Assembly: GCA_965248975.1 (NCBI GenBank) | Contig: CBDFKU010000017.1 | Location: 27,236-91,235, forward strand | From: Dehalococcoidia bacterium | GTDB taxonomy: Bacteria > Chloroflexota > Dehalococcoidia > Lucifugimonadales > JAGWBF01 | Direction of reading: 5' to 3' | Length of the DNA: 64,000 nt | Shown here: one piece after another, positions 1 through 64,000 of the stretch | Layout of the letters: every line of letters starts with the position of its first letter | How positions within the stretch are numbered: position 1 is the first letter of the stretch | The notes under the pieces: generated by a model | The model's database searches: none | What the model was told of the DNA's origin: nothing | The model's input: only the letters and a program-made list of their open reading frames with translations | Program-made: the position numbers and the translations under genes

Positions 1-77
1 CGTTACGGTGCTCAGCTTCCAGCAGCTGATTGACCGTCTAACGTCCCTGAGCGTAAAATGTTAGCCAGATAGACACC

Positions 78-125
78 TAGTTTGTGCGCCTAGTGCGCCG
101 CCTTAGTGCGTGACCTGTTAGCGCC
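78..125 (+). repeat. Four iteron-like copies of TAG(T)GCG at ~13-nt spacing, upstream of the methyltransferase-like/ParB-like genes
   Basis: Read directly. TAGTTTGTGCGCC starts at 78, TAGTGCGCCGCC at 91, TAGTGCGTGACC at 104 and TAGCGCCC at 119. Confidence 0.35.
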
Positions 126-140
126 CTCCCCCAAGTAGGG

Positions 141-1463
141 GTGGGCGTCTTCTTTTGTGGGGAGAAGGGTATGTTCGTAGGGGCCATCAACAGCCAGGTC
201 CGGTCCATCCTGTCCCAGTTCGGCCAGTCGCTTACAGGACAGCCAGTCTACGTGGGCTGTTCGGGCAACTTCACCGTGGAGCGGGTCCTGTCCAAGAAGG
301 GGGTAACTGACCTGCACAGCAACGACGTGTCCCTCTACTCCTGCGCTGTGGGGTCCTACATGGCTGGAGAACCTATCCAGGTGGACGTAGCCGATGATGA
401 GCTGTCATGGATGGCCGCCTACATGGAGCCGGGCCTTCCAACCATAGCCACTCTGCTTCTGTGCAGCGAGGTGCTGAAGCACTACCAGAGGCCGGAACCC
501 TACCACTGCCGGATGTGGAAGGCGTACTGCGACAGGTTCGACTCCATGCACGGGGATACCCTGAATAGGGTGAAGGCGGCCCTGGATGGAGTCACCCTTT
601 CTTCCTTCTGGCCTGGGGATGTGACGGAGTTCATCGAAAGGGCTCCAGAGGATGCCCCGGTGGTCTGTTTTCCGCCTACATACAAGGGAGGCTACGAGAG
701 GCTTTACAAGGTCATGGACCGGGTCTTCAGCTGGGACGCCCCTTCCTACACCCTGTTCGATAAAGACAGGTTCCAGGCGCTAACCAAGCTGATCACCTCC
801 AGGCCCGTGTGGATGACCCTGCGGGACCAGAGAGAGCCCGATATGGAGCATTGCTTGAGGGGGATGGTGCAGACCGGCCTCAGAAGCAGACCGGTGTACG
901 TCTACTCCAGCGCCAATTCCTCGGTCTTGATGTTGCCGGCACAGAGGGTGGAGGCAGTTCCCTTACCACGTCTTGAGGGAGAGACTTCTGGTGTCCTCTC
1001 CTTCTGCCGCATCACCCAGGCCCAGCTGAACGAGCTCAGGAGCGAGTACCTGTCCCCTTCCATAACGCCCAGCGGTGCCCAGGTGAGTTACGGGGTGAAG
1101 GTAGGAGATGGTCTTATAGGAGCCCTGGCCTTCAGCCGCTCCAGCTTCTACGGCGAGTGGTGCGATGCCTACATGCTCACAGACCCGGCCATCCGGCCCA
1201 CGGTGTACAAACGCCTCTCCAAGCTGGTCCTGGCGGCGGCAGTATCCCAGGAGATGAAGGTGACGCTGGAGCAGGCCCTGAACATGCCGGTCCGCACCGT
1301 CGGCACCACAGCCTTTACCGAGAGGGCGGTATCCATGAAGTACCGGGGCCTCTTCGATCTCCACAGCAGGAAGGAGGGACGGTTGAACTACGTTGCCCGG
1401 GCGGGGCAGTGGACCCTGGAGGAAGGACTGGAATGGTGGCAAGAGAATCACTCCCAACAGTAG
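141..1463 (+). CDS. Phage-type putative DNA (adenine) methyltransferase-like protein with an unknown C-terminal domain
   Basis: 440-aa ORF. GCSGNF resembles an SAM-binding motif I, and VVCFPPTYKGGYERLY resembles the (D/N/S)PP(Y/F) catalytic motif IV of N6-adenine methyltransferases. It overlaps the ParB-like gene. Start is uncertain (GTG 141 or ATG 171). Confidence 0.4.
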   Translation: MGVFFCGEKGMFVGAINSQVRSILSQFGQSLTGQPVYVGCSGNFTVERVLSKKGVTDLHSNDVSLYSCAVGSYMAGEPIQVDVADDELSWMAAYMEPGLPTIATLLLCSEVLKHYQRPEPYHCRMWKAYCDRFDSMHGDTLNRVKAALDGVTLSSFWPGDVTEFIERAPEDAPVVCFPPTYKGGYERLYKVMDRVFSWDAPSYTLFDKDRFQALTKLITSRPVWMTLRDQREPDMEHCLRGMVQTGLRSRPVYVYSSANSSVLMLPAQRVEAVPLPRLEGETSGVLSFCRITQAQLNELRSEYLSPSITPSGAQVSYGVKVGDGLIGALAFSRSSFYGEWCDAYMLTDPAIRPTVYKRLSKLVLAAAVSQEMKVTLEQALNMPVRTVGTTAFTERAVSMKYRGLFDLHSRKEGRLNYVARAGQWTLEEGLEWWQENHSQQ

Positions 1464-2371
1464 AGGACCTCAACATCGCCCTGGAGGGCCAGCCCTTCAA
1501 GGTTGCCGTGGTTCCTGTCGAGGACCTCGAGCTGGTGGAGAAGAACGCCCGCTTCATGCGGAGCGAGACCTTCAGGAACCTGGTGGAGAACATCAGGAAG
1601 GATGGGGGGCTCAGCTCCGTGCCCTTCTGTGTCAAGCACGGAGACAGATATCGGGTGCTATCGGGCAACCACCGGGTCCAGGCAGCGGTGGAGGCAGGGC
1701 TAGAAAGAGTCCTGGTCCTCTACACCGACAGGGGCCTGAGCAGGCAGGAGCAGGTGTCCATCCAGCTTTCCCACAACGCCATCGTGGGAGAGGACGATCC
1801 GGTGATCCTGAAGGAACTGTGGCAGGAGCTGGAGGACATCTCCCTCAAGTTCTATGCCGGCCTGGACGACAAGCTCCTTGCCGAGCTGGAGAAGGTGTCC
1901 CTTGAACCCCTTTCCGAGGTGAACCTGGATTTTCGGACCTTCACCCTCCTGTTCCTGCCCGAAGAGGTAGACCGGGTGGAGGCGGTGTTCGAGAAGGCAA
2001 AGGGGTCCGTGACCGGTGACAGCATCCGCCTGGCGAGGCTGGCCGAGTTCGACCGGCTGATGGAGGCCATCGCCAAGACCCAGGCAGCCTACAACGTCAA
2101 GAACGTGGCGGTGGCGCTGATGCTGGTGCTGGAAGTATTCGAGCGTCACCTGACCGACCTGTCCGAGGGCTGGTTGGACGAAGAGGGGGAACCCAAGCAC
2201 GGCAAGTGGGTGCCCCTGGCCAGCATCTTCGGAACCGACACGGTGCCCCCGGAGGCATTGAAGGTCATCAAGCAGGCTGTGGAGAAGATGGTGTCCCAGG
2301 ATGCTGTCAGCTCCAAGGCCCGCTGGCAGGCCCTTGAGTTTTGGGCGGCGGACTACCTGGCAGGTGATTGA
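1433..2371 (+). CDS. ParB-like nuclease (ParB/Srx N-terminal) domain protein
   Basis: VPVEDLELVEKNARFM...RVLSGNHRVQAAVEAGLERV matches the ParB N-terminal fold motifs. ATG at 1433 lies inside the longer track ORF and overlaps the upstream gene by 31 nt. Confidence 0.65.
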   Translation: MVARESLPTVEDLNIALEGQPFKVAVVPVEDLELVEKNARFMRSETFRNLVENIRKDGGLSSVPFCVKHGDRYRVLSGNHRVQAAVEAGLERVLVLYTDRGLSRQEQVSIQLSHNAIVGEDDPVILKELWQELEDISLKFYAGLDDKLLAELEKVSLEPLSEVNLDFRTFTLLFLPEEVDRVEAVFEKAKGSVTGDSIRLARLAEFDRLMEAIAKTQAAYNVKNVAVALMLVLEVFERHLTDLSEGWLDEEGEPKHGKWVPLASIFGTDTVPPEALKVIKQAVEKMVSQDAVSSKARWQALEFWAADYLAGD

Positions 2372-2917
2372 TGGAGGCATGGGACAGGCAATCAAAGGAA
2401 ACCGCCGTCGCCTACGAAGCCTTCTGCTGCTACAGGGACATGGGCAGTGCTAGGAGTGGGGTAAAAGTAGGGCAAGAGTTGGGAAAGTCTAAGGCTTTGC
2501 TCGAACGATGGAGCAGCCGATGGGACTGGGTATTCAGGTGTCAGCAGTAACGACATTGACCAGGAGCAACAGCGGCGAAAAGAGCATGCGAAGGAGATCC
2601 AGGAAGCACGGGACAGGCACGTGCGGATCGCCCAACTGATGCTCCAGAAGTTCTACGAGCGAATTCAGACGCTGGACGCCGAGGCCATATCGCCAGCCGT
2701 GATGGTCCAGCTGGCCAAGGTCGGCTCAGACCTCGAACTCCGGGCGCTGGGTGATACGGAACAGCTGGTGGTAACGGGTGCCGACGGAGGTCCGATTCAG
2801 AAGGAAGTAAGGGTGATACTAGATGCTCTCAACGACCCTGAAGCAAGAGACGCGCTTGACGCTCTTAGCAAATGCCTGGAGAGCCAGTCCAGCGGCTACG
2901 GCGGTGCGGTGGTCTAA
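2368..2917 (+). pseudogene. Small-terminase-like HTH gene split by a +1 frame change
   Basis: Part 1 is 2368-2550 (AYEAFCCYRDMGSARS..VGQELGKS..LERWSSRWDW). It continues only in the next frame, which is open from 2471 to 2917 (..NDIDQEQQRRKEHAKEIQEARDRHVRIAQLMLQKFYERIQ). The total length is 3n+1. Confidence 0.45.
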
Positions 2918-2977
2918 GGGCAGCTGGGTGAGGACTCCCCACCTGGACCTGATCTCCCGCAAGGTAGCGTCACTGGC
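2904..2977 (+). pseudogene. 5' stub (about 25 codons) of a large-terminase-like gene, truncated by an IS3-family insertion
   Basis: GTG 2904 overlaps the end of the upstream gene. VRWSKGSWVRTPHLDLISRKVASLA resembles terminase large-subunit N-termini (W..PH..LI). The reading frame runs straight into the IS inverted repeat at 2978. Confidence 0.3.
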
Positions 2978-2986
2978 TGTTGGGTG

Positions 2987-4006
2987 TCAGCGCAATTGGA
3001 CAGTTCTGGGTCCGAGAGATTGGGGAGAAGAAGCTCCTGGTTTGAGGGTTTCTCTGACCTCCTGATTGTACCGCCTCCGCCGGTCAAAAGTCTCTCGCTG
3101 TACCTCCTTCCTCTGGGCTAGAATTGCCTCCAGACGGCCTTCCAGCACGTCAGCCGGAGTTACAACCCTCAGCGCCTGATGATATCTTCGGTAGTTGTAG
3201 AACTCGACGAAGTCCCGGATGGCCGCCTCCAGGTCTTCCACCACCTCGTATGGCACCTGGTTAATGTCGTCTTTCAGGGTTCGGTGATATCTCTCCAGCT
3301 TCCCGTTGGTCTGAGGGTGATAGGGTGCTGCCAGGACGTGGCGAATGCCCACCACCCGCATGTACTCGCGGAAGGCCCGCGATACATAACCTGAGCCATT
3401 ATCTGAGAGGAGCTTGGTCCGATCCTCCAGAGGTACATCAGTCATACCAGTAGAGTCAACAGCTTCCTGGACCACCTCTATGAGGGAGTCGGCCGTCATG
3501 TCCTGTTGCACCTTCCAGGCCAAGATGAACCGGGAGTAGTCGTCCATCACCGTCACGAGGTAGTAGTAGCCCCATCCCACTACACGGAAGTAGGAGGCAT
3601 CGGTGGCCCACAGATGGTGGGGCCCTGTGGTCTTGTGCTGGTACTCTTTGCCCGCTGCCAACTGGTATTCGATCCGTTTCACCAGACCCTCCCGTCTCAG
3701 GATACGATAGACTGTGGAGGCGGAGACCGATAGGCCTCTGTGGTCGGTGAGCCAAGCTGCCAACTGCCGGCTTCGCCAGGTCGGCATCTCACGGGCTGCC
3801 GCCAGCACTACTGCCTCCTCTTCTGGATGCAGGCGATTCCAGGGCCTCTCAGTTCCTTCCGTACCCTCCCAACTACCCTGCCGGTGCCTCCACCTCCACC
3901 AATAATACGTGCTCCTGGAAATGCCAAGCTCCCTGAGTCGCCTGTTCTTCCCTCTACCATGTCGCTCCACCTCAGCCACGACCTTCGATTGCTCCACTAC
4001 GCTCAT
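2987..4006 (-). CDS. IS3-family transposase OrfB (DDE/integrase core)
   Basis: HLWATDASYF..YYLVTVMDDYSR..LLSDNGSGYVS..PYHPQTNGKLERYH is a typical rve core. The start ATG overlaps the orfA stop (ATGA). Confidence 0.85.
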   Translation of the reverse strand: MSVVEQSKVVAEVERHGRGKNRRLRELGISRSTYYWWRWRHRQGSWEGTEGTERPWNRLHPEEEAVVLAAAREMPTWRSRQLAAWLTDHRGLSVSASTVYRILRREGLVKRIEYQLAAGKEYQHKTTGPHHLWATDASYFRVVGWGYYYLVTVMDDYSRFILAWKVQQDMTADSLIEVVQEAVDSTGMTDVPLEDRTKLLSDNGSGYVSRAFREYMRVVGIRHVLAAPYHPQTNGKLERYHRTLKDDINQVPYEVVEDLEAAIRDFVEFYNYRRYHQALRVVTPADVLEGRLEAILAQRKEVQRETFDRRRRYNQEVRETLKPGASSPQSLGPRTVQLR

Positions 4007-4135
4007 GCGACGGTGCCGTTGTCGTGTAGGGGCGGCAGAGCTGTTTTTTTGAAGCGGTGCAACTCCAGGGACAACTCACCCACCAGCTGCTTCAGTTCAC
4101 TGTTCTCCCGCTTGAGCTGCTCTATCTCTTGCCGG
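4003..4135 (-). pseudogene. IS3 orfA 3' fragment
   Basis: Encodes ..RQEIEQLKRENSELKQLVGELSLELHRFKKTALPP.., colinear with the intact orfA at 18787-19194. It is cut off from its 5' part by the IS256 element. Confidence 0.75.
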
Positions 4136-5500
4136 AGGTTACGTCAATAGGTGTGTAAACGATATCAGGCGGCGACCTTCTCAGCCGTTGATTCAATGGC
4201 GATTCCATCCGCATACTGTGCACCGAGATAGACGTCTTCGATCAACTCAGGGGCCTTCAGACGCCTGAAGCGCTGTTCGGCGAGCATCAACATTTTCCAG
4301 ATCACCGCTATCGCCCGATCGACCCTCTTGTAGCGCTTGGCGGCATCGGTCCGAAGCCTGAGGGCCGCGAAGGGTGATTCTACCGGGTTCGTCGTGCGAA
4401 GGTGCCCCCAGTGCTCCTTTGGGAAGTCATAGAAGGTGACCATGCGGTCCCAGTCCCGCTCCAAGGCCTCTGAGGCCGCCTCGTAGGAATGGTCGCCGCA
4501 CCACCTGGTGAACACCGTCCTGAGCCGCTCAGCCTCTGTCCGAGTCGGCGCGTAGGGGATAGTACGCAGCATGAGCTTGGCCTGGTCCTGTTGTCGCTTT
4601 GGAAGCTTGGCGAGCACGTTTACGATCTTGTGGTTCCAGCAGCGTTGCTCTGCCGCCTGCGGATAGACGTTGCGCAGAGCTCCCCAGATGCCCAGGTGTC
4701 CGTCTCCAACCACCAGCCTCGGGCAGCTCAAGCCCCGGCGCTTGATGTCCCTGAGCACCTCGGACCAGTTCTCTGTGGACTCCCTGTATCCGGGAACAGC
4801 GCTCACCACCACCTTGCTCCCGTCGCTCAGGGCCGCCATCACCACCAGTACCGCCGCCTTCTCCTTCTCAAGACCAGCCTTGACGTAGACTCCATCCACC
4901 CACATGTAGACCACTTCCAGGTCATCGAGGGGCCGGCTGCGCCATTGGGCAAGCTCATCGTTCCACTTGGACTTCAACCGGGCCACCGTGCTCGCCGATA
5001 CCGGTGCGTCCTCTCCCAGCAGCCCCCGCAAAGCCAGATCGAAGTCGCCTTCGGATAGACCGTGCAGGTACAGCTCGGGGATCAACTCAGCAACCTTCCT
5101 GGTCCTGTTGACGAACAGCGGCAGCAGCCGGCTCTCGAACTGCTCCTCGGTATCGCGGACTCGCGGCCGCCTCAGCTGTATCGTTCCCGAACTCAGCGTA
5201 AGCCTCCGGGCTCTGCCGTATCCGTTCCGATAGCCGGTATCTGAGTCCGAGTCGGATCTGAGCGCCGACTTCGCCCTTCCCAGAAACTCCGTCACCTCCT
5301 CCTCCAGCAACTCCTGGATCAGCCTCTGGACCTGGCTTCGCACCCAATCCTCCAACTGCTCCCACTCCGGCCTTGACTCCGACCTACTCTCAGTGCTTTC
5401 CTTCCTCATGGGCGGTCTATCTCCTCTCTTGGGCCTCGAGCCCGTGTTGTTCAGAGAGAGGGTACACCGCCTGACTGTTTACACACTTTTTGAAGATACC
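4136..5500 (-). mobile_element. IS256-family element inserted into IS3 orfA
   Basis: Imperfect ~30-bp inverted repeats (AGGTTACGTCAATAGGTGTGTAAAC at 4136 against the complement of 5476-5500). It is flanked by the direct repeat TCTCTTGCCGG at 4125-4135 and 5501-5511. Size 1365 bp. Confidence 0.8.
4165..5409 (-). CDS. IS256-family (mutator-type) transposase
   Basis: 414 aa. YRNGYGRARRLTLSSGTIQLRRPRVRD...VYMWVDGVYVK...LVVGDGHLGIWGAL...RCWNHKIVNVL are characteristic IS256 blocks. Confidence 0.85.
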   Translation of the reverse strand: MRKESTESRSESRPEWEQLEDWVRSQVQRLIQELLEEEVTEFLGRAKSALRSDSDSDTGYRNGYGRARRLTLSSGTIQLRRPRVRDTEEQFESRLLPLFVNRTRKVAELIPELYLHGLSEGDFDLALRGLLGEDAPVSASTVARLKSKWNDELAQWRSRPLDDLEVVYMWVDGVYVKAGLEKEKAAVLVVMAALSDGSKVVVSAVPGYRESTENWSEVLRDIKRRGLSCPRLVVGDGHLGIWGALRNVYPQAAEQRCWNHKIVNVLAKLPKRQQDQAKLMLRTIPYAPTRTEAERLRTVFTRWCGDHSYEAASEALERDWDRMVTFYDFPKEHWGHLRTTNPVESPFAALRLRTDAAKRYKRVDRAIAVIWKMLMLAEQRFRRLKAPELIEDVYLGAQYADGIAIESTAEKVAA

Positions 5501-5501
5501 T

Positions 5502-5783
5502 CTCTTGCCGGGTCGCATCACGCACACTGTCCCGAGTCAACCTCTCCTTCCCAGCTTCCATAAACTCCTTCGTCCAGGCGTAGTAGGAGTGGGGTTTGAT
5601 TCCTTCCCGTCGGCACAGGTCATTAACGGTAGTCTCCCGTCTGAACCCCTCCAAGACGATGCGGATCTTCTCTTCAGGGGTATACTTACGGCGGGTCGCT
5701 GCACGGACCTGACGCACGAAGCTTCGTGTCTCCTGGCTTCGCTCCTCAGCTTGACTGGCCTGATCCTCTACCTGGGTCATCAA
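5502..5783 (-). pseudogene. IS3 orfA 5' fragment
   Basis: MMTQVEDQ..RRKYTPEEKIRIVLEGFRRETTVNDLCRREGIKPHSYYAWTKEFMEAGKERLTRDSVRDATRQE is colinear with intact orfA. Homology stops at the IS256 junction. Confidence 0.8.
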
Positions 5784-5892
5784 TGACTCCTTTCACTTAG
5801 GGTTAATCTACCCCTCTGAAGGAGCCTCTACCACCCCCAACCTCTTCGGTTTTCTAGGCCTCAATAGTGTCCAATTGCGCTGACACCCTACA

Positions 5893-6523
5893 ATCATTGG
5901 CCTATCGGGAGGCCGTATGGTTTTGGTCCCGTGCGTACAGGATGAAGGCCGTTGTGGATACCTTGTGGCGTGAAGGAGAGGGGAGTCTGCAAGCAGCTTA
6001 TGACATGCTTGATGAAGCAGGATGGGACGAGAGAGGTCCAACCAAGAGTCTTCTGGGAATTCATGGCGGTATCGGTGCTAGCCCCGGTTATAAGGGGTAC
6101 TGGCTGGGTGCTTTTGCCATAGCCTGTAATGTGGTCTGGCGATATGCCAAATTCGCAGGCAATACAACCGTCGCCAATGCAGTTGAACCACTTTGCCATA
6201 CTACCGCGCAGAGGATTCTGGACCTGCGGGTTCCGGCCTCCGGCATCTACGATGAGATTGACAAAGGTGGAAACATAGTGGAGAGGATGCATCCCGACAT
6301 CGTGGGGTGGGTGTTCGACGCCTACGATTGGGATGATGAAGGTCAACGATATCTCTCCAGGGCATGGGTACCAATAGCTGCCTCGATCATAGAATGGCTG
6401 GGTGAAGCCGTAGGTATATCCGAACCTTTCCAACCAGATTGGCGCAACGGGGCCAACGTGAGCTACGAGAGCACTTTGATGTACTGGAAGGCCCTTGACA
6501 TGTACATCGGTAACTTTGGATAG
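5893..6523 (+). CDS. Hypothetical protein, probably 5'-truncated at the IS junction
   Basis: The track ORF 5867-6523 begins inside the IS3 inverted repeat. I recognise no motif. The codon usage looks coding. Confidence 0.3.
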
Positions 6524-6533
6524 GAGGCCACTC

Positions 6534-6734
6534 GTGTTTTCATTCTTGATGACAGATACAGATCCCGGTCGTGCTGTGGCTCTCAGTGCAGCCGATGACG
6601 GCACAGATACGATCGTTACGGCGCTACGGGTTGCTGGTCAAATAGAGGGTTCTCTCGACGCAAGCCAGAAAGCTGCTATCTTGGCCGACATAGAAACAGC
6701 TCTGAGTGCCATCCGTACCCAAGTGGAGGTGTAG
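6534..6734 (+). CDS. Small phage hypothetical protein
   Basis: GTG 6534 sits 6 nt after AGGAGG (6522-6527). It is tightly packed against the downstream genes. Confidence 0.35.
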   Translation: MFSFLMTDTDPGRAVALSAADDGTDTIVTALRVAGQIEGSLDASQKAAILADIETALSAIRTQVEV

Positions 6735-6736
6735 CG

Positions 6737-7159
6737 ATGCCCTGGGAAGTCGCCTACATAGACAAAGAAACGGACACCCCCCTGGCCGTGCACGTCCATT
6801 CCAATGGCAGCCTGGGGGTACGAAACGTCGATACAGACGCCTACTATTCCTTGACTGCAACTCAGATGTCCAACATTTACAACACCGTTAGAGTCCTGAT
6901 GGAATCCACCCTTCCAGGCCGGATAGCAGGTCTGGGCGGGTTGGTTCTCTCAGGCGGGAAATCTGACATGCCTGTGGCAGGCCAGCCCGGGGGGGAAGAG
7001 CGGTTCTACATAGCCGCCGACGAAGGTAGCTGGTACAGGGACAACGGCTCGTCGTGGGAGCTGATGTTTGGAGCAGATGCAGGGCAGGAAGAACCCTCAC
7101 AGCGCTCCCTGGGGACAGGAAGCCAGAAAGCAGCTGCTGGGGATCATACTCACTACTAG
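6737..7159 (+). CDS. Phage fibre-associated protein ending in the LGTG..AAAGDHTH motif
   Basis: The C-terminus is RSLGTGSQKAAAGDHTHY. The same motif opens the 718-aa protein at 8102. Confidence 0.45.
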   Translation: MPWEVAYIDKETDTPLAVHVHSNGSLGVRNVDTDAYYSLTATQMSNIYNTVRVLMESTLPGRIAGLGGLVLSGGKSDMPVAGQPGGEERFYIAADEGSWYRDNGSSWELMFGADAGQEEPSQRSLGTGSQKAAAGDHTHY

Positions 7160-7173
7160 AAGGAGAGACGAAC

Positions 7174-8067
7174 ATGGGAATACCAATACTTACAAGCGAA
7201 GGGTTCGTGGGGCAGAGGTGGATAATAGACGACTACTTCCAGGCTGGGGAGACCCTACACGCGGGGGATTGCGTGTGCGTTATCGTTGACATAGCAGATC
7301 CACGAGTTAAGAAGCTCCACCTGGGACGCCCGGAGAGTAAGGTGATAGGGATCGTTCACACCCCTGCTGGCAAACAGGTAGGGGATGAAGTGGCGCAAGC
7401 AGGTAACTACGTTTCCATCGTAACCAAGGGGATAGCTAAGGCCCTGTCGGGAGGACAGATAAACATCGGGGACCCGGTGATCCCTTCAGAGGATACGGGT
7501 ACTGGTCCTGGTGGCAACTCCGTAGCCAGGGTTGCCCAATCCACTGCCAGCCAGACCGGGCCTGGGGACTCCCACGTTCATGGCTCCGGGGGTGTGAGCT
7601 CTAGTGGTAGCCACTCCCACTCGGGGTCTGGGAACACAGGATTGGAGTCGTCCCATAGCCACGGGGGGAGCGGCGACCATGAGCATGAGCTTGGCAGTGC
7701 TGGCTCTCCAAGCTCAGGCCACACTCCTTCGGGAACACGGTCGCTTAGCTTGCGGAGGAGCGGCAATCCTGGATACGGCTTCGAGCTCTTCTGGGTAGGT
7801 GCCAACATGACTGAGGTCGCTCAGGGACTAAAGACTGGCGGGCAGATGGCTAGCCACAGTCATGGATCAGCCGGCTCCCACAACCACACCTCGGGCAGCG
7901 TTGGAAGTGTTGGAAACCATTCCCACTCTGGAGCAGGATCCACAGGGGACGAATCCAGCCACAAGCACACCATCGACATCGACCGTGCCATCGTAGTGGG
8001 GAAGTGCCTTACTCCTGCCACGGGAGCCAATCAGGTAATAGACATCCTTGTGGATATCGCTGGCTAG
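7174..8067 (+). CDS. Tail-fibre/needle-like protein with two blocks of His-x-His repeats
   Basis: ATG 7174 follows AGGAGA. HVH, HSH, HSH and HEH lie in residues ~130-180. HSH, HNH, HSH and HKH lie in ~230-275, within Gly/Ser-rich sequence. Confidence 0.5.
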   Translation: MGIPILTSEGFVGQRWIIDDYFQAGETLHAGDCVCVIVDIADPRVKKLHLGRPESKVIGIVHTPAGKQVGDEVAQAGNYVSIVTKGIAKALSGGQINIGDPVIPSEDTGTGPGGNSVARVAQSTASQTGPGDSHVHGSGGVSSSGSHSHSGSGNTGLESSHSHGGSGDHEHELGSAGSPSSGHTPSGTRSLSLRRSGNPGYGFELFWVGANMTEVAQGLKTGGQMASHSHGSAGSHNHTSGSVGSVGNHSHSGAGSTGDESSHKHTIDIDRAIVVGKCLTPATGANQVIDILVDIAG

Positions 8068-8101
8068 GTCTGCCGGCGATTCGCAGGAAAGGAGTTGAAG
8101 A

Positions 8102-10258
8102 ATGTCCGACCGTAGCTTCTTCGTAAGTGCGCCTTTGATCGACCGCCCAGCCCCGGACCCACTAATGGAGGGAAGGGTGTTCTGGGCTATTGATACCAAA
8201 CAGATGTTTCAGGACGCCGGCGACGAGTGGACCACCCTGATCGAAACCAACGGCCCACCCGACGTAGTGTCGATGCGCACCCTAGGCCCCGCTCCCCTCC
8301 AAGCCGCTGCGGGGAACCATGTCCACTCCTATGCGATCCCAGCCCCGTCGGCCCAAGTTGGGGACTACGTGGTAGTGGGGGCAGGGCCAGTGACGCCAGG
8401 GGCCAGCCACGGGATCATCTTCAAACGGGACTGGGACGAGGTGTTGGTCGATTGGGAGTACCAGTTCGTGGACCAGCACGGAGACACCATCACCGCCATT
8501 GACTCGGAGCTCGCCGTCATCGATCCGCCTATCTCCCGGATTGCCAAGATGACCCTGGAGGTCTCGGGGCTGATTTTCGACAGCGCGAGCTCGACCGTTG
8601 GGTACCGGGAACCCGGCGGAGTGTTGACAGTCGAAGCCAACGATGGCCTGGGCAACGTCACCGTCCACTCCCTCGACGTGCAGAGGTGTACCGTGGAGAG
8701 CTTGGACGACGACGAGAAGATACGGTCCAGTGGCCGGGTGCCCATCCCTGAAGCTCTGCGGTCCGTCCTCGCCGAGACTGGCGGACCCGACCAGTTCACC
8801 TTCTCCGTCTACGCAAGCGAGGCCGACCGGGACTCGGGCTCCGATCCCCTGGCGTCCATCGATGGCCTGGGTCTAGCACAGTGGAGCTACAACGACTTGT
8901 CAGACTGGAACCTCAGTTGGGAGATGGAGGAGAACAGCGACTGGCCTGACAACGCAGACCGAATCCAAGCTTTGATTACCCGACTGTACGAAGATCGGGA
9001 TGAAGCCGAAGCCGACGCCGACGCCGAAGCCGAAGCCGACGCCAACTACTTCTACGAGTTGGTGATGGACTGGTGGGAAACCCCACCGCCTGCCAACCAG
9101 GTCACCAGCCTGGTCTTCCAGGGCTCGGGCCTGGAAGAGGGCTCGGAGCCGGACTCCCCTCCTCACTTCACAGATGTGTCCTGGAAGCTCCACTCCCTGG
9201 ACCTGCCAGGCAGGGCCGTGGCGGACCAGCCCAGGGCCCGAACTCAGCAGGATACGCTGGGTATCAACGCCGACGGTACCGGGCTTGAGCTTAAGCTGGG
9301 AGCGGACATACCTCCCTGGCGGGAAGGGGCATTTGCCTTCGCCGGCACACCGGACCGGTACACCTTTGAAATCTATGCCAGCGAAGCAGCCAGGGACTGT
9401 GGCCTAGACCCCATAGCGTCGGTCAGCGGCACCGTCATCCACGATTGGGACGCTGAAGGCGCGGAGTTTGAAGTCCACATGTCTAGCGCGGACCCCGAGA
9501 TAGGGACGGCGGTGCCGGAGGCTGTGGATGCCCTTGCCGACGACCGTAACTCCATCTCGTTGGACTACTTCTACCAGGTGACCTTCCATTGGGACAAACC
9601 GGAATATTGGGCGCCTCCACCCAGAATTGACCTGGCGTTGGGGGAGACCCCTGGAACAGTGGTCGTCGATTGGGAACTGTCCCCTGGAGCTCCGGCCCGA
9701 GCCCACTACCGGGTAGGCGTTTTCCCGAAGCACCTGGGAGACCACGCCCATTCCAGAGTGCTGTGGCACCCCGACCCCTTCACCCCACCCAAGACCATCT
9801 GGGGCCTGCGGCCGGGCGTCACCTACACGGTGCGAGTCAGTACCAGGGTGAGGGTGTGGCAGAGCCCGGCGGAATTCAGCGATAAAACCTGGAAGGACAT
9901 AACCATACCGGAGCCACCGGCGCTTTCACCGGCAGAGATGAGGGCTCCAAAGAACCTCCGGGCCGAGCCCGGTCCCGGTCGTAGGAAGCTGCGGGTGATC
10001 TGGGACAACCCCAGCGGCTTCGACGAGGATAGGGACAGCTACGAGCTCCAGTATCGGAAATGGGTGATAGACGCGGACACCGGGACGCAGGTTTCATATT
10101 CAGCATGGGTCTCGGTGGGCGTAACCGGCAGGGATGTGGTTCTGTCTGGTCTAGGGTCCTTCGACCACCTGGTCAGGGTTCGACGGGTGCATGGGGGCGA
10201 GGAAGGCAACGAGCCGGAGTATGGCATCTACATCTACGTCACCGGAAGGCCAGGTTGA
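8102..10258 (+). CDS. Large tail fibre / host-recognition protein with C-terminal fibronectin-III-like repeats
   Basis: 718 aa. The N-terminal region carries MRTLGPAPLQAAAGNHVHSY. There is an acidic DEAEADADAEAEADA linker. The C-terminal repeats (..VVVDWELSPGA..YRVGVF..PGVTYTVRVSTR.. and ..LRVIWDNPSGF..YELQYRKW..) look like FN3. Confidence 0.5.
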   Translation: MSDRSFFVSAPLIDRPAPDPLMEGRVFWAIDTKQMFQDAGDEWTTLIETNGPPDVVSMRTLGPAPLQAAAGNHVHSYAIPAPSAQVGDYVVVGAGPVTPGASHGIIFKRDWDEVLVDWEYQFVDQHGDTITAIDSELAVIDPPISRIAKMTLEVSGLIFDSASSTVGYREPGGVLTVEANDGLGNVTVHSLDVQRCTVESLDDDEKIRSSGRVPIPEALRSVLAETGGPDQFTFSVYASEADRDSGSDPLASIDGLGLAQWSYNDLSDWNLSWEMEENSDWPDNADRIQALITRLYEDRDEAEADADAEAEADANYFYELVMDWWETPPPANQVTSLVFQGSGLEEGSEPDSPPHFTDVSWKLHSLDLPGRAVADQPRARTQQDTLGINADGTGLELKLGADIPPWREGAFAFAGTPDRYTFEIYASEAARDCGLDPIASVSGTVIHDWDAEGAEFEVHMSSADPEIGTAVPEAVDALADDRNSISLDYFYQVTFHWDKPEYWAPPPRIDLALGETPGTVVVDWELSPGAPARAHYRVGVFPKHLGDHAHSRVLWHPDPFTPPKTIWGLRPGVTYTVRVSTRVRVWQSPAEFSDKTWKDITIPEPPALSPAEMRAPKNLRAEPGPGRRKLRVIWDNPSGFDEDRDSYELQYRKWVIDADTGTQVSYSAWVSVGVTGRDVVLSGLGSFDHLVRVRRVHGGEEGNEPEYGIYIYVTGRPG

Positions 10259-10424
10259 CGGGGCCCCGTCTGCCTCGATGGGTAACTCCCTTCCAGCGCA
10301 GAGCTCTAGAATTGCCTGCCCGTCCGAGTACCCCGCCCACGTTAAGAGATTTTCCTGGGACGGCGATGAGGACGACTAGGGTCTCCGCCCCCAACACAAC
10401 TTTGATAGGAGCCGGGATTCCCTG

Positions 10425-10883
10425 ATGCCGGTGCGACAGCGGGGCAATCTCAAGGATCTGGAGCGGAAGGTACGGCGTGGCCTAGGCCTGGGCCTACGGG
10501 ACCTGACCCTGGAGGTCAAGACCCAGGTGCAGAAGGAGAATCCTGTGGACACGGGACGCTCCCGTAACGCCTGGACCTTCAGGTTCAACCCCGGCACCCT
10601 CAAGGGGATAGTGGGCAACAACGTCCGCTACATCCGCGCCGTGGCTCTGGGTGGAGTGATCCCCGCCCACACCATCCGTCCCCGGAGGAAGAAGGCTCTC
10701 AGGTTCCAGACTGGGGGCAAGACTGTATTCGCCACCAGAGCCAGGATACCCAGGAGACAGGTTCCCTCCACAGCCCGTGAAAAGCGGAACATAGGCTTTC
10801 ACCAGAGGGGAGCGGAGAAAGCCATGAAGAGGGCCAGGGAGCTCCTGGTCCGAGGGATGAGGAAAGCGGGCGTGCCTATCTAG
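10425..10883 (+). CDS. HK97-gp10-family head-tail/tail-completion protein
   Basis: PVDTGRSRNAW followed by GNNVRYIRAVALG resembles the gp10-family VDTG.LR.S signature. Confidence 0.5.
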   Translation: MPVRQRGNLKDLERKVRRGLGLGLRDLTLEVKTQVQKENPVDTGRSRNAWTFRFNPGTLKGIVGNNVRYIRAVALGGVIPAHTIRPRRKKALRFQTGGKTVFATRARIPRRQVPSTAREKRNIGFHQRGAEKAMKRARELLVRGMRKAGVPI

Positions 10884-10914
10884 GGCCACGCATCACAGCA
10901 GAAGGGAAGCAACT

Positions 10915-11418
10915 ATGGGTCAGCTGGAAGCATTGCTCAACGGAGTCAATCATCTGGAGCCTGTGGACCTGTCTCCCTGGGGAGGACCCGCTGAGGTCCT
11001 GGTCCGTCCCCTGAGCAGCCCCGAGGCAGGGCGGGTAGACGCCATACGTCTGGGGAAGCTGAGGTCCCAGGTCCACCTGGAGGGAGCGCAGGCCCAGGCC
11101 AACCCCATCATAGAGGACATGGGGGCCTTCCTGGAGAAGCAGCGGGAGGCCAGAGCTTACGCCGTAGCTTGTGGCCTCTCCCATTCAGGAGACATCTGCA
11201 CCCTGGAGCAGGTGAGTCAGATGCCGGCTCCCTGGATCGAAGCCCTGGCCACCACCATCCTCCGTATCAGCGGGGTGGAGTACCAGGAGGAATCCTTTCG
11301 AGACCTACCAGGAGCACAGGCAGATGGTGGAGACATGGGGGATGGAGATGCTCCTACTAAGCCAGAGCGGGATACCGCCAGTCCTAAGCCAGCAGGAGTT
11401 GACTCCCCTTCAGCGTAG
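10915..11418 (+). CDS. Putative tail assembly chaperone (assigned by position)
   Basis: 167-aa acidic-tailed ORF directly upstream of the tape measure gene. Confidence 0.35.
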   Translation: MGQLEALLNGVNHLEPVDLSPWGGPAEVLVRPLSSPEAGRVDAIRLGKLRSQVHLEGAQAQANPIIEDMGAFLEKQREARAYAVACGLSHSGDICTLEQVSQMPAPWIEALATTILRISGVEYQEESFRDLPGAQADGGDMGDGDAPTKPERDTASPKPAGVDSPSA

Positions 11419-11501
11419 GGTGCTCCTAGAAGCATTGGCCTACCAGCACGAGCAGATGGAGCAACGGCAGCGGGAAGCAATGAGGAGATAAGGATAGACA
11501 G

Positions 11502-13175
11502 ATGACTAGCCGTCAGTACGCCCTGGAGATACCCATAGAGGGGAAGGACGAGATCAGCCGCGCCCTTCAGCAGGCCCAGCGGCAGGTGCAGCAGGCCAGC
11601 AGGTCCATGGACCGGGACCTCCAGAACGTGGAGCAATCCATTGGCGAGGCGGGGCGTGCCGCCGAGCAGGCGGGGCAGAAGATAGAGCGCTCCCTGTCCC
11701 GGGGTATGCAGAGGGCGGGTCAGTCCATGAGGACCGCTGGCCGTGCCATCTCTCAGACGGGCCAGTCCATGACCATGGGTCTGACCGTCCCCCTGGCCGC
11801 TGCTGGACTGGCCTTTGCCAAGTTCAACGATGTGGCGTCATCCCTTCAGGCGGAGGGCCAGTTCAGACGGAGCGCCGAGAGCATAGGAGCCAGCGCAGAC
11901 CAGATGATGGTGGCCATCCGAGCTGCTACAGGGGGAATAGTGGATGATACGACCCTCCAGCAGGAGACGACCAAGGCAATGGCCATGGGGGTGGGCAAGG
12001 ACATCACTCAAGTAAGCACCCTGTGGGCGCTGGCCCGTGTCCAGGCCAGGGAGCTGGGAGGTACTGCTGAGCAGGCGTTCCAGCGCATGGCCCAGGCCAT
12101 TGCCCAGGGGTCTGCCGAGACCCTGAACAGCCAGGGGTTCACGCTGAGGAGTGAGCAGATATTCAGGGAGTATGCGGAGAGCATCGGCACCACAGGGGCG
12201 GAGCTGGACCAGGCTACCAGGAGTCAGCTGGTGCTCAACGCCGTTCTGGAGCAGGGAAGCCAGAAACTCTCCCAGATGGACCTGGCGACCCTGGATGAGG
12301 CTGAGAGCCTACAGAAGATGACGGCGGAGCTTTCCAACACAACCGACTCGCTTCTTAGGAACCTGCTTCCCGTGATGCAGCAGGTCCTTGGAGCTTTCAA
12401 CACCATGCCCGGTCCCATGAAGACCGCCACCTTGGCCCTTCTGGGCTTTGGGTTGGCGGCAGGTCCTGTGGCCAGCGCTATAGGCATCCTCACCTCGGGA
12501 ATGGGGCTAGCCGTAAAGGGGCTAGCGGCCCTCTCCAAGGCCAACATAGTAGCTGCCGCCACCTCCCGCATCCTGGCGGCAGGTCTCCGGGGAGTGTTGG
12601 TAGCTTCAGGTATAGGGATTCTGATCGTTGCAATTGGTCTGCTGCTGGTCCACTGGGAGTTCGTCTGGGATGGGATCAAACGGATCACCTCATACGCTGT
12701 GGACTTCGTGAAGGACCACTGGGACAAGCTGCTGGTGTTCCTGGGGCCGGTAGGACTCATCATCGCAGGCATTCTCCAGGTGAGGAAGCACTGGGAGACC
12801 ATCTGGGGTGGGATCAAGAAGGCCACGGCTACCCTGGTGAACCCCATCATCGACATCATCAACAAGCTGATAGGGGCCATCAACAAGCTCCCAGGGGTGA
12901 GCATCGGTAAGGTCGGAAAGATAGGCGGGGGAGACAACGGCGCTGTGACAATACCCATACCGGAAGCCCACCAGGGAGCCATCACCCGGCGCGCCGGCCT
13001 GGTCTCTGTGTTGGCGAACGAGGCCATCATCCCCCTCGGGCGGGCAGGTATGCCGGTAATGGGTAATCGCATCATCAACGTGACCAACCACTTCCATGAC
13101 ATGACCATCCGGGAGGAGTCGGACATTGACTCTCTGGCCAACCGCATCCGGGGTTCCCTGGAGGGCGTCCGGTAA
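11502..13175 (+). CDS. Tail tape measure protein
   Basis: 557 aa. The N-terminal half is a coiled-coil rich in Q, A and R. The centre holds hydrophobic glycine-rich segments (LLGFGLAAGPVASAIGILTSGMGLAV..). The position in the tail module fits. Confidence 0.7.
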   Translation: MTSRQYALEIPIEGKDEISRALQQAQRQVQQASRSMDRDLQNVEQSIGEAGRAAEQAGQKIERSLSRGMQRAGQSMRTAGRAISQTGQSMTMGLTVPLAAAGLAFAKFNDVASSLQAEGQFRRSAESIGASADQMMVAIRAATGGIVDDTTLQQETTKAMAMGVGKDITQVSTLWALARVQARELGGTAEQAFQRMAQAIAQGSAETLNSQGFTLRSEQIFREYAESIGTTGAELDQATRSQLVLNAVLEQGSQKLSQMDLATLDEAESLQKMTAELSNTTDSLLRNLLPVMQQVLGAFNTMPGPMKTATLALLGFGLAAGPVASAIGILTSGMGLAVKGLAALSKANIVAAATSRILAAGLRGVLVASGIGILIVAIGLLLVHWEFVWDGIKRITSYAVDFVKDHWDKLLVFLGPVGLIIAGILQVRKHWETIWGGIKKATATLVNPIIDIINKLIGAINKLPGVSIGKVGKIGGGDNGAVTIPIPEAHQGAITRRAGLVSVLANEAIIPLGRAGMPVMGNRIINVTNHFHDMTIREESDIDSLANRIRGSLEGVR

Positions 13176-14242
13176 TGGCCGTTACCACCCAGGTGAAAGT
13201 CCACGACGGGAGCAGCTGGAACACGGTCGCCAACACCAGCCGCATCAGGGTGCGCCGCAGGGTGGGAGCAGGTGAAGCCAGCTTCCGGGTGGAAGATGCA
13301 TCCATAGCCCAGAGGGATCAGCTGCGCACCGGCAGGGAGTGTGAAGTCGTCATCACAGTAGATGAGACCAGGAAGGTCTTTGGAGGCTTCATAGATAGGC
13401 CGCGGATACAGGTGCAGTCCCCAGGCCACTTCAGCATATACCCCAGGGTGGTGGACCTCTCTCATGGGGCGTCATGGCAACGCACCCTTCCACTACACGC
13501 GCCCCCGGAGACGAAGTACACCGACAACATCAAGGACTACTGGGGCATCCACTGGTATGAGGTTGACAGGACCAGCGGCGGAGTGGTGGACCATCCATTG
13601 ACCCATCCAGAGAAGTACAGCCCCGGATACGACAACCTGGCAAGCTTCACCAACGAGATTGTCCAACGGTTCCTGCCAGACTGGGTGTGGTGGGTCGGCC
13701 ACAATGGTACCGATGACGATGGCATACAGAAGAAGCTCTTTGTCCAGCCCAGGGGCTACAACGACCTTACCGGATCGGTGACCATCACCGAGAGCGACAT
13801 AGGCCCCAGGTTCGATATACAGCCCACAGTGGACCCAAGGAACTACATTACTGTGGTGGGGGATGATAACCCCCAGGTGGATTCAAATTGGCCCCTTTAC
13901 GCTACCGCAGAGGACTCCAACTCCCAATCTGCCTATGGACGGCGGGACATGGTGACCAAGGAAAGCGAGGTGGGCGATACCGAGGCCCTGAACAACATAG
14001 CTGTATCCATCCTGGAGCAGCGCAAGTTCGACCTGTGGCAGGGCAAGTTCAAGATCGACAACTGGACGTTGGAGCCAGGGGACAAGGTGTCCCTGTACCT
14101 CCCCACCATCGGGGTCAACGACGGCGACGGCGGCGTGCCCTGGATACTGATGGAGGTGGAGGAGCAGATGAATCGGGGCACAGCCCAGAGGTGGGGGACC
14201 TTTGTGGAGCACAAGGACGCTGCCTTCTTCAGGGTGACCTAG
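13175..14242 (+). CDS. Distal-tail/baseplate-type phage tail protein (assigned by position)
   Basis: The start overlaps the tape-measure stop (TAATG). 355 aa. Confidence 0.4.
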   Translation: MAVTTQVKVHDGSSWNTVANTSRIRVRRRVGAGEASFRVEDASIAQRDQLRTGRECEVVITVDETRKVFGGFIDRPRIQVQSPGHFSIYPRVVDLSHGASWQRTLPLHAPPETKYTDNIKDYWGIHWYEVDRTSGGVVDHPLTHPEKYSPGYDNLASFTNEIVQRFLPDWVWWVGHNGTDDDGIQKKLFVQPRGYNDLTGSVTITESDIGPRFDIQPTVDPRNYITVVGDDNPQVDSNWPLYATAEDSNSQSAYGRRDMVTKESEVGDTEALNNIAVSILEQRKFDLWQGKFKIDNWTLEPGDKVSLYLPTIGVNDGDGGVPWILMEVEEQMNRGTAQRWGTFVEHKDAAFFRVT

Positions 14243-14770
14243 ATGCAAGAGCGGGACTTTGTAGAGCAGTTTGGGGAGCTGGCTGCCCGAGTCAAGAGAA
14301 TTGAACGCTGGCAGGACCAGTGGCGCACCCGCAACAGAAAGGTGGCCAACCTTCGAGCAGATGAAATCCTGGCCTCAGAGGGATATCTGGTGGCCACCGG
14401 GCGGGGTCTGTGCGCCAACCGGCATCAGCAGTACAGACCACCGAGGCAGACTTATCCTCCAGGGAGGACCGTTCTCAGAGCTATCGAGCCCGGCACCGAG
14501 TATCACAGCCTGCTCCCACTGTACTGGCGGTTGCCGGTGAAGAAACAGACCGTTGAAGCCGGCATCAGGTTCATCTTTAGCGACGGGTCCATAATCGCCC
14601 GCCGCCACCGGGGTACACGCTGGGGTATACAGGAGACTCACCCGGAAGACGTGCTCTTCAACAAGGACGGGTTGACCTGCGTGAAGGTGGAGTTCATCGC
14701 CAACAATGTGGGGACGGCTAACTCCAGGCAGAGCTTGGGCATATTCAGATTTGAAGGCTGGCAGTTCTGA
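14243..14770 (+). CDS. Phage hypothetical protein
   Basis: 175-aa ORF abutting the previous gene. Confidence 0.35.
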   Translation: MQERDFVEQFGELAARVKRIERWQDQWRTRNRKVANLRADEILASEGYLVATGRGLCANRHQQYRPPRQTYPPGRTVLRAIEPGTEYHSLLPLYWRLPVKKQTVEAGIRFIFSDGSIIARRHRGTRWGIQETHPEDVLFNKDGLTCVKVEFIANNVGTANSRQSLGIFRFEGWQF

Positions 14771-14771
14771 C

Positions 14772-15053
14772 ATGGTCGATCCAAATATTCAACAACGGGT
14801 GGCTACTTTGGAAGAGTCGGCCCGCCAGGGAGATGAAGCCCACCAGCAGATCAACCAGACCCTGGAGGAGCTGATAGCCCAGGTCGCCAAGCTGGAGGTC
14901 TACCTGGCCAACAATGGCGGCTTTACCCTGTCGGTACGGGACAAGCGGGTGAAGTTCGCTGGGTCGGTGCCCCTTCCCTGGTCGCTGACCCTGGCCGGAG
15001 GTAGTGGAGGCGGCGTGGGTTGGCTCGTGGGCCGGATGTTCGGAGTCTGGTAG
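14772..15053 (+). CDS. Small coiled-coil protein with a C-terminal hydrophobic, glycine-rich segment (holin/spanin-like?)
   Basis: ATG 14772. The sequence runs ..EELIAQVAKLEVYLANN.. and then LPWSLTLAGGSGGGVGWLVGRMFGVW. Confidence 0.3.
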   Translation: MVDPNIQQRVATLEESARQGDEAHQQINQTLEELIAQVAKLEVYLANNGGFTLSVRDKRVKFAGSVPLPWSLTLAGGSGGGVGWLVGRMFGVW

Positions 15054-15513
15054 AACCTAGACCACCTGAGAATCGTGACCAGAGGGAGGTTGTTACAGCT
15101 GCCCCCTGGCCCTTCCCTTCTTCCTTTCTCGCTGCTGAGCTGCCTGAGCTTGCCCCAGCTTATCAACCGGGGAGACCATCTGGTGAAAGCGTCGCACATC
15201 CTCGTCTCCCAGGGTTCGGAGATACGTGTCGGGAATCTTCCTCCATCCCCCTGCCAGCATCAGTACCCGTGTTAGCAACCAGCAAAAGTGGGACTGCGAT
15301 AATCTTTACCGGGCCTCCTTAGCTCGGGTCTGACCCGAAGTGGGACCGGCGCAGTGCCTTGAATGTGATCTGTCGACCTCGTTCTCAAGGTGGCCCAACC
15401 CCCACCGACCAGGTGAGCAGTGACCTTATAGGAGCCTGGCCATAGGTCCCGTCGCAGTCCTGTCCTCTCTCCTGGCCGTTCGTAGCCATCTCACTCAAGA
15501 ACAGGAGGAAGCG

Positions 15514-17872
<2,359 letters not shown>

Positions 17873-17875
17873 CTT

Positions 17876-18790
17876 TCAAGACAGTTGCTTTCTGCGTTGT
17901 AGGATCTCTTGCCGTCTTCCCTTGAGCACGTCAGATGGTGTCACGTTGGCCAGGGCCTTGTGATAGCGCCGGTAGTTGTAGTAGCTGACGAACGCCGCGA
18001 TAGCCGCATCGAGGTCAGAGGGCAACTCATAGGGCACCTGGTTTACGTCCCGTTTGATGCTCTGGTGGTAGCGCTCCAGCTTCCCGTTGGTCTGAGGGTG
18101 GAAAGGGGTTGCCAGGATGTGCTTGATGCCAACCATACCCAGGTAGTCCCTGAATGCCCTCGAGACATAGCCCGGGCCGTTGTCACTCAGCAGCCTAGTG
18201 CGGTCTGTGACTGGAACTTGATCCATGCCGGTCCTGTCCACAGCATCCTGGACCACCTCGATGAAGGAGTCGGCCGTCATGTCTTCCTGGAGCCTGTGAG
18301 CCAGGATGAAGCGGGAGTAGTCGTCCATCACGGTCACCAGGTAGTAGTAGCCCCAACCTACTACCCTGAAGTAGGAGGCGTCGGTGGCCCACATCTGGTG
18401 AGGGCCTGTGGTCTTGCGGTGGTACTCCTTACCCGCGGCCAGCTTCATCTCAGGCCTCTTCACCAGACCCTCCCTGCTCAGGATACGGTAGACACTCGAC
18501 TCTGAGACACTGAAGCCCTGGTTGTCGGTGATCCACGCGGCCAGCTGACGGCAGCTCAGCTCCGGCATCTCTCTGGCTGCTGCGAGAACTGAGCGTTCTT
18601 CCCGAATGCTGAGACGGTTCCACGGGGGCTTGCCGCCTCCTGCATGGTCCTCAAGTCCTTGTTGGTCCTGGCGTCTGAGCCACCGGTAGTAGGTGCTCTT
18701 AGGGATACCCAACTCGCTGAGGGCCTTTCGTTTAGGGAGGGGAGACGAGGCTACTTCGGTAAGTACTTCTGCCTTCTCCACGGCGCTCAT
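17876..18790 (-). pseudogene. IS3 copy 2 orfB, 3'-truncated by the IS110 insertion
   Basis: The DDE core is intact (HQMWATDASYF..VMDDYSR..LLSDNGPGYVS..PFHPQTNGKLERYH). The last ~30 codons are displaced to 16628-16714. Confidence 0.75.
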
Positions 18791-19194
18791 CCGCTGGTAC
18801 CGGTAGCTTCCTGGGGCATGGGGATGGCCGTTTTTTTGAGACGGTACGCCTCCAGCGACAGATCGGCCACTAGCTCCTTGAGCTCCCCGTTCTCTCTCTT
18901 GAGCTGCCCTACCTCATGCTGAGTGGCGTCCCGCATCGTGTCGCGGGTCAACCTCTCCTTGCCCGCCTCCATGAACTCTTTGGTCCACGAGTAGTAGGAG
19001 TGGGGCTTGATCCCCTCCCGCCGGCACAGGTCGTTGACTGTGACCTCGCGGCGGAAGCCCTCCAGAACAATTCGGATCTTCTCTTCGGGGGTGTACTTAC
19101 GTCGGGTAGCCGCCTTCACCGTGCGAACGAAGGACCTCGTCTCCGCGCTCCGTTCCTCGGCGGCCTCTGCTTTGTCTACGTCTGACTGGGACAC
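18787..19194 (-). CDS. IS3-family OrfA (HTH), intact, with an A7 frameshift tract
   Basis: 135 aa. RRKYTPEEKIRIVLEGFRREVTVNDLCRREGIKPHSYYSWTKEFMEAGKERL. CTC AAA AAA ACG lies on the reverse strand at 18831-18837. A -1 slip there enters the orfB frame. Confidence 0.8.
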   Translation of the reverse strand: MSQSDVDKAEAAEERSAETRSFVRTVKAATRRKYTPEEKIRIVLEGFRREVTVNDLCRREGIKPHSYYSWTKEFMEAGKERLTRDTMRDATQHEVGQLKRENGELKELVADLSLEAYRLKKTAIPMPQEATGTSG

Positions 19195-19306
19195 ATCTGC
19201 TCCTTTCTGTGGGTAACTCTACCCTCACTTCAGGAGCTCTCGCCACCCTCCAAACTCTCGGGTTTTCTTACCCTCCGATGTGTCCCATTATCGCTGACGG
19301 CCTACA

Positions 19307-20507
19307 ATTATTTAAGAAATCACTCAAAGTTGCTACCCTTTGGGAAGACAGAATCTACCCAAGGGGTGGCAGTGATGGGACGACGGGAAAAGTATAGGGT
19401 GCGCTTGGACCAGGAAGACTGGGAACAACTCCAGCAATTGATTCGAAGTGGGAAGAGCCGGGCTCGTGTGATGACCCGGGCGAGGATTCTACTAAAGAGC
19501 GATGAGGGTTGGAAGGCTCCCAAGGTGTCTGAGGCCTTGGACGTCTCCGTAGGCACAGTGTTCCGCATCAAGCGGCGTTTCGCTGAAGAGGGCATGAAGG
19601 GGGCTTTGCTGGAAAGGCCCAGGCCCAGGCCACGGAGGAAGCTGGACGACAAGGGAGAGGCCCACCTCATCGCCCTGGCCTGCAGCGCCGCGCCGGAGGG
19701 CCACGACCACTGGACCCTGCGGCTGTTGGCCGGGAAAGTGGTAGAGCTAGGGTTGGTGCCCTCCATGTCCCATGAAGGCATCCGCAAGCGGCTCAAAAAA
19801 ACGTTCTTAAGCCGTGGCAGAAGAAGGAATGGTGTATTCCTAAGGTGAGCGCCGACTTTGTGGCAGCCATGGAGGATGTGCTGGACCTGTATGCCGAGCC
19901 CTATGACCCCCGGCGGCCGGTGGTCTGCTTTGACGAGACCTCGACTCAGCTGTTGAGCGAGCCACGGCCGCCCCTCCCAGCGAAGCCGGGACAGCCGCGG
20001 CGACAGGACTACGAGTACCGAAGGGAGGGCACCCGGAACCTGTTCCTGACCTGCGAGCCGCTGCAGGGCTGGAGACACGTGGCCATCACCCAGCGGCGGA
20101 CCCAGCAGGACTTCGCCCGTCAGATGCGTTGGTTGGTGGATGAGGCCTACCCGGAGGCCCCGGTGGTGCGAGTTGTTCTGGATAACCTGAACACTCATCG
20201 CCCGGCTTCCCTGTACGAGGCCTTTCCTGCCCCTGAGGCCCGGCGTATCGTAAAGCGGCTGGAGTTCCACCACACCCCCAAACACGGCAGTTGGCTCAAC
20301 ATGGCGGAGATCGAGTTCAGCGTCCTGGCCCGATCTTGCCTGAGGAGGCGTGTCCCCGATGAGGCTGCCCTCCGCCGAGAAATTCAGGCCCTGGAGGGGG
20401 AGCGAAACGCCGCCCGAGCCTCTATCCATTGGCGCTTCAACACCCAAGATGCTAGGGCGAAACTCCATCGGCTATATCCTTCAAATCACAGGTTGACTGA
20501 GTACTAG
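19307..20507 (+). mobile_element. IS630-family element, copy A, missing ~27 bp of its transposase-proximal terminus
   Basis: Nearly identical to copy B (36001-37229). The right end ..GGTTGACTGAGTACTAG stops at 20507. The left terminal inverted repeat is replaced by the IS3 copy 2 end. Confidence 0.8.
19375..20507 (+). CDS. IS630-family transposase, expressed through a -1 shift at an A7 tract
   Basis: The HTH part runs from 19375 to the tract at 19795-19801. After a -1 slip the frame reads ..LKKNVLKPWQKKEWCIPKVSADFVAAMEDVLDLY..VVCFDETS..DYEYRREGTRNLF..VVLDNLNTH..FHHTPKHGSWLNMAEIEF. Confidence 0.7.
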
Positions 20508-20791
20508 GACCGCTACAACTCCCGTTGCTAGCATCCACATCCGCCATGCCAGAGGTTTCCTGTCAACCAACGGGGCGTCCCATTTTGCAGACTTATGCAG
20601 CACCTACGTCGCTACGATCCTTCCGGGTACGGGCCTGGATCTTAATCCCGTGACCAAGCTGTCACATGCCAGCACGGCACGGTTATTACGACGCAAAAGA
20701 GGTCAGAGGCCGCGGTGGCACCATAGGGGTGCTTTCCGCCTGCCGGGCAGAGGCTGCCGGGGGCTCTCGTTGTGCGAGAGCGCGAACCGGC

Positions 20792-21043
20792 CTACAGGCT
20801 CTCTAGCTTGGCCGCTTCCGGAATCATGCCTTCCAGAATGCGCTGAAGAGCCATGGTGTGGCTGCACGTTGCATGGGTCGCCGAGAAGGCACAAGAGCAG
20901 TGCCACCCTGCGTCGTCATAGGTTACCTGGTGGATGTTATGATTTCCGCGAAAGGTGGCACTCAGTGTGGTGATGTTCACCCGGTCACGCTGCTCCGAGT
21001 AGGCCCGCGCCTTCTCTATCTTGCTGATCATGCTTGAGTGCAT
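20792..21043 (-). CDS. SWIM zinc-finger domain protein
   Basis: WHCSCAFSATHATCSHTMAL fits the CxCxnCxH SWIM signature. Confidence 0.55.
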   Translation of the reverse strand: MHSSMISKIEKARAYSEQRDRVNITTLSATFRGNHNIHQVTYDDAGWHCSCAFSATHATCSHTMALQRILEGMIPEAAKLESL

Positions 21044-21248
21044 GCCGCCTCCTTGAAAACGTTGTGCGTTTGGAAAGCGTCGCGCACTAGAATTCTATGC
21101 CAAAGGTTGTAGTGGGTCAATATCATCGGAGGCCCTCATCTTGGCACAGAATCCCCTTTCATCGCGTCCGCATATGGTGGACTGATAACGGGCCGTGTAA
21201 TATATTTAGGTTGGGCTGAAGCTGATTCACCAGGATTGTAGTGACTAA

Positions 21249-23888
21249 ATGGATGGAGATCGAATAAGGCAGGGCTTCCTGGAGTTCTTCAGGGACCGGG
21301 GCCACACCATCATGCCCAGCTCTTCGCTGGTACCGGTGGGAGACCCTACCATGCTGTTCACCAGTGCCGGCATGGTCCCATTCAAGCCCTACTTCACCGG
21401 GGAGACGACACCGCCCTCCAAGTGGCTCACGTCGTGCCAGAAGAGCTTCCGCACCACCGACGTGGACGAGGTGGGGGACCACAAGCACCTCACTTTCTTC
21501 GAGATGCTGGGGAACTTCAGCATCGGCGACTATTTCAAAAAGGAAGCCATCGGCTGGTCCTGGGAGTTCGTCACGGAGGTCTTCAAGCTGGAGCCCCAGC
21601 GCTTGTTCGTCACCATTTACCTGGACGACGAGGAGGCCTACAGTCACTGGAGTCAGGATATCGGCGTTCCCGACGACCGTATCTACCGCTACGGCGACGC
21701 CGACAACTGGTGGGGGCCGGCGGGCAAAGAGGGACCCTGCGGTCCGTGCAGCGAGATCCACTACGACTTCGGCGTGGAGAAGGGTTGTGGCACCCCGGAG
21801 TGCCACCCCAACCACGATTGCGAGCGCTTCGTGGAGCTTTGGAACCTGGTGTTCATGCAGTTCTACCAGGACCCCGAGGGAACCCGCACTCCCCTGCCCT
21901 CCCCCAGCATCGACACCGGCATGGGCCTGGAGCGGGCCGCCACCATCCTCCAGGGCGTGCGCACCATCTACGAGACCGACCTCTTCCGGCCCATCGTGCA
22001 GAAGGTGGAGAAGATCAGCGGCAAGACCTACGGCGCCGACCGGGACACCGACTACGCGCTGAGGGTGGTGGCGGAGCACGCGCGGGCCGCGGCCTTCCTT
22101 ATTGCCGACGGTGTGGTGCCGGGCAACGAGGGCCGTGGCTACGTGCTGCGGCGGGTGATCCGGCGGGCCATCCGCTACGGGCGCCGTCTGGGCTTGGAGG
22201 AGGCCTTCCTCACAGAGGTCTCCGACGTCGCCGTACGACGGTTCCAGGACGCTTACCCGGAGTTGTCGACCAACGCCGACTTTATCCGCAGGGTAGTGGG
22301 CCTCGAGGAGGAGCGGTTCGCCCAGACGTTCGAGCGGGGTATTACTGTCCTGGAGGGCCTCCTGACCTCCGAGATGGCCAAAGTATGGGTGCCAGGTGAC
22401 AGCACCTTCACCCTCTACGACACCTACGGCTTTCCTCCGGAGCTCACCGCCGAGATCGCCCGCGAGCATGGACTGGAAGTGGATATGGAGGGCTTCCAGA
22501 GGGAGATGGAGGCCCAGAGGGAGCGGGCCCGATCCGCCGGAGGAGAGAAGTTCGCCGGCGGTATGGAGGTGCTGTCCACCTACGAGAACCTTGGCGTCGG
22601 GGCAGTCGGGTTCACCGGCTACAGCGCCCTGTCGCAGGAGTCGGTGGTCGCCGCTCTGCTGGTGGACAACGTACCCGTGGGGCACGCCACGGTGGGTCAG
22701 GCGGTGGAGATCGTACTTGGGGAGACCCCCTTTTTCGCTGAAGGCGGCGGGCAGGTAGGGGACGCCGGTGTCATCGCCGGACCCAACGGCCGGGTCCGTG
22801 TGGAGGATACCCAGGCGCCCGTGGCCGGCCTCATCGTCCATCGGGGCGTCGTCGAAGAAGGGGACGTCTCCTTGGGCGACCCGGTGGAAGCCCGCGTCGA
22901 CCCGTCTCGTCGCCTGGACACCGCCCGCAACCACAGCGGCACTCACCTGCTCCACGCGTCCCTGCGGCGGGTGCTGGGTCCCCATGTACGTCAGGGAGGC
23001 TCCCTGGTGGCGGCGGACCGGCTGCGCTTCGACTACAGCCACGTCGTGGCCCTCTCCCGGGAGGAGTTGCTGGAGGTGCAGGGGCTGGCCAACCAGAAGG
23101 TCCGGGACGACCTGGCGGTACGCACCCGGGAGTCCAGCTACGCCCAGGCCGTGCAGGAAGGGGCCCTGGCCTTCTTTGGGGACCGCTACGGCGACGTGGT
23201 GCGGGTTGTGGAAATGTCCGACGGCGAGCCCTTCAGCGTCGAGGTATGTGGTGGGACCCACGTCGGGGCCACCGGCCAGTTGGGCCTCCTCTTTATAGTG
23301 GGAGAGTCCAGCGTCGGCGGCGGCATGAGGCGCGTCGAGGCCGTCACCGGCCGGGCCGCCGAGGATCTGTTCACGGAGCGGTCGGCCCTGTTGGAGTCCC
23401 TGGCCGGCAAGCTGGAGACGCCCCTTGTGGACCTGGGGGCCCGGCTGGACAGCTACGTTCGGGACGCCGACCTGCTGAGGAAGCGCCTGGAGACCCTAGA
23501 ACGAGAGAAGCTAAGGCGGGAGGCCCAGGAGTTGCTGCCCAAGGCCCAGGATGTGGATGGCACCAGGGTGCTGGCGGCCAGGACGTCGGCCACAGGAGTG
23601 GACTCCATGCGGGAGATGGGCGACTGGCTTAAGGACAAGCTCTCAAGCGCCGTGATCGTTCTGGGCGCCGTGCACGATAACCGCCCCACTATCATCGCCA
23701 TGGTCACCCCGGACCTGGTTGGGAGGGGTCTTCACGCCGGCGACATCGCCAGGGAGACGGCCAAAGTCATGGACGGCGGCGGCGGCGGCCGTCCGGAGAT
23801 GGCCCAGGCCGGTGGCAAGAGAGCCGACAAGCTGGACGAGGCCCTCCGGGGCGTAGCCGAACTGGTGCGGAAGGGCGCCGGTAATTGA
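21249..23888 (+). CDS. alaS: Alanine--tRNA ligase
   Basis: 879 aa. The N-terminus is RQGFLEFFRDRGHTIMPSSSLVP.GDPTMLFTSAGMVPFKPYF. The editing-domain motifs HSGTHLLH and CGGTHV are present, as is a C-terminal DHHA1-like GGGGG block. Confidence 0.97.
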   Translation: MDGDRIRQGFLEFFRDRGHTIMPSSSLVPVGDPTMLFTSAGMVPFKPYFTGETTPPSKWLTSCQKSFRTTDVDEVGDHKHLTFFEMLGNFSIGDYFKKEAIGWSWEFVTEVFKLEPQRLFVTIYLDDEEAYSHWSQDIGVPDDRIYRYGDADNWWGPAGKEGPCGPCSEIHYDFGVEKGCGTPECHPNHDCERFVELWNLVFMQFYQDPEGTRTPLPSPSIDTGMGLERAATILQGVRTIYETDLFRPIVQKVEKISGKTYGADRDTDYALRVVAEHARAAAFLIADGVVPGNEGRGYVLRRVIRRAIRYGRRLGLEEAFLTEVSDVAVRRFQDAYPELSTNADFIRRVVGLEEERFAQTFERGITVLEGLLTSEMAKVWVPGDSTFTLYDTYGFPPELTAEIAREHGLEVDMEGFQREMEAQRERARSAGGEKFAGGMEVLSTYENLGVGAVGFTGYSALSQESVVAALLVDNVPVGHATVGQAVEIVLGETPFFAEGGGQVGDAGVIAGPNGRVRVEDTQAPVAGLIVHRGVVEEGDVSLGDPVEARVDPSRRLDTARNHSGTHLLHASLRRVLGPHVRQGGSLVAADRLRFDYSHVVALSREELLEVQGLANQKVRDDLAVRTRESSYAQAVQEGALAFFGDRYGDVVRVVEMSDGEPFSVEVCGGTHVGATGQLGLLFIVGESSVGGGMRRVEAVTGRAAEDLFTERSALLESLAGKLETPLVDLGARLDSYVRDADLLRKRLETLEREKLRREAQELLPKAQDVDGTRVLAARTSATGVDSMREMGDWLKDKLSSAVIVLGAVHDNRPTIIAMVTPDLVGRGLHAGDIARETAKVMDGGGGGRPEMAQAGGKRADKLDEALRGVAELVRKGAGN

Positions 23889-24310
23889 GGCTGCTGTGCC
23901 TGGACGTGGGGGAACGCCGCATCGGCATGGCGGTCAGCGGCCCCGGCGGAGCGATGGCCACCCCGGCAGGATTCATCCAGCGCACCAGGTTGGCCCAGGA
24001 CATTGCGCGGATCCGGGAAGCCGCGGCAGCCAGGCAGGCCGAGGGCATCATCGTGGGCCTCCCTCTGTCCCTGGACGGGACGGTGGGACCTCAGGCGAAG
24101 AGGGTGCGGTCTTTTATCAGGGCCCTTCGCCGCGAAACGGACCTGTTCCTGGACACGGTGGACGAGCGGTTCTCAACGGCCGAGGCTGAGCGGTTGATGC
24201 GGGAGGCAGGCCGTAGTCCTTCCCGCCACAAGGGTGAGGTAGACGCGGCGGCGGCGGCGGTGATGCTTCAGGAGTATCTGGACCGGAAAGCAACTAAGTC
24301 GGCCCCCTGA
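23885..24310 (+). CDS. ruvX: YqgF/RuvX-type putative pre-16S rRNA nuclease / Holliday junction resolvase-like protein
   Basis: LLCLDVGERRIGMAVS...GIIVGLPLSLDGT.GPQA..V..F...L. TTG start overlaps the alaS stop. Confidence 0.8.
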   Translation: MRLLCLDVGERRIGMAVSGPGGAMATPAGFIQRTRLAQDIARIREAAAARQAEGIIVGLPLSLDGTVGPQAKRVRSFIRALRRETDLFLDTVDERFSTAEAERLMREAGRSPSRHKGEVDAAAAAVMLQEYLDRKATKSAP

Positions 24311-24401
24311 GTGGGTCAAAACCGCAGACCCCCGTGCTATAATGGTTGGCGGCCCGCAGGCCATCTAAAGCAGCGATCAATAGTAGGAGGAGCGGTAGCT
24401 C

Positions 24402-24674
24402 ATGACATACATCATCACCGAGCCTTGCGTTAATGTTAAGGACGCGGCATGCGTCGACGTCTGTCCGGTAGACTGCATCTACACCACCGACGAAGACGAC
24501 ATGTATTACATCCATCCCGACGAGTGCATCGACTGCGCCGCGTGTGAGCCGGTGTGCCCGGTAACCGCCATTTTCGCTGAGGACGCCGTGCCCGAGCAGT
24601 GGAGCAAATTCACCGAGATGAATTACAACTACTTCAAGGAGCGGGACCTCTCCACGCTGAAAAACACCCGATAG
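24402..24674 (+). CDS. fdxA: Ferredoxin (7Fe/FdxA-like, two Cys clusters)
   Basis: [27 protein letters not shown]...[18 protein letters not shown]. Confidence 0.85.
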
Positions 24675-24719
24675 ACCCGGACCGGACCGCCATACAGGAC
24701 ACCAGGGCCGGGTGACGCC

Positions 24720-25556
24720 ATGAGCGCCCCCGGCCCTCTTGCGGAGAGGGTGGAGGTAGCAATGCCCACGGCGCCAGTACAGGACATAAATCTGTACTAC
24801 GAAACTACTGGAGAAGGGCCTGCGGTAGTGCTCGCCCACGGGCGCGGCGGCAACCACATGAGCTGGTGGCAGCAGGTTCCCGTATTCAGCGAGCGGTACA
24901 GCTGCATCACCTTCGACCACAGGGGATGGGGACGGTCGCTGCAGCCGCCCGAAGCCATGGGCCGTGAGGCCTTCGTGGAGGACCTCAGGGGCCTGTTGGA
25001 CCACCTGGGGATCGAGGACGCCTTCCTGGTGGCCCAGTCCATGGGCGGCCTGACCTGCCTGGGATTCGCCCTGGCCTACCCTCGCAGGACCAGGGCCCTG
25101 GTCCTGGCCGGCACCACCGGCGGCATTGGCGAAGAGCCCATCGTCGAGGTCCTCCGTCAACGCAAACCCACCAACGACGTACTGGATCGAGCCGTGGCCC
25201 CCGGCTTCCGGCACCGAGAGCCCGAAAAGGCTTTCCTTTACAAAGAAATCAACCTGATGAATCCGGCCAGGGACCTGGAGCCCAACGGGTTCACCAGCGG
25301 CGAAGGTCCCAAGGCCCCGGAACTGGAACAGATGAGGGTGCCCACACTGCTCATCGTCGGTGAGGAGGATGTGGTGATGCCTCCGGCGGTGATCGAGGCG
25401 TCCCACAAGCTGATTCCCGGATCGCGGCTAGAGGTGGTGGCCGACGCAGGCCATTCCGTCTATTTCGAGCGTCCGGAGGTATTCAACCGGCTGGTGCTGG
25501 AGTTCTTCGCCAGGGTAGAGGCGGGGGCCGAGCGCATCGGCGCCGAGGCTTCCTGA
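24720..25556 (+). CDS. Alpha/beta-fold hydrolase
   Basis: HGRGGNH oxyanion region, the AQSMGG nucleophile elbow and a C-terminal AGHSVYFE histidine motif. Confidence 0.75.
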   Translation: MSAPGPLAERVEVAMPTAPVQDINLYYETTGEGPAVVLAHGRGGNHMSWWQQVPVFSERYSCITFDHRGWGRSLQPPEAMGREAFVEDLRGLLDHLGIEDAFLVAQSMGGLTCLGFALAYPRRTRALVLAGTTGGIGEEPIVEVLRQRKPTNDVLDRAVAPGFRHREPEKAFLYKEINLMNPARDLEPNGFTSGEGPKAPELEQMRVPTLLIVGEEDVVMPPAVIEASHKLIPGSRLEVVADAGHSVYFERPEVFNRLVLEFFARVEAGAERIGAEAS

Positions 25557-25714
25557 GTGAGCCCTACACGAGAGCGATCCTCGTGGCAAGGCCCAGGTTT
25601 CCGTGACTGGTTCGGGCACTATATACCGATCCGTTTGACCCCTCCCCAACACCTCCAAGCTACCGGTTACCCTCAACTCAGTCCTTCAAATTGGTCAATT
25701 TCTCGGAATGTGTT

Positions 25715-25743
25715 TTGACATCGGACAGCTTCAAATCTAACAT
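25715..25743 (+). promoter_or_regulatory. Sigma70-like promoter for the TetR-activase operon
   Basis: TTGACA (25715-25720), 17-nt spacer, TAACAT (25738-25743). The palindrome GTACGTAC lies just downstream. Confidence 0.3.
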
Positions 25744-25786
25744 GAGCACGTCGTAGTACGTACCTGGGTGTGATGGGGCGCTGCCG

Positions 25787-26458
25787 ATGAATAGAAGTCT
25801 CCGGGACGATCGGAAGCAGCGGCTGGTCTCCTGTGCTAAGAGCACTTTCGCCAGCAAAGGGTACTACGCGACCAGTATTTCCGAGATCGTACAGCATGCA
25901 GGGATCGCCAGAGGGACGTTCTATCAATACTTCGATAACAAGCTTCACATCTTCCAGAGCATTCTGGACTCGTTTCTGTCGGACCTGCAGGATTGCGTAA
26001 GGCCCGTTTCCCTCAGCCCAGGCGCTCAGCCACCCCTGGTCCAGATCCAGGACAACCTTGCCCGCGTCTTCGAGCTGGTCCTGAGGGAGAGGGATCTGGC
26101 CCAGATACTGCTTCATCACGCCAGCTCCATGGACCGCTCCATGGAGGCACGCCTGGAAGAATTCTACGACCAGTTGGCAGGGATGATACAGCGCTCCATG
26201 ACACTGGGGATGACCATGGGTTTGGTGCGCCAGTTCAACGCGCGTCTCACCTCTTACGCCATCATCGGGGCGGTGAAGGAAGTAGTGTTTCAGATCACCT
26301 CCTCGCGGGAGCCTCAGCCCCCGGTCCGAGAGTTGGTGCAGGAACTCTTGGAGTTCGGAATGGGCGGAATATTGTCCGAATCACGTCACGGGCTTATGGA
26401 TGCCGCCCGTCGAGGTGGATCCCAGATGCCACGGCAAACCTCCGCGGGGCGCGGATGA
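25787..26458 (+). CDS. TetR/AcrR-family transcriptional regulator
   Basis: The N-terminal HTH is F..KGYYATSISEIVQHAGIARGTFYQYFDNK. Confidence 0.85.
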   Translation: MNRSLRDDRKQRLVSCAKSTFASKGYYATSISEIVQHAGIARGTFYQYFDNKLHIFQSILDSFLSDLQDCVRPVSLSPGAQPPLVQIQDNLARVFELVLRERDLAQILLHHASSMDRSMEARLEEFYDQLAGMIQRSMTLGMTMGLVRQFNARLTSYAIIGAVKEVVFQITSSREPQPPVRELVQELLEFGMGGILSESRHGLMDAARRGGSQMPRQTSAGRG

Positions 26459-26506
26459 TCCAGGGCCGACAGGTGACCCGGTAAGAGCCGAAGGAGAAAT
26501 CACGTT

Positions 26507-29500
26507 ATGGTAGACGTTTTACATAGCACCAACGGACTGCTAACTCAGGGCGCGGACTCGGGCCAGGCAAAGGCTTACGATAGCCTGCTGGTCGGTCTGG
26601 ATGTGGGCTCCACCACGGTCAAGGCCGTGGTGATGGACCCCGATACGGATGAAATCCTCTGGAAAGATTACGAGCGTCACCAGACCAAGCAGCCTGAAAT
26701 GGTGAACGAGTTTCTCCAGCGCATCACCGAGGCCTTTCCCATACCCGACGACAAGTTCCGCGTCTTCATAACCGGCAGCGGCGGAAGCATGCTCAAGGAC
26801 CGCATCGGCGCCAAGTTCGTTCAAGAGGTGAACGCAGTCTCCCTGGCCGTCGAACACCTCTACCCCGAAGCTGGCTCAGTGGTCGAGTTGGGGGGTCAGG
26901 ACGCGAAGATCATAATCTGGTTCAGCGACCCCGGGTCGGGCACCAAGCGCAAGGTGCCCAGCATGAACGACAAATGCGCCGGCGGCACAGGCGCCGTCAT
27001 CGACAAGATCAACGCCAAGGTAATGCTCACCAGCGAGCAGCTCCAGGCCCTTCCCTACTACGACACGAAGCTCCACCCCGTGGCCGGCAAGTGCGGCGTC
27101 TTCGCCGAGACGGACATAAACGGCCTGCAGAAGAACGGCGTTCCCGCCAACGAGCTGATGGCCTCCCTTTTCGAGGCCATCGTTCAGCAGAACCTGAGCG
27201 TCCTCACCCGGGGCAACACCCTGCGTCCCACGGTGCTCCTCCTGGGAGGGCCCAACACCTTCATCCCTGCGATGCGGGATTGCTGGAAGAGCAACATCCC
27301 CAAGATCTGGGCGGAGCGCAACTTCCCCTTGCCCGAAGGGGTTGATCCCGCTGACCTGGTTATCGTCCCGGAGAACGCCCAGTACTACGCCGCCATCGGC
27401 TCTGTGCTCTACGGCAAGAGCGAGGACCCCGACGTGGGAGTCTACAAGGGGTCCAAGGAGTTGGAGGCCTTCATCGAGGTGGGACGGACCCAGATGAGGG
27501 AGTCATCGGGGGACGTGGGCCTGTGCCGCACCCCGGAGGAGTTGGAGGAGTTCAAGAAGCTCTTCGCGAAGACGCCCTGGGAGCCCGCCAAGTTCTCCGA
27601 GGGCGATGTTGTGGAAGCGTTCATGGGCATCGACGGCGGCTCCACCTCCACTAAAGCTGTCCTGATGAACAAAGAGGGAGAGCTACTGGCCACGGCCTAC
27701 CAGCTCTCTAAGGGCAACCCCTTGGAGGACACCCAGGATATCCTGGCCGACCTCAGGGAATACGTCGAGAACCAGGGTGCGACCCTGGATGTCAAGGGAG
27801 TGGGGACCACCGGTTACGCCAAGGACATGCTGAAGGAGTCCCTGGGCGCCGACGTGGGTATCGTGGAAACGGTTGCCCACACGAAGTCCGCGCTGCATTA
27901 CTACGACGACGCCGACGTGATCGTGGACGTGGGTGGGCAGGACATCAAGGTCATCGTGCTCAAGGACGGCAAAGTCAAGGACTTCAAGCTCAACACCCAG
28001 TGCTCCGCCGGCAACGGCTACTTCCTGCAGAGCACGGCAGCCAAGTTCGGCTACTCTGTGGCCGAGTTCGCCGACGTGGCTTTCGACGCCGAGCGGCTCC
28101 CCGTCTTCGGCTACGGATGCGCCGTCTTCATGGAGACGGACATCGTCAACTTCCAGCAGCTTGGCTGGGAGAAGAGGGAGATCATGGCCGGCCTGGCCAA
28201 AGTGCTGCCCAAGAACATCTGGCTCTACGTCGTGGCGGAGCCCAACCTGGGCAAGTTCGGCACCACCTTTGTGCTGCAGGGCGGGACGCAGCACAACCTG
28301 GCGGCGGTCAAGTCCCAGTACGACTTCATCAAGTCCAAGGTGCCCAACGCCACCATCCGGGTGCACCAGTTCACGGGAGAGAGCGGGGCCATCGGAGCCG
28401 CCCTGGAGGCCATTCGAGTGGTGTCCGAGAGGGACTCCAGCTTCATAGGCCTGAAGGCCGCCGAGAGTCTGGAGTTCACTGCCACCAGGGACGAGTCCAC
28501 CCGGTGCAGCTTCTGCAAGAACAAGTGCCTGAGGACCTACATCGACACCACGAGTGACACCGGCGAGACCAACCGCTTCATCATCGCCACCTGCGAGAAG
28601 GGCACGGTGGAGAAGATGGAGGACATGAAGGTCATCAAGGCCCGGCTGGACGAGATCAGAAAAGCCAACCCTAACTTCGTTGAGAAGGCGTCCACCGAGG
28701 CCTTCCGCAGCTTCAGCCCACCGAAGGTCAGCACTATGCTGGAAGAAGAAGAGGAAGGGGCGGAGCAGCCGGCCAAGGGCAAGGGGTTGCTGTCCATGTT
28801 CCGCAAAGAGAAGGTGGAGGCGGTCGTCGCCAAAGCCTCTCCGGAGGTCCGGGAGCTTCGCGCGAACATCAAGATCGCGATGCCCAGGGTCCTCAATATG
28901 TACACCGTCTCCCCGTTCTTTAGCGCCTACTTCGAGGCCCTGGGAGTCAGCTTCCGCCACATCACCTACTCCGACTACACCGACCCCCTGATGTGGTACA
29001 AAGGCTCTCGCCGCGGCTCCATTGACCAGTGCTTCCCCAGCAAGGTCGCCATAGCTCACATCCATAACCTGATCTTCGATCAGAAGGTGAAGCCGGACGT
29101 CATTTTCTTCCCGATTATCCAGAAGCTGAAGACCGAGTTGGTGAACGCGGTTGACAGCTCCGCCTGCCCAACGGTGTCCATCACCCCCGAGGTGTGCAAG
29201 GCCGCATTCACCAAGGAAGGCGATAGCTTCGCCGAGAACGACATCCAGTACCTGGCTCCCTCCTTCGACATGTCCTTGTGGCCCCTGTTCGAGATCGAGA
29301 TGTATGACTGCTTCAAGGACTTACTGAAGGTCACCGAAGAGGAGAACCGGGAGGCTATAGAAACGGCCCTTAAGGTGTGGCGCAAGTACTTCGAGGTCTC
29401 CCTACGGGCCGAGGCTCGGAAGGTCCTGGATGGGCTGGAAGAGGAAGGTAAGGTGGGGGTGGTCATGTTGGGTCGCCCCTACCACAACGATCCCGGCTTG

Positions 29501-30457
29501 AACCACGAGATTATGGCCGAGATCCAGAAGAGGGGCTACCCCATCTTCAGTGTGGACTCTCTGCCCCAGGACGAAGACATCCTGGAGCGATTGTTCGGCG
29601 AAGAGGTCAGGGCCGGCATCATCATCCACCCCATGGATATCGCCGACGTCTGGAAGAACAGCTACAGCGAGAACTCCAGCAAGAAGGTGTGGGGCGCCAA
29701 GTACGTGGCCAGGCACCCCAACCTGGTGGCCATCGACCTGTCCAGCTTCAAGTGCGGCCACGACGCTCCCATATACAACACGGTGGAGAACATCATCGAA
29801 GCGTCGGGCACACCCTACTTCACCTTCCACGACATCGACGAGAACAAGCCCACCGGCTCCATCAAGATCAGGGTGGAGACCATCGACTACTTCCTGGCTC
29901 GCTACCAGGAGCACCTGCAGCGCAAGGTGAGCTCCGAGGGCGAGCTCCAGCAAATGGTGGGGGCCTACAAGGCCCACCTGGAGCGCACCAGTACCAAGGC
30001 CGCCGCCAAGCTTGGCTTGAACGTAGCCGAAGGGCTCGAGACCGCGGGCCGCATCGGGATCAGCGGCAACGACTCCAGGCTCTCCGCCAACGGGCACGAG
30101 CATGAGTTGGACGAGGACGGGATACCCCATCACGGCAGCGATGCCTGGGTCCCGATCTCCCTGAACCTGGGCAATGGCGACGGGGAAGCCAGTCGCTCGG
30201 TGGTGGACTCCAACACCTACGACCAGATACGGGCGGAGAATATCGCCAACGACGATCCCGAAGACGAGCTGGGCAGCGGGTCCGCCAGCTGCAACCTGCC
30301 CGGACAGGACTACCCCAAGAAGGCCTATGAGCAGCTCAAGCAGTTCAAGGGCCACGCCGACGATGAGGAAGAAGATGAGCACGGCAGCAAGATGATCACC
30401 CTCATCGATATAAAGCTCCCGGAGAAAAAGGTCGAAGAGCCCGTGGAGGCAGACTAA
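26507..30457 (+). CDS. Giant BadF/BadG/BcrA/BcrD(HgdC)-type double ATPase ('CoA-substrate-specific enzyme activase'-like) with dehydratase-like domains and an acidic tail
   Basis: It has two actin-fold ATPase modules (LLVGLDVGSTTVKAVV.. and AFMGIDGGSTSTKAVL..) with the bridging-cluster motifs (NDKCAGGTGAVID and NTQCSAGNGYFLQ). 1316 aa in total. Confidence 0.7.
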   Translation: MVDVLHSTNGLLTQGADSGQAKAYDSLLVGLDVGSTTVKAVVMDPDTDEILWKDYERHQTKQPEMVNEFLQRITEAFPIPDDKFRVFITGSGGSMLKDRIGAKFVQEVNAVSLAVEHLYPEAGSVVELGGQDAKIIIWFSDPGSGTKRKVPSMNDKCAGGTGAVIDKINAKVMLTSEQLQALPYYDTKLHPVAGKCGVFAETDINGLQKNGVPANELMASLFEAIVQQNLSVLTRGNTLRPTVLLLGGPNTFIPAMRDCWKSNIPKIWAERNFPLPEGVDPADLVIVPENAQYYAAIGSVLYGKSEDPDVGVYKGSKELEAFIEVGRTQMRESSGDVGLCRTPEELEEFKKLFAKTPWEPAKFSEGDVVEAFMGIDGGSTSTKAVLMNKEGELLATAYQLSKGNPLEDTQDILADLREYVENQGATLDVKGVGTTGYAKDMLKESLGADVGIVETVAHTKSALHYYDDADVIVDVGGQDIKVIVLKDGKVKDFKLNTQCSAGNGYFLQSTAAKFGYSVAEFADVAFDAERLPVFGYGCAVFMETDIVNFQQLGWEKREIMAGLAKVLPKNIWLYVVAEPNLGKFGTTFVLQGGTQHNLAAVKSQYDFIKSKVPNATIRVHQFTGESGAIGAALEAIRVVSERDSSFIGLKAAESLEFTATRDESTRCSFCKNKCLRTYIDTTSDTGETNRFIIATCEKGTVEKMEDMKVIKARLDEIRKANPNFVEKASTEAFRSFSPPKVSTMLEEEEEGAEQPAKGKGLLSMFRKEKVEAVVAKASPEVRELRANIKIAMPRVLNMYTVSPFFSAYFEALGVSFRHITYSDYTDPLMWYKGSRRGSIDQCFPSKVAIAHIHNLIFDQKVKPDVIFFPIIQKLKTELVNAVDSSACPTVSITPEVCKAAFTKEGDSFAENDIQYLAPSFDMSLWPLFEIEMYDCFKDLLKVTEEENREAIETALKVWRKYFEVSLRAEARKVLDGLEEEGKVGVVMLGRPYHNDPGLNHEIMAEIQKRGYPIFSVDSLPQDEDILERLFGEEVRAGIIIHPMDIADVWKNSYSENSSKKVWGAKYVARHPNLVAIDLSSFKCGHDAPIYNTVENIIEASGTPYFTFHDIDENKPTGSIKIRVETIDYFLARYQEHLQRKVSSEGELQQMVGAYKAHLERTSTKAAAKLGLNVAEGLETAGRIGISGNDSRLSANGHEHELDEDGIPHHGSDAWVPISLNLGNGDGEASRSVVDSNTYDQIRAENIANDDPEDELGSGSASCNLPGQDYPKKAYEQLKQFKGHADDEEEDEHGSKMITLIDIKLPEKKVEEPVEAD

Positions 30458-30519
30458 GGTTCCTGGGTGATTCGAAAGGCACGCCCGCAGGATTTTAACA
30501 ACTCGCAGGAGGAATCGTA

Positions 30520-32061
30520 ATGGTCAAGGTGATGGACCAGCAGGAGATCGAGGCCAGGACTAAAGAATACGAAGAGCAGCTTCGTGGAGAGATGGGGCTG
30601 GGCAAGAAGGAGTTGGAACACTTCGAGAAGCCCTTCGAGCGCCCGTGGCCCAAGTCGGAGAAGGAAACTACCACCATCCTCTATGGCGGCCTGACGCTGG
30701 CCCACGAGGAGTTGATCGCCGAGGCGATGAAGGGGCTAGACTACAGGGTACAGCCGATACCCTGTCCCGACAACGATGCCCTGACCCTGGGCAAAGAGTA
30801 CGGCAACCGCGGGCAGTGCAACCCGACGTACTACACCGTAGGCAACCTGGTGAAGTACCTCAGGGAGCTCAGGGACGCGGGAGAAGAGAACGTCGAGGAC
30901 AGGTACGTCTACGTGACCGCGGGCGCCTGCGGACCCTGTCGCTTCGGGATGTACGAGGCGGAGTACCGCAAGGCCCTGCGCGACTCGGGCTTCGGCAAGT
31001 TCAGGGTCCTGCTGTTCCAGCAGGGCGGCGGGTTCAACCAGAGCGGAGAGGACGCCGCCCTGGAGTTGAACGCCAAGTTCGCCATCACCCTTCTCAAGTC
31101 CATCATGGTCGGCGACATGATCAACGAGCTGGGATACAAGATCCGCCCCTACGAGGTGACCAAGGGGCAGACCGACGAGGTCATAGAGGAAGCCAAGGTG
31201 ATCATGGGCACCGCCCTCAGGGAGAAGCGGTCCATCTTCCGGGCGCTGCGCCAGGTCCGCAAGCGGTTCAAGACCATCTCGGTGGACTACACCCGGGTCA
31301 AGCCCAAGGTAAAGATCACCGGTGAGTTCTGGGCCCAGACCACCGAGGGCGATGGCAACTACCACATGTTCAGCTGGCTAGAGTCCGAAGGCGCCGAGGT
31401 CCAGGTGGAGCCCATTGGTACCTGGATCGAGTACCTCATCTGGTCGGCCAAGCACACCGCCGAGGAGAAGCTCAGGATCGATCCGAAGAAGAAGAAGACC
31501 ATCCGGATACTGAAGGTCGGCACGGTGGTGTTCCGCATATGGTACAACCTGTACCGCCGGGCCCTGGGCTTCAGGACAGACTCGCTGCCCAACCAGAGGA
31601 AGCTGGCGGAGTACGCCGAATCCTACTACAACACTCACCTCAAGGGCGGCGAGGGTCACCTGGAGATTGGGAAGAACATCATGGTTACTGCGGAGAAGCA
31701 CTCCCAGATGGTGGTCTCCCTGAAGCCCTTCGGCTGCATGCCCAGCACCATGAGCGACGGCGTGCAGAGCCGGGTGGTGGCCGACTACAAGGACTCGATC
31801 TATATACCCATCGAGACCTCCGGAGACGGCGAGGTCAACGTCAAGAGCCGCGTCCAGATGAAGCTGTATGAGGCAAAGATGAAGGCCCGCCAGGAGATCA
31901 AGGACGTGCTGGAGGAGCATAAGGTCACCATGGAGCAGGTGAAGGAGTACGTGGCGAAGCACCCCAAGTACAACCGCGCCATGCGCAAGCTGCCCTTGCA
32001 CCACGGGATCAGCACGACGGCCAACCTGGTGGCCGAAGTAGCCGGGCACATCAAGAAATAG
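30520..32061 (+). CDS. Activase-associated 2-hydroxyacyl-CoA-dehydratase-like protein (partner of the preceding gene)
   Basis: 513 aa. GACGPCRFGMYEAEYRKAL and KPFGCMPS blocks are typical of the family co-encoded with these activases. Confidence 0.55.
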   Translation: MVKVMDQQEIEARTKEYEEQLRGEMGLGKKELEHFEKPFERPWPKSEKETTTILYGGLTLAHEELIAEAMKGLDYRVQPIPCPDNDALTLGKEYGNRGQCNPTYYTVGNLVKYLRELRDAGEENVEDRYVYVTAGACGPCRFGMYEAEYRKALRDSGFGKFRVLLFQQGGGFNQSGEDAALELNAKFAITLLKSIMVGDMINELGYKIRPYEVTKGQTDEVIEEAKVIMGTALREKRSIFRALRQVRKRFKTISVDYTRVKPKVKITGEFWAQTTEGDGNYHMFSWLESEGAEVQVEPIGTWIEYLIWSAKHTAEEKLRIDPKKKKTIRILKVGTVVFRIWYNLYRRALGFRTDSLPNQRKLAEYAESYYNTHLKGGEGHLEIGKNIMVTAEKHSQMVVSLKPFGCMPSTMSDGVQSRVVADYKDSIYIPIETSGDGEVNVKSRVQMKLYEAKMKARQEIKDVLEEHKVTMEQVKEYVAKHPKYNRAMRKLPLHHGISTTANLVAEVAGHIKK

Positions 32062-32087
32062 GCTGCGGCCTTAATCCAAGAAGCCGA

Positions 32088-32126
32088 AGAAGGCCCGGGC
32101 AAACACTGCCTGGGCCTTCTGTATTT
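32088..32126 (+). terminator. Rho-independent terminator
   Basis: GAAGGCCCGGGC (loop) GCCTGGGCCTTC followed by TGTATTT. Confidence 0.6.
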
Positions 32127-32135
32127 CCGGCCCTC

Positions 32136-32210
32136 TCCTCCCCCCTCTGTGGGGGAGGATTAAGATGGGGGGCACCCCCATCCTGCCCTTCCCCCATCGA
32201 GGGGGAAGGG
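32136..32210. repeat. Three consecutive C-run/G-run hairpins
   Basis: TCCTCCCCC(n6)GGGGGAGGA at 32136-32159. GATGGGG(n5)CCCCATC at 32164-32182. CCCTTCCCCC(ATCGA)GGGGGAAGGG at 32186-32210. Confidence 0.6.
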
Positions 32211-32270
32211 ATATGACCCCCTAAGCTGGTATAATCTACGCTACAGGAGACACCCTTTCGGGAGGCGGCC

Positions 32271-33092
32271 GTGGTGCAGCTCAGACCCAGGCTAGAAGGC
32301 AAGGTGGCCATCGTCACCGGCGGAGGCGCCCGTGAGCCCGAGCATCTGGCGGGCACAGGCAAGGCCATTTCAGTCCAGCTGGCCCGGGAGGGGGCCAGGG
32401 TGCTGGTGGTGGACCAGGTCCTGGAGAATGCCCAGGCCACGGTGGCGGCCATCCAGCAGGAGGGCGGACAGGCCTCCGAGTATCAGGGCGACGTTACCAG
32501 CGACGCCGACTGCCGGGGCATGGTGGAGGCGGCCCTGGAGCGCTACGGCGGCCTGCACGTGCTGGTGAACAACGTGGGCATCCTTAGTCCCGACCGGGGC
32601 GCCGGCCTGGACATGTCGGAAAAGGCGTGGGACACGGTAATGGCGGTGAACCTCAAGGGCATGTGGCTCACCAGCAGGCACTCCATCCCCCGGATGGCGG
32701 AGGCGGGCGGTGGCTCCATCATTAACATCTCCTCGGTGGGAGCCCTGCGCACCGAGATCGACGGCAGCAGCGTGGTCTATGGCGTCTCCAAGGGCGGCGT
32801 GATTTCCCTGACCACCATGCTGGCGGTGCAGAACGGCCGCCAGAACGTGCGGGTCAACTGCATCATCCCGGGCAACATCTACACGCCCATGGTGGCCGGC
32901 ATGCGCACCGCAGAGCAGCGGGATCTGGAGGTGCGGCGCGTCCCGATACACCGGGAGGGGACGGCGTGGGACATCGCAAACGCGGCGGTGTTCCTGGCCA
33001 GCGACGAGTCCTCCTGGGTCACGGGCATAACCCTGCCCGTGGACGGCGGCTATCTGGCCAGCGTGCCAGGGGATTTGGTGCCGGAGGGGTAA
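32271..33092 (+). CDS. Short-chain dehydrogenase/reductase (SDR)
   Basis: GKVAIVTGGGA nucleotide-binding motif, NNVG, and the S...YGVSK catalytic motif. Confidence 0.85.
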   Translation: MVQLRPRLEGKVAIVTGGGAREPEHLAGTGKAISVQLAREGARVLVVDQVLENAQATVAAIQQEGGQASEYQGDVTSDADCRGMVEAALERYGGLHVLVNNVGILSPDRGAGLDMSEKAWDTVMAVNLKGMWLTSRHSIPRMAEAGGGSIINISSVGALRTEIDGSSVVYGVSKGGVISLTTMLAVQNGRQNVRVNCIIPGNIYTPMVAGMRTAEQRDLEVRRVPIHREGTAWDIANAAVFLASDESSWVTGITLPVDGGYLASVPGDLVPEG

Positions 33093-33098
33093 GATAGC

Positions 33099-34388
33099 TT
33101 GGCAGATTACACTGAGTTCCACGAGGCACTAAAACTATTTGTGCAGGAAGTCTGCGCAGCGATCAGCCAGATAGAGATCCCCAAACGGCCTTGGACCAGA
33201 ATAGTTCGTGACGAACAAGCAGTTTCTTATCCCAAAGAAGAGCGATCTGACTTAACCTGGCTCCTTGTTCGGTTACGCATCGGATTGCATGAGAATCCAA
33301 CGGAGGCACTTCAGCGTGTTATACACGAGGCACGAGACGACCAGAAGCTCAGGAATCTGCTCTTACGGGATGCGGGCGGCAAACCTATCACTGACGAAAA
33401 AGCGCAATACTGGATCACGGAGCAAATCTGCGGAGCCTTCCTAGGCGCCTATTTTGATCGGACAGAAAATCAAGCCTTTGACGAGACCACCTTTGAGGAC
33501 ACGTTTCACCAGTTAATAACTGAGCTTAAGTCCCCTCTTGTCACTGTGACAGAGGTCAGTCCACTTATAAACTGTAGGCTTGATTCTAGCCAGGTCGAGA
33601 TTGCTCCCTGGTTGGCCATACGAAAGCTTACAACCGACGAATTAGAGAAGGAACTTAATAAGTATACTGAGATGCCGTTTATGGCATTTCATATGCCGCC
33701 GCTTGATCCGATCGGCTCGGATTGTGCCATCGAGGTGACCTATGAAAGAGGTCGGCATGAAGGATGGGGTTCGAGCCGTGAAGTTGCCGACTCGGTTGCC
33801 GATCTCTTGACAACCCTCCGGCTCCTCACCGACCGAAGTATCCACATTGCATTCACTAGACGGAAATCAGACAGTATGCTCCAACCTGGAGGCGGAACCA
33901 GTTCAAATATCAGGCCCCGTTTGCTAGCCACGGCAGCGCATGTTGACAGTTCCATGCAAAAACAGATCATAGACGCATGGAGTCGTATCCGAGCTTTGGC
34001 TACTAACCCCCCGGTCAAGCTAGCCTTGAGGCGTTGGGATATTGTTTCAGAATGATACAACGAGGACGACGCCCTGATCGACTACTGGATCGCTCTTGAA
34101 TCGCTATTCCTGCCCGATTCTACCCAGGAGCTTAGCTACAGAGCATCCCTTCGGATTGCTGCGTTTGTCGGAGAGACTCCTGAGGAACGTAAACAGGCCT
34201 ACGGCGACTTAAAGGAATCGTATCGCCTGCGGTCGAGAATTGTACACGGCGACGTCGTAACGTCCAGCGACAAATCGGACTTGATCGGCAAAACGCGCGA
34301 GTACCTAAGGGAGACGATCCTTAAGATACTGGGCTCAAACGAGGAGTTTGATCCCGGATCGACGGAATTGGGTCTTCTTGGGCGTTAA
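33099..34388 (+). pseudogene. ApeA-like HEPN-domain protein gene interrupted by one in-frame TGA (34053-34055)
   Basis: 318 codons, then TGA, then 110 codons in the same frame. The downstream part reads YNEDDALIDYWIALESLFLP..SYRASLRIAAFVG..ESYRLRSRIVHGD (Rx4H HEPN motif). The region is visibly more AT-rich than its neighbours. Confidence 0.6.
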
Positions 34389-34399
34389 AGGAGTTCTCG

Positions 34400-35932
34400 C
34401 TATTTCATAAAATCCGCGACGCGCTCGCCGATCATGATGGTGGTGCAGTTGGTGTTGGCCCGGATCACGTCGGGCATGATCGAGGCGTCGGCCACCCGCA
34501 GCCCCTCCAGGCCGTGAACCTGGCAGTGCTGGTCCACCACAGCCATGGGGTCCGAGGCCGGGCCCATCTTGCAGGTGCCCGATATGTGCTGGGCGGGGCC
34601 CACGTTCTCCAGGATCCACCGGTCCAGAGATTCCTGGGATGCCAGGTCTGCATCGGTGGGGCCCACCCGCTCTCCGGCCACGCCCTTGAAGGCCTCGTGC
34701 TCCAGCAGCCTCACTGCCAGGAGCACCGCCTCCCGCAGGCGCTGCAGGTCCCAGGGGTCCTCCAGCAGCCGGAAGTCCATGTGGGGCTGCACGTTGGGGT
34801 CGGCGGAGGCGAGACGCAACTCGCCGGCTCCGTTGGCCAGCTGCAGCTGGCAGGTAAGGCGGACACCCCCGGTCATGCGAGGGTCGATATCCGCCAGGTA
34901 GGGGAAGCCGGTGGCGATGATCTGCATGTCGTTGCGGGAGTCGGAGCCCTCGATGGTGTAGCGGAGCATGGTCTGGATCTTGGGCCCGAAGGGGTCCAGG
35001 GAGAGGGTCTTGCCGGGCTCGGCCCGCACCGCCACGATGGGATGGTCCCGCATGTTCTGACCTACCCCGGACAGGGCATGGACCACGGAGATGTCCAATT
35101 CGCGCAGGTGGTCCGCCGGCCCGACCCCGGACAGCATCAGCATCTGGGGTGAGGCGACGGCCCCGCTGCTGAGCACGATCTCCTCCCCCTCGACCACGAA
35201 CCGCTCGCCGCCGCTCTCAACCTCCACGCCGGTGGCTCGCTTGCCGTCGAACAGGATGCGCCGGACCAAGACGTTGCCCCTGACGGTGAGGTTCAGCCGG
35301 TGGCGGTTGGGGATGATGTAGGTCAAGCCGGTGCTCATGCGCGTGCCGTCGGGGTTGTTCATCGGCACCGGGCCCACGCCGGTGGACTCGGGGTGGTTCA
35401 TGTCGGGGTCCGCCCGGAAGCCGGCGTCGAGACATGCCCGGTCGAAGGCCGTCTGGACAGCCAGCCACTCGTCACGCGGGTGACGGCGCACCGGCATGGG
35501 GCCGTCGGAGCCGTGGAAGTCGTCGCGGATGTCCAGGTCCGTCTCCATCTTCCTGAAGTAGGGCAGGACCTTGAGGTAGGACCACTCGTCGTTGCCCATC
35601 GAGGCCCAGTCGTCGTAGTCCTCGGGGACGCCGCGCAGCAGGACCTGGCCGTTGATGGAGCTGGTGCCGCCCACCACTCTGCCCCTAGGGATGGGCGTGG
35701 GCTCGGGCTGATGGGCGTTGGCGGTGGCCACGAAGGACCAGTTGTGGCGGGCGCCCATCTGCCAAGCGTAAGGGCTGTAGCCGTTCTTCAGCTCGTCGGG
35801 GGTCTGCTCCATGTCGTGGTAGTCTGGCCCGGCCTCCAGCAGCAACACCGAGCGCTCCGGGTCCTCCGAGAGCCGGCTGGCGAGGGTGCATCCCGCGGAG
35901 CCGGCCCCAATCACGATTATGTCGTACTTCAT
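34400..35932 (-). CDS. GMC-family FAD oxidoreductase (choline-dehydrogenase-like)
   Basis: MKYDIIVIGAGSAGCTLASRLSEDP..GG.SSINGQV..; the C-terminus has ..HISGTCKMG..VVD..LRVADASIMP. Confidence 0.9.
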   Translation of the reverse strand: MKYDIIVIGAGSAGCTLASRLSEDPERSVLLLEAGPDYHDMEQTPDELKNGYSPYAWQMGARHNWSFVATANAHQPEPTPIPRGRVVGGTSSINGQVLLRGVPEDYDDWASMGNDEWSYLKVLPYFRKMETDLDIRDDFHGSDGPMPVRRHPRDEWLAVQTAFDRACLDAGFRADPDMNHPESTGVGPVPMNNPDGTRMSTGLTYIIPNRHRLNLTVRGNVLVRRILFDGKRATGVEVESGGERFVVEGEEIVLSSGAVASPQMLMLSGVGPADHLRELDISVVHALSGVGQNMRDHPIVAVRAEPGKTLSLDPFGPKIQTMLRYTIEGSDSRNDMQIIATGFPYLADIDPRMTGGVRLTCQLQLANGAGELRLASADPNVQPHMDFRLLEDPWDLQRLREAVLLAVRLLEHEAFKGVAGERVGPTDADLASQESLDRWILENVGPAQHISGTCKMGPASDPMAVVDQHCQVHGLEGLRVADASIMPDVIRANTNCTTIMIGERVADFMK

Positions 35933-36000
35933 GACTTCCCCCTTTTAGACTCCCGGCAAAGGGGCTTTGCCCCTCTGCACTCCCCTTTCGGACTGGGGCA

Positions 36001-37133
36001 CTAGTACTCAGTCAACCTGTGATTTGAAGGATATAGCCGATGGAGTTTCGCCCTAGCATCTTGGGTGTTGAAGCGCCAATGGATAGAGGCTCGGGCGGCG
36101 TTTCGCTCCCCCTCCAGGGCCTGAATTTCTCGGCGGAGGGCAGCCTCATCGGGGACACGCCTCCTCAGGCAAGATCGGGCCAGGACGCTGAACTCGATCT
36201 CCGCCATGTTGAGCCAACTGCCGTGTTTGGGGGTGTGGTGGAACTCCAGCCGCTTTACGATACGCCGGGCCTCAGGGGCAGGAAAGGCCTCGTACAGGGA
36301 AGCCGGGCGATGAGTGTTCAGGTTATCCAGAACAACTCGCACCACCGGGGCCTCCGGGTAGGCCTCATCCACCAACCAACGCATCTGACGGGCGAAGTCC
36401 TGCTGGGTCCGCCGCTGGGTGATGGCCACGTGTCTCCAGCCCTGCAGCGGCTCGCAGGTCAGGAACAGGTTCCGGGTGCCCTCCCTTCGGTACAAAGTAG
36501 TCCTGTCGCCGCGGCTGTCCCGGCTTCGCTGGGAGGGCGGCCGTGGCTCGCTCAACAGCTGAGTCGAGGTCTCGTCAAAGCAGACCACCGGCCGCCGGGG
36601 GTCATAGGGCTCGGCATACAGGTCCAGCACATCCTCCATGGCTGCCACAAAGTCGGCGCTCACCTTAGGAATACACCATTCCTTCTTCTGCCACGGCTTA
36701 AGAACGTTTTTTTGAGCCGCTTGCGGATGCCTTCATGGGACATGGAGGGCACCAACCCTAGCTCTACCACTTTCCCGGCCAACAGCCGCAGGGTCCAGTG
36801 GTCGTGGCCATCCGGCGCGGCGCTGCAGGCCAGGGCGATGAGGTGGGCCTCTCCCTTGTCGTCCAGCTTCCTCCGTGGCCTGGGCCTGGGCCTTTCCAGC
36901 AAAGCCCCCTTCATGCCCTCTTCAGCGAAACGCCGCTTGATGCGGAACACTGTGCCTACGGAGACGTCCAAGGCCTCAGACACCTTGGGAGCCTTCCAAC
37001 CCTCATCGCTCTTTAGTAGAATCCTCGCCCGGGTCATCACACGAGCCCGGCTCTTCCCACTTCGAATCAATTGCTGGAGTTGTTCCCGGTCTTCCTGGTC
37101 CAAGCGCACCCTATACTTTTCCCGTCGTCCCAT
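36001..37133 (-). pseudogene. IS630 transposase of copy B, with a 17-codon out-of-frame patch relative to copy A
   Basis: It has the same A7 tract (36707-36713). One C is deleted and GAG is replaced by TTTG. This turns ..PPLPAKPGQPRRQDYEYRREG.. into ..PPSQRSRDSRGDRTTLYRREG.. Confidence 0.6.
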
Positions 37134-37229
37134 CACTGCCACCCCTTGGGTAGATTCTGTCTTCCCAAAGGGTAGCAACTTTGAGTGATTTCTTAAATAA
37201 TTACCAACACCGAGTTGACTGAGTACTAG
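36001..37229 (-). mobile_element. IS630-family element, copy B, complete
   Basis: Perfect 16-bp terminal inverted repeats: CTAGTACTCAGTCAAC at 36001-36016 against GTTGACTGAGTACTAG at 37214-37229. Both termini contain TA at the ends, consistent with a TA target duplication. Confidence 0.85.
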
Positions 37230-37517
37230 GGCGACTGCGAGATCGGATGGGCCTCACACCCCCACCTCGCCGGCCGGGCGGTCCAGCAGACCCCAGGCGA
37301 ACTGCACGAAGCAGTATACGGCGGCGAAGTTGCTCACCAGGCCCAGGGAGACCCGCACCGCCCCGGCGCTCTTGCCGTCGCTGCGCTCCAGCACTGCTTT
37401 AAGGTCGGGTGCTCTTCCTTAGCACATTATCCCACAACCGATGGGAGGATTGACACGACGACGGCCTGCGGGTACGTTGGTGGTGGCTTCCCGAGTGACG
37501 CGATAAGGAGGTAGGCC

Positions 37518-38235
37518 GTGGACGGTCCCTTTCTGCACCTGATCAACTACGACGCCGACCCGGAGCACGAGCACGCCTTCGACGTGTGGTACAACACCCA
37601 CATCCTCAACGTCCTGAAATGCCCGGCTTATCAGTGGAGCTCGCGCTACGTCTCACTGGAAGGCAACTTCGAGGGGCCCTACATCAGGAACCTCACCATG
37701 TATATGATCGAGGACATGGCGGCCTTCGAGGTGGTGCTGGCGAAGGACGAGCGATCCCGTCATCCAGCGCTAAAAAAAAGACGAGGAAGACTTCAAGGCC
37801 CTCCAGGGGGTACGCTACGTTCATTCCAGCGTCTACGAGCAGGTCGGCGGAAGCCACCTGGGCAAACCGCTGCTGATGGCCAACCGTCCACTGCTGCTAG
37901 CCCTGAGCGACGCAAGTCCTGGTAAGGAAGCGGAGTGGGACCGCTGGTCCGAGGAGGTTGAGCTACCGGCTCTGATGCGCGATCCGTGGGTCGTGGCCGC
38001 GGGCCGCTTCCGGGCCGTCGAGGGGATCATCCCACCCTGGCTGACCCAGGGTCCCAGGACTCTGACCCTGTGCGAGCTCGCCGGGGAGGAGGCCGCCCGT
38101 GCCATGTTCGATCCGGGAAAGATGAGTCCGGCCGTCGGGGGCCTGGTAGCACCGGAGCAGGGGGCGGCTCGCAGAAATAGGTATTTCTACAAACCCATCT
38201 CCCAGCACTGGTCGTTCAAGAAAGATTCGCGCTAA
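37518..38235 (+). pseudogene. Two-domain protein of unknown function split by a frame change in an A8 tract (37772-37779)
   Basis: ORFs 37518-37925 and 37876-38235 join into one 238-aa frame if one A is removed (..RHPALKKDEEDFKALQGVRYVHSSVYEQVGG..). Both halves begin with a similar pattern (LINYDADPEHEHAFDVWYNTHIL and LLALSDASPGKEAEWDRWSEEVELP). Confidence 0.5.
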
Positions 38236-38331
38236 GGGATGGTAGCCGAGGCACGATACCGGGTGGCATAGTACCATGGGATTCTGTAGTGTTGCCATGA
38301 TCCAGAGTAGCAGCGGTCCCGAGGAAGGTGT

Positions 38332-39003
38332 CTAACTGTAGACCTTCCAGTCGGTCGGGATGGGGTTGGAGATCCACCCCTTGCTGAGGGCGATGGTCAC
38401 CGCGTGCGTCCTGTCGTTGACATCCAGCTTCCGAAGGATCGAGGTCACGTGGTTCTTTACCGTCTGATCGGTGATCTCCAGGTCCTGCGCTATCTCTTTG
38501 TTGCTCAAGCCCGCCGCGGCCAGCTCTAGGACCTCGACCTCGCGGCCGGATAGTGCCCTCCCGGTCTGCCCGGGCCTCTGGAGCCCGTACAGGAGGTTGG
38601 TGATGACGCTGGTGTCCACAGGAGTGCCGCCTTGGACGACCTGATGGATGGCGTTTACTATCTCTTCCCGGTTGCCCTTCTTGAGGAGGAACCCATCGGC
38701 TCCTGCCTCGATGGCGGCCCCAAGAAACTCTTCCCCGTACGAGGTCAGCATGATCACCTTCAGGTGGGGATAGGAGATCTTAATCCTTCTAAGGGTCTCA
38801 ATGCCGTCGATGCCCCCGAGCCGGGCGTCCAGGAGGATTACATCGGTAGCGACACCCTGTAGCAAAGACAGGGCATCCTCACCGCTGGATGCGTCCCCCA
38901 CGACGCAGAACTGCTCCTCCTGCTCCAGCATCCGCCGCAGGCCTTCGCACACTACGTAGTGGTCGTCTACCAGAAAAATGCGGATCTCTTTCTCTAGCAT
39001 CAT
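38332..39003 (-). CDS. NarL/FixJ(LuxR)-family response regulator
   Basis: Receiver domain (IRIFLVDDHYVV..DVILLDARLGGIDG..KVIMLTS) plus a LuxR HTH (LSGREVEVLELAAAGLSNKEIAQDLEITDQTVKNHVTSILRKL). Start ATG 39003 lies 1 nt after the kinase stop. Confidence 0.9.
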   Translation of the reverse strand: MMLEKEIRIFLVDDHYVVCEGLRRMLEQEEQFCVVGDASSGEDALSLLQGVATDVILLDARLGGIDGIETLRRIKISYPHLKVIMLTSYGEEFLGAAIEAGADGFLLKKGNREEIVNAIHQVVQGGTPVDTSVITNLLYGLQRPGQTGRALSGREVEVLELAAAGLSNKEIAQDLEITDQTVKNHVTSILRKLDVNDRTHAVTIALSKGWISNPIPTDWKVYS

Positions 39004-39004
39004 G

Positions 39005-40537
39005 TCACCTCGGCTCCAAGGTGAACTCTTTGTGGGATCCCCCGGTGTATCCCAGCTCCCCTTCGGCCGGACCGGGAGCATCCGAGCAGGGGATGAGGAG
39101 GGTTATCTGGGTGCCTATCTCTGGAGTGGACTGAATCCCCAGGGTGCCGCCGAGCATATACGCTCGCTCCTCCATCCCCGCCAGTCCGAGCTGACCGTTG
39201 GCGACCAGGCGGCTATCGTCGACCTCGAAACCAATCCCGTTGTCGATGACGGTCGCCCAGAGGGATTTGTTGTTGTACAGGCCGATATCCAGATTTACCT
39301 CGGTAGCCCTCGAGTGTTTCCGGGCGTTGGAGAGGGCCTCCTGGACTACCCGGTAGGTCGCCAACTCGGCGAGGGGAGCGAGACGGGGCACCTCTCCGTG
39401 TTCGCGGAATTGGGTGAGGATGCCGGTGTCCCGTTCGAAGGCGTCGGCGTATCTGGCGAGGGCTTTCACCAGGCCGACTCTCTCCAGCTCAGGTGGGTAC
39501 AGAGCCGCGGCGGTATGGCGCAACTCCTCCAGGCTCCGCCCCAGTGAGCTCTGGATATCCTCCAGTTCCTTACCGGCCCGGGCCGCCTCGCCCCGGTGGA
39601 AAAATCCGATACAGGTCTCAACGTGGTACAGGGCACTGGTGAGCCACTGGACAGGGGAGTCGTGGAGCTCCATGGCCAGCCTCTTGCGCTCATCCTCTCG
39701 GGCCGAAACCGATCTGTCCAGCAGCAGCTCTAGGCGACTCTGCTGAGAGGCCACGTTGGCGAAGAGGCCGGCGTTGGACACCCACATGGCCGTATGGCTG
39801 GCCGCCATCTGAAGCAGCTCCAGGTCTTCGCGGGAATAAGGCTCACTGCTGCGCTTGTGGGAGAGGGTGAGAACGCCCGCCAGGTCTTCCCTGTGCTTCA
39901 GCGGAATCAGTATGTCGATACGGGAGCTTTGAAGGTCTGCTAGCTCCTGGTGGGACATTGGTAGGAAGCCGGAGTCGCTCTCCAGGTCCTCACGCCTGAG
40001 GGATTCGTTGTGGAACCGCATCCAGGTCACGATCGGGCTGGTGGCTTCCAACTGAAGAGGGTCCGACGACTTGGAGGCCCTGTCCGACACTGAGGTGAAC
40101 CTGAGCCCGTTGCCTTGGGGGACCAGCAGACGAACATCTTCCGCGCCGGTGGCCAGGATAATGGACTGCTCGACGGTGAGCCCCAACATCTTCAGGTCAG
40201 TGATGTCCTTGGCGTACCGGGCGAAGTTTTTGACAGCACGAAGGTAATCGTAGCGGGTCCGCAGAAGCCAAGAGTCTACGAGCTTCTGGGTACCGTCTCT
40301 AACCGGCTTGGCCAGGGCCACTACTGCGATCACCGCAACCAGTGTCGCGGGCCAAGAGAAACTGAAGGGGCCCTTGAGAAGGACGGCGTTGAGGGAGACG
40401 AAAAGCGAAAGATAGACGCCCATCAAGGCAACTATCGTCCCTCCCCACACCAAGCCCTTCGCCATGGCCACTCTGACATCGAGGAGGCGAGGTCTTACGA
40501 TCATCGGGTCCTCCAGGTGTCTCGTCCAGATCAGCAC
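39005..40537 (-). CDS. Membrane sensor histidine kinase with a GAF-like domain, HisKA_3 type
   Basis: N-terminal hydrophobic helices, a central GAF-like region, the H-box ERKRLAMELHDSPVQ, and the ATPase motifs EALSNARKH and DNGIGF. The start may be internal. Confidence 0.85.
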   Translation of the reverse strand: MLIWTRHLEDPMIVRPRLLDVRVAMAKGLVWGGTIVALMGVYLSLFVSLNAVLLKGPFSFSWPATLVAVIAVVALAKPVRDGTQKLVDSWLLRTRYDYLRAVKNFARYAKDITDLKMLGLTVEQSIILATGAEDVRLLVPQGNGLRFTSVSDRASKSSDPLQLEATSPIVTWMRFHNESLRREDLESDSGFLPMSHQELADLQSSRIDILIPLKHREDLAGVLTLSHKRSSEPYSREDLELLQMAASHTAMWVSNAGLFANVASQQSRLELLLDRSVSAREDERKRLAMELHDSPVQWLTSALYHVETCIGFFHRGEAARAGKELEDIQSSLGRSLEELRHTAAALYPPELERVGLVKALARYADAFERDTGILTQFREHGEVPRLAPLAELATYRVVQEALSNARKHSRATEVNLDIGLYNNKSLWATVIDNGIGFEVDDSRLVANGQLGLAGMEERAYMLGGTLGIQSTPEIGTQITLLIPCSDAPGPAEGELGYTGGSHKEFTLEPR

Positions 40538-40699
40538 AATGCGGTCTGGATGATATCACGAGTCAGCAGATTTTTCAAGTCTGATATCGACGTAAACGTT
40601 CACGCCCTAACGTGCTTGGCGTCGATAACAGTAAAAATCTAAGACATTTCTTATATTTTTCAAAAAGTGCCGTCGGGTTGCCCATGCTTTGACACCCAC

Positions 40700-40766
40700 A
40701 TTTTGGAGAGGTGCCCTCAGGACCTGCATCCAGCAAAAGTCCTAATTCGATATGGGCCAAAAGTAC
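40700..40766 (-). promoter_or_regulatory. Copy A of the shared 44-nt module plus a -10-like element, facing the kinase/regulator operon
   Basis: The reverse complement of 40723-40766 is GTACTTTTGGCCCATATCGAATTAGGACTTTTGCTGGATGCAGG. CAAAAT lies 18 nt downstream (reverse strand, 40700-40705). Confidence 0.4.
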
Positions 40767-41126
40767 TATTCCCGGGGCTCTGCCGTAGCTGGCGAAGAGT
40801 GTCGGAAAACCCTCGTGGCCTGGTACATCCGGCCCAATCGGGTAACGGATTCTACCGGCCGCCCGGCCCGTGCTCCCGGATCTTGCGCGAGTATACCATC
40901 AGCGAAACCGCATTCTTCCTGTATGGTCATCCGGACCGATCCCCGCAGCCATTCCTTAAATCGAAATGCCGAGAAGATGCCGGAGACGCCCAGACGATGG
41001 CGGTCACCGATATATCACATCTAAATCACATGGCGAAGAACTCCCCTCGAAGAGTGTGCTTGTAGACGTTCCAGAGAGCAATCGGGAGCCGTTAGACCGA
41101 CCTCGTCGCTCACGACTCTGGCCGTG

Positions 41127-41192
41127 GTACTTTTGGACTAATCAATATTGGGACTTTAGCATGATGTCAGCGGTTGGTTGCGCCTCTATAAT
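41127..41192 (+). promoter_or_regulatory. Copy C of the shared module plus TATAAT, upstream of the ftsZ-like gene
   Basis: GTACTTTTGGACTAATCAATATTGGGACTTTAGCATGATGTCAG (41127-41170). ATGTCA, 17 nt, then TATAAT (41187-41192). Confidence 0.45.
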
Positions 41193-41281
41193 TTTGCCTG
41201 ATCACCAGAGTTGGTCGCGGCGTCCTGATTCCCACCATTATTGTTCATTTCGTCAGGGAATCGGCACCAGGGAGCGGGGCG

Positions 41282-42304
41282 ATGGCTGAGGCGAAAGAAG
41301 TCCGTGACGATATGAACGTAGCCAATGGAGATCGGAGCTGGCATATTGGCCAGCCCCCCTTGCTGGTTCCTTGCCGCCGGGCGTTGACCAAAATCAAGGT
41401 GGTCGGCGTCGGTGACGGAGGGTGTACCTGTGTCGCGCTCACGTCCGAGTACGATTTGCCCGGGGTCCAGTACGCCCTGGTCAACACTCGCGTCGATCTC
41501 CAGCGTGGGTTCGTCAATGTTCCGGAGGTTGTCCAGATCGGGCAACGAGTAGCCAGCGGTTTCGGAGCCGCCCGCTACTCCCGAGTGACCGAGCTGACCA
41601 TCGAGGACTCGGACGCCCAGCTCAGGAGCGTGCTGGAGGACGCCGAGCTGGTGCTGGTTACCACCGGTCTGGGCGGAGCAACCGGGACCAGGGCGGCGCC
41701 ATACGTGGCAGCCCTCGCCAGAGAGATGGGGGCCTTTGTCCTGGGGGTTGTCACCACTCCCTTCAGCTTCGAAGGCAGTCGCAGGATCGGGGAAGCCGTG
41801 GCCGGCCTGGCCCAACTGCGATCCTGTGTGGACAATGTCATCGTGATTCACAGCGATCGCCTGCTTCGCTTCATCAATCGCGACGCCGAAATAGCGGACG
41901 CCTTCGACAAGGCCAACGAAGTTGTGAGTCAAGGATTGCTGAGTATATCCGGGTTGCTTAACGAGCCCGGAGAGCTGGGCGCGGACTTCGAGGATGTCCG
42001 CACCGTTCTGGGATATCCCGGAGGTATGCTTATGGCGGTCGGGCGCGGTAGGGGACAGTCGGGACTCGTGGAGGCGGCCCAGGAGGCTATAGCTTATCCA
42101 CTGCTGAACCTGTCGATGGCGGGGGCCCGGGGGATTATCCTCTTTATTAAAGGCGGCCAGGACCTGACTCCCGCCGCAGTTGACGCGGCCAGCGCCTTCA
42201 TAAGCAAGGCTTGTAAACATAACCCTCGCACCCTGTTTGGCATGTCTATCGACCGTGGCCTGGGCGATAGGGTACAGCTCACGTTGATCGCCACCGGATT
42301 GTAA
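41282..42304 (+). CDS. FtsZ-like paralogue with degenerate nucleotide-binding loops and no C-terminal tail
   Basis: Colinear with the downstream FtsZ over the whole globular core. GVGDGGCT replaces GVGGGGCN, NTR replaces NTD, GFGAARYSRVT replaces GWGAGGDAKIG, and GGATGTR replaces GGGTGTG. It ends at ..LIATGL. Confidence 0.75.
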   Translation: MAEAKEVRDDMNVANGDRSWHIGQPPLLVPCRRALTKIKVVGVGDGGCTCVALTSEYDLPGVQYALVNTRVDLQRGFVNVPEVVQIGQRVASGFGAARYSRVTELTIEDSDAQLRSVLEDAELVLVTTGLGGATGTRAAPYVAALAREMGAFVLGVVTTPFSFEGSRRIGEAVAGLAQLRSCVDNVIVIHSDRLLRFINRDAEIADAFDKANEVVSQGLLSISGLLNEPGELGADFEDVRTVLGYPGGMLMAVGRGRGQSGLVEAAQEAIAYPLLNLSMAGARGIILFIKGGQDLTPAAVDAASAFISKACKHNPRTLFGMSIDRGLGDRVQLTLIATGL

Positions 42305-42323
42305 GCCGATTTCGAAGGTCATA

Positions 42324-42390
42324 GTACTTTTGGTCTATCAGAAATTAGGACTTTTGCAGGATGTCAGGCACGATGCAGCGTCCCTAGAAT
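42324..42390 (+). promoter_or_regulatory. Copy B of the shared module plus TAGAAT, upstream of ftsZ
   Basis: GTACTTTTGGTCTATCAGAAATTAGGACTTTTGCAGGATGTCAG (42324-42367). ATGTCA, 18 nt, then TAGAAT (42385-42390). Confidence 0.45.
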
Positions 42391-42454
42391 GTTGGCACGG
42401 TTCCACAGAGCAGAGCGCTAAGGGTGGCGGGTACTCACCGAAAGGAGTAAGCCA

Positions 42455-43561
42455 ATGACTAGTACTAATGGAGACGGAAGAGGAAAAGTGGACGGCGCAG
42501 CGGTCCAGGAGGTGATTAACGAAAGCTACGAGCACCAGGCTCCGGCCCCGGCCCCGGAGCAGAGTCCTTGGGAGCGAGCACCTGCTCGCATCAAGGTGAT
42601 CGGAGTCGGCGGCGGTGGCTGTAACTGCGTCCGACGCATGGTGGACCACCACGTGCCGGGTGTTGAGTACGTCATGGTCAACACTGACGTCAAGTCCCTG
42701 CAGGCCGCCTCCCACGTAAGCGAGGTCGTGCAGATCGGACAGAAAGTGACCCGTGGCTGGGGCGCCGGCGGCGACGCCAAGATCGGTGAAAAGGCCGCCG
42801 AGGAGTCCGCAAGTCAGCTCAGGAATTCCCTGAAGAACGCCGAGTTGGTGTTCATAACGTCGGGCATGGGCGGCGGAACCGGAACGGGCGCCGCTCCCTA
42901 CGTGGCTCACCTGGCCAAAGAGATGGGCGCTCTGGTCGTGGGCGTGGTGACGACCCCCTTCAGCTTCGAGGGGAGCCGTCGCATAGGCGAGGCCATCGCG
43001 GGTGTCTCACGGCTTCGCCCTTTTGTTGACAACCTGATCGTGATCCACAATGATCGCCTGCTACAGTACGTTAGCCACGATGCCGAAATGATCGACGCCT
43101 TCAAGACGGCCGACGAAGTCGTCACCCAGGGCATCCTGAGCGTGTCGGAGCTGATCAACGTACCCGGCGAGATCAACGTGGACTTCGCCGATGTCCGCTC
43201 CATCATGCTCCATCCCGGCGGGGCTCTGATGGCGATCGGACGAGGCAACGGGAAGATGGGTGCGCTGGAAGCCGCCAGTCAGGCGATAGCCAACCCGCTG
43301 CTGAACCTGTCGATCAAGGGCGCCGAGGGTGTACTGTTCTCGGTCCAGGGCGGACGAGAGTTGACCCTGGGTGGGGTGAACGCCGCCGGAGAGATGATCT
43401 CCAAGTCCGTCAAGAAGGACGCCTCGATCTTCTTCGGCATGTCGATCCAGGAGGACCTGGAAGACTCGGTGAAGCTCACCATGATCGCCACGGGGCTCAA
43501 GGACAAGGATTTCATGGGAGCCATGTCCGGCAAAGTGAAGGGCTTCCTGGGCAAGAGATAG
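42455..43561 (+). CDS. ftsZ: Cell division GTPase FtsZ
   Basis: IKVIGVGGGGCNCV, NTD, GAGGDAKIG, the tubulin signature GGGTGTGAAP, PFSFEG and the T7 loop NVDFADV are all present. The tail is short and ends in GFLGKR. Confidence 0.95.
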   Translation: MTSTNGDGRGKVDGAAVQEVINESYEHQAPAPAPEQSPWERAPARIKVIGVGGGGCNCVRRMVDHHVPGVEYVMVNTDVKSLQAASHVSEVVQIGQKVTRGWGAGGDAKIGEKAAEESASQLRNSLKNAELVFITSGMGGGTGTGAAPYVAHLAKEMGALVVGVVTTPFSFEGSRRIGEAIAGVSRLRPFVDNLIVIHNDRLLQYVSHDAEMIDAFKTADEVVTQGILSVSELINVPGEINVDFADVRSIMLHPGGALMAIGRGNGKMGALEAASQAIANPLLNLSIKGAEGVLFSVQGGRELTLGGVNAAGEMISKSVKKDASIFFGMSIQEDLEDSVKLTMIATGLKDKDFMGAMSGKVKGFLGKR

Positions 43562-43568
43562 AGGAATA

Positions 43569-43625
43569 GGAAGGGGCACTCCCGCGCGGCTACGAGCCGC
43601 CAAGGATGCCCCTTCTTCTTTTCGC
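43569..43625 (+). terminator. Terminator hairpin after ftsZ
   Basis: GGAAGGGGCA ... TGCCCCTTC followed by TTCTTTTC. Confidence 0.5.
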
Positions 43626-43632
43626 ATGGCAC

Positions 43633-43671
43633 GAAGGGCCCGTGAACTCACGGGCCCTTCCCCTTTATTTT
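43633..43671 (+). terminator. Second rho-independent terminator
   Basis: GAAGGGCCCGTG(AACT)CACGGGCCCTTC followed by CCCTTTATTTT. Confidence 0.65.
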
Positions 43672-43786
43672 GGCACTACAGTCAGGGTCTACTTTGGTCG
43701 AACTGGATTACATACGGTCCCGGGGATTATAATTTACCCAGGGACGGCAAGAGCAGATATCATTCAGCAAGAAGAGAGCTGCTGAC

Positions 43787-43945
43787 ATGGCCAGGGTCAA
43801 CTGGTACGAAGAGCATCCTCCGGCCTGTACTTGCGCTAGCTGCGAGGAAAAGAAGCTTATCCGACGACAGCACGGCAAGGTCGGTCGAAACGCGAAGTGT
43901 CCCTGCGGCAGTGGCAAGAAGTTCAAGAAATGCCACGGGCAGTGA
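43787..43945 (+). CDS. 52-aa SEC-C motif (SecA C-terminal-type zinc-binding) mini-protein
   Basis: [52 protein letters not shown]. It is below the ORF-track size cut-off. [14 protein letters not shown] is the SEC-C signature. Confidence 0.55.
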
Positions 43946-44099
43946 ACGGATCGACCTCGGGACCCACGGGAAAATGAGGGAATAGGCCAGCCTCAGCCAA
44001 GCTCATCTATTATTAGAGCATCCCTCGGAAAACCCCAACCAGCAGCCCATACCCTGCTATAATGTCGGCGTCCCTGGATAGTTCGGAGGTGGTATAGCT

Positions 44100-45095
44100 A
44101 TGGTCACGGGCCGGATCCGTCAACCGATCGAGCGGAACATTGCCATGGAACTGGCGCGAGTAACGGAGTCGGCGGCTTTGTCGGCCGCCCGTTACATGGG
44201 TATGGGCGACAAAGAGCTGGTGGACCAGGCCGCAGTGGACGCCATGCGGTTCACGCTGGGCTCCATCGCGATGGACGGGATCGTGGTCATAGGCGAGGGC
44301 GAGAAGGACGAGGCCCCGATGCTCTACATAGGCGAGCGCATAGGTGACGGCTCGCCGCCGCAGGTGGACATCGCTGTAGATCCCATCGACGGCACAACCT
44401 TGCTGTCCAAGGGACTCCCGGGAGCAATCGCGGCCGTCGCACTCTCCGCCCGGGGAACCATGAACGTCCCCGGACAAATCGTCTACGTGAACAAGATCGC
44501 CGTGGGCAAGGAAGCCAAGGATGCCATCGACATCGATGCGCCGGTGGAGACCAACCTGAAAAACATCTCCAAGTCCATGGGGCGTAGGGTGGAGGAGATC
44601 ACGGTAGTGGTGCTGGACCGCCCTCGCCACGAGCAGCTCCTCGTCGATATCCGCGCCATCGGGGCCCGCGTCAAGCTCATCACCGACGGCGACGTGGCGG
44701 CCGGTATCCACGCTGCGCTACCAGACAGCGGCGTGGACGTGCTGATGGGCATCGGTGGCACTCCGGAGGGCGTGCTTACGGCGGCAGCTATCCGGTGCAC
44801 CGGCGGGGCCATCCAGTGTAAGGCCTGGCCTCGCAATGACGATGAGCGAGAGGCGGCCGTGCAGGCAGGGGTGGACCTGGAGAAGGTGTACGCTACTGAG
44901 GAGTTGGTGGGCGGCGAAGAGGTGTTCTTTGCCGCCACCGGCGCCAGCTCCGGCGACCTGCTGAGCGGTGTGAGGTTCTTCGCGGACGGCGCCCAGACCC
45001 ATTCCTTGGTGATGCGTTCGCGCTCCGGGACCCTCCGGTGGATCGACTCCCTGCACGACTTCTCGCGCCTGGACAAGATCCGCTACCAGGGCTGA
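44100..45095 (+). CDS. glpX: Class II fructose-1,6-bisphosphatase (GlpX type)
   Basis: ELARVTESAALSAARYMGMGDK..VDQAAVDAMR..GEGEKDEAPMLYIGE..VDIAVDPIDGTT.. Confidence 0.9.
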   Translation: MVTGRIRQPIERNIAMELARVTESAALSAARYMGMGDKELVDQAAVDAMRFTLGSIAMDGIVVIGEGEKDEAPMLYIGERIGDGSPPQVDIAVDPIDGTTLLSKGLPGAIAAVALSARGTMNVPGQIVYVNKIAVGKEAKDAIDIDAPVETNLKNISKSMGRRVEEITVVVLDRPRHEQLLVDIRAIGARVKLITDGDVAAGIHAALPDSGVDVLMGIGGTPEGVLTAAAIRCTGGAIQCKAWPRNDDEREAAVQAGVDLEKVYATEELVGGEEVFFAATGASSGDLLSGVRFFADGAQTHSLVMRSRSGTLRWIDSLHDFSRLDKIRYQG

Positions 45096-45144
45096 GCAGC
45101 GCTCGGTACGCTGAGCTCCCTACTCTGCCGTCACGGATTCGCCA

Positions 45145-46179
45145 CTAGGAGGCGGCCGCCGCCGCCTTCTCCATCTCTGGGCTGTAGACGCCTTGGCGGG
45201 CGGCACTGGTGAACCTCGCACGCTGGTAGTAGGCAGCCTGGGCCTGTGGCACGTTCTCCGCTTTCCCGGACCAGGCCTTTAAGGGCGCAGCCTGGAGCCC
45301 GCGGCCGTAGGAGAAGCTGAGCTCCCATGGCGCGCCGGCCGCCTGGCGGTTGATGGCATCCAGGTTTACGGTGGCCTCCGCGTCGGACTGGCCGCCGGAC
45401 AGGAAGACGATGCCCGGCACAGCGGCGGGTACGGTCCTCTTGAAGCAGGCGATTGTCTTCTCGGCCACCTCCTCCGGGCTGGCCCGGTTGGTAGCGGAGG
45501 CGCCGGAGATTACCATGTTGGGTTTCAGCAACATGCCCTCGAGCGTCACGCGCTGCCGGCCAAGCTGGTGAAAGACCTCCCTCAGCGTAGCTCCCGTGAC
45601 CTTGAAGCAGGTGTCGATGTCGTGATCGCCGTCCATCAGCACCTCGGGCTCAACGATGGGCACGAGGCCGGCTTCCTGGCTGAGGGCGGCATAGCGGGCC
45701 AGGGCGTGAGCGTTGACATCTATGCAGTAGGCGCTGGGGATGTCCGGTCCGATAGTAATGACGCCGCGCCATTTTGTGAAGCGCGCGCCGATTTCGAAGT
45801 ACTCCTTGAGCCGGTCCGCCAGGCCGTCCAGACCCTCGGTCACCATCTCGTTGGGAGCGCCTGGGAGAGGCTTGGTTCCCTTGTCCACCTTGATGCCGGG
45901 GATTATCCCTTGGTCCGCCAATATCTTGACCATGGGAGTGCCATCGGCGCCGTTCTGCCGGATGGTTTCATCGTAGAGGATGACCCCGCTGATGTACTCT
46001 GCGGCACCGTTGGTGCGAAAGAGAAACTCTCGGTAGTTGCGGCGGTTTTCCTCGGTGGACTCCGCGTTGATCGAATCGAACCGCCTCTTGATGGTCCCGC
46101 TGCTCTCGTCCGCTGCCAGGATTCCTTTGCCAGGCGCCACAAGTGCTTGAGCCGTGTCGGCGAGCTGCTTCACGTCCAT
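45145..46179 (-). CDS. fba: Class I fructose-bisphosphate aldolase
   Basis: GKGILAADESSGTIKRRF..ENRRNYRE..GVILYDETI..LLKPNMV (Schiff-base Lys region). Confidence 0.9.
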   Translation of the reverse strand: MDVKQLADTAQALVAPGKGILAADESSGTIKRRFDSINAESTEENRRNYREFLFRTNGAAEYISGVILYDETIRQNGADGTPMVKILADQGIIPGIKVDKGTKPLPGAPNEMVTEGLDGLADRLKEYFEIGARFTKWRGVITIGPDIPSAYCIDVNAHALARYAALSQEAGLVPIVEPEVLMDGDHDIDTCFKVTGATLREVFHQLGRQRVTLEGMLLKPNMVISGASATNRASPEEVAEKTIACFKRTVPAAVPGIVFLSGGQSDAEATVNLDAINRQAAGAPWELSFSYGRGLQAAPLKAWSGKAENVPQAQAAYYQRARFTSAARQGVYSPEMEKAAAAAS

Positions 46180-46247
46180 GAGAAACCTCCCTGCTGCGTT
46201 ATCCGGGTGTCTTATGGGCCATAGCGCTAAGGTCGGTCGGGAATACC

Positions 46248-46333
46248 TGGTGCCGAAGGTCGGAGTCGAACCGACACGGGGTTGCCCCCAACGGTTTTTG
46301 AGACCGTCGCGTCTACCATTCCGCCACTTCGGC
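46248..46333 (-). tRNA. tRNA-Leu (anticodon CAA), with encoded CCA
   Basis: The reverse strand is GCCGAAGTGGCGGAATGGTAGACGCGACGGTCTCAAAAACCGTTGGGGGCAACCCCGTGTCGGTTCGACTCCGACCTTCGGCACCA. It has a 7-bp acceptor stem, the anticodon loop CUCAAAA and a long variable arm. Confidence 0.9.
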
Positions 46334-46570
46334 CCTGAACCCTATTTTATATGTAAAACCCGGGAATTACGACCTCCGCCGTAGATGTCCATCGCGACGT
46401 TCGCACTGAATGGGCTGCCGCGCAGTCCAGGCCGGAGAGAATTATCGATGGAATCTTTACAAACTCACTGGTGTGCCTCACGACCAAGTCACATGAGCAT
46501 AGCAATATATCCACGTGGAAACCGGGTACATATCGTGCAGAGGGGCTGGATGCCGGAGAGGGTTTACGCC

Positions 46571-47139
46571 ATGAACAATGGAGCGAAACCCCGAATCGTC
46601 GTGCTGGGAGGTGGATTCGCGGGGCTGGAGTCAAGCTTCTACCTGCGGATGCGCCTGAAGGACCGTGCGGACATAACCCTGGTTTCAGATCAGGATCACT
46701 TTCTGTTCAAGCCGAACACCATTTACATCCCCTTTGGCCTTGACCCGGAAAAGCTGAAGATACCGTTGGAGCAGCCGACGCGGCGCAAGGATATCCGGCT
46801 CGTCCAGGCCCATGCGCGGGGGATCGACGCTGACACAAAGGCGGTCCACGCGAAGCCGTTCGCGTCCGTAAGCATGTGGGTGATGGAGCAGTACGACAAG
46901 GCCACCTTCGCCCAGGTGCAGCTGCGGCTCACGGGCTCACCAGAGCTGCCGGTGGAGTCCAACCGGAGGCGATGGATCTCTACAGAGTCGGGTCGGCCCG
47001 CACGTGGCGTCTGGGGAAGAAGCTGCTGGGCGTGTACCTGCCCTGGCGCTTCCGTGCGGGCAATCCCTTCCATGTCGGCCTGCCATGGAAGGGTATGGAG
47101 GTTGGGCTGAAGGTAATGTCCCGGGTCCGGGCATCGTAG
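46571..47139 (+). pseudogene. Remnant of an FAD-dependent pyridine-nucleotide-disulfide oxidoreductase (SQR/NDH-2 type) with an internal deletion and a frame change
   Basis: The N-terminus is KPRIVVLGGGFAGLESSFYLR..ITLVSDQDHFLFKPNTIYIPFG.. up to ~46850. The plausible C-terminus (..WRLGKKLLGVYLPWRFRAGNPFH..) is in another frame (ORF 46876-47139). The total is about half the normal length. Confidence 0.5.
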
Positions 47140-47152
47140 GCCGCCCGGAAGC

Positions 47153-47737
47153 TCACTCCAGGGTAATGGTGCGCATGGCCAGCTCGGTCCCGTTGACGCT
47201 GAACACGAAAGTTGGCGGTGTACCTATGGGTAGCCCCCCTCGGTCGAAAGAGGCGAGGTAAAAGGGGGCAGCCAGGAAGGGTCTCTCACGGCCTGGAGGG
47301 TCGTCCTCTAGCTCCAGGTTAACACGAATTACGGTGCCTTCAGGGACAGCGGTGTCGAGGGAAAGAGGGTCTCCCTTGAGGGGCCGCCACATGTAGAAGG
47401 CCACCACTGCTACCTCTTGGTTATAGTTGACCCGGTCCAGGATCTCCTGGTTCCCCCGGACCCGGACCAGATCGACGGAGTCCAGGAACTGCCTCATCCG
47501 CTCCTCGGAGGTGATGATTCGGGCCTCCAGTATCTCGGCGAAGGGATCGGCGGCCGGATCTACCCCCTCCGGGACCAACCAACCTCCCAGAAGGAAACGA
47601 GTGCTCAGATTGTTGTCGGCCGGCGGCGTCTCGGCCGCCGGGGTGCCGTCCTGGCGCCCCACTCGGTCCGAACCACAGGCCAGGGCCAGGGAGAGCATTA
47701 CGGCGGCTGCCAGTAGCAGAAGCGACTTACCTACCAT
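47153..47737 (-). CDS. Putative lipoprotein
   Basis: MVGKSLLLLAAAVMLSLALACGS is a signal peptide with the lipobox LALAC. Confidence 0.6.
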   Translation of the reverse strand: MVGKSLLLLAAAVMLSLALACGSDRVGRQDGTPAAETPPADNNLSTRFLLGGWLVPEGVDPAADPFAEILEARIITSEERMRQFLDSVDLVRVRGNQEILDRVNYNQEVAVVAFYMWRPLKGDPLSLDTAVPEGTVIRVNLELEDDPPGRERPFLAAPFYLASFDRGGLPIGTPPTFVFSVNGTELAMRTITLE

Positions 47738-47864
47738 GGGGTGAAGTGTACCAGACGCCGCCCGTTGCAGGGAATGAGCGAAGGGTTGTAACCCATCCAC
47801 GGGCGGGATAGACTGGAGCCGGATATAACGGCCCCTAGGCCTCGGGTGATCAGGTTCGGAGAGG

Positions 47865-48419
47865 ATGTGGGCCGATGGTATGGAAGGAGACAGCGAGTTG
47901 TCCGAATTAGCCTTTATAAAGGAGTCCTTGAAGGAGCTTCACGGTGCCCTGGACGAAGCTTTGGCCGGACTATCCCAGGAAGAGGCCCACTGGAGACCCG
48001 GCAACAAGGGCAATCACATCGCCTTCGTGGCCTGGCACTACACCCGGAGTGTGGACAACCTCGCGCGCTTCGTGCTACAGCGTAAGCCGACCATATGGAT
48101 GGAGGGCAAGTGGGACGAGAGGTTCGGCCTGGACTCCAAGATACAAGGTACGGGTATGGCGCCCGAAGAGGCAGCGGCCCTGAGGGTACCGGACATACCC
48201 GCCTTCTGCGAATATATGAAACTTGTCTGGCCGGAAGCCCGGGCGTATCTCGACACCGTCGCCGAGGCTGACCTGGGGCAGAAGATGACGATCAGGCCGC
48301 TGGGCGAGGTCACTCTGGAGCAGGTGCTGGGGAACACCATGCTGACCCATGGGTACACCCATCTGGGAGAAATCTGGGCCCTCAAGGGGTTCCAGGGACT
48401 GAGGGCCAGCCCGATCTGA
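47865..48419 (+). CDS. DinB-family (four-helix-bundle metal-binding) protein
   Basis: ..HWRPGNKGNHIAFVAWHYTRSVD.. and a C-terminal ..LTHGYTHLGEI give the histidine triad pattern. Confidence 0.65.
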   Translation: MWADGMEGDSELSELAFIKESLKELHGALDEALAGLSQEEAHWRPGNKGNHIAFVAWHYTRSVDNLARFVLQRKPTIWMEGKWDERFGLDSKIQGTGMAPEEAAALRVPDIPAFCEYMKLVWPEARAYLDTVAEADLGQKMTIRPLGEVTLEQVLGNTMLTHGYTHLGEIWALKGFQGLRASPI

Positions 48420-48441
48420 TCCTACAGGCCTCTGCTCAACT

Positions 48442-49020
48442 TTACGGAGTCGCGGCTAGCTGGGATGCTTCTACGCCGGTCAGCGTGGCCACCACCTGGT
48501 CCAGCAGCTCTTCAGCCCGGCGTCTTATAGCCTCCCTGGGGAGGCCGCCCACGGGGTGGCTGGTGTATATCACCGGGTAGTCGGGGGCTCCCCACATGTT
48601 TGCCATGGCCGTGGCCGTGATCTTGAAGGGGTCGGTGCAGATCGTAGCCGATGGGATGCCCGCCTTCTCCAGATGGATGCCGTCGTGCACACTGCACGCG
48701 CTGCAGGACCCTCAATCGCCTATGGCGACGATGGCGTAGTCGCAGTCCCTTCCCATGTGGGCCACGGCCTCCGGGTCGGCCGGTTTCGAGGCCGAAGGCT
48801 TGCGGTGATACATCACCTCGGCCACGCCGAACCTGACCTTCAAAAGGTCAGCCAACTCCTCCAGGAGCTCCTTTCCGTTGGGCTTGCTGTCGTCGATGAG
48901 GCCCACCCGTTTGCCCCTGAGGTCCACCAGCCTGGGCGCGCCGGTAAAGCTGGCCGCCGTGGGCCGGGTAACCGGGTCCACCAGTACGTACCGTTTACGA
49001 GTGTCCAGTGCCATCTGCAA
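48442..49020 (-). CDS. UGSC-type selenoprotein (in-frame UGA read as Sec at 48712-48714)
   Basis: ORFs 48712-49020 and 48442-48690 are in the same frame and separated only by TGA. The context is ..YAIVAIGD-U-GSCSACSVHDGIHLEKAGIP... Stem-loops lie directly 3' of the UGA. A Sec-containing selD is present in this window. Confidence 0.65.
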
Positions 49021-49050
49021 CCTCCTTTTCGGATCGGGACGCCGGTTCGG

Positions 49051-50124
49051 CTAGGGGTTGACCTGTCTGATAACCTTTGTCACCGCGGTCGAGGAGACCC
49101 TGGGTCCCCAGCTGGGGATCAGGGAGCACGCCGGGTTTTCCGGGCCACCGGCGAATATTACCATGATCTGGTCGGGGGACGGGATTAGCTGTACGAAGCT
49201 CGATTCGTCCTGGGGCTCCACCTGTCCCGGTATCACCTCCACCCGCTTCAGGTCGGCGACGGACCGGCGTATCCTGGGAAACAGGTACTGGCGGACGTCT
49301 TCCTTGCTCCATCCGTCCCAGATGTCGCTGGTCCCGGCCACCACCACCGCGATCTCTCCCTGCCTCACCAGCGTGGAGGTGTCGCCGATGGACCCCGAGT
49401 TGGCCATGGAGGTGCCCAGGCTCGAGGCCGCATCGGCCACGCCGTTCAGCACGATCTCGGGCACGCTGGCCATCCTGACCTGCCGGGGCCCGTCGCAGGC
49501 GAAAACCGTGACGGTGCTCTGGTTCCGGGAGAAGCCCCTTTCGACGTGCAGGGGATTCCAATGGGTCTGGGTCTCGTTCTCGGCGATGCAGAAGCTGAAC
49601 TTGCCCGGATGCCCAAGCATGCTGCGGTCGAAGAGCCCGGGTATGGCGGCGCAGGCGTTCATCAAAATGAGCCGGATCTACCTGCCGATGGTGGAGTTGG
49701 CGCGGTTCCCCGGGCCGAACAGGTTGTTGCGGCAGTTGATGTCCAACTCCCTGACCACCGGGCCGTTGACGATGACCAGGATACCCGCCCCGCCGAGGCT
49801 GGATGAGGGGCCCATCAGGTTGAAAGCGGGGTCCAGCATCGCTTCGGTGGCCGCCAGGACCACCGGAAAGTGCTGGGGTAGGCAACCGGCCATCACGGCG
49901 TTGGCGGCTACCTTCCCCGCCGTCACCTCCCTGCGTCGCTCGGCCAGGGAGCCCAACAGCTCGTCGGGTGGACGTCCGGCATAGTCCAGGAACTGCTGTA
50001 CTCGCTCGATCGTGGGAGGCACCACCGGGAGGCCGTCGGTCCAACCCAACTCATAGCACTTCTCGATGGCCTCAACCGCGTCGCCCCACTCTGCCTGGAC
50101 CGTGTCCTTGAGTTCGGTGGTCAT
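49051..50124 (-). pseudogene. Conserved-looking hypothetical protein interrupted by an in-frame TAG (49678-49680)
   Basis: ORFs 49678-50124 and 49051-49665 share a frame: ..GNRANSTIGR-TAG-IRLILMNACAAIPG... It lies upstream of the UGSC gene on the same strand, with a 30-nt gap. Confidence 0.5.
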
Positions 50125-50220
50125 GGCTCCTCCCTGGAAGGGTCTCGATTTGAGGGTACGCTGGCATACGCCAGGAGCTCAGTCAACAAAGGTCATCCGA
50201 GGGGAATATAAAAGATGGGC

Positions 50221-50877
50221 TCAGTTGCGGCGTTCCCAAATGGTAAAGAAGTTGGGCGACTGGTCTTCCAGCGCCTCACGCAGCTCCTGCTGGTCGATGC
50301 GTTTAACGACCTCACGCTCCTGGGCCATCAATCCGTGGAGCTTATCGGAGCACTCCTGTACGAAAGCGGGTTCCGCGCCCTCTCCCAGCAGGTGCTTGAA
50401 GGCCAGGGCGACCTGTTGAGAGTCCATGGACAGGGCCGCCCCGCTGATGATGAACACGGCTACCGTTGGGAACTCGTCGCTCTCCTTCTCGGTATGCCCG
50501 AGGGTGTCCATGATGGAAATCATGCCGGCCTCTCTAACCAACTCCTCTACCCTGAGGGGGAGGTCCAGTAAGTGGGCGAAGAGGTGGGCGTTGGGCTCTC
50601 GGAGCGTCTTGCTGAAACCTTGCTCGATCTGTTGGAAGAAAGGGCCGCCGAAGGTCTCGAACGTGTTCAACAGCTCAAGACGTGGAGCTCCCCAACGGAG
50701 ATCAACTGCCAGAAACTCCTGCAGGTGAGGGAAAATACAGAGGCTGATGTCGGTGTGCTCGGGGCTCTCCTGCCCCAGGTTGAATAGCTCTTCCATCCAC
50801 GTGCTCTCTACCGGAGTGCCCCGGTGTCCCGCGAAAGGCGGGGCGTATTTTCCTACCGTGCGAAACCTGCTCCACAA
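50221..50877 (-). CDS. Hypothetical protein
   Basis: 218-aa ORF with coding-like composition. I recognise no motif. The start is uncertain. Confidence 0.35.
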   Translation of the reverse strand: MWSRFRTVGKYAPPFAGHRGTPVESTWMEELFNLGQESPEHTDISLCIFPHLQEFLAVDLRWGAPRLELLNTFETFGGPFFQQIEQGFSKTLREPNAHLFAHLLDLPLRVEELVREAGMISIMDTLGHTEKESDEFPTVAVFIISGAALSMDSQQVALAFKHLLGEGAEPAFVQECSDKLHGLMAQEREVVKRIDQQELREALEDQSPNFFTIWERRN

Positions 50878-50966
50878 TCGATTGTACCATAGGTGATATA
50901 CTGCTCAAAGGTGAACGAGCAAGCTATTCCAACGGCTCGGGCTTGTATTGTGGAACGGGGAGGGAG

Positions 50967-51773
50967 ATGGCGAGGGGTCCTTTGAGGGATAATTTCGGAG
51001 AGGTCGCGGCCCTTCTTCGGCGAGGGAACGCCGGGCTAATGCTGGACCTTGACGGCACCATCTCCGAGATCGTGCCCGACCCAGATGGCGCCACAGTTGG
51101 GCCGTCCGTTAAGGAGTCCCTCGCTGAGCTGAACCGGAGGCTAGCCCTGGTGGCCATCGTAACGGGCCGGCCGGCCCGGCAGGCGTTGGGAATCGTAAGC
51201 CTGCCCGAGCTCAGCTACGTGGGGAACCACGGCCTGGAACGGCTGGAGGAGGGCGCGCTCACCGTAGCCGAAGAGGCCCGGATCCACGAGCCTTTGTTGA
51301 GCGGCTTGATCGAGCGTTTGCGGAGCCGGTTCTCAGGCGTGCGGGGGCTCATGTTCGAGGAGAAGGGGGGCTCCTTCGCCGTCCATTACCGCCTGGCGGA
51401 TGACCACGAGGCGGCCCGCGACGACGTGCTGCAGGCCGTCGATAAGATGGCGGGCGGGCGGGTGAAGGTCCTCATGGGTAAGACAGTAATCAACGTCCTT
51501 CCGCCCATCGAGCTGACGAAGGGAACGGCCGTCGCCTCTCTGGCGAAGGAGTACGGGCTTGCCGGGGCGATCCTCGTAGGGGACGATGTCACCGACGTAG
51601 ACCTGTTTCGCGGGGCCCGGCGTCTTTCGCGAGATGGAAACCTGGACAGCATATGTGTCGCCGTGGTCGGGTCAGACTCTCCCGCCGATCTGGAGGACGA
51701 GGCGGACTTCACCCTTTCCAGCGTGACCCAAGTGGAGGAGTTCCTGGGCTGGATGGTGGAGCAGACCGGCTAG
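50967..51773 (+). CDS. otsB: Trehalose-6-phosphate phosphatase (HAD)
   Basis: LMLDLDGTISEIV (HAD motif I), ..IVTGR.., and GDDVTD (motif IV). It is adjacent and convergent to otsA. Confidence 0.8.
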   Translation: MARGPLRDNFGEVAALLRRGNAGLMLDLDGTISEIVPDPDGATVGPSVKESLAELNRRLALVAIVTGRPARQALGIVSLPELSYVGNHGLERLEEGALTVAEEARIHEPLLSGLIERLRSRFSGVRGLMFEEKGGSFAVHYRLADDHEAARDDVLQAVDKMAGGRVKVLMGKTVINVLPPIELTKGTAVASLAKEYGLAGAILVGDDVTDVDLFRGARRLSRDGNLDSICVAVVGSDSPADLEDEADFTLSSVTQVEEFLGWMVEQTG

Positions 51774-53296
51774 GTCAGCTCCTTGATATCCTTCAGCTGA
51801 GAGGAGATCCAGTGGGTTATGTCCTCCACCTCCATAACCTCCGTCAGCTTAGCGGCCCGTTGCTCTCTCTCGTCAGCGCTCATGGTGATGGCCTGATACA
51901 TCGCCTGCATGGTGCCCTCGATGTCCGCGGGTGATACCGCCAACGCCCCGGCGGAAAGCTGCTTGAAAGCGCCGGTGGTCTCCGACAGGATCAGCACTCC
52001 TCCCACGTTGTTCACCACCGGCCCCTCTTTGGCCACGAGGTTCATCCCGTCGATGACAGAGTTCACCAGCATCACGTCGTACAGTTTCATCCCGGCGATA
52101 GCCTGGGTGTAATTGTTCTCGATGAACGTGGTTACCGGCACCCAACTCTCGTTGCCGTACGAGGAGTTTATCTCCTGGATTACCTGCAGGATCTCGTCCA
52201 TGTACCTCTGGTACTGTCTGATGTGGGTTCTTGACGGTACCAGGAAGGCCAGGAAGTTGACCTTTTCTCTGAGCTCGGGGTACCGGGAGAGAAGCAGCCC
52301 GAAAGCCTTGAACCCCCTGACCACGTTCTTGCTGGGCTCTGCACGGTCCACCCTGACGATGGTGTTTTCGTTGCACAGGTCCTTGAGCTTCTTCTCGTAG
52401 TCCAGGGCTCGGGGTGAGCTGGCTATGCGCCTGATCTCTTCGACGTTGATGGAGATGGGATAGGCCCTCACCCTGGTCCGTCGCCCCTGATGAGAGACCT
52501 CCCTGGCCCGGTAGTCTATCTCGCAGTCAGGAAGGAACTCTTCGCAGGTATTGAGGAAGTTGCGCACGTCGTGGTCTGTCTGGAACCCCACGATGTCGGA
52601 GGAGCACAAGCCCTTGCAGATGCCCTGAATCATGTAGGAAGGGAGGAGCTGCCAGTACCTGGGAGTGGGCCAGGGTATGTGAGTGAAGTGGTGGATGGTG
52701 GCATCGGGCTGGTGCTCTCGAACGTACTCCGGCGCCAGATACAAATGGTAGTCGTGGAGCATGACGATGGCAGGATTGGGGCTTTTCGCCGCCTCGTCCA
52801 GGATCGCCTTGGCGAAGGCTTTGTTGACCTCCACGTACCCGTCATGCCATGCGTCGTGGACGGCGGCGTCCAGGTTGGGGTTGTAGGGAGAGTTCCACAT
52901 GTAGTGCTGCAGGAACCAGAGGAGGGGGTTGCAGAAGACGTTGTAGTACTTGTGGTAGACCCGGCGAGGGGTTGTAACGAATCGAAGAGAGATGCGGTGG
53001 CCGGGCAGCGGTGAGGGAATGCTCTCGCCTCCGCTGCTTTCCCAAGCCTTCCGATCCCCTTCACCGATGGCGCTGGCGACCCATGTGAATCCCACCATCT
53101 GGGCCAGGGAACTCAGCGCTGTGACGACTCCGCCGCTTCCCCTACGTGCTTCGGTCCGGCCGTCCGGGGACACGTGGTGCTCTACCGGGCCGCGGTTGCT
53201 GGCGAGGATGAGGCTTCTGTCGGACAGGAGGGTATCGCAGAGGTCCCTCAGTCGAGCCCAGCGCGCCTCCCTCGTCTCTGTCGCCATCTCGTCCAT
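51770..53296 (-). CDS. otsA: Alpha,alpha-trehalose-phosphate synthase (GT20)
   Basis: LILASNRGPVEH..WFLQHYMWN..MLHDYHLYL..FTHIPWP..DGMNLVAKE. Confidence 0.9.
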   Translation of the reverse strand: MDEMATETREARWARLRDLCDTLLSDRSLILASNRGPVEHHVSPDGRTEARRGSGGVVTALSSLAQMVGFTWVASAIGEGDRKAWESSGGESIPSPLPGHRISLRFVTTPRRVYHKYYNVFCNPLLWFLQHYMWNSPYNPNLDAAVHDAWHDGYVEVNKAFAKAILDEAAKSPNPAIVMLHDYHLYLAPEYVREHQPDATIHHFTHIPWPTPRYWQLLPSYMIQGICKGLCSSDIVGFQTDHDVRNFLNTCEEFLPDCEIDYRAREVSHQGRRTRVRAYPISINVEEIRRIASSPRALDYEKKLKDLCNENTIVRVDRAEPSKNVVRGFKAFGLLLSRYPELREKVNFLAFLVPSRTHIRQYQRYMDEILQVIQEINSSYGNESWVPVTTFIENNYTQAIAGMKLYDVMLVNSVIDGMNLVAKEGPVVNNVGGVLILSETTGAFKQLSAGALAVSPADIEGTMQAMYQAITMSADEREQRAAKLTEVMEVEDITHWISSQLKDIKELT

Positions 53297-53451
53297 ACCG
53301 GGCTAGGGCCGCCTCACAACCCCTTGGCTGGCAAACCTAGCCGGCCCTCCGATCCCGGTCGCCCCTTGGGGCACACTACAGGCATTTTATCAGCGCCTTA
53401 GGTCCGACATTAGCATTTCTTAAATGGGCTGTCAAGCTGAGCCGGAGCCCT

Positions 53452-54993
53452 TTACTGGGCCCGGGCCACACGCTTCCTGAGGGGGACTCCCAGTGCAACC
53501 AGGAACATGACGCTTTTGCCCTGGGCGTGGGGCGAAAAGAACTCTGTCACATCGTCGTCGAAGAAGGTGAGCCCCGTCGCGCCCAGCCTCTGGGCGTTGG
53601 CCGCCAGGTACAGCTTTCCCCCGATGATGCCCGCTTCTAGCTGGACGGCCCGGTAGCCACGGTTGCCGTACCTTGCGAGGATGCTATGCAGGTCGACGAG
53701 GAAGAAGACGTCGATGCTGGCGTCGGCCGGCAGGGCCTGTTGAAGTCCCAGGTAGCCCGCGACGCTGCGGAACTCGCCCTCCTCCAGCAGCTCCAGGGCG
53801 TCCCTGTCCCGGTGGAACACGTAGGACCCCGCAGGCAAACCGTCCACCGCATGTACGATCAGGTACAGGTGGTTCAGGCCCGTGCCGTCGGTGTCCAGAA
53901 AGTCGGCGGGAATGCCCCTGGTAGACCACGCCAGCAGGTTGGAGAGCTGAGAAAAGGCGATGGAGTGGCGGACGAACTGGCGGGTGGAACCGCGTCGCAC
54001 GATCACCGGCTCGATGGGCTCCGGGACGCCGTCATCGGGCCGCAACGGGAACAGACGCCCGGTGGGCTCGGGCAACGGCAAAGGGGGAGGTCGCCCGTGC
54101 CAGTCTGACGTTTCTTCCTCGCCAGAAAGGGAAGAGGCTGCGTGCATCGCCCTGATGGCCGGGTAGTCCACCTCCTCACGGGACAGCCGTTGGGTCCGGA
54201 GTGAGATCGCCGGCACTTCGGGCGAGGTCTCAACCCGTGTACCGGGGACGTGGCCTAGTGGGACCAGGCACAGGGCAACTTCCTTCTCGGTGTCCAGGCC
54301 GAGGAGGAGGTTGACGGGTTCATCGACGAAGCCGGCCACAACACTCGAGGGGACCCCAAGTGCCGTCGAAATCGCCAGAAGGTTGGCCAGAATAGTTCCC
54401 GTGTCCCAGAAACAGTGACGATAGGTCCGGTCGCGGTACTTCCACGAGTTGCGCCAGTAGGTCCCGGTACACACCACCACGGCCGGGGCTTCGGCCAGGG
54501 AAGCGTCGCCTCCGCTGGCCCGCAGAAGAGAGTCCCGGTAGTCGCCTTGGCGCAACCTGGTCAGGACAAAGTCGCGGACCCCGAAGTGGTATACTCCCGC
54601 CTCCAAGCCCGGTAAGTCACCGCACACCAGGTAGAGCTCGATGTGGTAAAGGGCCCCGGTGCAGGCCGCCGCCCGGAACAGGATCTCCATTCCAGGGTAC
54701 TTTCCCCGCTTGGTGATGCCGGCGGAGTGGTGGAAGATGCTGGCCAATGTGGCCGAATCGAGGGACCGCACGCCGTCGACGCTTGGGCTCCCACCGGAAA
54801 CGGCGCTCAGGGCCGGCATCTCCGACGATGGGAAATCACGCGGTAGCGGGATAGGCTCCAGGTCGGTGTATAGCTTGAAGGGGATGGGCTGGTTGCCGAA
54901 GTCCATGTAATGGGGGTCGTTGTGGACGCTCCAGAGGGAGTGCTTGGTCTCGTCGTGGTACGCCCAGGTGGCCTCTATGTCCCGGTTGTTCAT
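53452..54993 (-). CDS. SagB/ThcOx-type nitroreductase-fold protein (two domains)
   Basis: AYHDETKHS near the N-terminus, two nitroreductase-like halves, and a C-terminal ..YRAVQLEAGIIGGKLYL.. block. Confidence 0.65.
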   Translation of the reverse strand: MNNRDIEATWAYHDETKHSLWSVHNDPHYMDFGNQPIPFKLYTDLEPIPLPRDFPSSEMPALSAVSGGSPSVDGVRSLDSATLASIFHHSAGITKRGKYPGMEILFRAAACTGALYHIELYLVCGDLPGLEAGVYHFGVRDFVLTRLRQGDYRDSLLRASGGDASLAEAPAVVVCTGTYWRNSWKYRDRTYRHCFWDTGTILANLLAISTALGVPSSVVAGFVDEPVNLLLGLDTEKEVALCLVPLGHVPGTRVETSPEVPAISLRTQRLSREEVDYPAIRAMHAASSLSGEEETSDWHGRPPPLPLPEPTGRLFPLRPDDGVPEPIEPVIVRRGSTRQFVRHSIAFSQLSNLLAWSTRGIPADFLDTDGTGLNHLYLIVHAVDGLPAGSYVFHRDRDALELLEEGEFRSVAGYLGLQQALPADASIDVFFLVDLHSILARYGNRGYRAVQLEAGIIGGKLYLAANAQRLGATGLTFFDDDVTEFFSPHAQGKSVMFLVALGVPLRKRVARAQ

Positions 54994-55234
54994 CGCAGCT
55001 CCCCGATGGGATGGCGTCCGATGGCCCGGTGCCATCGGTCTGGCCCGAAGGTTCCCGGATTATAGCATACGTAAAGGAGATCCTCGTCTTCGCGTAGCGT
55101 CTAGCCCGGAGGGAGGTAGACTGGCTGACGCCAGGATTCTGACGGGCGATGGCCTGTCTCTCGTTTCTCAGAGGTACGGATGAGGTCCCATGGCCTTTCG
55201 ATTATCTTTACTAGGCGGGAGTCTAACGCTCGTG

Positions 55235-55276
55235 GTGAGCTAGTCGAACTATGGGGGCGCCCTTCGACAAGCTCAG
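55235..55276. repeat. REP-like imperfect palindrome
   Basis: GTGAGCTAGTCGAA (55235-55248) pairs with TTCGACAAGCTCAG (55263-55276), 12 of 14 complementary, around a GGGGGCGCCC loop. Confidence 0.4.
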
Positions 55277-55351
55277 GGCGAACGGGAAATAGCTATCCCG
55301 GAACAAAAATCGACTGTCCCGGATGAGGTTCATATGAGGTCCCTGAGACCC

Positions 55352-55380
55352 TTGACGGAGGGTTGGTGACCTACTATAAT
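55352..55380 (+). promoter_or_regulatory. Near-consensus sigma70-type promoter of the 23S rRNA transcription unit
   Basis: TTGACG (55352-55357), 17-nt spacer, TATAAT (55375-55380), ~155 nt upstream of the mature 23S 5' end. Confidence 0.6.
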
Positions 55381-55535
55381 GTTGATTCTGGAGTAGCGGT
55401 ACTCAAAATATGGCAAATATCTGAGATATAAAATTAGCTGGGACACCTTGAGCGGCGGCTTGGGGAAACCCCAGCCGCCGCTACGCACGTTAAAAAGAGA
55501 ATAGGGAAATAGTAAGTTTCGGAAGTTTTAGCGTG

Positions 55536-58598
<3,063 letters not shown>

Positions 58599-58642
58599 AC
58601 GCTAAAAACTCCGAAACACAACTTCCCTGTTCTCTGATTCGC

Positions 58643-58717
58643 CGCGGGGTGGAGCAGTGGCAGCTCGTCGGGCTCATAACCCGAAGGTCGTTGGTTCGAG
58701 TCCAACCCCCGCTACCA
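58643..58717 (+). tRNA. Initiator tRNA-fMet (anticodon CAU), with encoded CCA
   Basis: CGCGGGGTGGAGCAGTGGCAGCTCGTCGGGCTCATAACCCGAAGGTCGTTGGTTCGAGTCCAACCCCCGCTACCA. It has the C1:U72 mismatch and three G-C pairs closing the anticodon stem. Confidence 0.9.
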
Positions 58718-58730
58718 ATAACCCTAGCTG

Positions 58731-58766
58731 AAAAGGCCCCTGGAACCTTCTAGGGGCCTTTTCATT
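58731..58766 (+). terminator. Rho-independent terminator ending the 23S-tRNA unit
   Basis: AAAAGGCCCCT(loop)AGGGGCCTTTT followed by CATTT. Confidence 0.7.
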
Positions 58767-58942
58767 TAACGGTACACACGGACCCTTGGCAGGAATCGGT
58801 TCGCGCCCACCCTCTATAAATCTGCTAGCTTCCCGGTGCTGCCGACCCACCGAACACGTAGGCCGAGCCCGTATCCGGGAAGAACACCGCCACTTGAGTC
58901 TTTCCCGCTTCCGGTGGGGTGCTCAGAGTCTCGACCTCCGTC

Positions 58943-58977
58943 CAACGACCTCTGATCCCATGGATCAGAGGTCGTTG
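58943..58977. repeat. Perfect 16-bp-stem hairpin
   Basis: CAACGACCTCTGATCC-CAT-GGATCAGAGGTCGTTG. Confidence 0.6.
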
Positions 58978-59059
58978 AGTGGCCCGGCAGCATCCTGGTT
59001 GGCTTCGCTGAACTTCACAAACGAGACCAACGGCGAAGGTGACGCCGTACCCTTCGCCC

Positions 59060-59917
59060 GCCTGACGGTGGCCTCCACCTTCCATCTGAGCGTGTTCACT
59101 GCCGGAGACGGCACCGGGACTGTGACCAGCGCCCCGGTAGGCGTCGAGTGCGGCGACGATTGTGGAGGGGACTGCGAGAACGGCACCCTAGTCGGTCTTG
59201 CGCCATTGGCCGACGAGGACTCCTACTTCGCCGGCTGGAGGGGCGCTTGCTCGGGGACGGCTGACTGCCGGGTGCCATGGACAGCGATCGTTCGGTGGTG
59301 GCCACCTTCGAGCTCCAGATCGCCGAGATGGTCGCCGGGATAGTCCCGACACCGGCGGAACCCTGAGCACCGGCGAAGAAGACCCCATCGAGGCCACGTT
59401 GAAAGTGCTCCCCGAGGCGGTCAGTGAGGACACGAGGATATCGGTAGCCGTCTTCAGGATCGGCGCCCCATCGTTGCCTCTCCTCCGAGAGGACGCCGAC
59501 TTCCTTTCCCGAGTCTTCGACTTCGGCCCCGACGGCCTCCAGTTCAAGATCCCGGCGACCATGGTGGTCAGCTACACCGACGCCGAGGCGGCGGACAGGG
59601 ATGAGAACAACCTGCGGCCCCTGGTTTTCAACGGCTCCACCGGTGAATGGGATAGGTTGCAGGTACTCACCAGGGACGTCGACAACAACACTATTACCTT
59701 CGAGGTCGCGGGCTTCAGCCTGTTCGCCCTGGGTGTCCTGCCACCGACGGCTGCCTGTGCCGCCGACGTAGATCAGAACGGGATCGTGGACGGTGAAGAC
59801 CTACGGCTAATTGCGGCCGCCCTTGGGGCATTCGAGCCCGACCTGACCGGTGAGGGCGTGGTCGATGTCTTGGACCTGGCGATAATGGGCAGATTCTTCG
59901 GGGAGGTCTGCGCTTAA
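59060..59917 (+). pseudogene. Remnant of a secreted repeat-domain protein with a C-terminal dockerin-like module. The reading frame changes twice
   Basis: ..LSVFTAGDGTGTVTSAPVGVECGDDCGGDCENGTLVGLAPLADEDSYFAGWRGACSGTADCRV in frame a. MDSDRSVVATFE in the next frame (ATG 59277). From ~59340 a third frame ends DVDQNGIVDGEDLRLIAAALG..DLTGEGVVDVLDLAIMGRFFG. No signal peptide or N-terminus is present. Confidence 0.5.
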
Positions 59918-59993
59918 GGGAAACATGGAGGGCAGGACGTGAAGCTGGCTCACGCTGGTTTGTACAAGGTGCCGGCACCTTCCGGAAAGCGGT

Positions 59994-60023
59994 TTGACAC
60001 CCAGGTAAAAATGTTGTTAATAT
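59994..60023 (+). promoter_or_regulatory. Sigma70-like promoter
   Basis: TTGACA (59994-59999), 18-nt spacer, TAATAT (60018-60023). Confidence 0.3.
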
Positions 60024-60104
60024 TAGGCTACAATGGCATAAGACCCTCATCCGTAGGTATGAAAAAGGTAAGAAGCGGGTGAGAGAAGGGCAAGAGCCGG
60101 CGAT

Positions 60105-60206
60105 ATGTACGAAGGCCTCGGAGAATGGATCAAGTTGATGGTGATGGGTCTGGGGGGATCGGGCGCCATCCTCACCATGGGGCTGGTCATCGCGCTCTTC
60201 AACTAA
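60105..60206 (+). CDS. 33-aa single-helix membrane mini-protein (candidate)
   Basis: MYEGLGEWIKLMVMGLGGSGAILTMGLVIALFN. It is followed by a strong terminator and is below the ORF-track cut-off. Confidence 0.3.
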   Translation: MYEGLGEWIKLMVMGLGGSGAILTMGLVIALFN

Positions 60207-60231
60207 ACGCTACCGCTTAAATAGCTGCCAA

Positions 60232-60272
60232 AAGAAGAATCCCCTGGCTACGTGCCAGGGGATTCTTCTTTC
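60232..60272. terminator. Bidirectional terminator hairpin
   Basis: AAGAAGAATCCCCTGG(CTACGTG)CCAGGGGATTCTTCTT, with A-rich and T-rich flanks on either side. Confidence 0.65.
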
Positions 60273-60302
60273 CTGAGCCTCTCGAGGGTGACGGACCAGT
60301 GG

Positions 60303-60665
60303 CTATCTGGAATCCAGCACCTCTTTAAGGACCACTCGGTGGCAACGGGTGCCAGGCGTGTTAAGGTTCTCGTGGCAGAGCAAAGTGACGGTGCCGTGGG
60401 TTTCCTCCAGACGCTCCACCTCCGCCAGACGGGCCAGTCCTTCCCGGGAGCCGGTAACCTGCTCCCGGTACCGAGCGGAGAAGGTTTCCCAGTCCGTCCG
60501 TCCCTTGCGATAAGAATCCAGCAATGAGGCGTCCGGGCCCAGGTCCCGGAGCCACAGGTCCACCTTCTTCTTCGAAACTCCCCGGGGCCAGTGGCGCATG
60601 ACTAGCAACCGGAATCCATCCTGGGGCTCCTGTGGATCGTAGTACACGCTCTTGGTCTTAATCAA
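60303..60665 (-). CDS. DUF488-family protein
   Basis: ..GFRLLVMRHWPRGVSKKKVDLWLRDLGPDASLL..TVTLLCHE.. is the typical DUF488 pattern. Confidence 0.7.
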   Translation of the reverse strand: MIKTKSVYYDPQEPQDGFRLLVMRHWPRGVSKKKVDLWLRDLGPDASLLDSYRKGRTDWETFSARYREQVTGSREGLARLAEVERLEETHGTVTLLCHENLNTPGTRCHRVVLKEVLDSR

Positions 60666-60786
60666 AGGCTAACCCCTGGAAGCGAGGTTTCGTGTCTAGG
60701 CGCAAGATATAGTCGGGGGTGCCGACACCGAGGGCTGTGAATCGGACAGCCGGTGGGACTCGGGAACCTCCATAGAGGCTCCCGAG

Positions 60787-61836
60787 TCAGGGCAATACGC
60801 TGATACCCTTGCTCCCATCAGGGGATATTTCGCCGATGACCACCGAGTCGGCCACCCCGCCGGCCTGTAGTTCCTTCATCAGCGAGTCAGTCCTTTCGCC
60901 GGGGACGGAAATCAGCAGGCCCCCCGATGTCTGGGCGTCGCATAGAAGCAGCTTGGCGGCTTCGGAGATCTCGGGGTGCCAGGAGACAGACCGATCCACG
61001 CCGTCCAGGTTACGGTGGGTCCCGCCGGGTGCGATCCCCTGGTCGAGCAACTCCCAGACGCCGGGCAGCACCGGAATGTTGGATAGCCGTAGCACGGCTC
61101 CGACGTCGCTACCCTCTACCATGCCCTTCAGGTGACCCATCAGCCCGAAACCGGTAACGTCGGTGGCGGCGTTTACTCCCACCTTGACCATCGCTTCAGA
61201 AGCCGCCCTGTTGAGGGTGCTCATGGCGGCCACAGCGCCTTCGATGACTTCCGGTCTCGCCACTCCGTTCTTGCCTGCCGTGGTGATGATGCCGGTGCCC
61301 AGGGGTTTGGTCAGCACCAGCCTGTCCCCCGGCTTGGCGCCCGCGTTGGTGATCTGCTTGCCCGGCTCCACCAATCCCACGGCGGCCAGCCCGTACTTGG
61401 GCTCGCGATCGTCTACCGTGTGGCCTCCGATAATGAGGCATCCGGCCTCCCGGGCCTTGGTTGAGCCGCCCCGCAGAATCTCGCCCAGTATATCCTTGGG
61501 AAGCTCGGCGGGAAAGCCGACGATATTCAGACCCAGCAGGGGCTTGCCTCCCATGGCGTATATATCGCTGAGGGAGTTGGCGACGGCGATGGATCCGAAG
61601 CTAAAAGGATCGTCCACGATGGGCGGGAAGAAGTCGACCGTCAGCACCAGGGCGGTGTCTTCGCCGATGCGATAGACTCCGGCGTCGTCCCCGGTTTCCG
61701 TGCCCACCAGCAGGTTAGGGTCGTGCATCGCCGGTGGTAAATGGCTCAGGACCTGGACCAGGTCCTCCGCGCTAAACTTGGCGGCTCAACCGGCGCAGTG
61801 CGCCAGAGAGGTTAGCTTGATCTCTTCCTTCTGCAT
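60787..61836 (-). CDS. selD: Selenide, water dikinase (selenophosphate synthetase) with Sec at codon 17
   Basis: The track ORF starts at an internal Met (61728). Upstream, in frame, is MQKEEIKLTSLAHCAG-U-AAKFSAEDLVQVLSHLPPA with TGA at 61786-61788. The U aligns with the catalytic Cys/Sec of the SelD glycine-rich N-terminal loop. The body reads ..DDAGVY..DFFPPIVDDPFSFG..ANSLSDIYAMGG. Confidence 0.8.
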
Positions 61837-62014
61837 GATCCCTCGAAGTGGCGCTGAATCCGACTTAATTATATCACGCCCATCAGGTGTGATCCGGCTG
61901 AACCTATAGTGTGAGGGTGTGATATAGTTAAATGAAGGGATCGCCTGCCCTATAAAACTCGAGGATAGTCCGCTGCTGCGAAAGCTCAGATCCCCTATTT
62001 ACCTCACACTGTTT

Positions 62015-63205
62015 ATGGCCATCCTGGCTTTGGCCATTGCCCTGGGCAGCTGGGGTGTTCAGCTGCGCCGAGATGGCGGCGACGGAAGCTCATCATCAAC
62101 CAACGCTGTCGGCACCGTCCCCGAAGGCATTCCCACCGAGTTCAACAGGCTGTTCGAGGTGTGGGCGACCCTGAAACGGGACCACTTCGAGCGAGACTCT
62201 CTCGATGCGGAGGTGCTGACCGAAGGGGCAATCCAGGGAATGCTCCGGGCACTGGACGACCCCTACGCCTCTTACCTGGACTCCCAGCAGTATGCCATGG
62301 AGTCCCAGGACTTCAAGGGTTTCTTCGAGGGGATCGGTGCCGAGGTGACCATGCGAGATGGACAGGTCACTATCGTGGCGCCCATCCCGGACACCCCGGC
62401 TGAACAAGCCGGGATCAGGCCTGGTGACATCATCCTTGAGATCGACGGCGAGAGCACGGAGGGGATCTCGTTACTGGAGGCGGTCAGCAAGATCCGTGGG
62501 ACCAAAGGGGCCGGGGTCGACCTGGTAATTCGACACCAATCAGGGGGCGACCCTGTAAGCCTGACCATAATTCGTGATGTGATAAACGTCACCAGCGTCA
62601 GGCTCAAGATGCTGGTCGGGCGGATCGCCCAGGTCAACATAACCAGCTTCACTGATGACACCAACGACGAGATCGAGAAAGTCCTAGAACAGGTGGAGAG
62701 GTTTCAGGCCAGAGGAATCGTCCTCGACCTCAGGAACAATCCCGGCGGTCTGCTGGATTCGGTGGTCCACGTTACGAGCCAGTTTGTGGAAGACGGCCTG
62801 GTCCTTTACGAGGTCGACGGCCGGGGCAGGCGGCGGGACTGGCCTGTCAGGTCGGGTGGCCTGGCGAAGGACATACCGTTAGTGATGTTGGTCAACGAGT
62901 TCAGCGCCAGTGGAAGCGAGGTGCTGGCGGGGGCGTTGATGGACCAGAATCGCGCCACCGTCATCGGAGCCAAGACGTTCGGCAAAGGCAGCGTTAACAC
63001 CCTCAGGCAGCTCAGCGACGGCTCGGGACTTTACTTCACCATCGCTCGCTGGTATACGCCCAACGGCACGTTGATCGAGGCGGAGGGATTGGAGCCCAAC
63101 ATAGCCGTGGAGCAGCCCGAAGACGGCTCCGAGGACCTTCAGCTTGATAAGGCCATCGAAGTTCTGGAGGCCCAGATAAAAGCTCTTGGACAAGAAGCAG
63201 GATAA
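62015..63205 (+). CDS. ctpA: S41-family C-terminal processing peptidase with a PDZ domain
   Basis: ..GIGAEV..V..PIPDTPAEQAGIRPGDIILEIDG.. is the PDZ domain. ..LDLRNNPGGLL.., ..NEFSASGSEVLAGAL.. (Ser) and ..TFGKGS.. (Lys) follow. The start may lie upstream. Confidence 0.85.
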   Translation: MAILALAIALGSWGVQLRRDGGDGSSSSTNAVGTVPEGIPTEFNRLFEVWATLKRDHFERDSLDAEVLTEGAIQGMLRALDDPYASYLDSQQYAMESQDFKGFFEGIGAEVTMRDGQVTIVAPIPDTPAEQAGIRPGDIILEIDGESTEGISLLEAVSKIRGTKGAGVDLVIRHQSGGDPVSLTIIRDVINVTSVRLKMLVGRIAQVNITSFTDDTNDEIEKVLEQVERFQARGIVLDLRNNPGGLLDSVVHVTSQFVEDGLVLYEVDGRGRRRDWPVRSGGLAKDIPLVMLVNEFSASGSEVLAGALMDQNRATVIGAKTFGKGSVNTLRQLSDGSGLYFTIARWYTPNGTLIEAEGLEPNIAVEQPEDGSEDLQLDKAIEVLEAQIKALGQEAG

Positions 63206-63653
63206 CCACAAGACGATCACGGTCAATAGAAAGGCCCACTTCGACTACCATGTCCTGGAGCGAATCGAAGCGGGTCTGGTGCTCACGGGTACGGAGATAA
63301 AATCGATTCGGCGGGGGAACGTCAACATCCGGGAAGCCTACGCCAAACCCCAGGATGGCGAGATGTGGCTTTTCAACGCCCACATAGCCCTCTATAAAGA
63401 AGGCGGCATCTCCAATCACGACCCGATCCGTCCCCGCAAACTCCTCTTGCATAGAGACCAGGTGGCTGACCTGGCCGGCAGCGTGGGCCAGAAGGGGCTT
63501 AGCATAGTTCCCCTTAGCCTTTACATCAAGGGCCATCACGCCAAGGTAGAGTTGGGCCTGGTGCGGGGGAAACGGCAGTACGATAAACGTCGCGTCATCA
63601 TCGATCGGGATAGGGATCGAGAGGCCCGGCGGGCAATCAGGCGCGCTGTATAG
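63186..63653 (+). CDS. smpB: SsrA-binding protein
   Basis: ..ITVNRKAHFDYHVLERIEAGLVLTGTEIKSIRRGNVNIREAYA..LFNAHIALY..HDPIRPRKLLLH.. Confidence 0.9.
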   Translation: MDKKQDNHKTITVNRKAHFDYHVLERIEAGLVLTGTEIKSIRRGNVNIREAYAKPQDGEMWLFNAHIALYKEGGISNHDPIRPRKLLLHRDQVADLAGSVGQKGLSIVPLSLYIKGHHAKVELGLVRGKRQYDKRRVIIDRDRDREARRAIRRAV

Positions 63654-63721
63654 GCACGGACCCAGTACCGGGTACCTCCACGAACCCCTGACTCTTGCCT
63701 CGATCCAACACCACAATGCCC

Positions 63722-63751
63722 TTGACACGCGACGTCAACGAAGGCTAAAAT
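63722..63751 (+). promoter_or_regulatory. Sigma70-like promoter downstream of smpB
   Basis: TTGACA (63722-63727), 18-nt spacer, TAAAAT (63746-63751). Confidence 0.45.
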
Positions 63752-63838
63752 TGTTATTACACCGCTTGCGCGGGAGTCTAGATAAGGTGTTCTGAGGAAT
63801 GCCGGGAGGTGATCAATGAGTGATTATTTAAGTAACAG

Positions 63839-63938
63839 GGGGCGATGGTAGGCACCTGTCTGGACCCGAAAGGGTCGACGTCCCTTAAATAAAGAGCTAT
63901 AAGTTGGTCGGGCCCAGGCGAGTGCCTACCATCGCCCC
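63839..63938 (+). ncRNA. Unassigned 100-nt structured element (17-bp closing stem) overlapping the end of an 11-codon mini-ORF
   Basis: GGGGCGATGGTAGGCAC (63839-63855) is perfectly complementary to GTGCCTACCATCGCCCC (63922-63938). An internal GACCC-GAAA-GGGTC tetraloop hairpin is present. The mini-ORF 63816-63851 (MSDYLSNRGRW) follows GGGAGGTGAT. Confidence 0.4.
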
Positions 63939-64000
63939 GGGGCCTCGAGGCTCCGGCGACAGGAACCTTCAAATGGGCCCTGGCCAACTCTCCAAGCATC

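What the first reader, a model, noticed from the sequence alone, without database searches (positions are those of the whole stretch)
40700..42390. A shared 44-nt promoter-proximal module links a two-component system to two tandem ftsZ genes
Three segments are roughly 77-80% identical without gaps:
- 41127-41170 (+)
- 42324-42367 (+)
- the reverse complement of 40723-40766

The consensus is GTACTTTTGG-N14-GGACTTTTGC-N-GGATGYCAG. This gives two ACTTTTG half-sites exactly 24 nt apart.

In each copy the 3' end (ATGTCA or ATGCAG) sits 17-18 nt upstream of a -10-like hexamer. The hexamers are TATAAT (41187), TAGAAT (42385) and CAAAAT (reverse strand, 40700).

Each copy points into a different transcription unit:
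- the GAF histidine kinase / NarL-type regulator operon
- the degenerate ftsZ-like gene
- ftsZ itself

The TACTTTT half-site is reminiscent of the heptamers bound by NarL/FixJ-type regulators. One reading is an autoregulated two-component system that directly controls both ftsZ genes. I know of no description of such a dedicated sensory circuit.
Basis: partly seen in the sequence, partly recalled or inferred. Interest (0 to 1): 0.75.

Follow-up and report, generated by a model that had tools for sequence, protein, structure and literature searches.

The report
Conserved two-box operator at ftsZ promoters
In an uncultured Dehalococcoidia lineage, the same conserved two-box DNA motif sits just upstream of the promoters of ftsZ, of a tail-less ftsZ copy and (in some genomes) of the neighbouring sensor-kinase/regulator operon, which suggests but does not prove that this sensor system switches the cell-division genes on.

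Summary
Three copies of the module lie at the stated coordinates (3 found, 0.19 expected by chance). A scoring matrix trained only on other genomes gives them 54-64 bits, and nothing else in the 64 kb rises above background.

The module is not a dispersed repeat. It is a conserved promoter-proximal operator made of two 12-nt direct repeats (T-R-G-K-A-C-T-T-T-W-G-S) 22-24 nt apart. The proximal box abuts a weak -35 (GATGYC), followed 17-18 nt later by a conserved -10.

Copies A and B are orthologously conserved in front of the ftsZ-like gene and ftsZ in all nine related tandem-ftsZ loci examined, while the surrounding DNA is unalignable. They derive from an old 1197-bp tandem duplication.

Copy C, upstream of the two-component (sensor kinase/regulator) operon, exists only in a subclade. 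Elsewhere that operon has only a separate conserved sigma-70-type promoter.

The membrane GAF/HisKA_3 kinase and NarL-type regulator stay linked to the ftsZ pair through rearrangements. The box resembles the half-site of the mycobacterial regulator DosR/DevR (GGGACTTT), and the layout resembles tandem DevR promoters.

That the adjacent regulator binds the module is the best inference (about 0.5) but remains unproven. Response-regulator control of ftsZ already has precedents (RcsB, GluR).

The parts
38332..39003 (-). NarL/FixJ-type response regulator (REC + GerE helix-turn-helix), 223 aa. Recognition helix ITDQTVKNHVTSILRKL; conserved C-terminal extension GWISNPIPxxWKxY.
   Evidence: Pfam hits. 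No NCBIfam equivalog reaches its cut-off. Best solved structures are VraR, NarL, DesR and DevR. Orthologues are 64-70% identical and keep the recognition helix.
39005..40504 (-). Sensor histidine kinase, 499 aa: two N-terminal hydrophobic helices, GAF, HisKA_3, HATPase_c. The likely true start is the ATG at 40504, preceded by GGAGGA.
   Evidence: Pfam; translation; the gene call P0121 is 499 aa. The family is narrow (65 hits at E<=1e-30), named only in Dehalococcoidia, and has longer relatives with a 7-transmembrane N-terminus.
40550..40578 (-). P2, a conserved sigma-70-type promoter of the kinase operon: TTGAAA, 17 nt, (TGa)TATCAT, with an AT-rich stretch upstream (about 40580-40680).
   Evidence: Promoter scan (10 of 12, with TG extension). 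The same TTGAAA-17-TAnnnT is conserved at this position in L001, L003, L009, L010 and L023.
40700..40768 (-). Module C plus promoter P1, reading toward the kinase gene. Distal box TAGTACTTTTGG 40768-40757; proximal box TAGGACTTTTGC 40744-40733; weak -35 ATGCAG 40729-40724; -10 CAAAAT 40705-40700.
   Evidence: Orthologous copies in L001/L005 and L003 have -10 CACAAT / TAGAAT at the same distance. A 75-nt inverted similarity (71%) to the ftsZ promoter region extends through the -10 (I1, I3).
41125..41192 (+). Module A plus the promoter of the ftsZ-like gene. Distal box TGGTACTTTTGG 41125-41136; proximal box TGGGACTTTAGC 41149-41160; -35-like ATGTCA 41164-41169; -10 TATAAT 41187-41192.
   Evidence: Conserved in L001, L003, L004, L009, L010 and L023 (alignment A5).
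41282..42304 (+). ftsZ-like paralogue, 340 aa. It ends at ...LIATGL with no C-terminal linker or tail, and its GTPase motifs are altered: T1 GGGGCN to GDGGCT, T3 GAGGD degenerate, T4 GTGTG to GTGTR, T7 NDRLL to SDRLL.
   Evidence: Pfam. TIGR00065 score of 240 bits is below the 295 cut-off. Alignment with 5 orthologues and 6 canonical FtsZ.
42322..42390 (+). Module B plus the promoter of ftsZ. Distal box TAGTACTTTTGG 42322-42333; proximal box TAGGACTTTTGC 42346-42357; -35-like ATGTCA 42361-42366; -10 TAGAAT 42385-42390. It starts 17 nt after the ftsZ-like stop codon.
   Evidence: Conserved in 8 other loci (alignment A4). The invariant columns are the two boxes, GATG, the -10, the ribosome-binding site and the ATG.
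42455..43561 (+). Canonical ftsZ, 368 aa, with a short C-terminal tail.
   Evidence: Pfam. TIGR00065 score of 366 bits is above the cut-off. Alignment.

Best explanation
The 44-nt module is a promoter-proximal operator. It holds two 12-nt direct repeats (T-R-G-K-A-C-T-T-T-W-G-S) whose starts are 22-24 nt apart. Their centres lie roughly at -45 and -69 from the predicted transcription start. The proximal box abuts a poor -35 (GATGYC), followed 17-18 nt later by a good sigma-A-type -10.

The most likely binder is the phosphorylated NarL-family response regulator encoded next door (38332-39003). It would receive its phosphate from the membrane-anchored GAF/HisKA_3 kinase.

Bound at both boxes, the regulator would compensate for the weak -35 and recruit RNA polymerase. 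This is class-II-like activation, as DevR does from tandem boxes centred at -42.5 and -63.5. It would raise transcription of the tail-less ftsZ-like gene and of ftsZ.

In the subclade that includes the window, the regulator would also drive its own operon from an extra upstream promoter (P1), on top of the constitutive promoter P2. That gives positive feedback.

What is shown: the module, its conservation, the promoter geometry and the gene linkage. What is inferred: the identity of the binder, the direction of the effect (activation) and the signal.
For: 1. Non-chance and unique. 3 sites against 0.19 expected. Matrix scores of 54-64 bits with nothing else in 64 kb.
2. Not dispersed. A strict-pattern scan of 185,579 species genomes hit only one Dehalococcoidia genome, at the three orthologous sites. 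The only other hits were two coding-sequence matches in Bathyarchaeia.
3. Phylogenetic footprint. In promoter alignments from 7-9 genomes (FtsZ-like proteins only 51-63% identical), the invariant columns are the two boxes, GATG, the -10 and the ribosome-binding site. The spacers and flanks are free to vary.
4. Orthologous copies resemble each other more than they resemble the paralogous copies. The three copies have therefore been maintained separately.
5. Gene linkage survives rearrangement. The two-component system is divergent upstream in the window, L001/L005, L003, L009 (an insertion sequence, IS, lies in between) and L010 (a lactamase_B gene inserted between the two ftsZ genes). It is downstream and co-directional in L023. 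None of the 7 contigs with the 7-transmembrane type do. The 7-transmembrane loci L011 and L024 are not near ftsZ and have no module.
6. A copy sits in front of the two-component operon itself in three genomes.
7. Box chemistry fits the regulator family. ATT(G/A)GGACTTTAG matches the left half of the DosR/DevR box TTSGGGACTWWAG (PMC2275270). In L015 the two box types form a DosR-like palindrome, TGGGACTTTAGTACC, upstream of ftsZ.
8. The layout fits too. DevR promoters need at least two tandem boxes close to the -35 (PMC3177182). The regulator keeps the equivalents of DosR K182 and N183 in its recognition helix (PMC13486717).
9. Weak -35 hexamers paired with near-consensus -10 hexamers suggest dependence on an activator.
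Against: - No binding or expression data exist. All genomes involved are uncultured metagenome-assembled genomes.
- The boxes are direct repeats 22-24 bp apart. They are not the inverted repeats usual for NarL-family dimers, and the spacing is off the 21-bp helical phase shown to matter for DevR.
- The recognition helix (QTVKNH) is equally close to Listeria DegU (best solved DNA-binding-domain hit), which has a different specificity. It therefore does not discriminate.
- Copy C is missing in L009, L010 and L023.
- Related boxes occur before single ftsZ genes with no two-component system within the fetched flanks (L018, L015, L014).
- L004 keeps degenerate modules although no two-component system is adjacent.
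- If ftsZ is essential and has only module-type promoters, the two-component system would have to be essential or constitutively active.
Confidence: 0.5

Rival explanations
1. The module is a genuine operator, but for a different, unlinked transcription factor, for example a cell-cycle or growth-rate regulator of Dehalococcoidia. The two-component operon would then be only a co-regulated neighbour. In one subclade it acquired an inverted copy of the ftsZ promoter.
For: - Two-box or related sites precede single ftsZ genes with no two-component system in the fetched flanks. L018 (SAR202-type) has GAACTTTTC and GTACTTTTT boxes whose starts are 23 nt apart. L015 has a palindrome plus a degenerate box. 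L014 has a single box at the same 37-nt distance from the -10.
- L004 retains modules without an adjacent two-component system.
- Copy C looks like an inverted duplication of promoter B that runs through the -10 (75 nt, 71%, I1).
- Direct repeats at 22-24 bp are atypical for NarL-family dimers.
Against: The two-component system is the only gene set that stays next to the ftsZ pair through inversions, IS insertions and gene insertions. The box core matches NarL-family half-sites (PMC2275270). No other candidate regulator is conserved in the neighbourhood.
Confidence: 0.3
2. The boxes are intrinsic promoter elements read by RNA polymerase itself, for example through the alpha C-terminal domains or a lineage-specific sigma region. 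They would mark a strong 'ftsZ-type' promoter with no dedicated regulator.
For: The position is fixed relative to the -10: 37 +/- 1 nt from the proximal box. The boxes are T-rich on the non-template strand. The module was inherited together with the promoter in the duplications.
Against: - UP-type elements are A/T tracts without invariant G/C positions. Here G, A-C and G-(C/G) are invariant.
- The lineage's own strong promoter P2 uses TTGAAA plus a plain AT-rich upstream stretch and has no boxes.
- No other promoter in 64 kb of window and roughly 190 kb of fetched loci carries the boxes.
- The geometry does not fit a sigma-54 promoter (GG to GC is 24 nt, not 12), and the boxes do not form a -35/-10 pair (read directly from the sequence).
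Confidence: 0.1
3. The similarity is only a relic of local duplications (tandem for A/B, inverted for C) and the boxes have no function of their own.
For: Several repeat families, including the promoter, share the 1197-bp period (D1-D4). C aligns with B over 75 nt.
Against: The paralogous proteins have diverged to 53% identity, and the orthologous intergenic DNA is unalignable outside the boxes and the -10. Yet the boxes are invariant or nearly so in 9 loci. Neutral relics would have decayed.
Confidence: 0.03
4. The module acts at the RNA level, as a structured leader or processing site in read-through transcripts.
For: Copy B lies 17 nt after the ftsZ-like stop codon with no terminator between, so it would be transcribed by read-through from promoter A.
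Against: - Folding is no better than shuffles (z = +1.40, +1.29, -0.51).
- The consensus structure over 9 orthologues has -0.55 kcal/mol and no covariation support.
- No Rfam match.
- Copies A and C lie upstream of any predicted start.
Confidence: 0.02

Closest known systems
DevR/DosR-DevS/DosT dormancy regulon promoters of Mycobacterium tuberculosis
   Same: - A NarL-family regulator paired with a GAF-containing HisKA_3 kinase.
- Half-site core GGGACTTT. The window's proximal box ATTGGGACTTTAG matches TTSGGGACTWWAG (PMC2275270).
- At least two tandem boxes are required, with the proximal one next to or overlapping the -35 (centres -42.5 and -63.5; PMC3177182).
- The equivalents of recognition residues K182 and N183 are kept (PMC13486717).
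   Different: - The boxes here are direct repeats with no palindromic right half.
- The spacing is 22-24 bp, not 21.
- The distal box has T where DevR needs the essential G5.
- The kinase has two transmembrane helices and a single GAF domain, and does not hit the DosS/DosT GAF structures.
- The regulator is closer to VraR, NarL and DesR than to DevR.
- The targets are ftsZ genes, not dormancy genes.
Response-regulator control of ftsZ/ftsA promoters: RcsB at ftsA1p in E. coli; GluR at the ftsA and ftsZ promoters in Burkholderia glumae
   Same: A two-component response regulator binds upstream of cell-division genes and changes ftsZ transcription. RcsB is also a NarL/FixJ-family protein (PMC8281045 and Carballes 1999, cited there).
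   Different: In those systems the regulators are pleiotropic or unlinked to ftsZ, and ftsZ lies within the dcw cluster. Here the two-component system is physically linked to a stand-alone, duplicated ftsZ pair. All known copies of the site (3 per genome at strict stringency) lie in this one locus.
Autoregulated two-component operons with a constitutive plus an inducible promoter (for example phoPQ P2/P1; my own knowledge)
   Same: The kinase operon has a conserved sigma-70-type promoter (P2). In the window's subclade it also has an upstream module-dependent promoter (P1).
   Different: P1 appears to have arisen by inverted duplication of the ftsZ promoter, and it is absent from sister lineages.
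Truncated FtsZ paralogues lacking the C-terminal linker and peptide (Agrobacterium FtsZ1, Sinorhizobium FtsZ2, Magnetospirillum FtsZm)
   Same: A second FtsZ ending right after the globular core, encoded alongside an essential full-length FtsZ (bioRxiv 10.1101/412759).
   Different: Here the paralogue sits in tandem directly upstream of ftsZ and shares its operator. Its GTP-binding and hydrolysis motifs are also altered. Its role was not tested.

Membership tests
NarL/FixJ (LuxR-type HTH) response regulators | N-terminal receiver domain plus C-terminal GerE/LuxR helix-turn-helix | tested here: met
   PF00072 (2e-27) and PF00196 (5e-20). Best solved structures are VraR, NarL, DesR and DevR.
HisKA_3 (NarX/DesK/LiaS-type) histidine kinases | HisKA_3 dimerisation/phosphoacceptor domain followed by HATPase_c | tested here: met
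   PF07730 and PF02518, plus a GAF domain. Solved-structure hits are VraS and DesK.
DevRS/DosRST system (membership) | Soluble kinase with tandem heme-binding GAF domains; regulator orthologous to DevR | tested here: not met
   The kinase has two N-terminal hydrophobic helices and one GAF domain, and has no hit to DosS/DosT structures. DevR ranks 7th among regulator hits. No NCBIfam equivalog reaches its cut-off.
DevRS/DosRST system (membership) | 18-20-bp palindromic Dev box (TTSGGGACTWWAGTCCCSAA) | tested here: not met
   Only the left half is matched. The right half is conserved as WGC-NN-GATG, not AGTCCC. A true palindrome, TGGGACTTTAGTACC, is seen only in the relative L015.
Sigma-70-type promoter | -35 and -10 hexamers 16-18 nt apart, conserved in position across relatives | tested here: met
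   The scan finds A (10 of 12) and B (9 of 12). C has ATGCAG-18-CAAAAT, below the scan threshold, but the -10 (nAnAAT) is conserved in position in L001 and L003. Transcription starts were not mapped.
Dispersed intergenic repeat (REP/MITE-like) | Many copies at unrelated loci in one genome | tested here: not met
   Only 3 copies in 64 kb. In the one species-representative genome that matches, only the 3 orthologous sites are hit. There are no extra copies in roughly 190 kb of related loci.
Tandem segmental duplication | Colinear similarity of gene plus upstream region at one fixed period | tested here: met
   Repeat families D1-D3 (coding and promoter), and a pair of copies in D4, all have a 1197-nt spacing. 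Identity at that offset is 0.55-0.74 across the coding region.
FtsZ (TIGR00065 equivalog) | Score above the curated cut-off; intact GTPase motifs and a C-terminal tail | tested here: inconclusive
   ftsZ at 42455-43561 meets it (366 bits against 295). The ftsZ-like gene at 41282-42304 does not (240 bits). It has altered T1, T3, T4 and T7 motifs and no tail.
Structured cis-regulatory RNA (Rfam) | Match to a covariance model, or conserved structure with covariation | tested here: not met
   Searches give no relevant match. Searches show no stability or covariation.

The most novel reading that the evidence does not exclude
A compact, vertically conserved 'division-control cassette' exists in a Dehalococcoidia lineage. 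A membrane GAF sensor kinase and its NarL-type regulator are dedicated almost exclusively to the transcription of ftsZ and of a tail-less, GTPase-altered FtsZ paralogue. They act through a two-box direct-repeat operator. Division would thus be gated by an environmental or metabolic signal at the level of ftsZ dosage, with positive feedback in some genomes.
Probability: 0.35. Interest if true: 0.65.

Novelty: new member of a known kind. Interest (0 to 1): 0.5.

Why it matters
Nothing is known about how uncultured Dehalococcoidia regulate cell division. In the loci examined here ftsZ stands alone, without ftsA or ftsQ neighbours. A conserved operator shared by ftsZ, a tail-less FtsZ paralogue and a linked sensor system gives a concrete regulatory hypothesis. 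It can be tested with recombinant protein and synthetic DNA, without culturing the organism. If the regulator binds, this would be a rare case of a two-component system whose known targets are essentially the ftsZ genes themselves. It would also be a clean example of a regulator operon acquiring feedback by copying its target's promoter.

Tried and rejected
- **Dispersed repeat:** rejected.
- **RNA element:** rejected. There are no Rfam hits, folding z-scores are +1.4, +1.3 and -0.5, and the consensus fold has no support.
- **Sigma-54 promoter, or the boxes as a -35/-10 pair:** the spacings do not fit (reading).
- **MraZ-type repeats:** considered from memory (short repeats at about a 10-nt period) and rejected on spacing.
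- **Membership in DevRS:** rejected.
- **Using the recognition helix to predict specificity:** not discriminating. The best DNA-binding-domain match is Listeria DegU (7x1k, PMC9263151).
- **A module near the 7-transmembrane relatives of the kinase (L011, L024):** none found, so there was no independent tie between motif and regulator family.
- **Look-ups that returned nothing:** four homologues (P0002, P0004, P0005, P0009) had no record.
- **Literature:** a search for Dehalococcoidia ftsZ paralogues or regulation found nothing specific.
Full report
**1. Observation**

Ungapped identities are A-B 35/44, B-C 34/44 and A-C 29/44.

A search for ACTTTTG-N17-ACTTTWG with up to two mismatches returns only these three sites. 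Shuffles give 0.19 expected, and none of 100 shuffles reaches three.

I trained a two-part weight matrix only on sites from other genomes. It scores the window sites 54-64 bits. The next independent position is at shuffle level, about 3 bits or less. A single-box matrix picks out the six boxes at 18.6-21.6 bits, with the next hit at 14.3.

The promoter scan independently reports ATGTCA-17-TATAAT at 41164-41192 and ATGTCA-18-TAGAAT at 42361-42390. Copy C has ATGCAG-18-CAAAAT on the minus strand.

**2. Surroundings**

Pfam confirms four genes:
- a REC+GerE regulator (38332-39003, minus strand);
- a GAF+HisKA_3+HATPase kinase (39005-40504, minus strand), whose real start is the ATG at 40504 behind GGAGGA and which has two N-terminal hydrophobic helices;
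- two Tubulin+FtsZ_C proteins.

The upstream FtsZ copy scores 240 bits on TIGR00065 (cut-off 295). The downstream one scores 366.

The ftsZ-like gene plus its promoter and ftsZ plus its promoter form a tandem duplication with a 1197-nt period. Several repeat families, including the 51-nt one that contains the module, share that spacing, and identity at that offset is 0.55-0.74 through the coding region. A and B are therefore paralogous promoters.

Copy C aligns in inverted orientation with the B region over 75 nt, through the -10 (I1). This suggests an inverted promoter duplication.

**3. Relatives**

Homologues of the ftsZ-like protein and of the kinase are named, where a source names them, only in Chloroflexota/Dehalococcoidia metagenome-assembled genomes. 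The kinase family is narrow, with 65 hits at E<=1e-30.

I obtained nine further tandem-ftsZ loci.
- **L001/L005/L008** (one species; L005 and L008 come from a species-representative Dehalococcoidia genome) and **L003** have the window's exact layout and all three module copies. Their -10 hexamers sit at the same distance.
- **L009 and L010** keep the divergent two-component system and modules A and B, but lack copy C.
- **L023** has modules A and B with the two-component system downstream on the same strand.
- **L004**, which is rich in insertion sequences (IS), has no adjacent two-component system and somewhat degenerate modules.
- **L012 and L013**, short metagenome contigs, show the end of the ftsZ-like gene, then module B, then ftsZ.

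In alignments of the B promoters (9 loci) and A promoters (7 loci), the invariant columns are the two boxes, GATG, the -10, the ribosome-binding site and the ATG. The spacer between the boxes and all flanks vary freely. The proteins themselves are only 51-63% identical to the window's ftsZ-like protein.

Orthologous copies share spacer features with each other, not with their paralogues. The copies have therefore been kept separately by selection and not homogenised.

The refined box is T-R-G-K-A-C-T-T-T-W-G-S. Start-to-start spacing is 24 nt in most copies, 23 in some and 22 in L023 B. The distance from the proximal box to the -10 is 37 +/- 1 nt.

**4. Not a generic repeat**

I scanned 185,579 species-representative genomes with GTACTTTTGG-N13-14-GGACTTTNGC. 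It hit one Dehalococcoidia genome, at precisely the three orthologous sites. The only other hits were two Bathyarchaeia matches inside a conserved coding region.

No additional module occurs in the window or in roughly 190 kb of fetched loci. This rules out a REP/MITE-like element. It cannot exclude a modest regulon elsewhere in these genomes.

**5.

Close to the kinase start there is a conserved TTGAAA-17-(TGn)TAnnnT promoter with an AT-rich upstream stretch (window 40578-40550). It is present in every lineage, including those without copy C.

In the window's subclade, then, the kinase operon has a constitutive-looking P2 plus an upstream module-type P1.

**6. Who binds?**

The two-component system is the only conserved neighbour of the ftsZ pair. 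It remains linked through an inversion or relocation (L023), an IS insertion (L009) and a gene insertion (L010).

None of the seven contigs with the longer 7-transmembrane type do. Two 7-transmembrane loci that I fetched are not near ftsZ and have no module.

The regulators of module-bearing genomes are 65-70% identical and keep nearly the same recognition helix, I(T/A)(D/E)QTVKNH.

The box core fits the family. The published DosR/DevR consensus is TTSGGGACTWWAGTCCCSAA (PMC2275270), and copy A reads ATTGGGACTTTAG. DevR promoters always carry at least two tandem boxes, for example centred at -42.5 and -63.5, with G5 and C7 essential (PMC3177182). DosR reads GGGACT through K179, K182 and N183 (PMC13486717), and the window regulator keeps the K and N equivalents.

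In L015, a single-ftsZ relative, the two box types form a DosR-like palindrome, TGGGACTTTAGTACC. Its GTAC arm starts 24 nt upstream of a degenerate proximal box.

Several points weigh against a firm assignment:
- The window boxes are direct repeats, not inverted ones.
- The 22-24 bp spacing is off the 21-bp phase.
- The distal box has T at the 'essential G' position.
- The same recognition helix occurs in Listeria DegU, the top DNA-binding-domain hit (PMC9263151).
- The regulator is overall closer to VraR, NarL and DesR than to DevR.
- Box-like sites precede single ftsZ genes without a two-component system in the fetched flanks (L018, L015, L014).

I therefore put the 'adjacent regulator binds' reading at about 0.5. 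An unlinked factor gets about 0.3, a polymerase-intrinsic element about 0.1, and the remaining readings are below 0.05.

**7. Rejected readings**

An RNA element is rejected: there are no Rfam hits, folding is no better than shuffles, and the consensus structure has no support. The geometry does not fit a sigma-54 promoter or a -35/-10 pair. A neutral duplication relic is contradicted by the footprint.

**8. Comparison with known systems and novelty**

The system works like a NarL-family, DevR-style tandem-box activator promoter with optional positive autoregulation. It is not a member of the DevRS family: the kinase architecture, the palindrome and the orthology tests all fail.

Response-regulator control of ftsZ transcription is known: RcsB at ftsA1p in E. 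coli, and GluR binding the ftsA and ftsZ promoters in Burkholderia glumae (PMC8281045).

Tail-less FtsZ paralogues are also known, in Agrobacterium, Sinorhizobium and Magnetospirillum (bioRxiv 10.1101/412759).

What appears undescribed is the conserved cassette: linked two-component system, tail-less FtsZ and FtsZ, all sharing one two-box operator, in Dehalococcoidia. My literature searches found nothing on it.

I classify it as a new member of a known kind: a predicted response-regulator regulon. Interest is moderate (0.5). The prediction is clean, conserved and directly testable with recombinant protein, but the key mechanistic claim is still inference.

Noticed in passing
window 19306-20507 and 36001-37202: Two copies of a roughly 1.2-kb element in inverted orientation, identical apart from a 41-nt gap between the two aligned arms (668 + 493 nt). 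They bracket about 15.5 kb. Each carries a 382-aa ORF (36040-37188) with no Pfam or NCBIfam match. This could be an uncharacterised insertion sequence forming a composite-transposon-like structure, or an assembly duplication.
   Followed up: partly
window 41282-42304 and orthologues in L001, L003, L004, L009, L010, L023: The ftsZ-like paralogue always ends at ...LIATGL with no linker or C-terminal peptide. It has altered T1, T3, T4 and T7 GTPase motifs, yet is kept as an intact ORF in at least 7 genomes. It may be a non-hydrolysing modulator or cap of FtsZ filaments.
   Followed up: partly
L009 5107-6321 (with module A at 6493-6461 and the ftsZ-like gene at 3999-4940): A Transposase_mut IS element sits between module A and the ftsZ-like gene, cutting the gene off from its promoter. 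This is also the most degenerate ftsZ-like copy (313 aa, with a deletion in the T3 region). It may be on its way to becoming a pseudogene.
   Followed up: no
window 40550-40680 (minus strand): A conserved sigma-70-type promoter (TTGAAA-17-TGaTATCAT) with an AT-rich upstream stretch lies directly before the kinase gene. It is present in all related loci and is independent of the module.
   Followed up: yes
window 55536-58599, 58643-58714 and 46251-46333: A 23S rRNA gene with no 16S rRNA gene and no 5S rRNA match anywhere in the window, followed directly by a tRNA. The rRNA genes appear to be unlinked. A second tRNA lies at 46251-46333 (minus strand).
   Followed up: no
L003 5827 and 5860 (minus strand): Two extra GGACTTTCGGGC half-sites in reverse orientation lie just upstream of module A in L003. 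They could be additional binding sites in the divergent intergenic region.
   Followed up: no
L006 3848-3880 and L007 473-441: The strict module pattern also matches inside what appears to be a conserved coding region (not checked by translation) of two Bathyarchaeia genomes. The flanks are similar between the two and there is no promoter context, so I take these as chance matches.
   Followed up: partly
L011 about 6700-6760: Upstream of the 7-transmembrane-type kinase operon there is an inverted repeat, GTACCCGC-N13-GCGGGTAC. It shares only the GTAC core with the boxes. It might be that paralogous regulator's own site.
   Followed up: no
window 52944 (+): An isolated box-like sequence, TAGTACTTGTGG (14.3 bits), is the best single-box hit outside the three modules. 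It has no partner box, and I did not examine its context.
   Followed up: no

What the first reader, a model, noticed from the sequence alone, without database searches (positions are those of the whole stretch)
41282..43561. Tandem ftsZ genes: a canonical copy preceded by a tail-less paralogue with ruined GTP-binding loops but retained T7 aspartates
The two proteins are colinear over the whole globular core. The upstream copy has substitutions in every nucleotide-contacting loop:
- T1: GVGGGGCN becomes GVGDGGCT
- T2: NTD becomes NTR
- T3: GWGAGGDAKIG becomes GFGAARYSRVT
- T4 (tubulin signature): GGGTGTG becomes GGATGTR

The T7 region is GADFEDV versus NVDFADV, so both aspartates survive. The paralogue also stops right after the core (..LIATGL) and has no linker or C-terminal peptide.

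The combination suggests a subunit that cannot bind or hydrolyse its own GTP. It could still dock onto an FtsZ filament end and supply a T7 loop, acting as a capper or modulator.

No ftsA, ftsQ or other dcw-cluster genes flank the pair. The bona fide FtsZ has an unusually short tail ending in GFLGKR.
Basis: partly seen in the sequence, partly recalled or inferred. Interest (0 to 1): 0.75.

Follow-up and report, generated by a model that had tools for sequence, protein, structure and literature searches.

The report
Conserved "dead" FtsZ paralogue beside FtsZ
An uncultured Dehalococcoidia bacterium keeps, right next to its normal cell-division gene ftsZ, an old, well-conserved copy that has lost its tail and most of its GTP-handling residues, and both genes plus a neighbouring two-component sensor system carry the same conserved promoter element, which points to a regulated, non-enzymatic partner of FtsZ that has not been described before.

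Summary
ORF 41282-42304 (340 aa, "TL") and ORF 42455-43561 (368 aa, canonical FtsZ) are 56% identical and colinear. TL has degenerate T1-T4 loops and stops at ...LIATGL.

TL is not a decaying duplicate. It belongs to a monophyletic clade (99/100 bootstrap) of at least 19 full-length tail-less proteins in Chloroflexota. In all eight distinct TL loci examined it lies upstream of a canonical ftsZ. Its dN/dS is 0.13-0.15, against 0.09-0.12 for FtsZ.

Family-wide, T2, T3, T7 and the phosphate-binding glycines are relaxed, and a T1 Gly-to-Asp change is fixed (17/19). Both T7 aspartates survive in only 6/19, so "T7 donor" is not the conserved function.

New finding: a ~45-nt element (GTACTTTTG-N15-GGACTTTWG abutting a -35/-10) precedes TL, ftsZ and, inverted, an adjacent orthologous GAF-HisKA_3 kinase / REC-GerE regulator operon. 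It occurs nowhere else in the window and once in 241 million metagenome records, again in a TL|ftsZ spacer.

Best reading: a co-expressed, anchor-less pseudo-GTPase FtsZ subunit that modulates FtsZ assembly under two-component control. This is a new variant of a known kind, and biochemistry is needed to confirm it.

The parts
38332..39003 (-). Response regulator gene (REC + GerE/LuxR HTH). The listed ORF runs to 39081, but orthologues start at the Met at about 39003, which overlaps the kinase stop codon.
   Evidence: Pfam Response_reg 2e-27 and GerE 5e-20. It is NarL/MadR/MctR-like but below all NCBIfam equivalog cutoffs. Identity to the regulators in L019-L023 is 65-72%, with a near-invariant HTH.
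39005..40537 (-). Sensor histidine kinase with two N-terminal hydrophobic segments, GAF, HisKA_3 and HATPase_c.
   Evidence: Pfam. Hydrophobic windows lie at about residues 23-56 and 56-79, and identity to the kinases in L019-L023 is 50-69%. It occupies the same position and orientation in 5 of 7 related TL loci; L017 has IS elements there and the short L026 contig ends before it.
40700..40766 (-). Inverted copy of the operator pair (boxes 40758-40766 and 40734-40742), followed on the minus strand by a -35-like ATGCAG (40729-40724) and a -10-like CAAAAT (40705-40700). This is the putative autoregulated promoter of the kinase/regulator operon.
   Evidence: Motif search, inverted repeat I1, and the same inverted pair with a -10-like hexamer at matching spacing in L020, L022 and L023.
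41127..41159 (+). Operator pair in front of the tail-less gene: GTACTTTTG, then 15 nt, then GGACTTTAG.
   Evidence: Conserved in L019, L020, L021, L022 and L023, and partly in L017.
41164..41192 (+). Predicted sigma-70-type promoter of the tail-less gene: ATGTCA, 17 nt, TATAAT.
   Evidence: 10 of 12 matches. The -35 and -10 blocks are conserved in the intergenic alignment. A conserved AGGGAG Shine-Dalgarno sequence precedes the ATG.
41282..42304 (+). Tail-less, nucleotide-loop-degenerate FtsZ paralogue (TL), 340 aa.
   Evidence: The AF2 model has an intact FtsZ core (pLDDT 81.7, pTM 0.81). Foldseek top hits are all FtsZ.
42324..42356 (+). Operator pair in the TL|ftsZ spacer: GTACTTTTG, then 15 nt, then GGACTTTTG.
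   Evidence: The pair sits 99-137 bp before the ftsZ start in L019, L020, L022 and L023. In L019 it follows the inserted gene and lies directly before ftsZ. L021 and L017 carry near-matches with one or two mismatches. The pair is also present in L026.
42361..42390 (+). Predicted promoter of canonical ftsZ: ATGTCA, 18 nt, TAGAAT.
   Evidence: The matching hexamers are conserved in the related loci.
42455..43561 (+). Canonical FtsZ, 368 aa, with all GTP-binding and T7 motifs intact and a 20-residue tail.
   Evidence: TIGR00065 365.5 bits, above the 295.2 cutoff. Motifs. A 20-residue tail is the most common length among 92 relatives.
43633..43660 (+). Strong intrinsic-terminator-like hairpin after ftsZ (12-bp stem with 9 G-C pairs, then a T-rich tail). 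Between TL and ftsZ the scan found only one weak 5-bp candidate, inside the TL coding sequence at 42129-42142.

Best explanation
Proposed function. The upstream gene encodes a folded FtsZ-core protein that has left the GTPase cycle (a pseudo-GTPase) and has lost the linker and C-terminal peptide that tie FtsZ to its membrane anchors. I propose that it acts by binding FtsZ subunits or filaments directly. It could act as a chain-terminating cap, a non-anchoring co-polymer spacer, or a monomer sequestrator, and so tune filament length, turnover or membrane-tether valence.

Proposed regulation. It is made together with FtsZ. Each gene has its own copy of one promoter plus a tandem-box operator. 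A third, inverted copy precedes the adjacent GAF-HisKA_3 kinase / REC-GerE regulator operon. The simplest reading is that the phosphorylated regulator binds the boxes just upstream of the weak -35 sites and activates all three promoters, including its own.

What is shown:
- the gene pair and the degenerate motifs;
- a single origin for the clade;
- purifying selection;
- conserved synteny;
- the conserved and highly specific operator;
- an intact predicted fold.

What is inferred:
- loss of GTP binding;
- physical interaction with FtsZ;
- which filament end or face is involved;
- that the regulator is the protein that binds the operator, and that it activates.
For: 1. Maintained, not decaying. 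Tail-less proteins form one clade with 99/100 NJ bootstrap, nested in Chloroflexota FtsZ. All eight TL ORFs retrieved with DNA are intact and stop at the same position. In the three unsaturated genome pairs dN/dS is 0.125-0.153, against 0.088-0.119 for FtsZ. TL nonsynonymous change is 1.7-3.7 times faster than FtsZ in all 21 pairs.

2. Loss of the GTPase cycle across the clade (E. coli numbering):
- T1 G20 is Asp in 17/19.
- T2 D45 is kept in 6/19.
- T3 conservation is 0.37 versus 0.80.
- T4 G107 is Ala or Ser in 13/19, and G111 is Arg or Lys in 12/19.
- T6 N165 is Ser or Gly in 16/19.
- T7 conservation is 0.55 versus 0.97, and both aspartates are kept in 6/19 versus 91/92.

3. The fold and many surfaces are kept. 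T5 (TTPFSFEGSRR) is essentially invariant. F182, R214 and the P247-L248 equivalents are 19/19. The AF2 model has pLDDT 81.7, and apart from one short stretch (residues 71-80) only the N-terminal extension and the T3-loop region (about residues 90-110) are low-confidence. Foldseek hits are FtsZ with TM-scores up to 0.90.

4. There are no residues after ...ATGL in any of the 22 tail-less hits.

5. Linkage to FtsZ. TL is followed by a canonical ftsZ on the same strand in all eight distinct TL loci, including the window, while the outer flanks differ.

6. Co-regulation. GKACTTTWG occurs 6 times in 64 kb against 0.93 expected, and 0 of 100 shuffles reach 6. The hits form three pairs 24 bp apart at the three promoters. 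The same pairs are found in the related loci. About 30 positions are identical in 12 of 12 instances. The element is absent from the lone-ftsZ relative L025, which also lacks TL and the two-component system. It gives a single hit in 241 million metagenome records, again in a TL|ftsZ spacer. The kinase and regulator are orthologous across the loci.

7. Precedents. A. tumefaciens FtsZ1 is tail-less, cannot polymerise alone, and co-polymerises with the essential FtsZ (10.1101/412759). Plant ARC3 has an FtsZ-like domain that is probably not a GTPase and inhibits Z-ring assembly (PMC3494859; 10.1101/2024.01.08.574726).
Against: - No binding, polymerisation or nucleotide data exist. Everything about function is inferred from sequence.
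- Residues that contact the ribose and base (E138, R142, F182, and the H7 Asp in 18/19) are conserved. Some form of nucleotide or nucleoside binding cannot be excluded.
- Both longitudinal faces are partly degenerate. On the top face T3 is lost. On the bottom face T7 is lost and the L272 equivalent is Leu in only 8/19. Longitudinal docking onto FtsZ is therefore not guaranteed, and the end that would be capped cannot be named.
- The nearest relative (P0002, 91% identical) is recorded only as an N-terminally truncated 258-aa ORF, and its DNA could not be retrieved.
- The regulator-operator link rests on conserved adjacency alone.
- The trees are NJ only, and reliable dN/dS comes from three related genome pairs.
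- These genomes might hold a further ftsZ beside ftsA, mraZ and mraW, as reported for other Dehalococcoidia (PMC10608941). In that case the pair could be an accessory system.
Confidence: 0.5

Rival explanations
1. TL is still a working nucleotide-binding FtsZ, like the tail-less alphaproteobacterial paralogues. It would bind GTP or GDP through an altered pocket and polymerise or co-polymerise as an active subunit.
For: The base and ribose contact positions and most of the T4 core (GG-TGT) are conserved. The fold is intact. Tubulins tolerate a side chain (Gln) at the T1 position that is Asp here (my own knowledge of the GQCGNQ motif, not tested). Tail-less FtsZ1 and FtsZm are functional proteins.
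Against: T2 D45, the whole T3 loop, T4 G107 and G111, T6 N165 and T7 have all lost constraint across the clade, whereas they are 97-100% conserved in the partner FtsZ. TL scores 55 bits below the TIGR00065 cutoff.
Confidence: 0.15
2. TL has taken on a function that does not involve FtsZ filaments. For example, it could be a scaffold for another partner, or a signalling input to the adjacent kinase. The tandem position would then be only historical.
For: Both longitudinal interfaces are partly degenerate. There are clade-specific fixed changes: T1 Asp, L160F, M251L and M212I in partner-FtsZ numbering. TL is tightly linked to a GAF-domain kinase.
Against: The tandem arrangement and identical operator are kept in every locus, even though IS elements and gene insertions have reshuffled the surroundings. 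Co-expression with FtsZ is the simplest reason for that. No other conserved neighbour is present.
Confidence: 0.2
3. One reading: TL caps a filament end and donates a catalytic T7 loop, which triggers GTP hydrolysis in the terminal FtsZ subunit.
For: This window's copy keeps both T7 aspartates (GADFED), as do 5 other clade members. GTP hydrolysis requires the T7 loop of the neighbouring subunit (PMC7010359).
Against: 13 of 19 clade members have lost one or both aspartates, and the T7 asparagine is kept in only 4 of 19, including not in this copy. The L272-equivalent bottom-face residue is Pro in this copy. The trait is not under clade-wide selection.
Confidence: 0.1
4. TL is a decaying duplicate (a pseudogene in the making).
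For: The motifs are degenerate and the TIGR00065 score is below cutoff. The closest relative, P0002, is recorded as a truncated ORF.
Against: dN/dS is 0.125-0.153. The clade is monophyletic and internally as divergent as about 41-63% identity, yet all ORFs are intact with the same stop position. The promoter, operator and Shine-Dalgarno sequence are conserved. The predicted fold is confident.
Confidence: 0.02

Closest known systems
Tail-less FtsZ paralogues of Alphaproteobacteria (Agrobacterium tumefaciens FtsZ1, Rhizobium meliloti second FtsZ, Magnetospirillum gryphiswaldense truncated FtsZ)
   Same: A second FtsZ that is truncated right after the globular core sits alongside an essential full-length FtsZ. 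A. tumefaciens FtsZ1 cannot polymerise alone and depends on the main FtsZ for localisation and co-polymerisation (10.1101/412759).
   Different: A. tumefaciens FtsZ1 is reported to co-polymerise with unchanged GTP hydrolysis, which implies working nucleotide sites. Here the T1-T4 and T7 loops are degenerate across the clade. The origin is independent, because the TL clade nests inside Chloroflexota FtsZ. Here the two genes are in tandem and share an operator; I saw nothing comparable described in the passages I read.
ARC3 FtsZ-like domain (plant chloroplast division inhibitor)
   Same: An FtsZ-derived domain that is probably not a functional GTPase yet acts directly on FtsZ assembly (PMC3494859; 10.1101/2024.01.08.574726).
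   Different: ARC3 is a eukaryotic multidomain protein with a middle domain and MORN repeats, and it works within a Min-like positioning system. TL is a stand-alone bacterial FtsZ core. No homology beyond the shared FtsZ fold was tested.
Chloroplast FtsZ1/FtsZ2 and archaeal FtsZ1/FtsZ2 pairs
   Same: An old duplication has given two co-functioning FtsZs. In chloroplasts only one of the two keeps the C-terminal anchoring peptide, and the peptide-less one increases heteropolymer turnover (PMC3494859).
   Different: Both members of the chloroplast pair are active GTPases that can polymerise; I did not check this for the archaeal pair. TL has lost the conserved catalytic and phosphate-binding residues.
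Protein caps and inhibitors of FtsZ ends (SulA, MipZ) and engineered interface mutants (for example L178E)
   Same: They change FtsZ dynamics by occupying or disabling one longitudinal interface. MipZ and others act at the C-terminal (T7) plus end (PMC9897490). L178E blocks assembly (PMC7010359).
   Different: Those are unrelated folds or laboratory mutants. TL would be a naturally evolved, FtsZ-derived equivalent. No capping activity has been shown for TL.
NarL/LuxR-family two-component systems (HisKA_3 kinase with REC-GerE regulator) that autoregulate
   Same: The domain architecture matches. An operator copy in front of its own operon is the usual signature of autoregulation.
   Different: All named NCBIfam equivalogs (MadR/MadS, MctR/MctS, NarL/NarX) score below their cutoffs. 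An operator shared with ftsZ and a pseudo-FtsZ was not found in the literature searched.

Membership tests
FtsZ (NCBIfam TIGR00065 equivalog), upstream copy TL | Tubulin/FtsZ GTPase-domain fold plus the FtsZ C-terminal domain | tested here: met
   Pfam PF00091 9.6e-25 and PF12327 7.2e-17. PDB FtsZ hits down to 2e-63 over residues 26-339. AF2 pTM 0.81. Foldseek top 50 are all FtsZ.
FtsZ (NCBIfam TIGR00065 equivalog), upstream copy TL | Whole-protein score above the curated equivalog cutoff (295.2 bits) | tested here: not met
   239.9 bits.
FtsZ (NCBIfam TIGR00065 equivalog), upstream copy TL | Tubulin signature GGGTG(T/S)G in T4 and the glycine-rich T1 loop | tested here: not met
   GGATGTR and GVGDGGCT in the window. 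Across the clade G107 is Gly in 4/19, G111 is Gly in 2/19, and G20 is Asp in 17/19.
FtsZ (NCBIfam TIGR00065 equivalog), upstream copy TL | Catalytic T7 loop N-x-D-x-x-D | tested here: inconclusive
   The window copy has G-A-D-F-E-D: both Asp are kept and the Asn is lost. Across the clade both Asp are kept in 6/19, against 91/92 in FtsZ.
FtsZ (NCBIfam TIGR00065 equivalog), upstream copy TL | Disordered linker plus conserved C-terminal peptide for membrane anchors | tested here: not met
   There are 0 residues after ...ATGL in all 22 tail-less hits.
FtsZ (NCBIfam TIGR00065 equivalog), upstream copy TL | GTP binding, GTP-dependent polymerisation and GTPase activity | not testable with these tools
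   This needs purified protein.
FtsZ, downstream copy (42455-43561) | Equivalog score, all nucleotide-binding loops and T7 intact | tested here: met
   365.5 bits, above the 295.2 cutoff. GVGGGGCN, NTD, GWGAGG, GGGTGTG and NVDFADV are all present.
FtsZ, downstream copy (42455-43561) | dcw-cluster context (next to ftsA, ftsQ, or mraZ/mraW) | tested here: not met
   The neighbours are the two-component system, TL, glpX and a class I aldolase. None of the related loci has dcw genes either. Other Dehalococcoidia are reported to keep ftsZ beside ftsA, mraZ and mraW (PMC10608941).
Alphaproteobacterial tail-less FtsZ paralogues (FtsZ1/FtsZm type) | Truncation directly after the globular core | tested here: met
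Alphaproteobacterial tail-less FtsZ paralogues (FtsZ1/FtsZm type) | Common descent with those paralogues and retained GTPase motifs | tested here: not met
   The TL clade nests within Chloroflexota FtsZ with 99/100 support, and its motifs are degenerate. No alphaproteobacterial sequences were included in the tree.
NarL/LuxR-type two-component system | HisKA_3 + HATPase_c kinase paired with a REC + GerE regulator | tested here: met
   The gene ends overlap and the pair is orthologous across loci.
NarL/LuxR-type two-component system | The regulator binds the GKACTTTWG boxes and controls the three promoters | not testable with these tools
   Inferred from conserved adjacency and from the autoregulation-like inverted copy. 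EMSA or footprinting is needed.

The most novel reading that the evidence does not exclude
TL is a genetically encoded, nucleotide-free end-cap or chain terminator derived from FtsZ itself. The fixed T1 aspartate and the T4 arginine or lysine would occupy the phosphate site. Co-expressed at a set ratio with FtsZ from twin operator-controlled promoters, TL would set FtsZ filament length and turnover without a GTPase cycle of its own. A dedicated two-component system would then place the whole division module under environmental control in Dehalococcoidia that have moved ftsZ out of the dcw cluster. It would be a bacterial "pseudo-tubulin" analogous to pseudokinases.
Probability: 0.25. Interest if true: 0.8.

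Novelty: new variant of a known kind. Interest (0 to 1): 0.64.

Why it matters
FtsZ paralogues are known, and so are engineered interface-dead FtsZ mutants that poison filaments. A natural clade in which an FtsZ copy has given up both halves of the GTPase machinery, yet is kept under purifying selection beside its active partner, has not been described in the literature I could search.

If TL binds FtsZ, it would be a natural tool for studying filament capping, length control and treadmilling. It would also be an example of a pseudoenzyme evolving in the tubulin/FtsZ superfamily.

The shared operator in front of ftsZ, TL and the sensor operon is a directly testable case of two-component control of the core division gene. 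It occurs in an uncultured lineage related to groups reported to have lost the peptidoglycan and dcw genes (PMC10608941). The same T1 Gly-to-Asp change in apparently independent FtsZ duplicates (P0143, P0145) suggests a repeatable evolutionary route.

Tried and rejected
- **Genome scan.** It returned only distant FtsZs from Bacteroidota and Verrucomicrobiota, so no named genomes carrying TL were obtained.
- **Failed look-ups.** Exact-sequence look-ups failed for P0005, P0004, P0002 and P0009. The closest relative of the window copy could therefore not be examined at the DNA level.
- **Tree run.** The first tree run timed out and was redone with numpy distances.
- **Possible fusions.** The 744-840-aa hits with two FtsZ stretches (P0140-P0142) looked like possible TL-FtsZ fusions. 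Both halves have canonical motifs and they are not TL relatives, so they were rejected as Rosetta-stone evidence.
- **RNA element.** An RNA element in the long kinase|TL intergenic region was considered. There is no Rfam match at E <= 1 in 38000-45000. The conserved blocks are better explained as promoters and operators.
- **Open versus closed state.** The TL model fits closed (R-state) FtsZ structures better (TMt 0.86-0.90) than open (T-state) ones (0.76-0.77). The control model of the partner FtsZ was too poor to compare (pLDDT 58.9), so no conclusion is drawn.
- **Top versus bottom face.** I tried to decide which longitudinal face is better preserved. Both are partly degenerate, and I had no coordinates or published interface list to score them rigorously.
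- **Saturated comparisons.** dN/dS for most genome pairs is unusable because dS is above 1. Only the L020/L023/L026 comparisons are relied on.
- **Antisense ORF.** The 378-aa antisense ORF at 41186-42322 overlapping TL is treated as a high-GC artefact.


Full report
**1.

The window has two same-strand ORFs at exactly the stated coordinates: 41282..42304 (340 aa) and 42455..43561 (368 aa). They align without gaps over 315 residues at 56% identity, E = 5e-116. Both carry the Pfam Tubulin and FtsZ_C domains.

Against the curated ftsZ equivalog TIGR00065 (cutoff 295.2 bits), the downstream protein scores 365.5 bits and the upstream one 239.9 bits.

| Loop | Upstream copy | Downstream FtsZ |
|---|---|---|
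| T1 | GVGDGGCT | GVGGGGCN |
| T2 | NTR | NTD |
| T3 | GFGAARYSRVT | GWGAGGDAKIG |
| T4 | GGATGTR | GGGTGTG |
| T7 | GADFEDV | NVDFADV |

The upstream protein ends at ...LIATGL. The downstream one has a 20-residue tail ending in GFLGKR. I call the upstream protein TL (tail-less).

**2. Organism and surroundings**

The window is chromosomal and rich in IS elements. It holds alanyl-tRNA synthetase, trehalose-6-phosphate synthase, GlpX, a class I aldolase and a Ctp protease, plus several rve, Mutator, IS110 and IS630 transposases. The AlaRS is 74-76% identical to proteins named only as "Dehalococcoidia bacterium" MAGs. FtsZ relatives carry Chloroflexota, Dehalococcoidia or SAR202 names.

No division or cell-wall gene is among the 30 further ORFs scanned across the window, which include all nearest neighbours of the pair. 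This differs from Dehalococcoidales and SAR202, where ftsZ is reported to sit beside ftsA, mraZ and mraW (PMC10608941). I therefore cannot exclude a further ftsZ elsewhere in these genomes.

**3. TL is an old, conserved family and not a decaying copy**

Among the 120 best database hits, 22 proteins have no residues after the ...ATG[LV] end of the core. Twenty of them have a degenerate T1 and/or T4 loop, and the other two are an N-terminal fragment and a divergent member whose motifs the search pattern did not capture. Almost all tailed proteins have the canonical GVGGGGCN, GGGTGTG and NVDFADVR motifs.

In an NJ tree of 111 full-length proteins, the 19 tail-less ones form one clade with 99/100 bootstrap support, nested among Chloroflexota FtsZs.

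I retrieved DNA for seven further distinct TL loci: L017 (with L018, a second contig carrying the same protein), L019, L020, L021, L022, L023 and L026. In every one, TL is intact, stops at the same position, and is followed on the same strand by a canonical ftsZ. The gap is 140-240 bp, except in L019, where a metallo-beta-lactamase-fold gene is inserted between them. The outer flanks differ in every locus.

Most genome pairs are saturated at synonymous sites. The three that are not give these values:

| Gene | dN/dS in the three unsaturated pairs |
|---|---|
| TL | 0.144, 0.125, 0.153 |
| FtsZ | 0.088, 0.092, 0.119 |

TL changes 1.7-3.7 times faster than FtsZ at nonsynonymous sites in all 21 pairs. 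The "decaying duplicate" alternative is therefore rejected. An AlphaFold2 model built on the family alignment has pLDDT 81.7 and pTM 0.81, with confidence mostly 81-96 across the core. Apart from one short stretch (residues 71-80), only the N-terminal extension (1-31) and the T3-loop region (about residues 90-110) are low-confidence. Foldseek returns only FtsZ structures.

**4. What has been lost and what has been kept**

I compared column by column across 19 TL and 92 canonical proteins. E. coli numbering comes from the K-12 sequence.

| Site (E. coli numbering) | TL clade (n = 19) | Canonical FtsZ (n = 92) |
|---|---|---|
| T1 G20 | Asp in 17 | Gly in 87 (4 gaps) |
| T1 N24 | variable | Asn in 88 (4 gaps) |
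| T2 D45 | kept in 6 | kept in all 92 |
| T3 loop, mean conservation | 0.37 | 0.80 |
| T4 G107 | Ala or Ser in 13 | Gly in all 92 |
| T4 G111 | Arg or Lys in 12 | Gly in all 92 |
| T6 N165 | Ser or Gly in 16 | Asn in all 92 |
| T7 loop, mean conservation | 0.55 | 0.97 |
| T7 N207 | kept in 4 | kept in all 92 |
| T7 D209 / D212 | kept in 12 / 11; both in 6 | both in 91 |
| L272 equivalent (bottom face) | Leu in 8; Pro in the window copy | Leu in 91 |

By contrast, several regions are kept in TL. The T5 loop TTPFSFEGSRR is essentially invariant. F182, R214 and the P247-L248 equivalents are 19/19. The H7 aspartate that contacts guanine in S. aureus FtsZ is kept in 18/19, and the window copy is the exception. 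The L178 position stays hydrophobic (Ile or Val).

L178E is a known assembly-blocking mutation, and hydrolysis requires the T7 loop of the neighbouring subunit (PMC7010359). That L272E also blocks polymerisation is from my memory; the paper only lists the mutant.

The pattern is what one expects if the gamma-phosphate and catalytic centre no longer matter, both in TL's own pocket and in TL's T7 loop, while the fold and parts of the surfaces still do. The fixed T1 aspartate and the frequent T4 basic residue look like gained features rather than decay.

They are a property of this copy and five others, not of the family.

**5. A shared operator and a dedicated two-component system**

Upstream and divergent from TL lie two genes. 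One is a kinase with two hydrophobic segments plus GAF, HisKA_3 and HATPase_c domains (39005-40537, minus strand). The other is a REC-GerE regulator (38332 to about 39003, minus strand). The same pair, orthologous at 50-69% and 65-72% identity, is in the same position in L019, L020, L021, L022 and L023. In L017, IS elements occupy that position.

Aligning the long intergenic regions (about 640-920 bp) revealed blocks conserved far above background. The core 9-mer GKACTTTWG occurs six times in the 64-kb window, against 0.93 expected, and 0 of 100 shuffles reach six. All six hits are in this locus, as three pairs spaced 24 bp apart:

- 41127/41151 (+) abuts a predicted promoter ATGTCA-17-TATAAT in front of TL.
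- 42324/42348 (+) abuts ATGTCA-18-TAGAAT in front of ftsZ.
- 40758/40734 (-) faces the kinase operon, followed by -35- and -10-like hexamers.

The same pairs sit before TL and before ftsZ in the relatives, exact in most and with one or two mismatches in L017 and L021. In L019 the pair lies directly before ftsZ, after the inserted gene. The inverted pair is found in L020, L022 and L023. Twelve instances are identical at about 30 positions.T.GTACTTTTGG.CtA......ATT.GGACTTT.GCa.GATG.ca.

A related lone ftsZ locus (L025) has neither TL, nor the two-component system, nor the motif. A scan of 241 million metagenome records for the composite pattern found one match. It lies in the spacer between another TL (340 aa, GVGDGGCT...LIATGL) and its ftsZ.

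Between TL and ftsZ the terminator scan finds only one weak 5-bp candidate, inside the TL coding sequence at 42129-42142. A strong terminator follows ftsZ at 43633-43660. No Rfam family matches the region.

I infer that a DNA-binding protein, most simply the adjacent GerE-type regulator, binds tandem boxes just upstream of weak -35 elements. It would co-activate TL, ftsZ and its own operon. The binding protein and the sign of regulation are not shown.

**6. Mechanism**

Shown:
- TL is a folded, maintained FtsZ core with no tail.
- Its GTPase-cycle residues are degenerate.
- It is always next to a canonical FtsZ, and it has the same promoter and operator as that FtsZ.

Inferred:
- TL does not run a GTP cycle.
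- It cannot bind membrane anchors through a C-terminal peptide.
- It acts on FtsZ by direct association.

Identical operators argue for production together with FtsZ rather than as a conditional, SulA-like emergency inhibitor. That favours a stoichiometric modulator: a cap, a non-anchoring spacer or a buffer of free subunits.

I cannot name the filament end. If TL docked with its bottom face on the GTP-bearing face of a terminal FtsZ, most family members would form a non-hydrolysing interface. If it docked with its top face on the exposed T7 (plus) end (PMC9897490), its own degenerate bottom face would block further growth. Both faces are partly degenerate, so a function unrelated to filaments stays open.

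Confidence in the general "co-expressed non-catalytic FtsZ modulator" reading is 0.5.

**7. Comparison with what is known**

- **Alphaproteobacterial tail-less FtsZ paralogues** are the nearest described cases. A. tumefaciens FtsZ1 localises and polymerises only with the essential FtsZ. R. meliloti and M. gryphiswaldense have similar truncated copies (10.1101/412759). A. tumefaciens FtsZ1 co-polymerises with unchanged GTP hydrolysis, and these paralogues arose independently of TL.
- **Chloroplast FtsZ1/FtsZ2** show how a peptide-less partner can raise heteropolymer turnover (PMC3494859), but both are active GTPases.
- **Plant ARC3** is the one known FtsZ-derived domain that is probably not a GTPase and still regulates FtsZ assembly. 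It is a eukaryotic multidomain protein.
- **The broad survey of the FtsZ/tubulin family** mentions only that a few bacteria have a second ftsZ outside the dcw cluster. It notes CetZ-like sequences in Dehalococcoidia but does not describe this pair (PMC9871819). Full-text searches for FtsZ paralogues in Chloroflexi found nothing relevant.

I therefore rate this as a new variant of a known kind.

**8. Family size and a possible convergence**

An exhaustive profile search with the TL alignment against 1.84 billion cluster representatives found 26,047 FtsZ-family proteins. Among the top 150, only a handful are TL-like.

Two of them, P0143 and P0145, share the T1 Gly-to-Asp change and degenerate T3 and T7 loops, but they keep C-terminal tails. 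In an NJ tree they sit beside different canonical FtsZ groups and not in the TL clade. This hints that the same substitution has arisen more than once. NJ placement of long branches is weak evidence.

**9. Limits**

- No experiment supports any functional statement.
- The trees are distance-based, and reliable dN/dS rests on three related genome pairs.
- The closest relative of this window's TL (P0002, 91% identical) is recorded as a 258-aa N-terminally truncated ORF. Its DNA could not be fetched.
- The attempted control for the open or closed state of the model failed.
- Whether TL-bearing genomes have ftsA, sepF or another ftsZ is unknown.

Noticed in passing
P0143 and P0145 (one search hits; not in the window): Two other FtsZ paralogues carry the same T1 Gly-to-Asp change (GVGDGGCN) and degenerate T3 and T7 loops but keep C-terminal tails. 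NJ places them next to different canonical FtsZ groups rather than in the tail-less clade, which suggests the substitution arose convergently.
   Followed up: partly
P0114 (286 aa, contig of 83 kb): The N-terminal half is TL-like (GMGGSTGTR, GAFVV). The C-terminal half reads like the canonical partner (…NDRLLQYVHHDAEMIDAFKTADEVVTQGILSVSELINVPGEINVDFADVR) and then goes out of frame. It may be a recombinant between the tandem genes or an assembly chimera.
   Followed up: no
P0002: The nearest relative of the window's TL (91% identical) is recorded only as a 258-aa ORF starting at an internal Met, so it lacks T1 and T2. The DNA could not be retrieved, so truncation versus a gene-calling artefact is unresolved.
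   Followed up: partly
window 43502-43561 (FtsZ tail) and relatives: The canonical FtsZ has only 20 residues after the core, the most common length among 92 relatives. The tail has a basic-hydrophobic end (…GKVKGFLGKR; elsewhere …RxRSxVPGL or …GRVRSFLSRS) and no DIPxFLR-type peptide. The membrane anchor it uses is unknown.
   Followed up: partly
L019 7071-7841 and L017 9462-10313: A metallo-beta-lactamase-fold gene lies between TL and ftsZ in one relative and just downstream of ftsZ in another. The window has none in either position. A link to the module is possible but was not examined.
   Followed up: no
window 41127 / 42324 / 40766 and the same sites in L019-L023: In the window, L019, L020, L022 and L023 the distal box of the TL promoter begins GGTAC, whereas the ftsZ and kinase-operon promoters begin AGTAC (L017 is an exception, with AGTAC before TL). 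The promoter copies therefore diverged before these genomes split.
   Followed up: partly
window 40550-40663 (minus strand): Two further promoter-like sites (TTGAAA-17-TATCAT with TG, and TTGAAA-16-TAGATT) lie in a conserved A+T-rich block between the inverted operator and the kinase start. The kinase operon may have more than one promoter.
   Followed up: no
window 36001-37178 (minus strand); L021 4512-5486: An IS630-type transposase, split into HTH and DDE_3 ORFs, lies beyond the regulator in the window. A similar element is inserted between the kinase and TL in L021. Many other IS elements (rve at 2987-4006 and 17876-18790, Mutator at 4165-5409, IS110 at 15514-17872) make this an IS-rich region.
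   Followed up: no
window 141-1463 (+): This ORF has phage DAM-like methylase domain 1 and a phage GNAT-like domain (E = 7.6e-80 and 8.3e-40). It may be a prophage or defence-island remnant at the window edge.
   Followed up: no
window 26507-30457 (+): A very large (1316 aa) BcrAD/BadFG-type CoA-enzyme activase fused to DUF2229.
   Followed up: no
window 41186-42322 (minus strand): A 378-aa antisense ORF overlaps the whole TL gene. No evidence for it was sought. I regard it as a by-product of high G+C content.
   Followed up: no
AF2 model m6c17018f927d (TL): The model superposes better on closed, monomer-type FtsZ structures (TMt 0.86-0.90; for example 5MN5, 5MN6, 2VAM) than on open, filament-type ones (0.76-0.77; 3VOA, 5MN4). 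The control model of the partner FtsZ was too poor (pLDDT 58.9) to tell whether this is specific to TL.
   Followed up: partly
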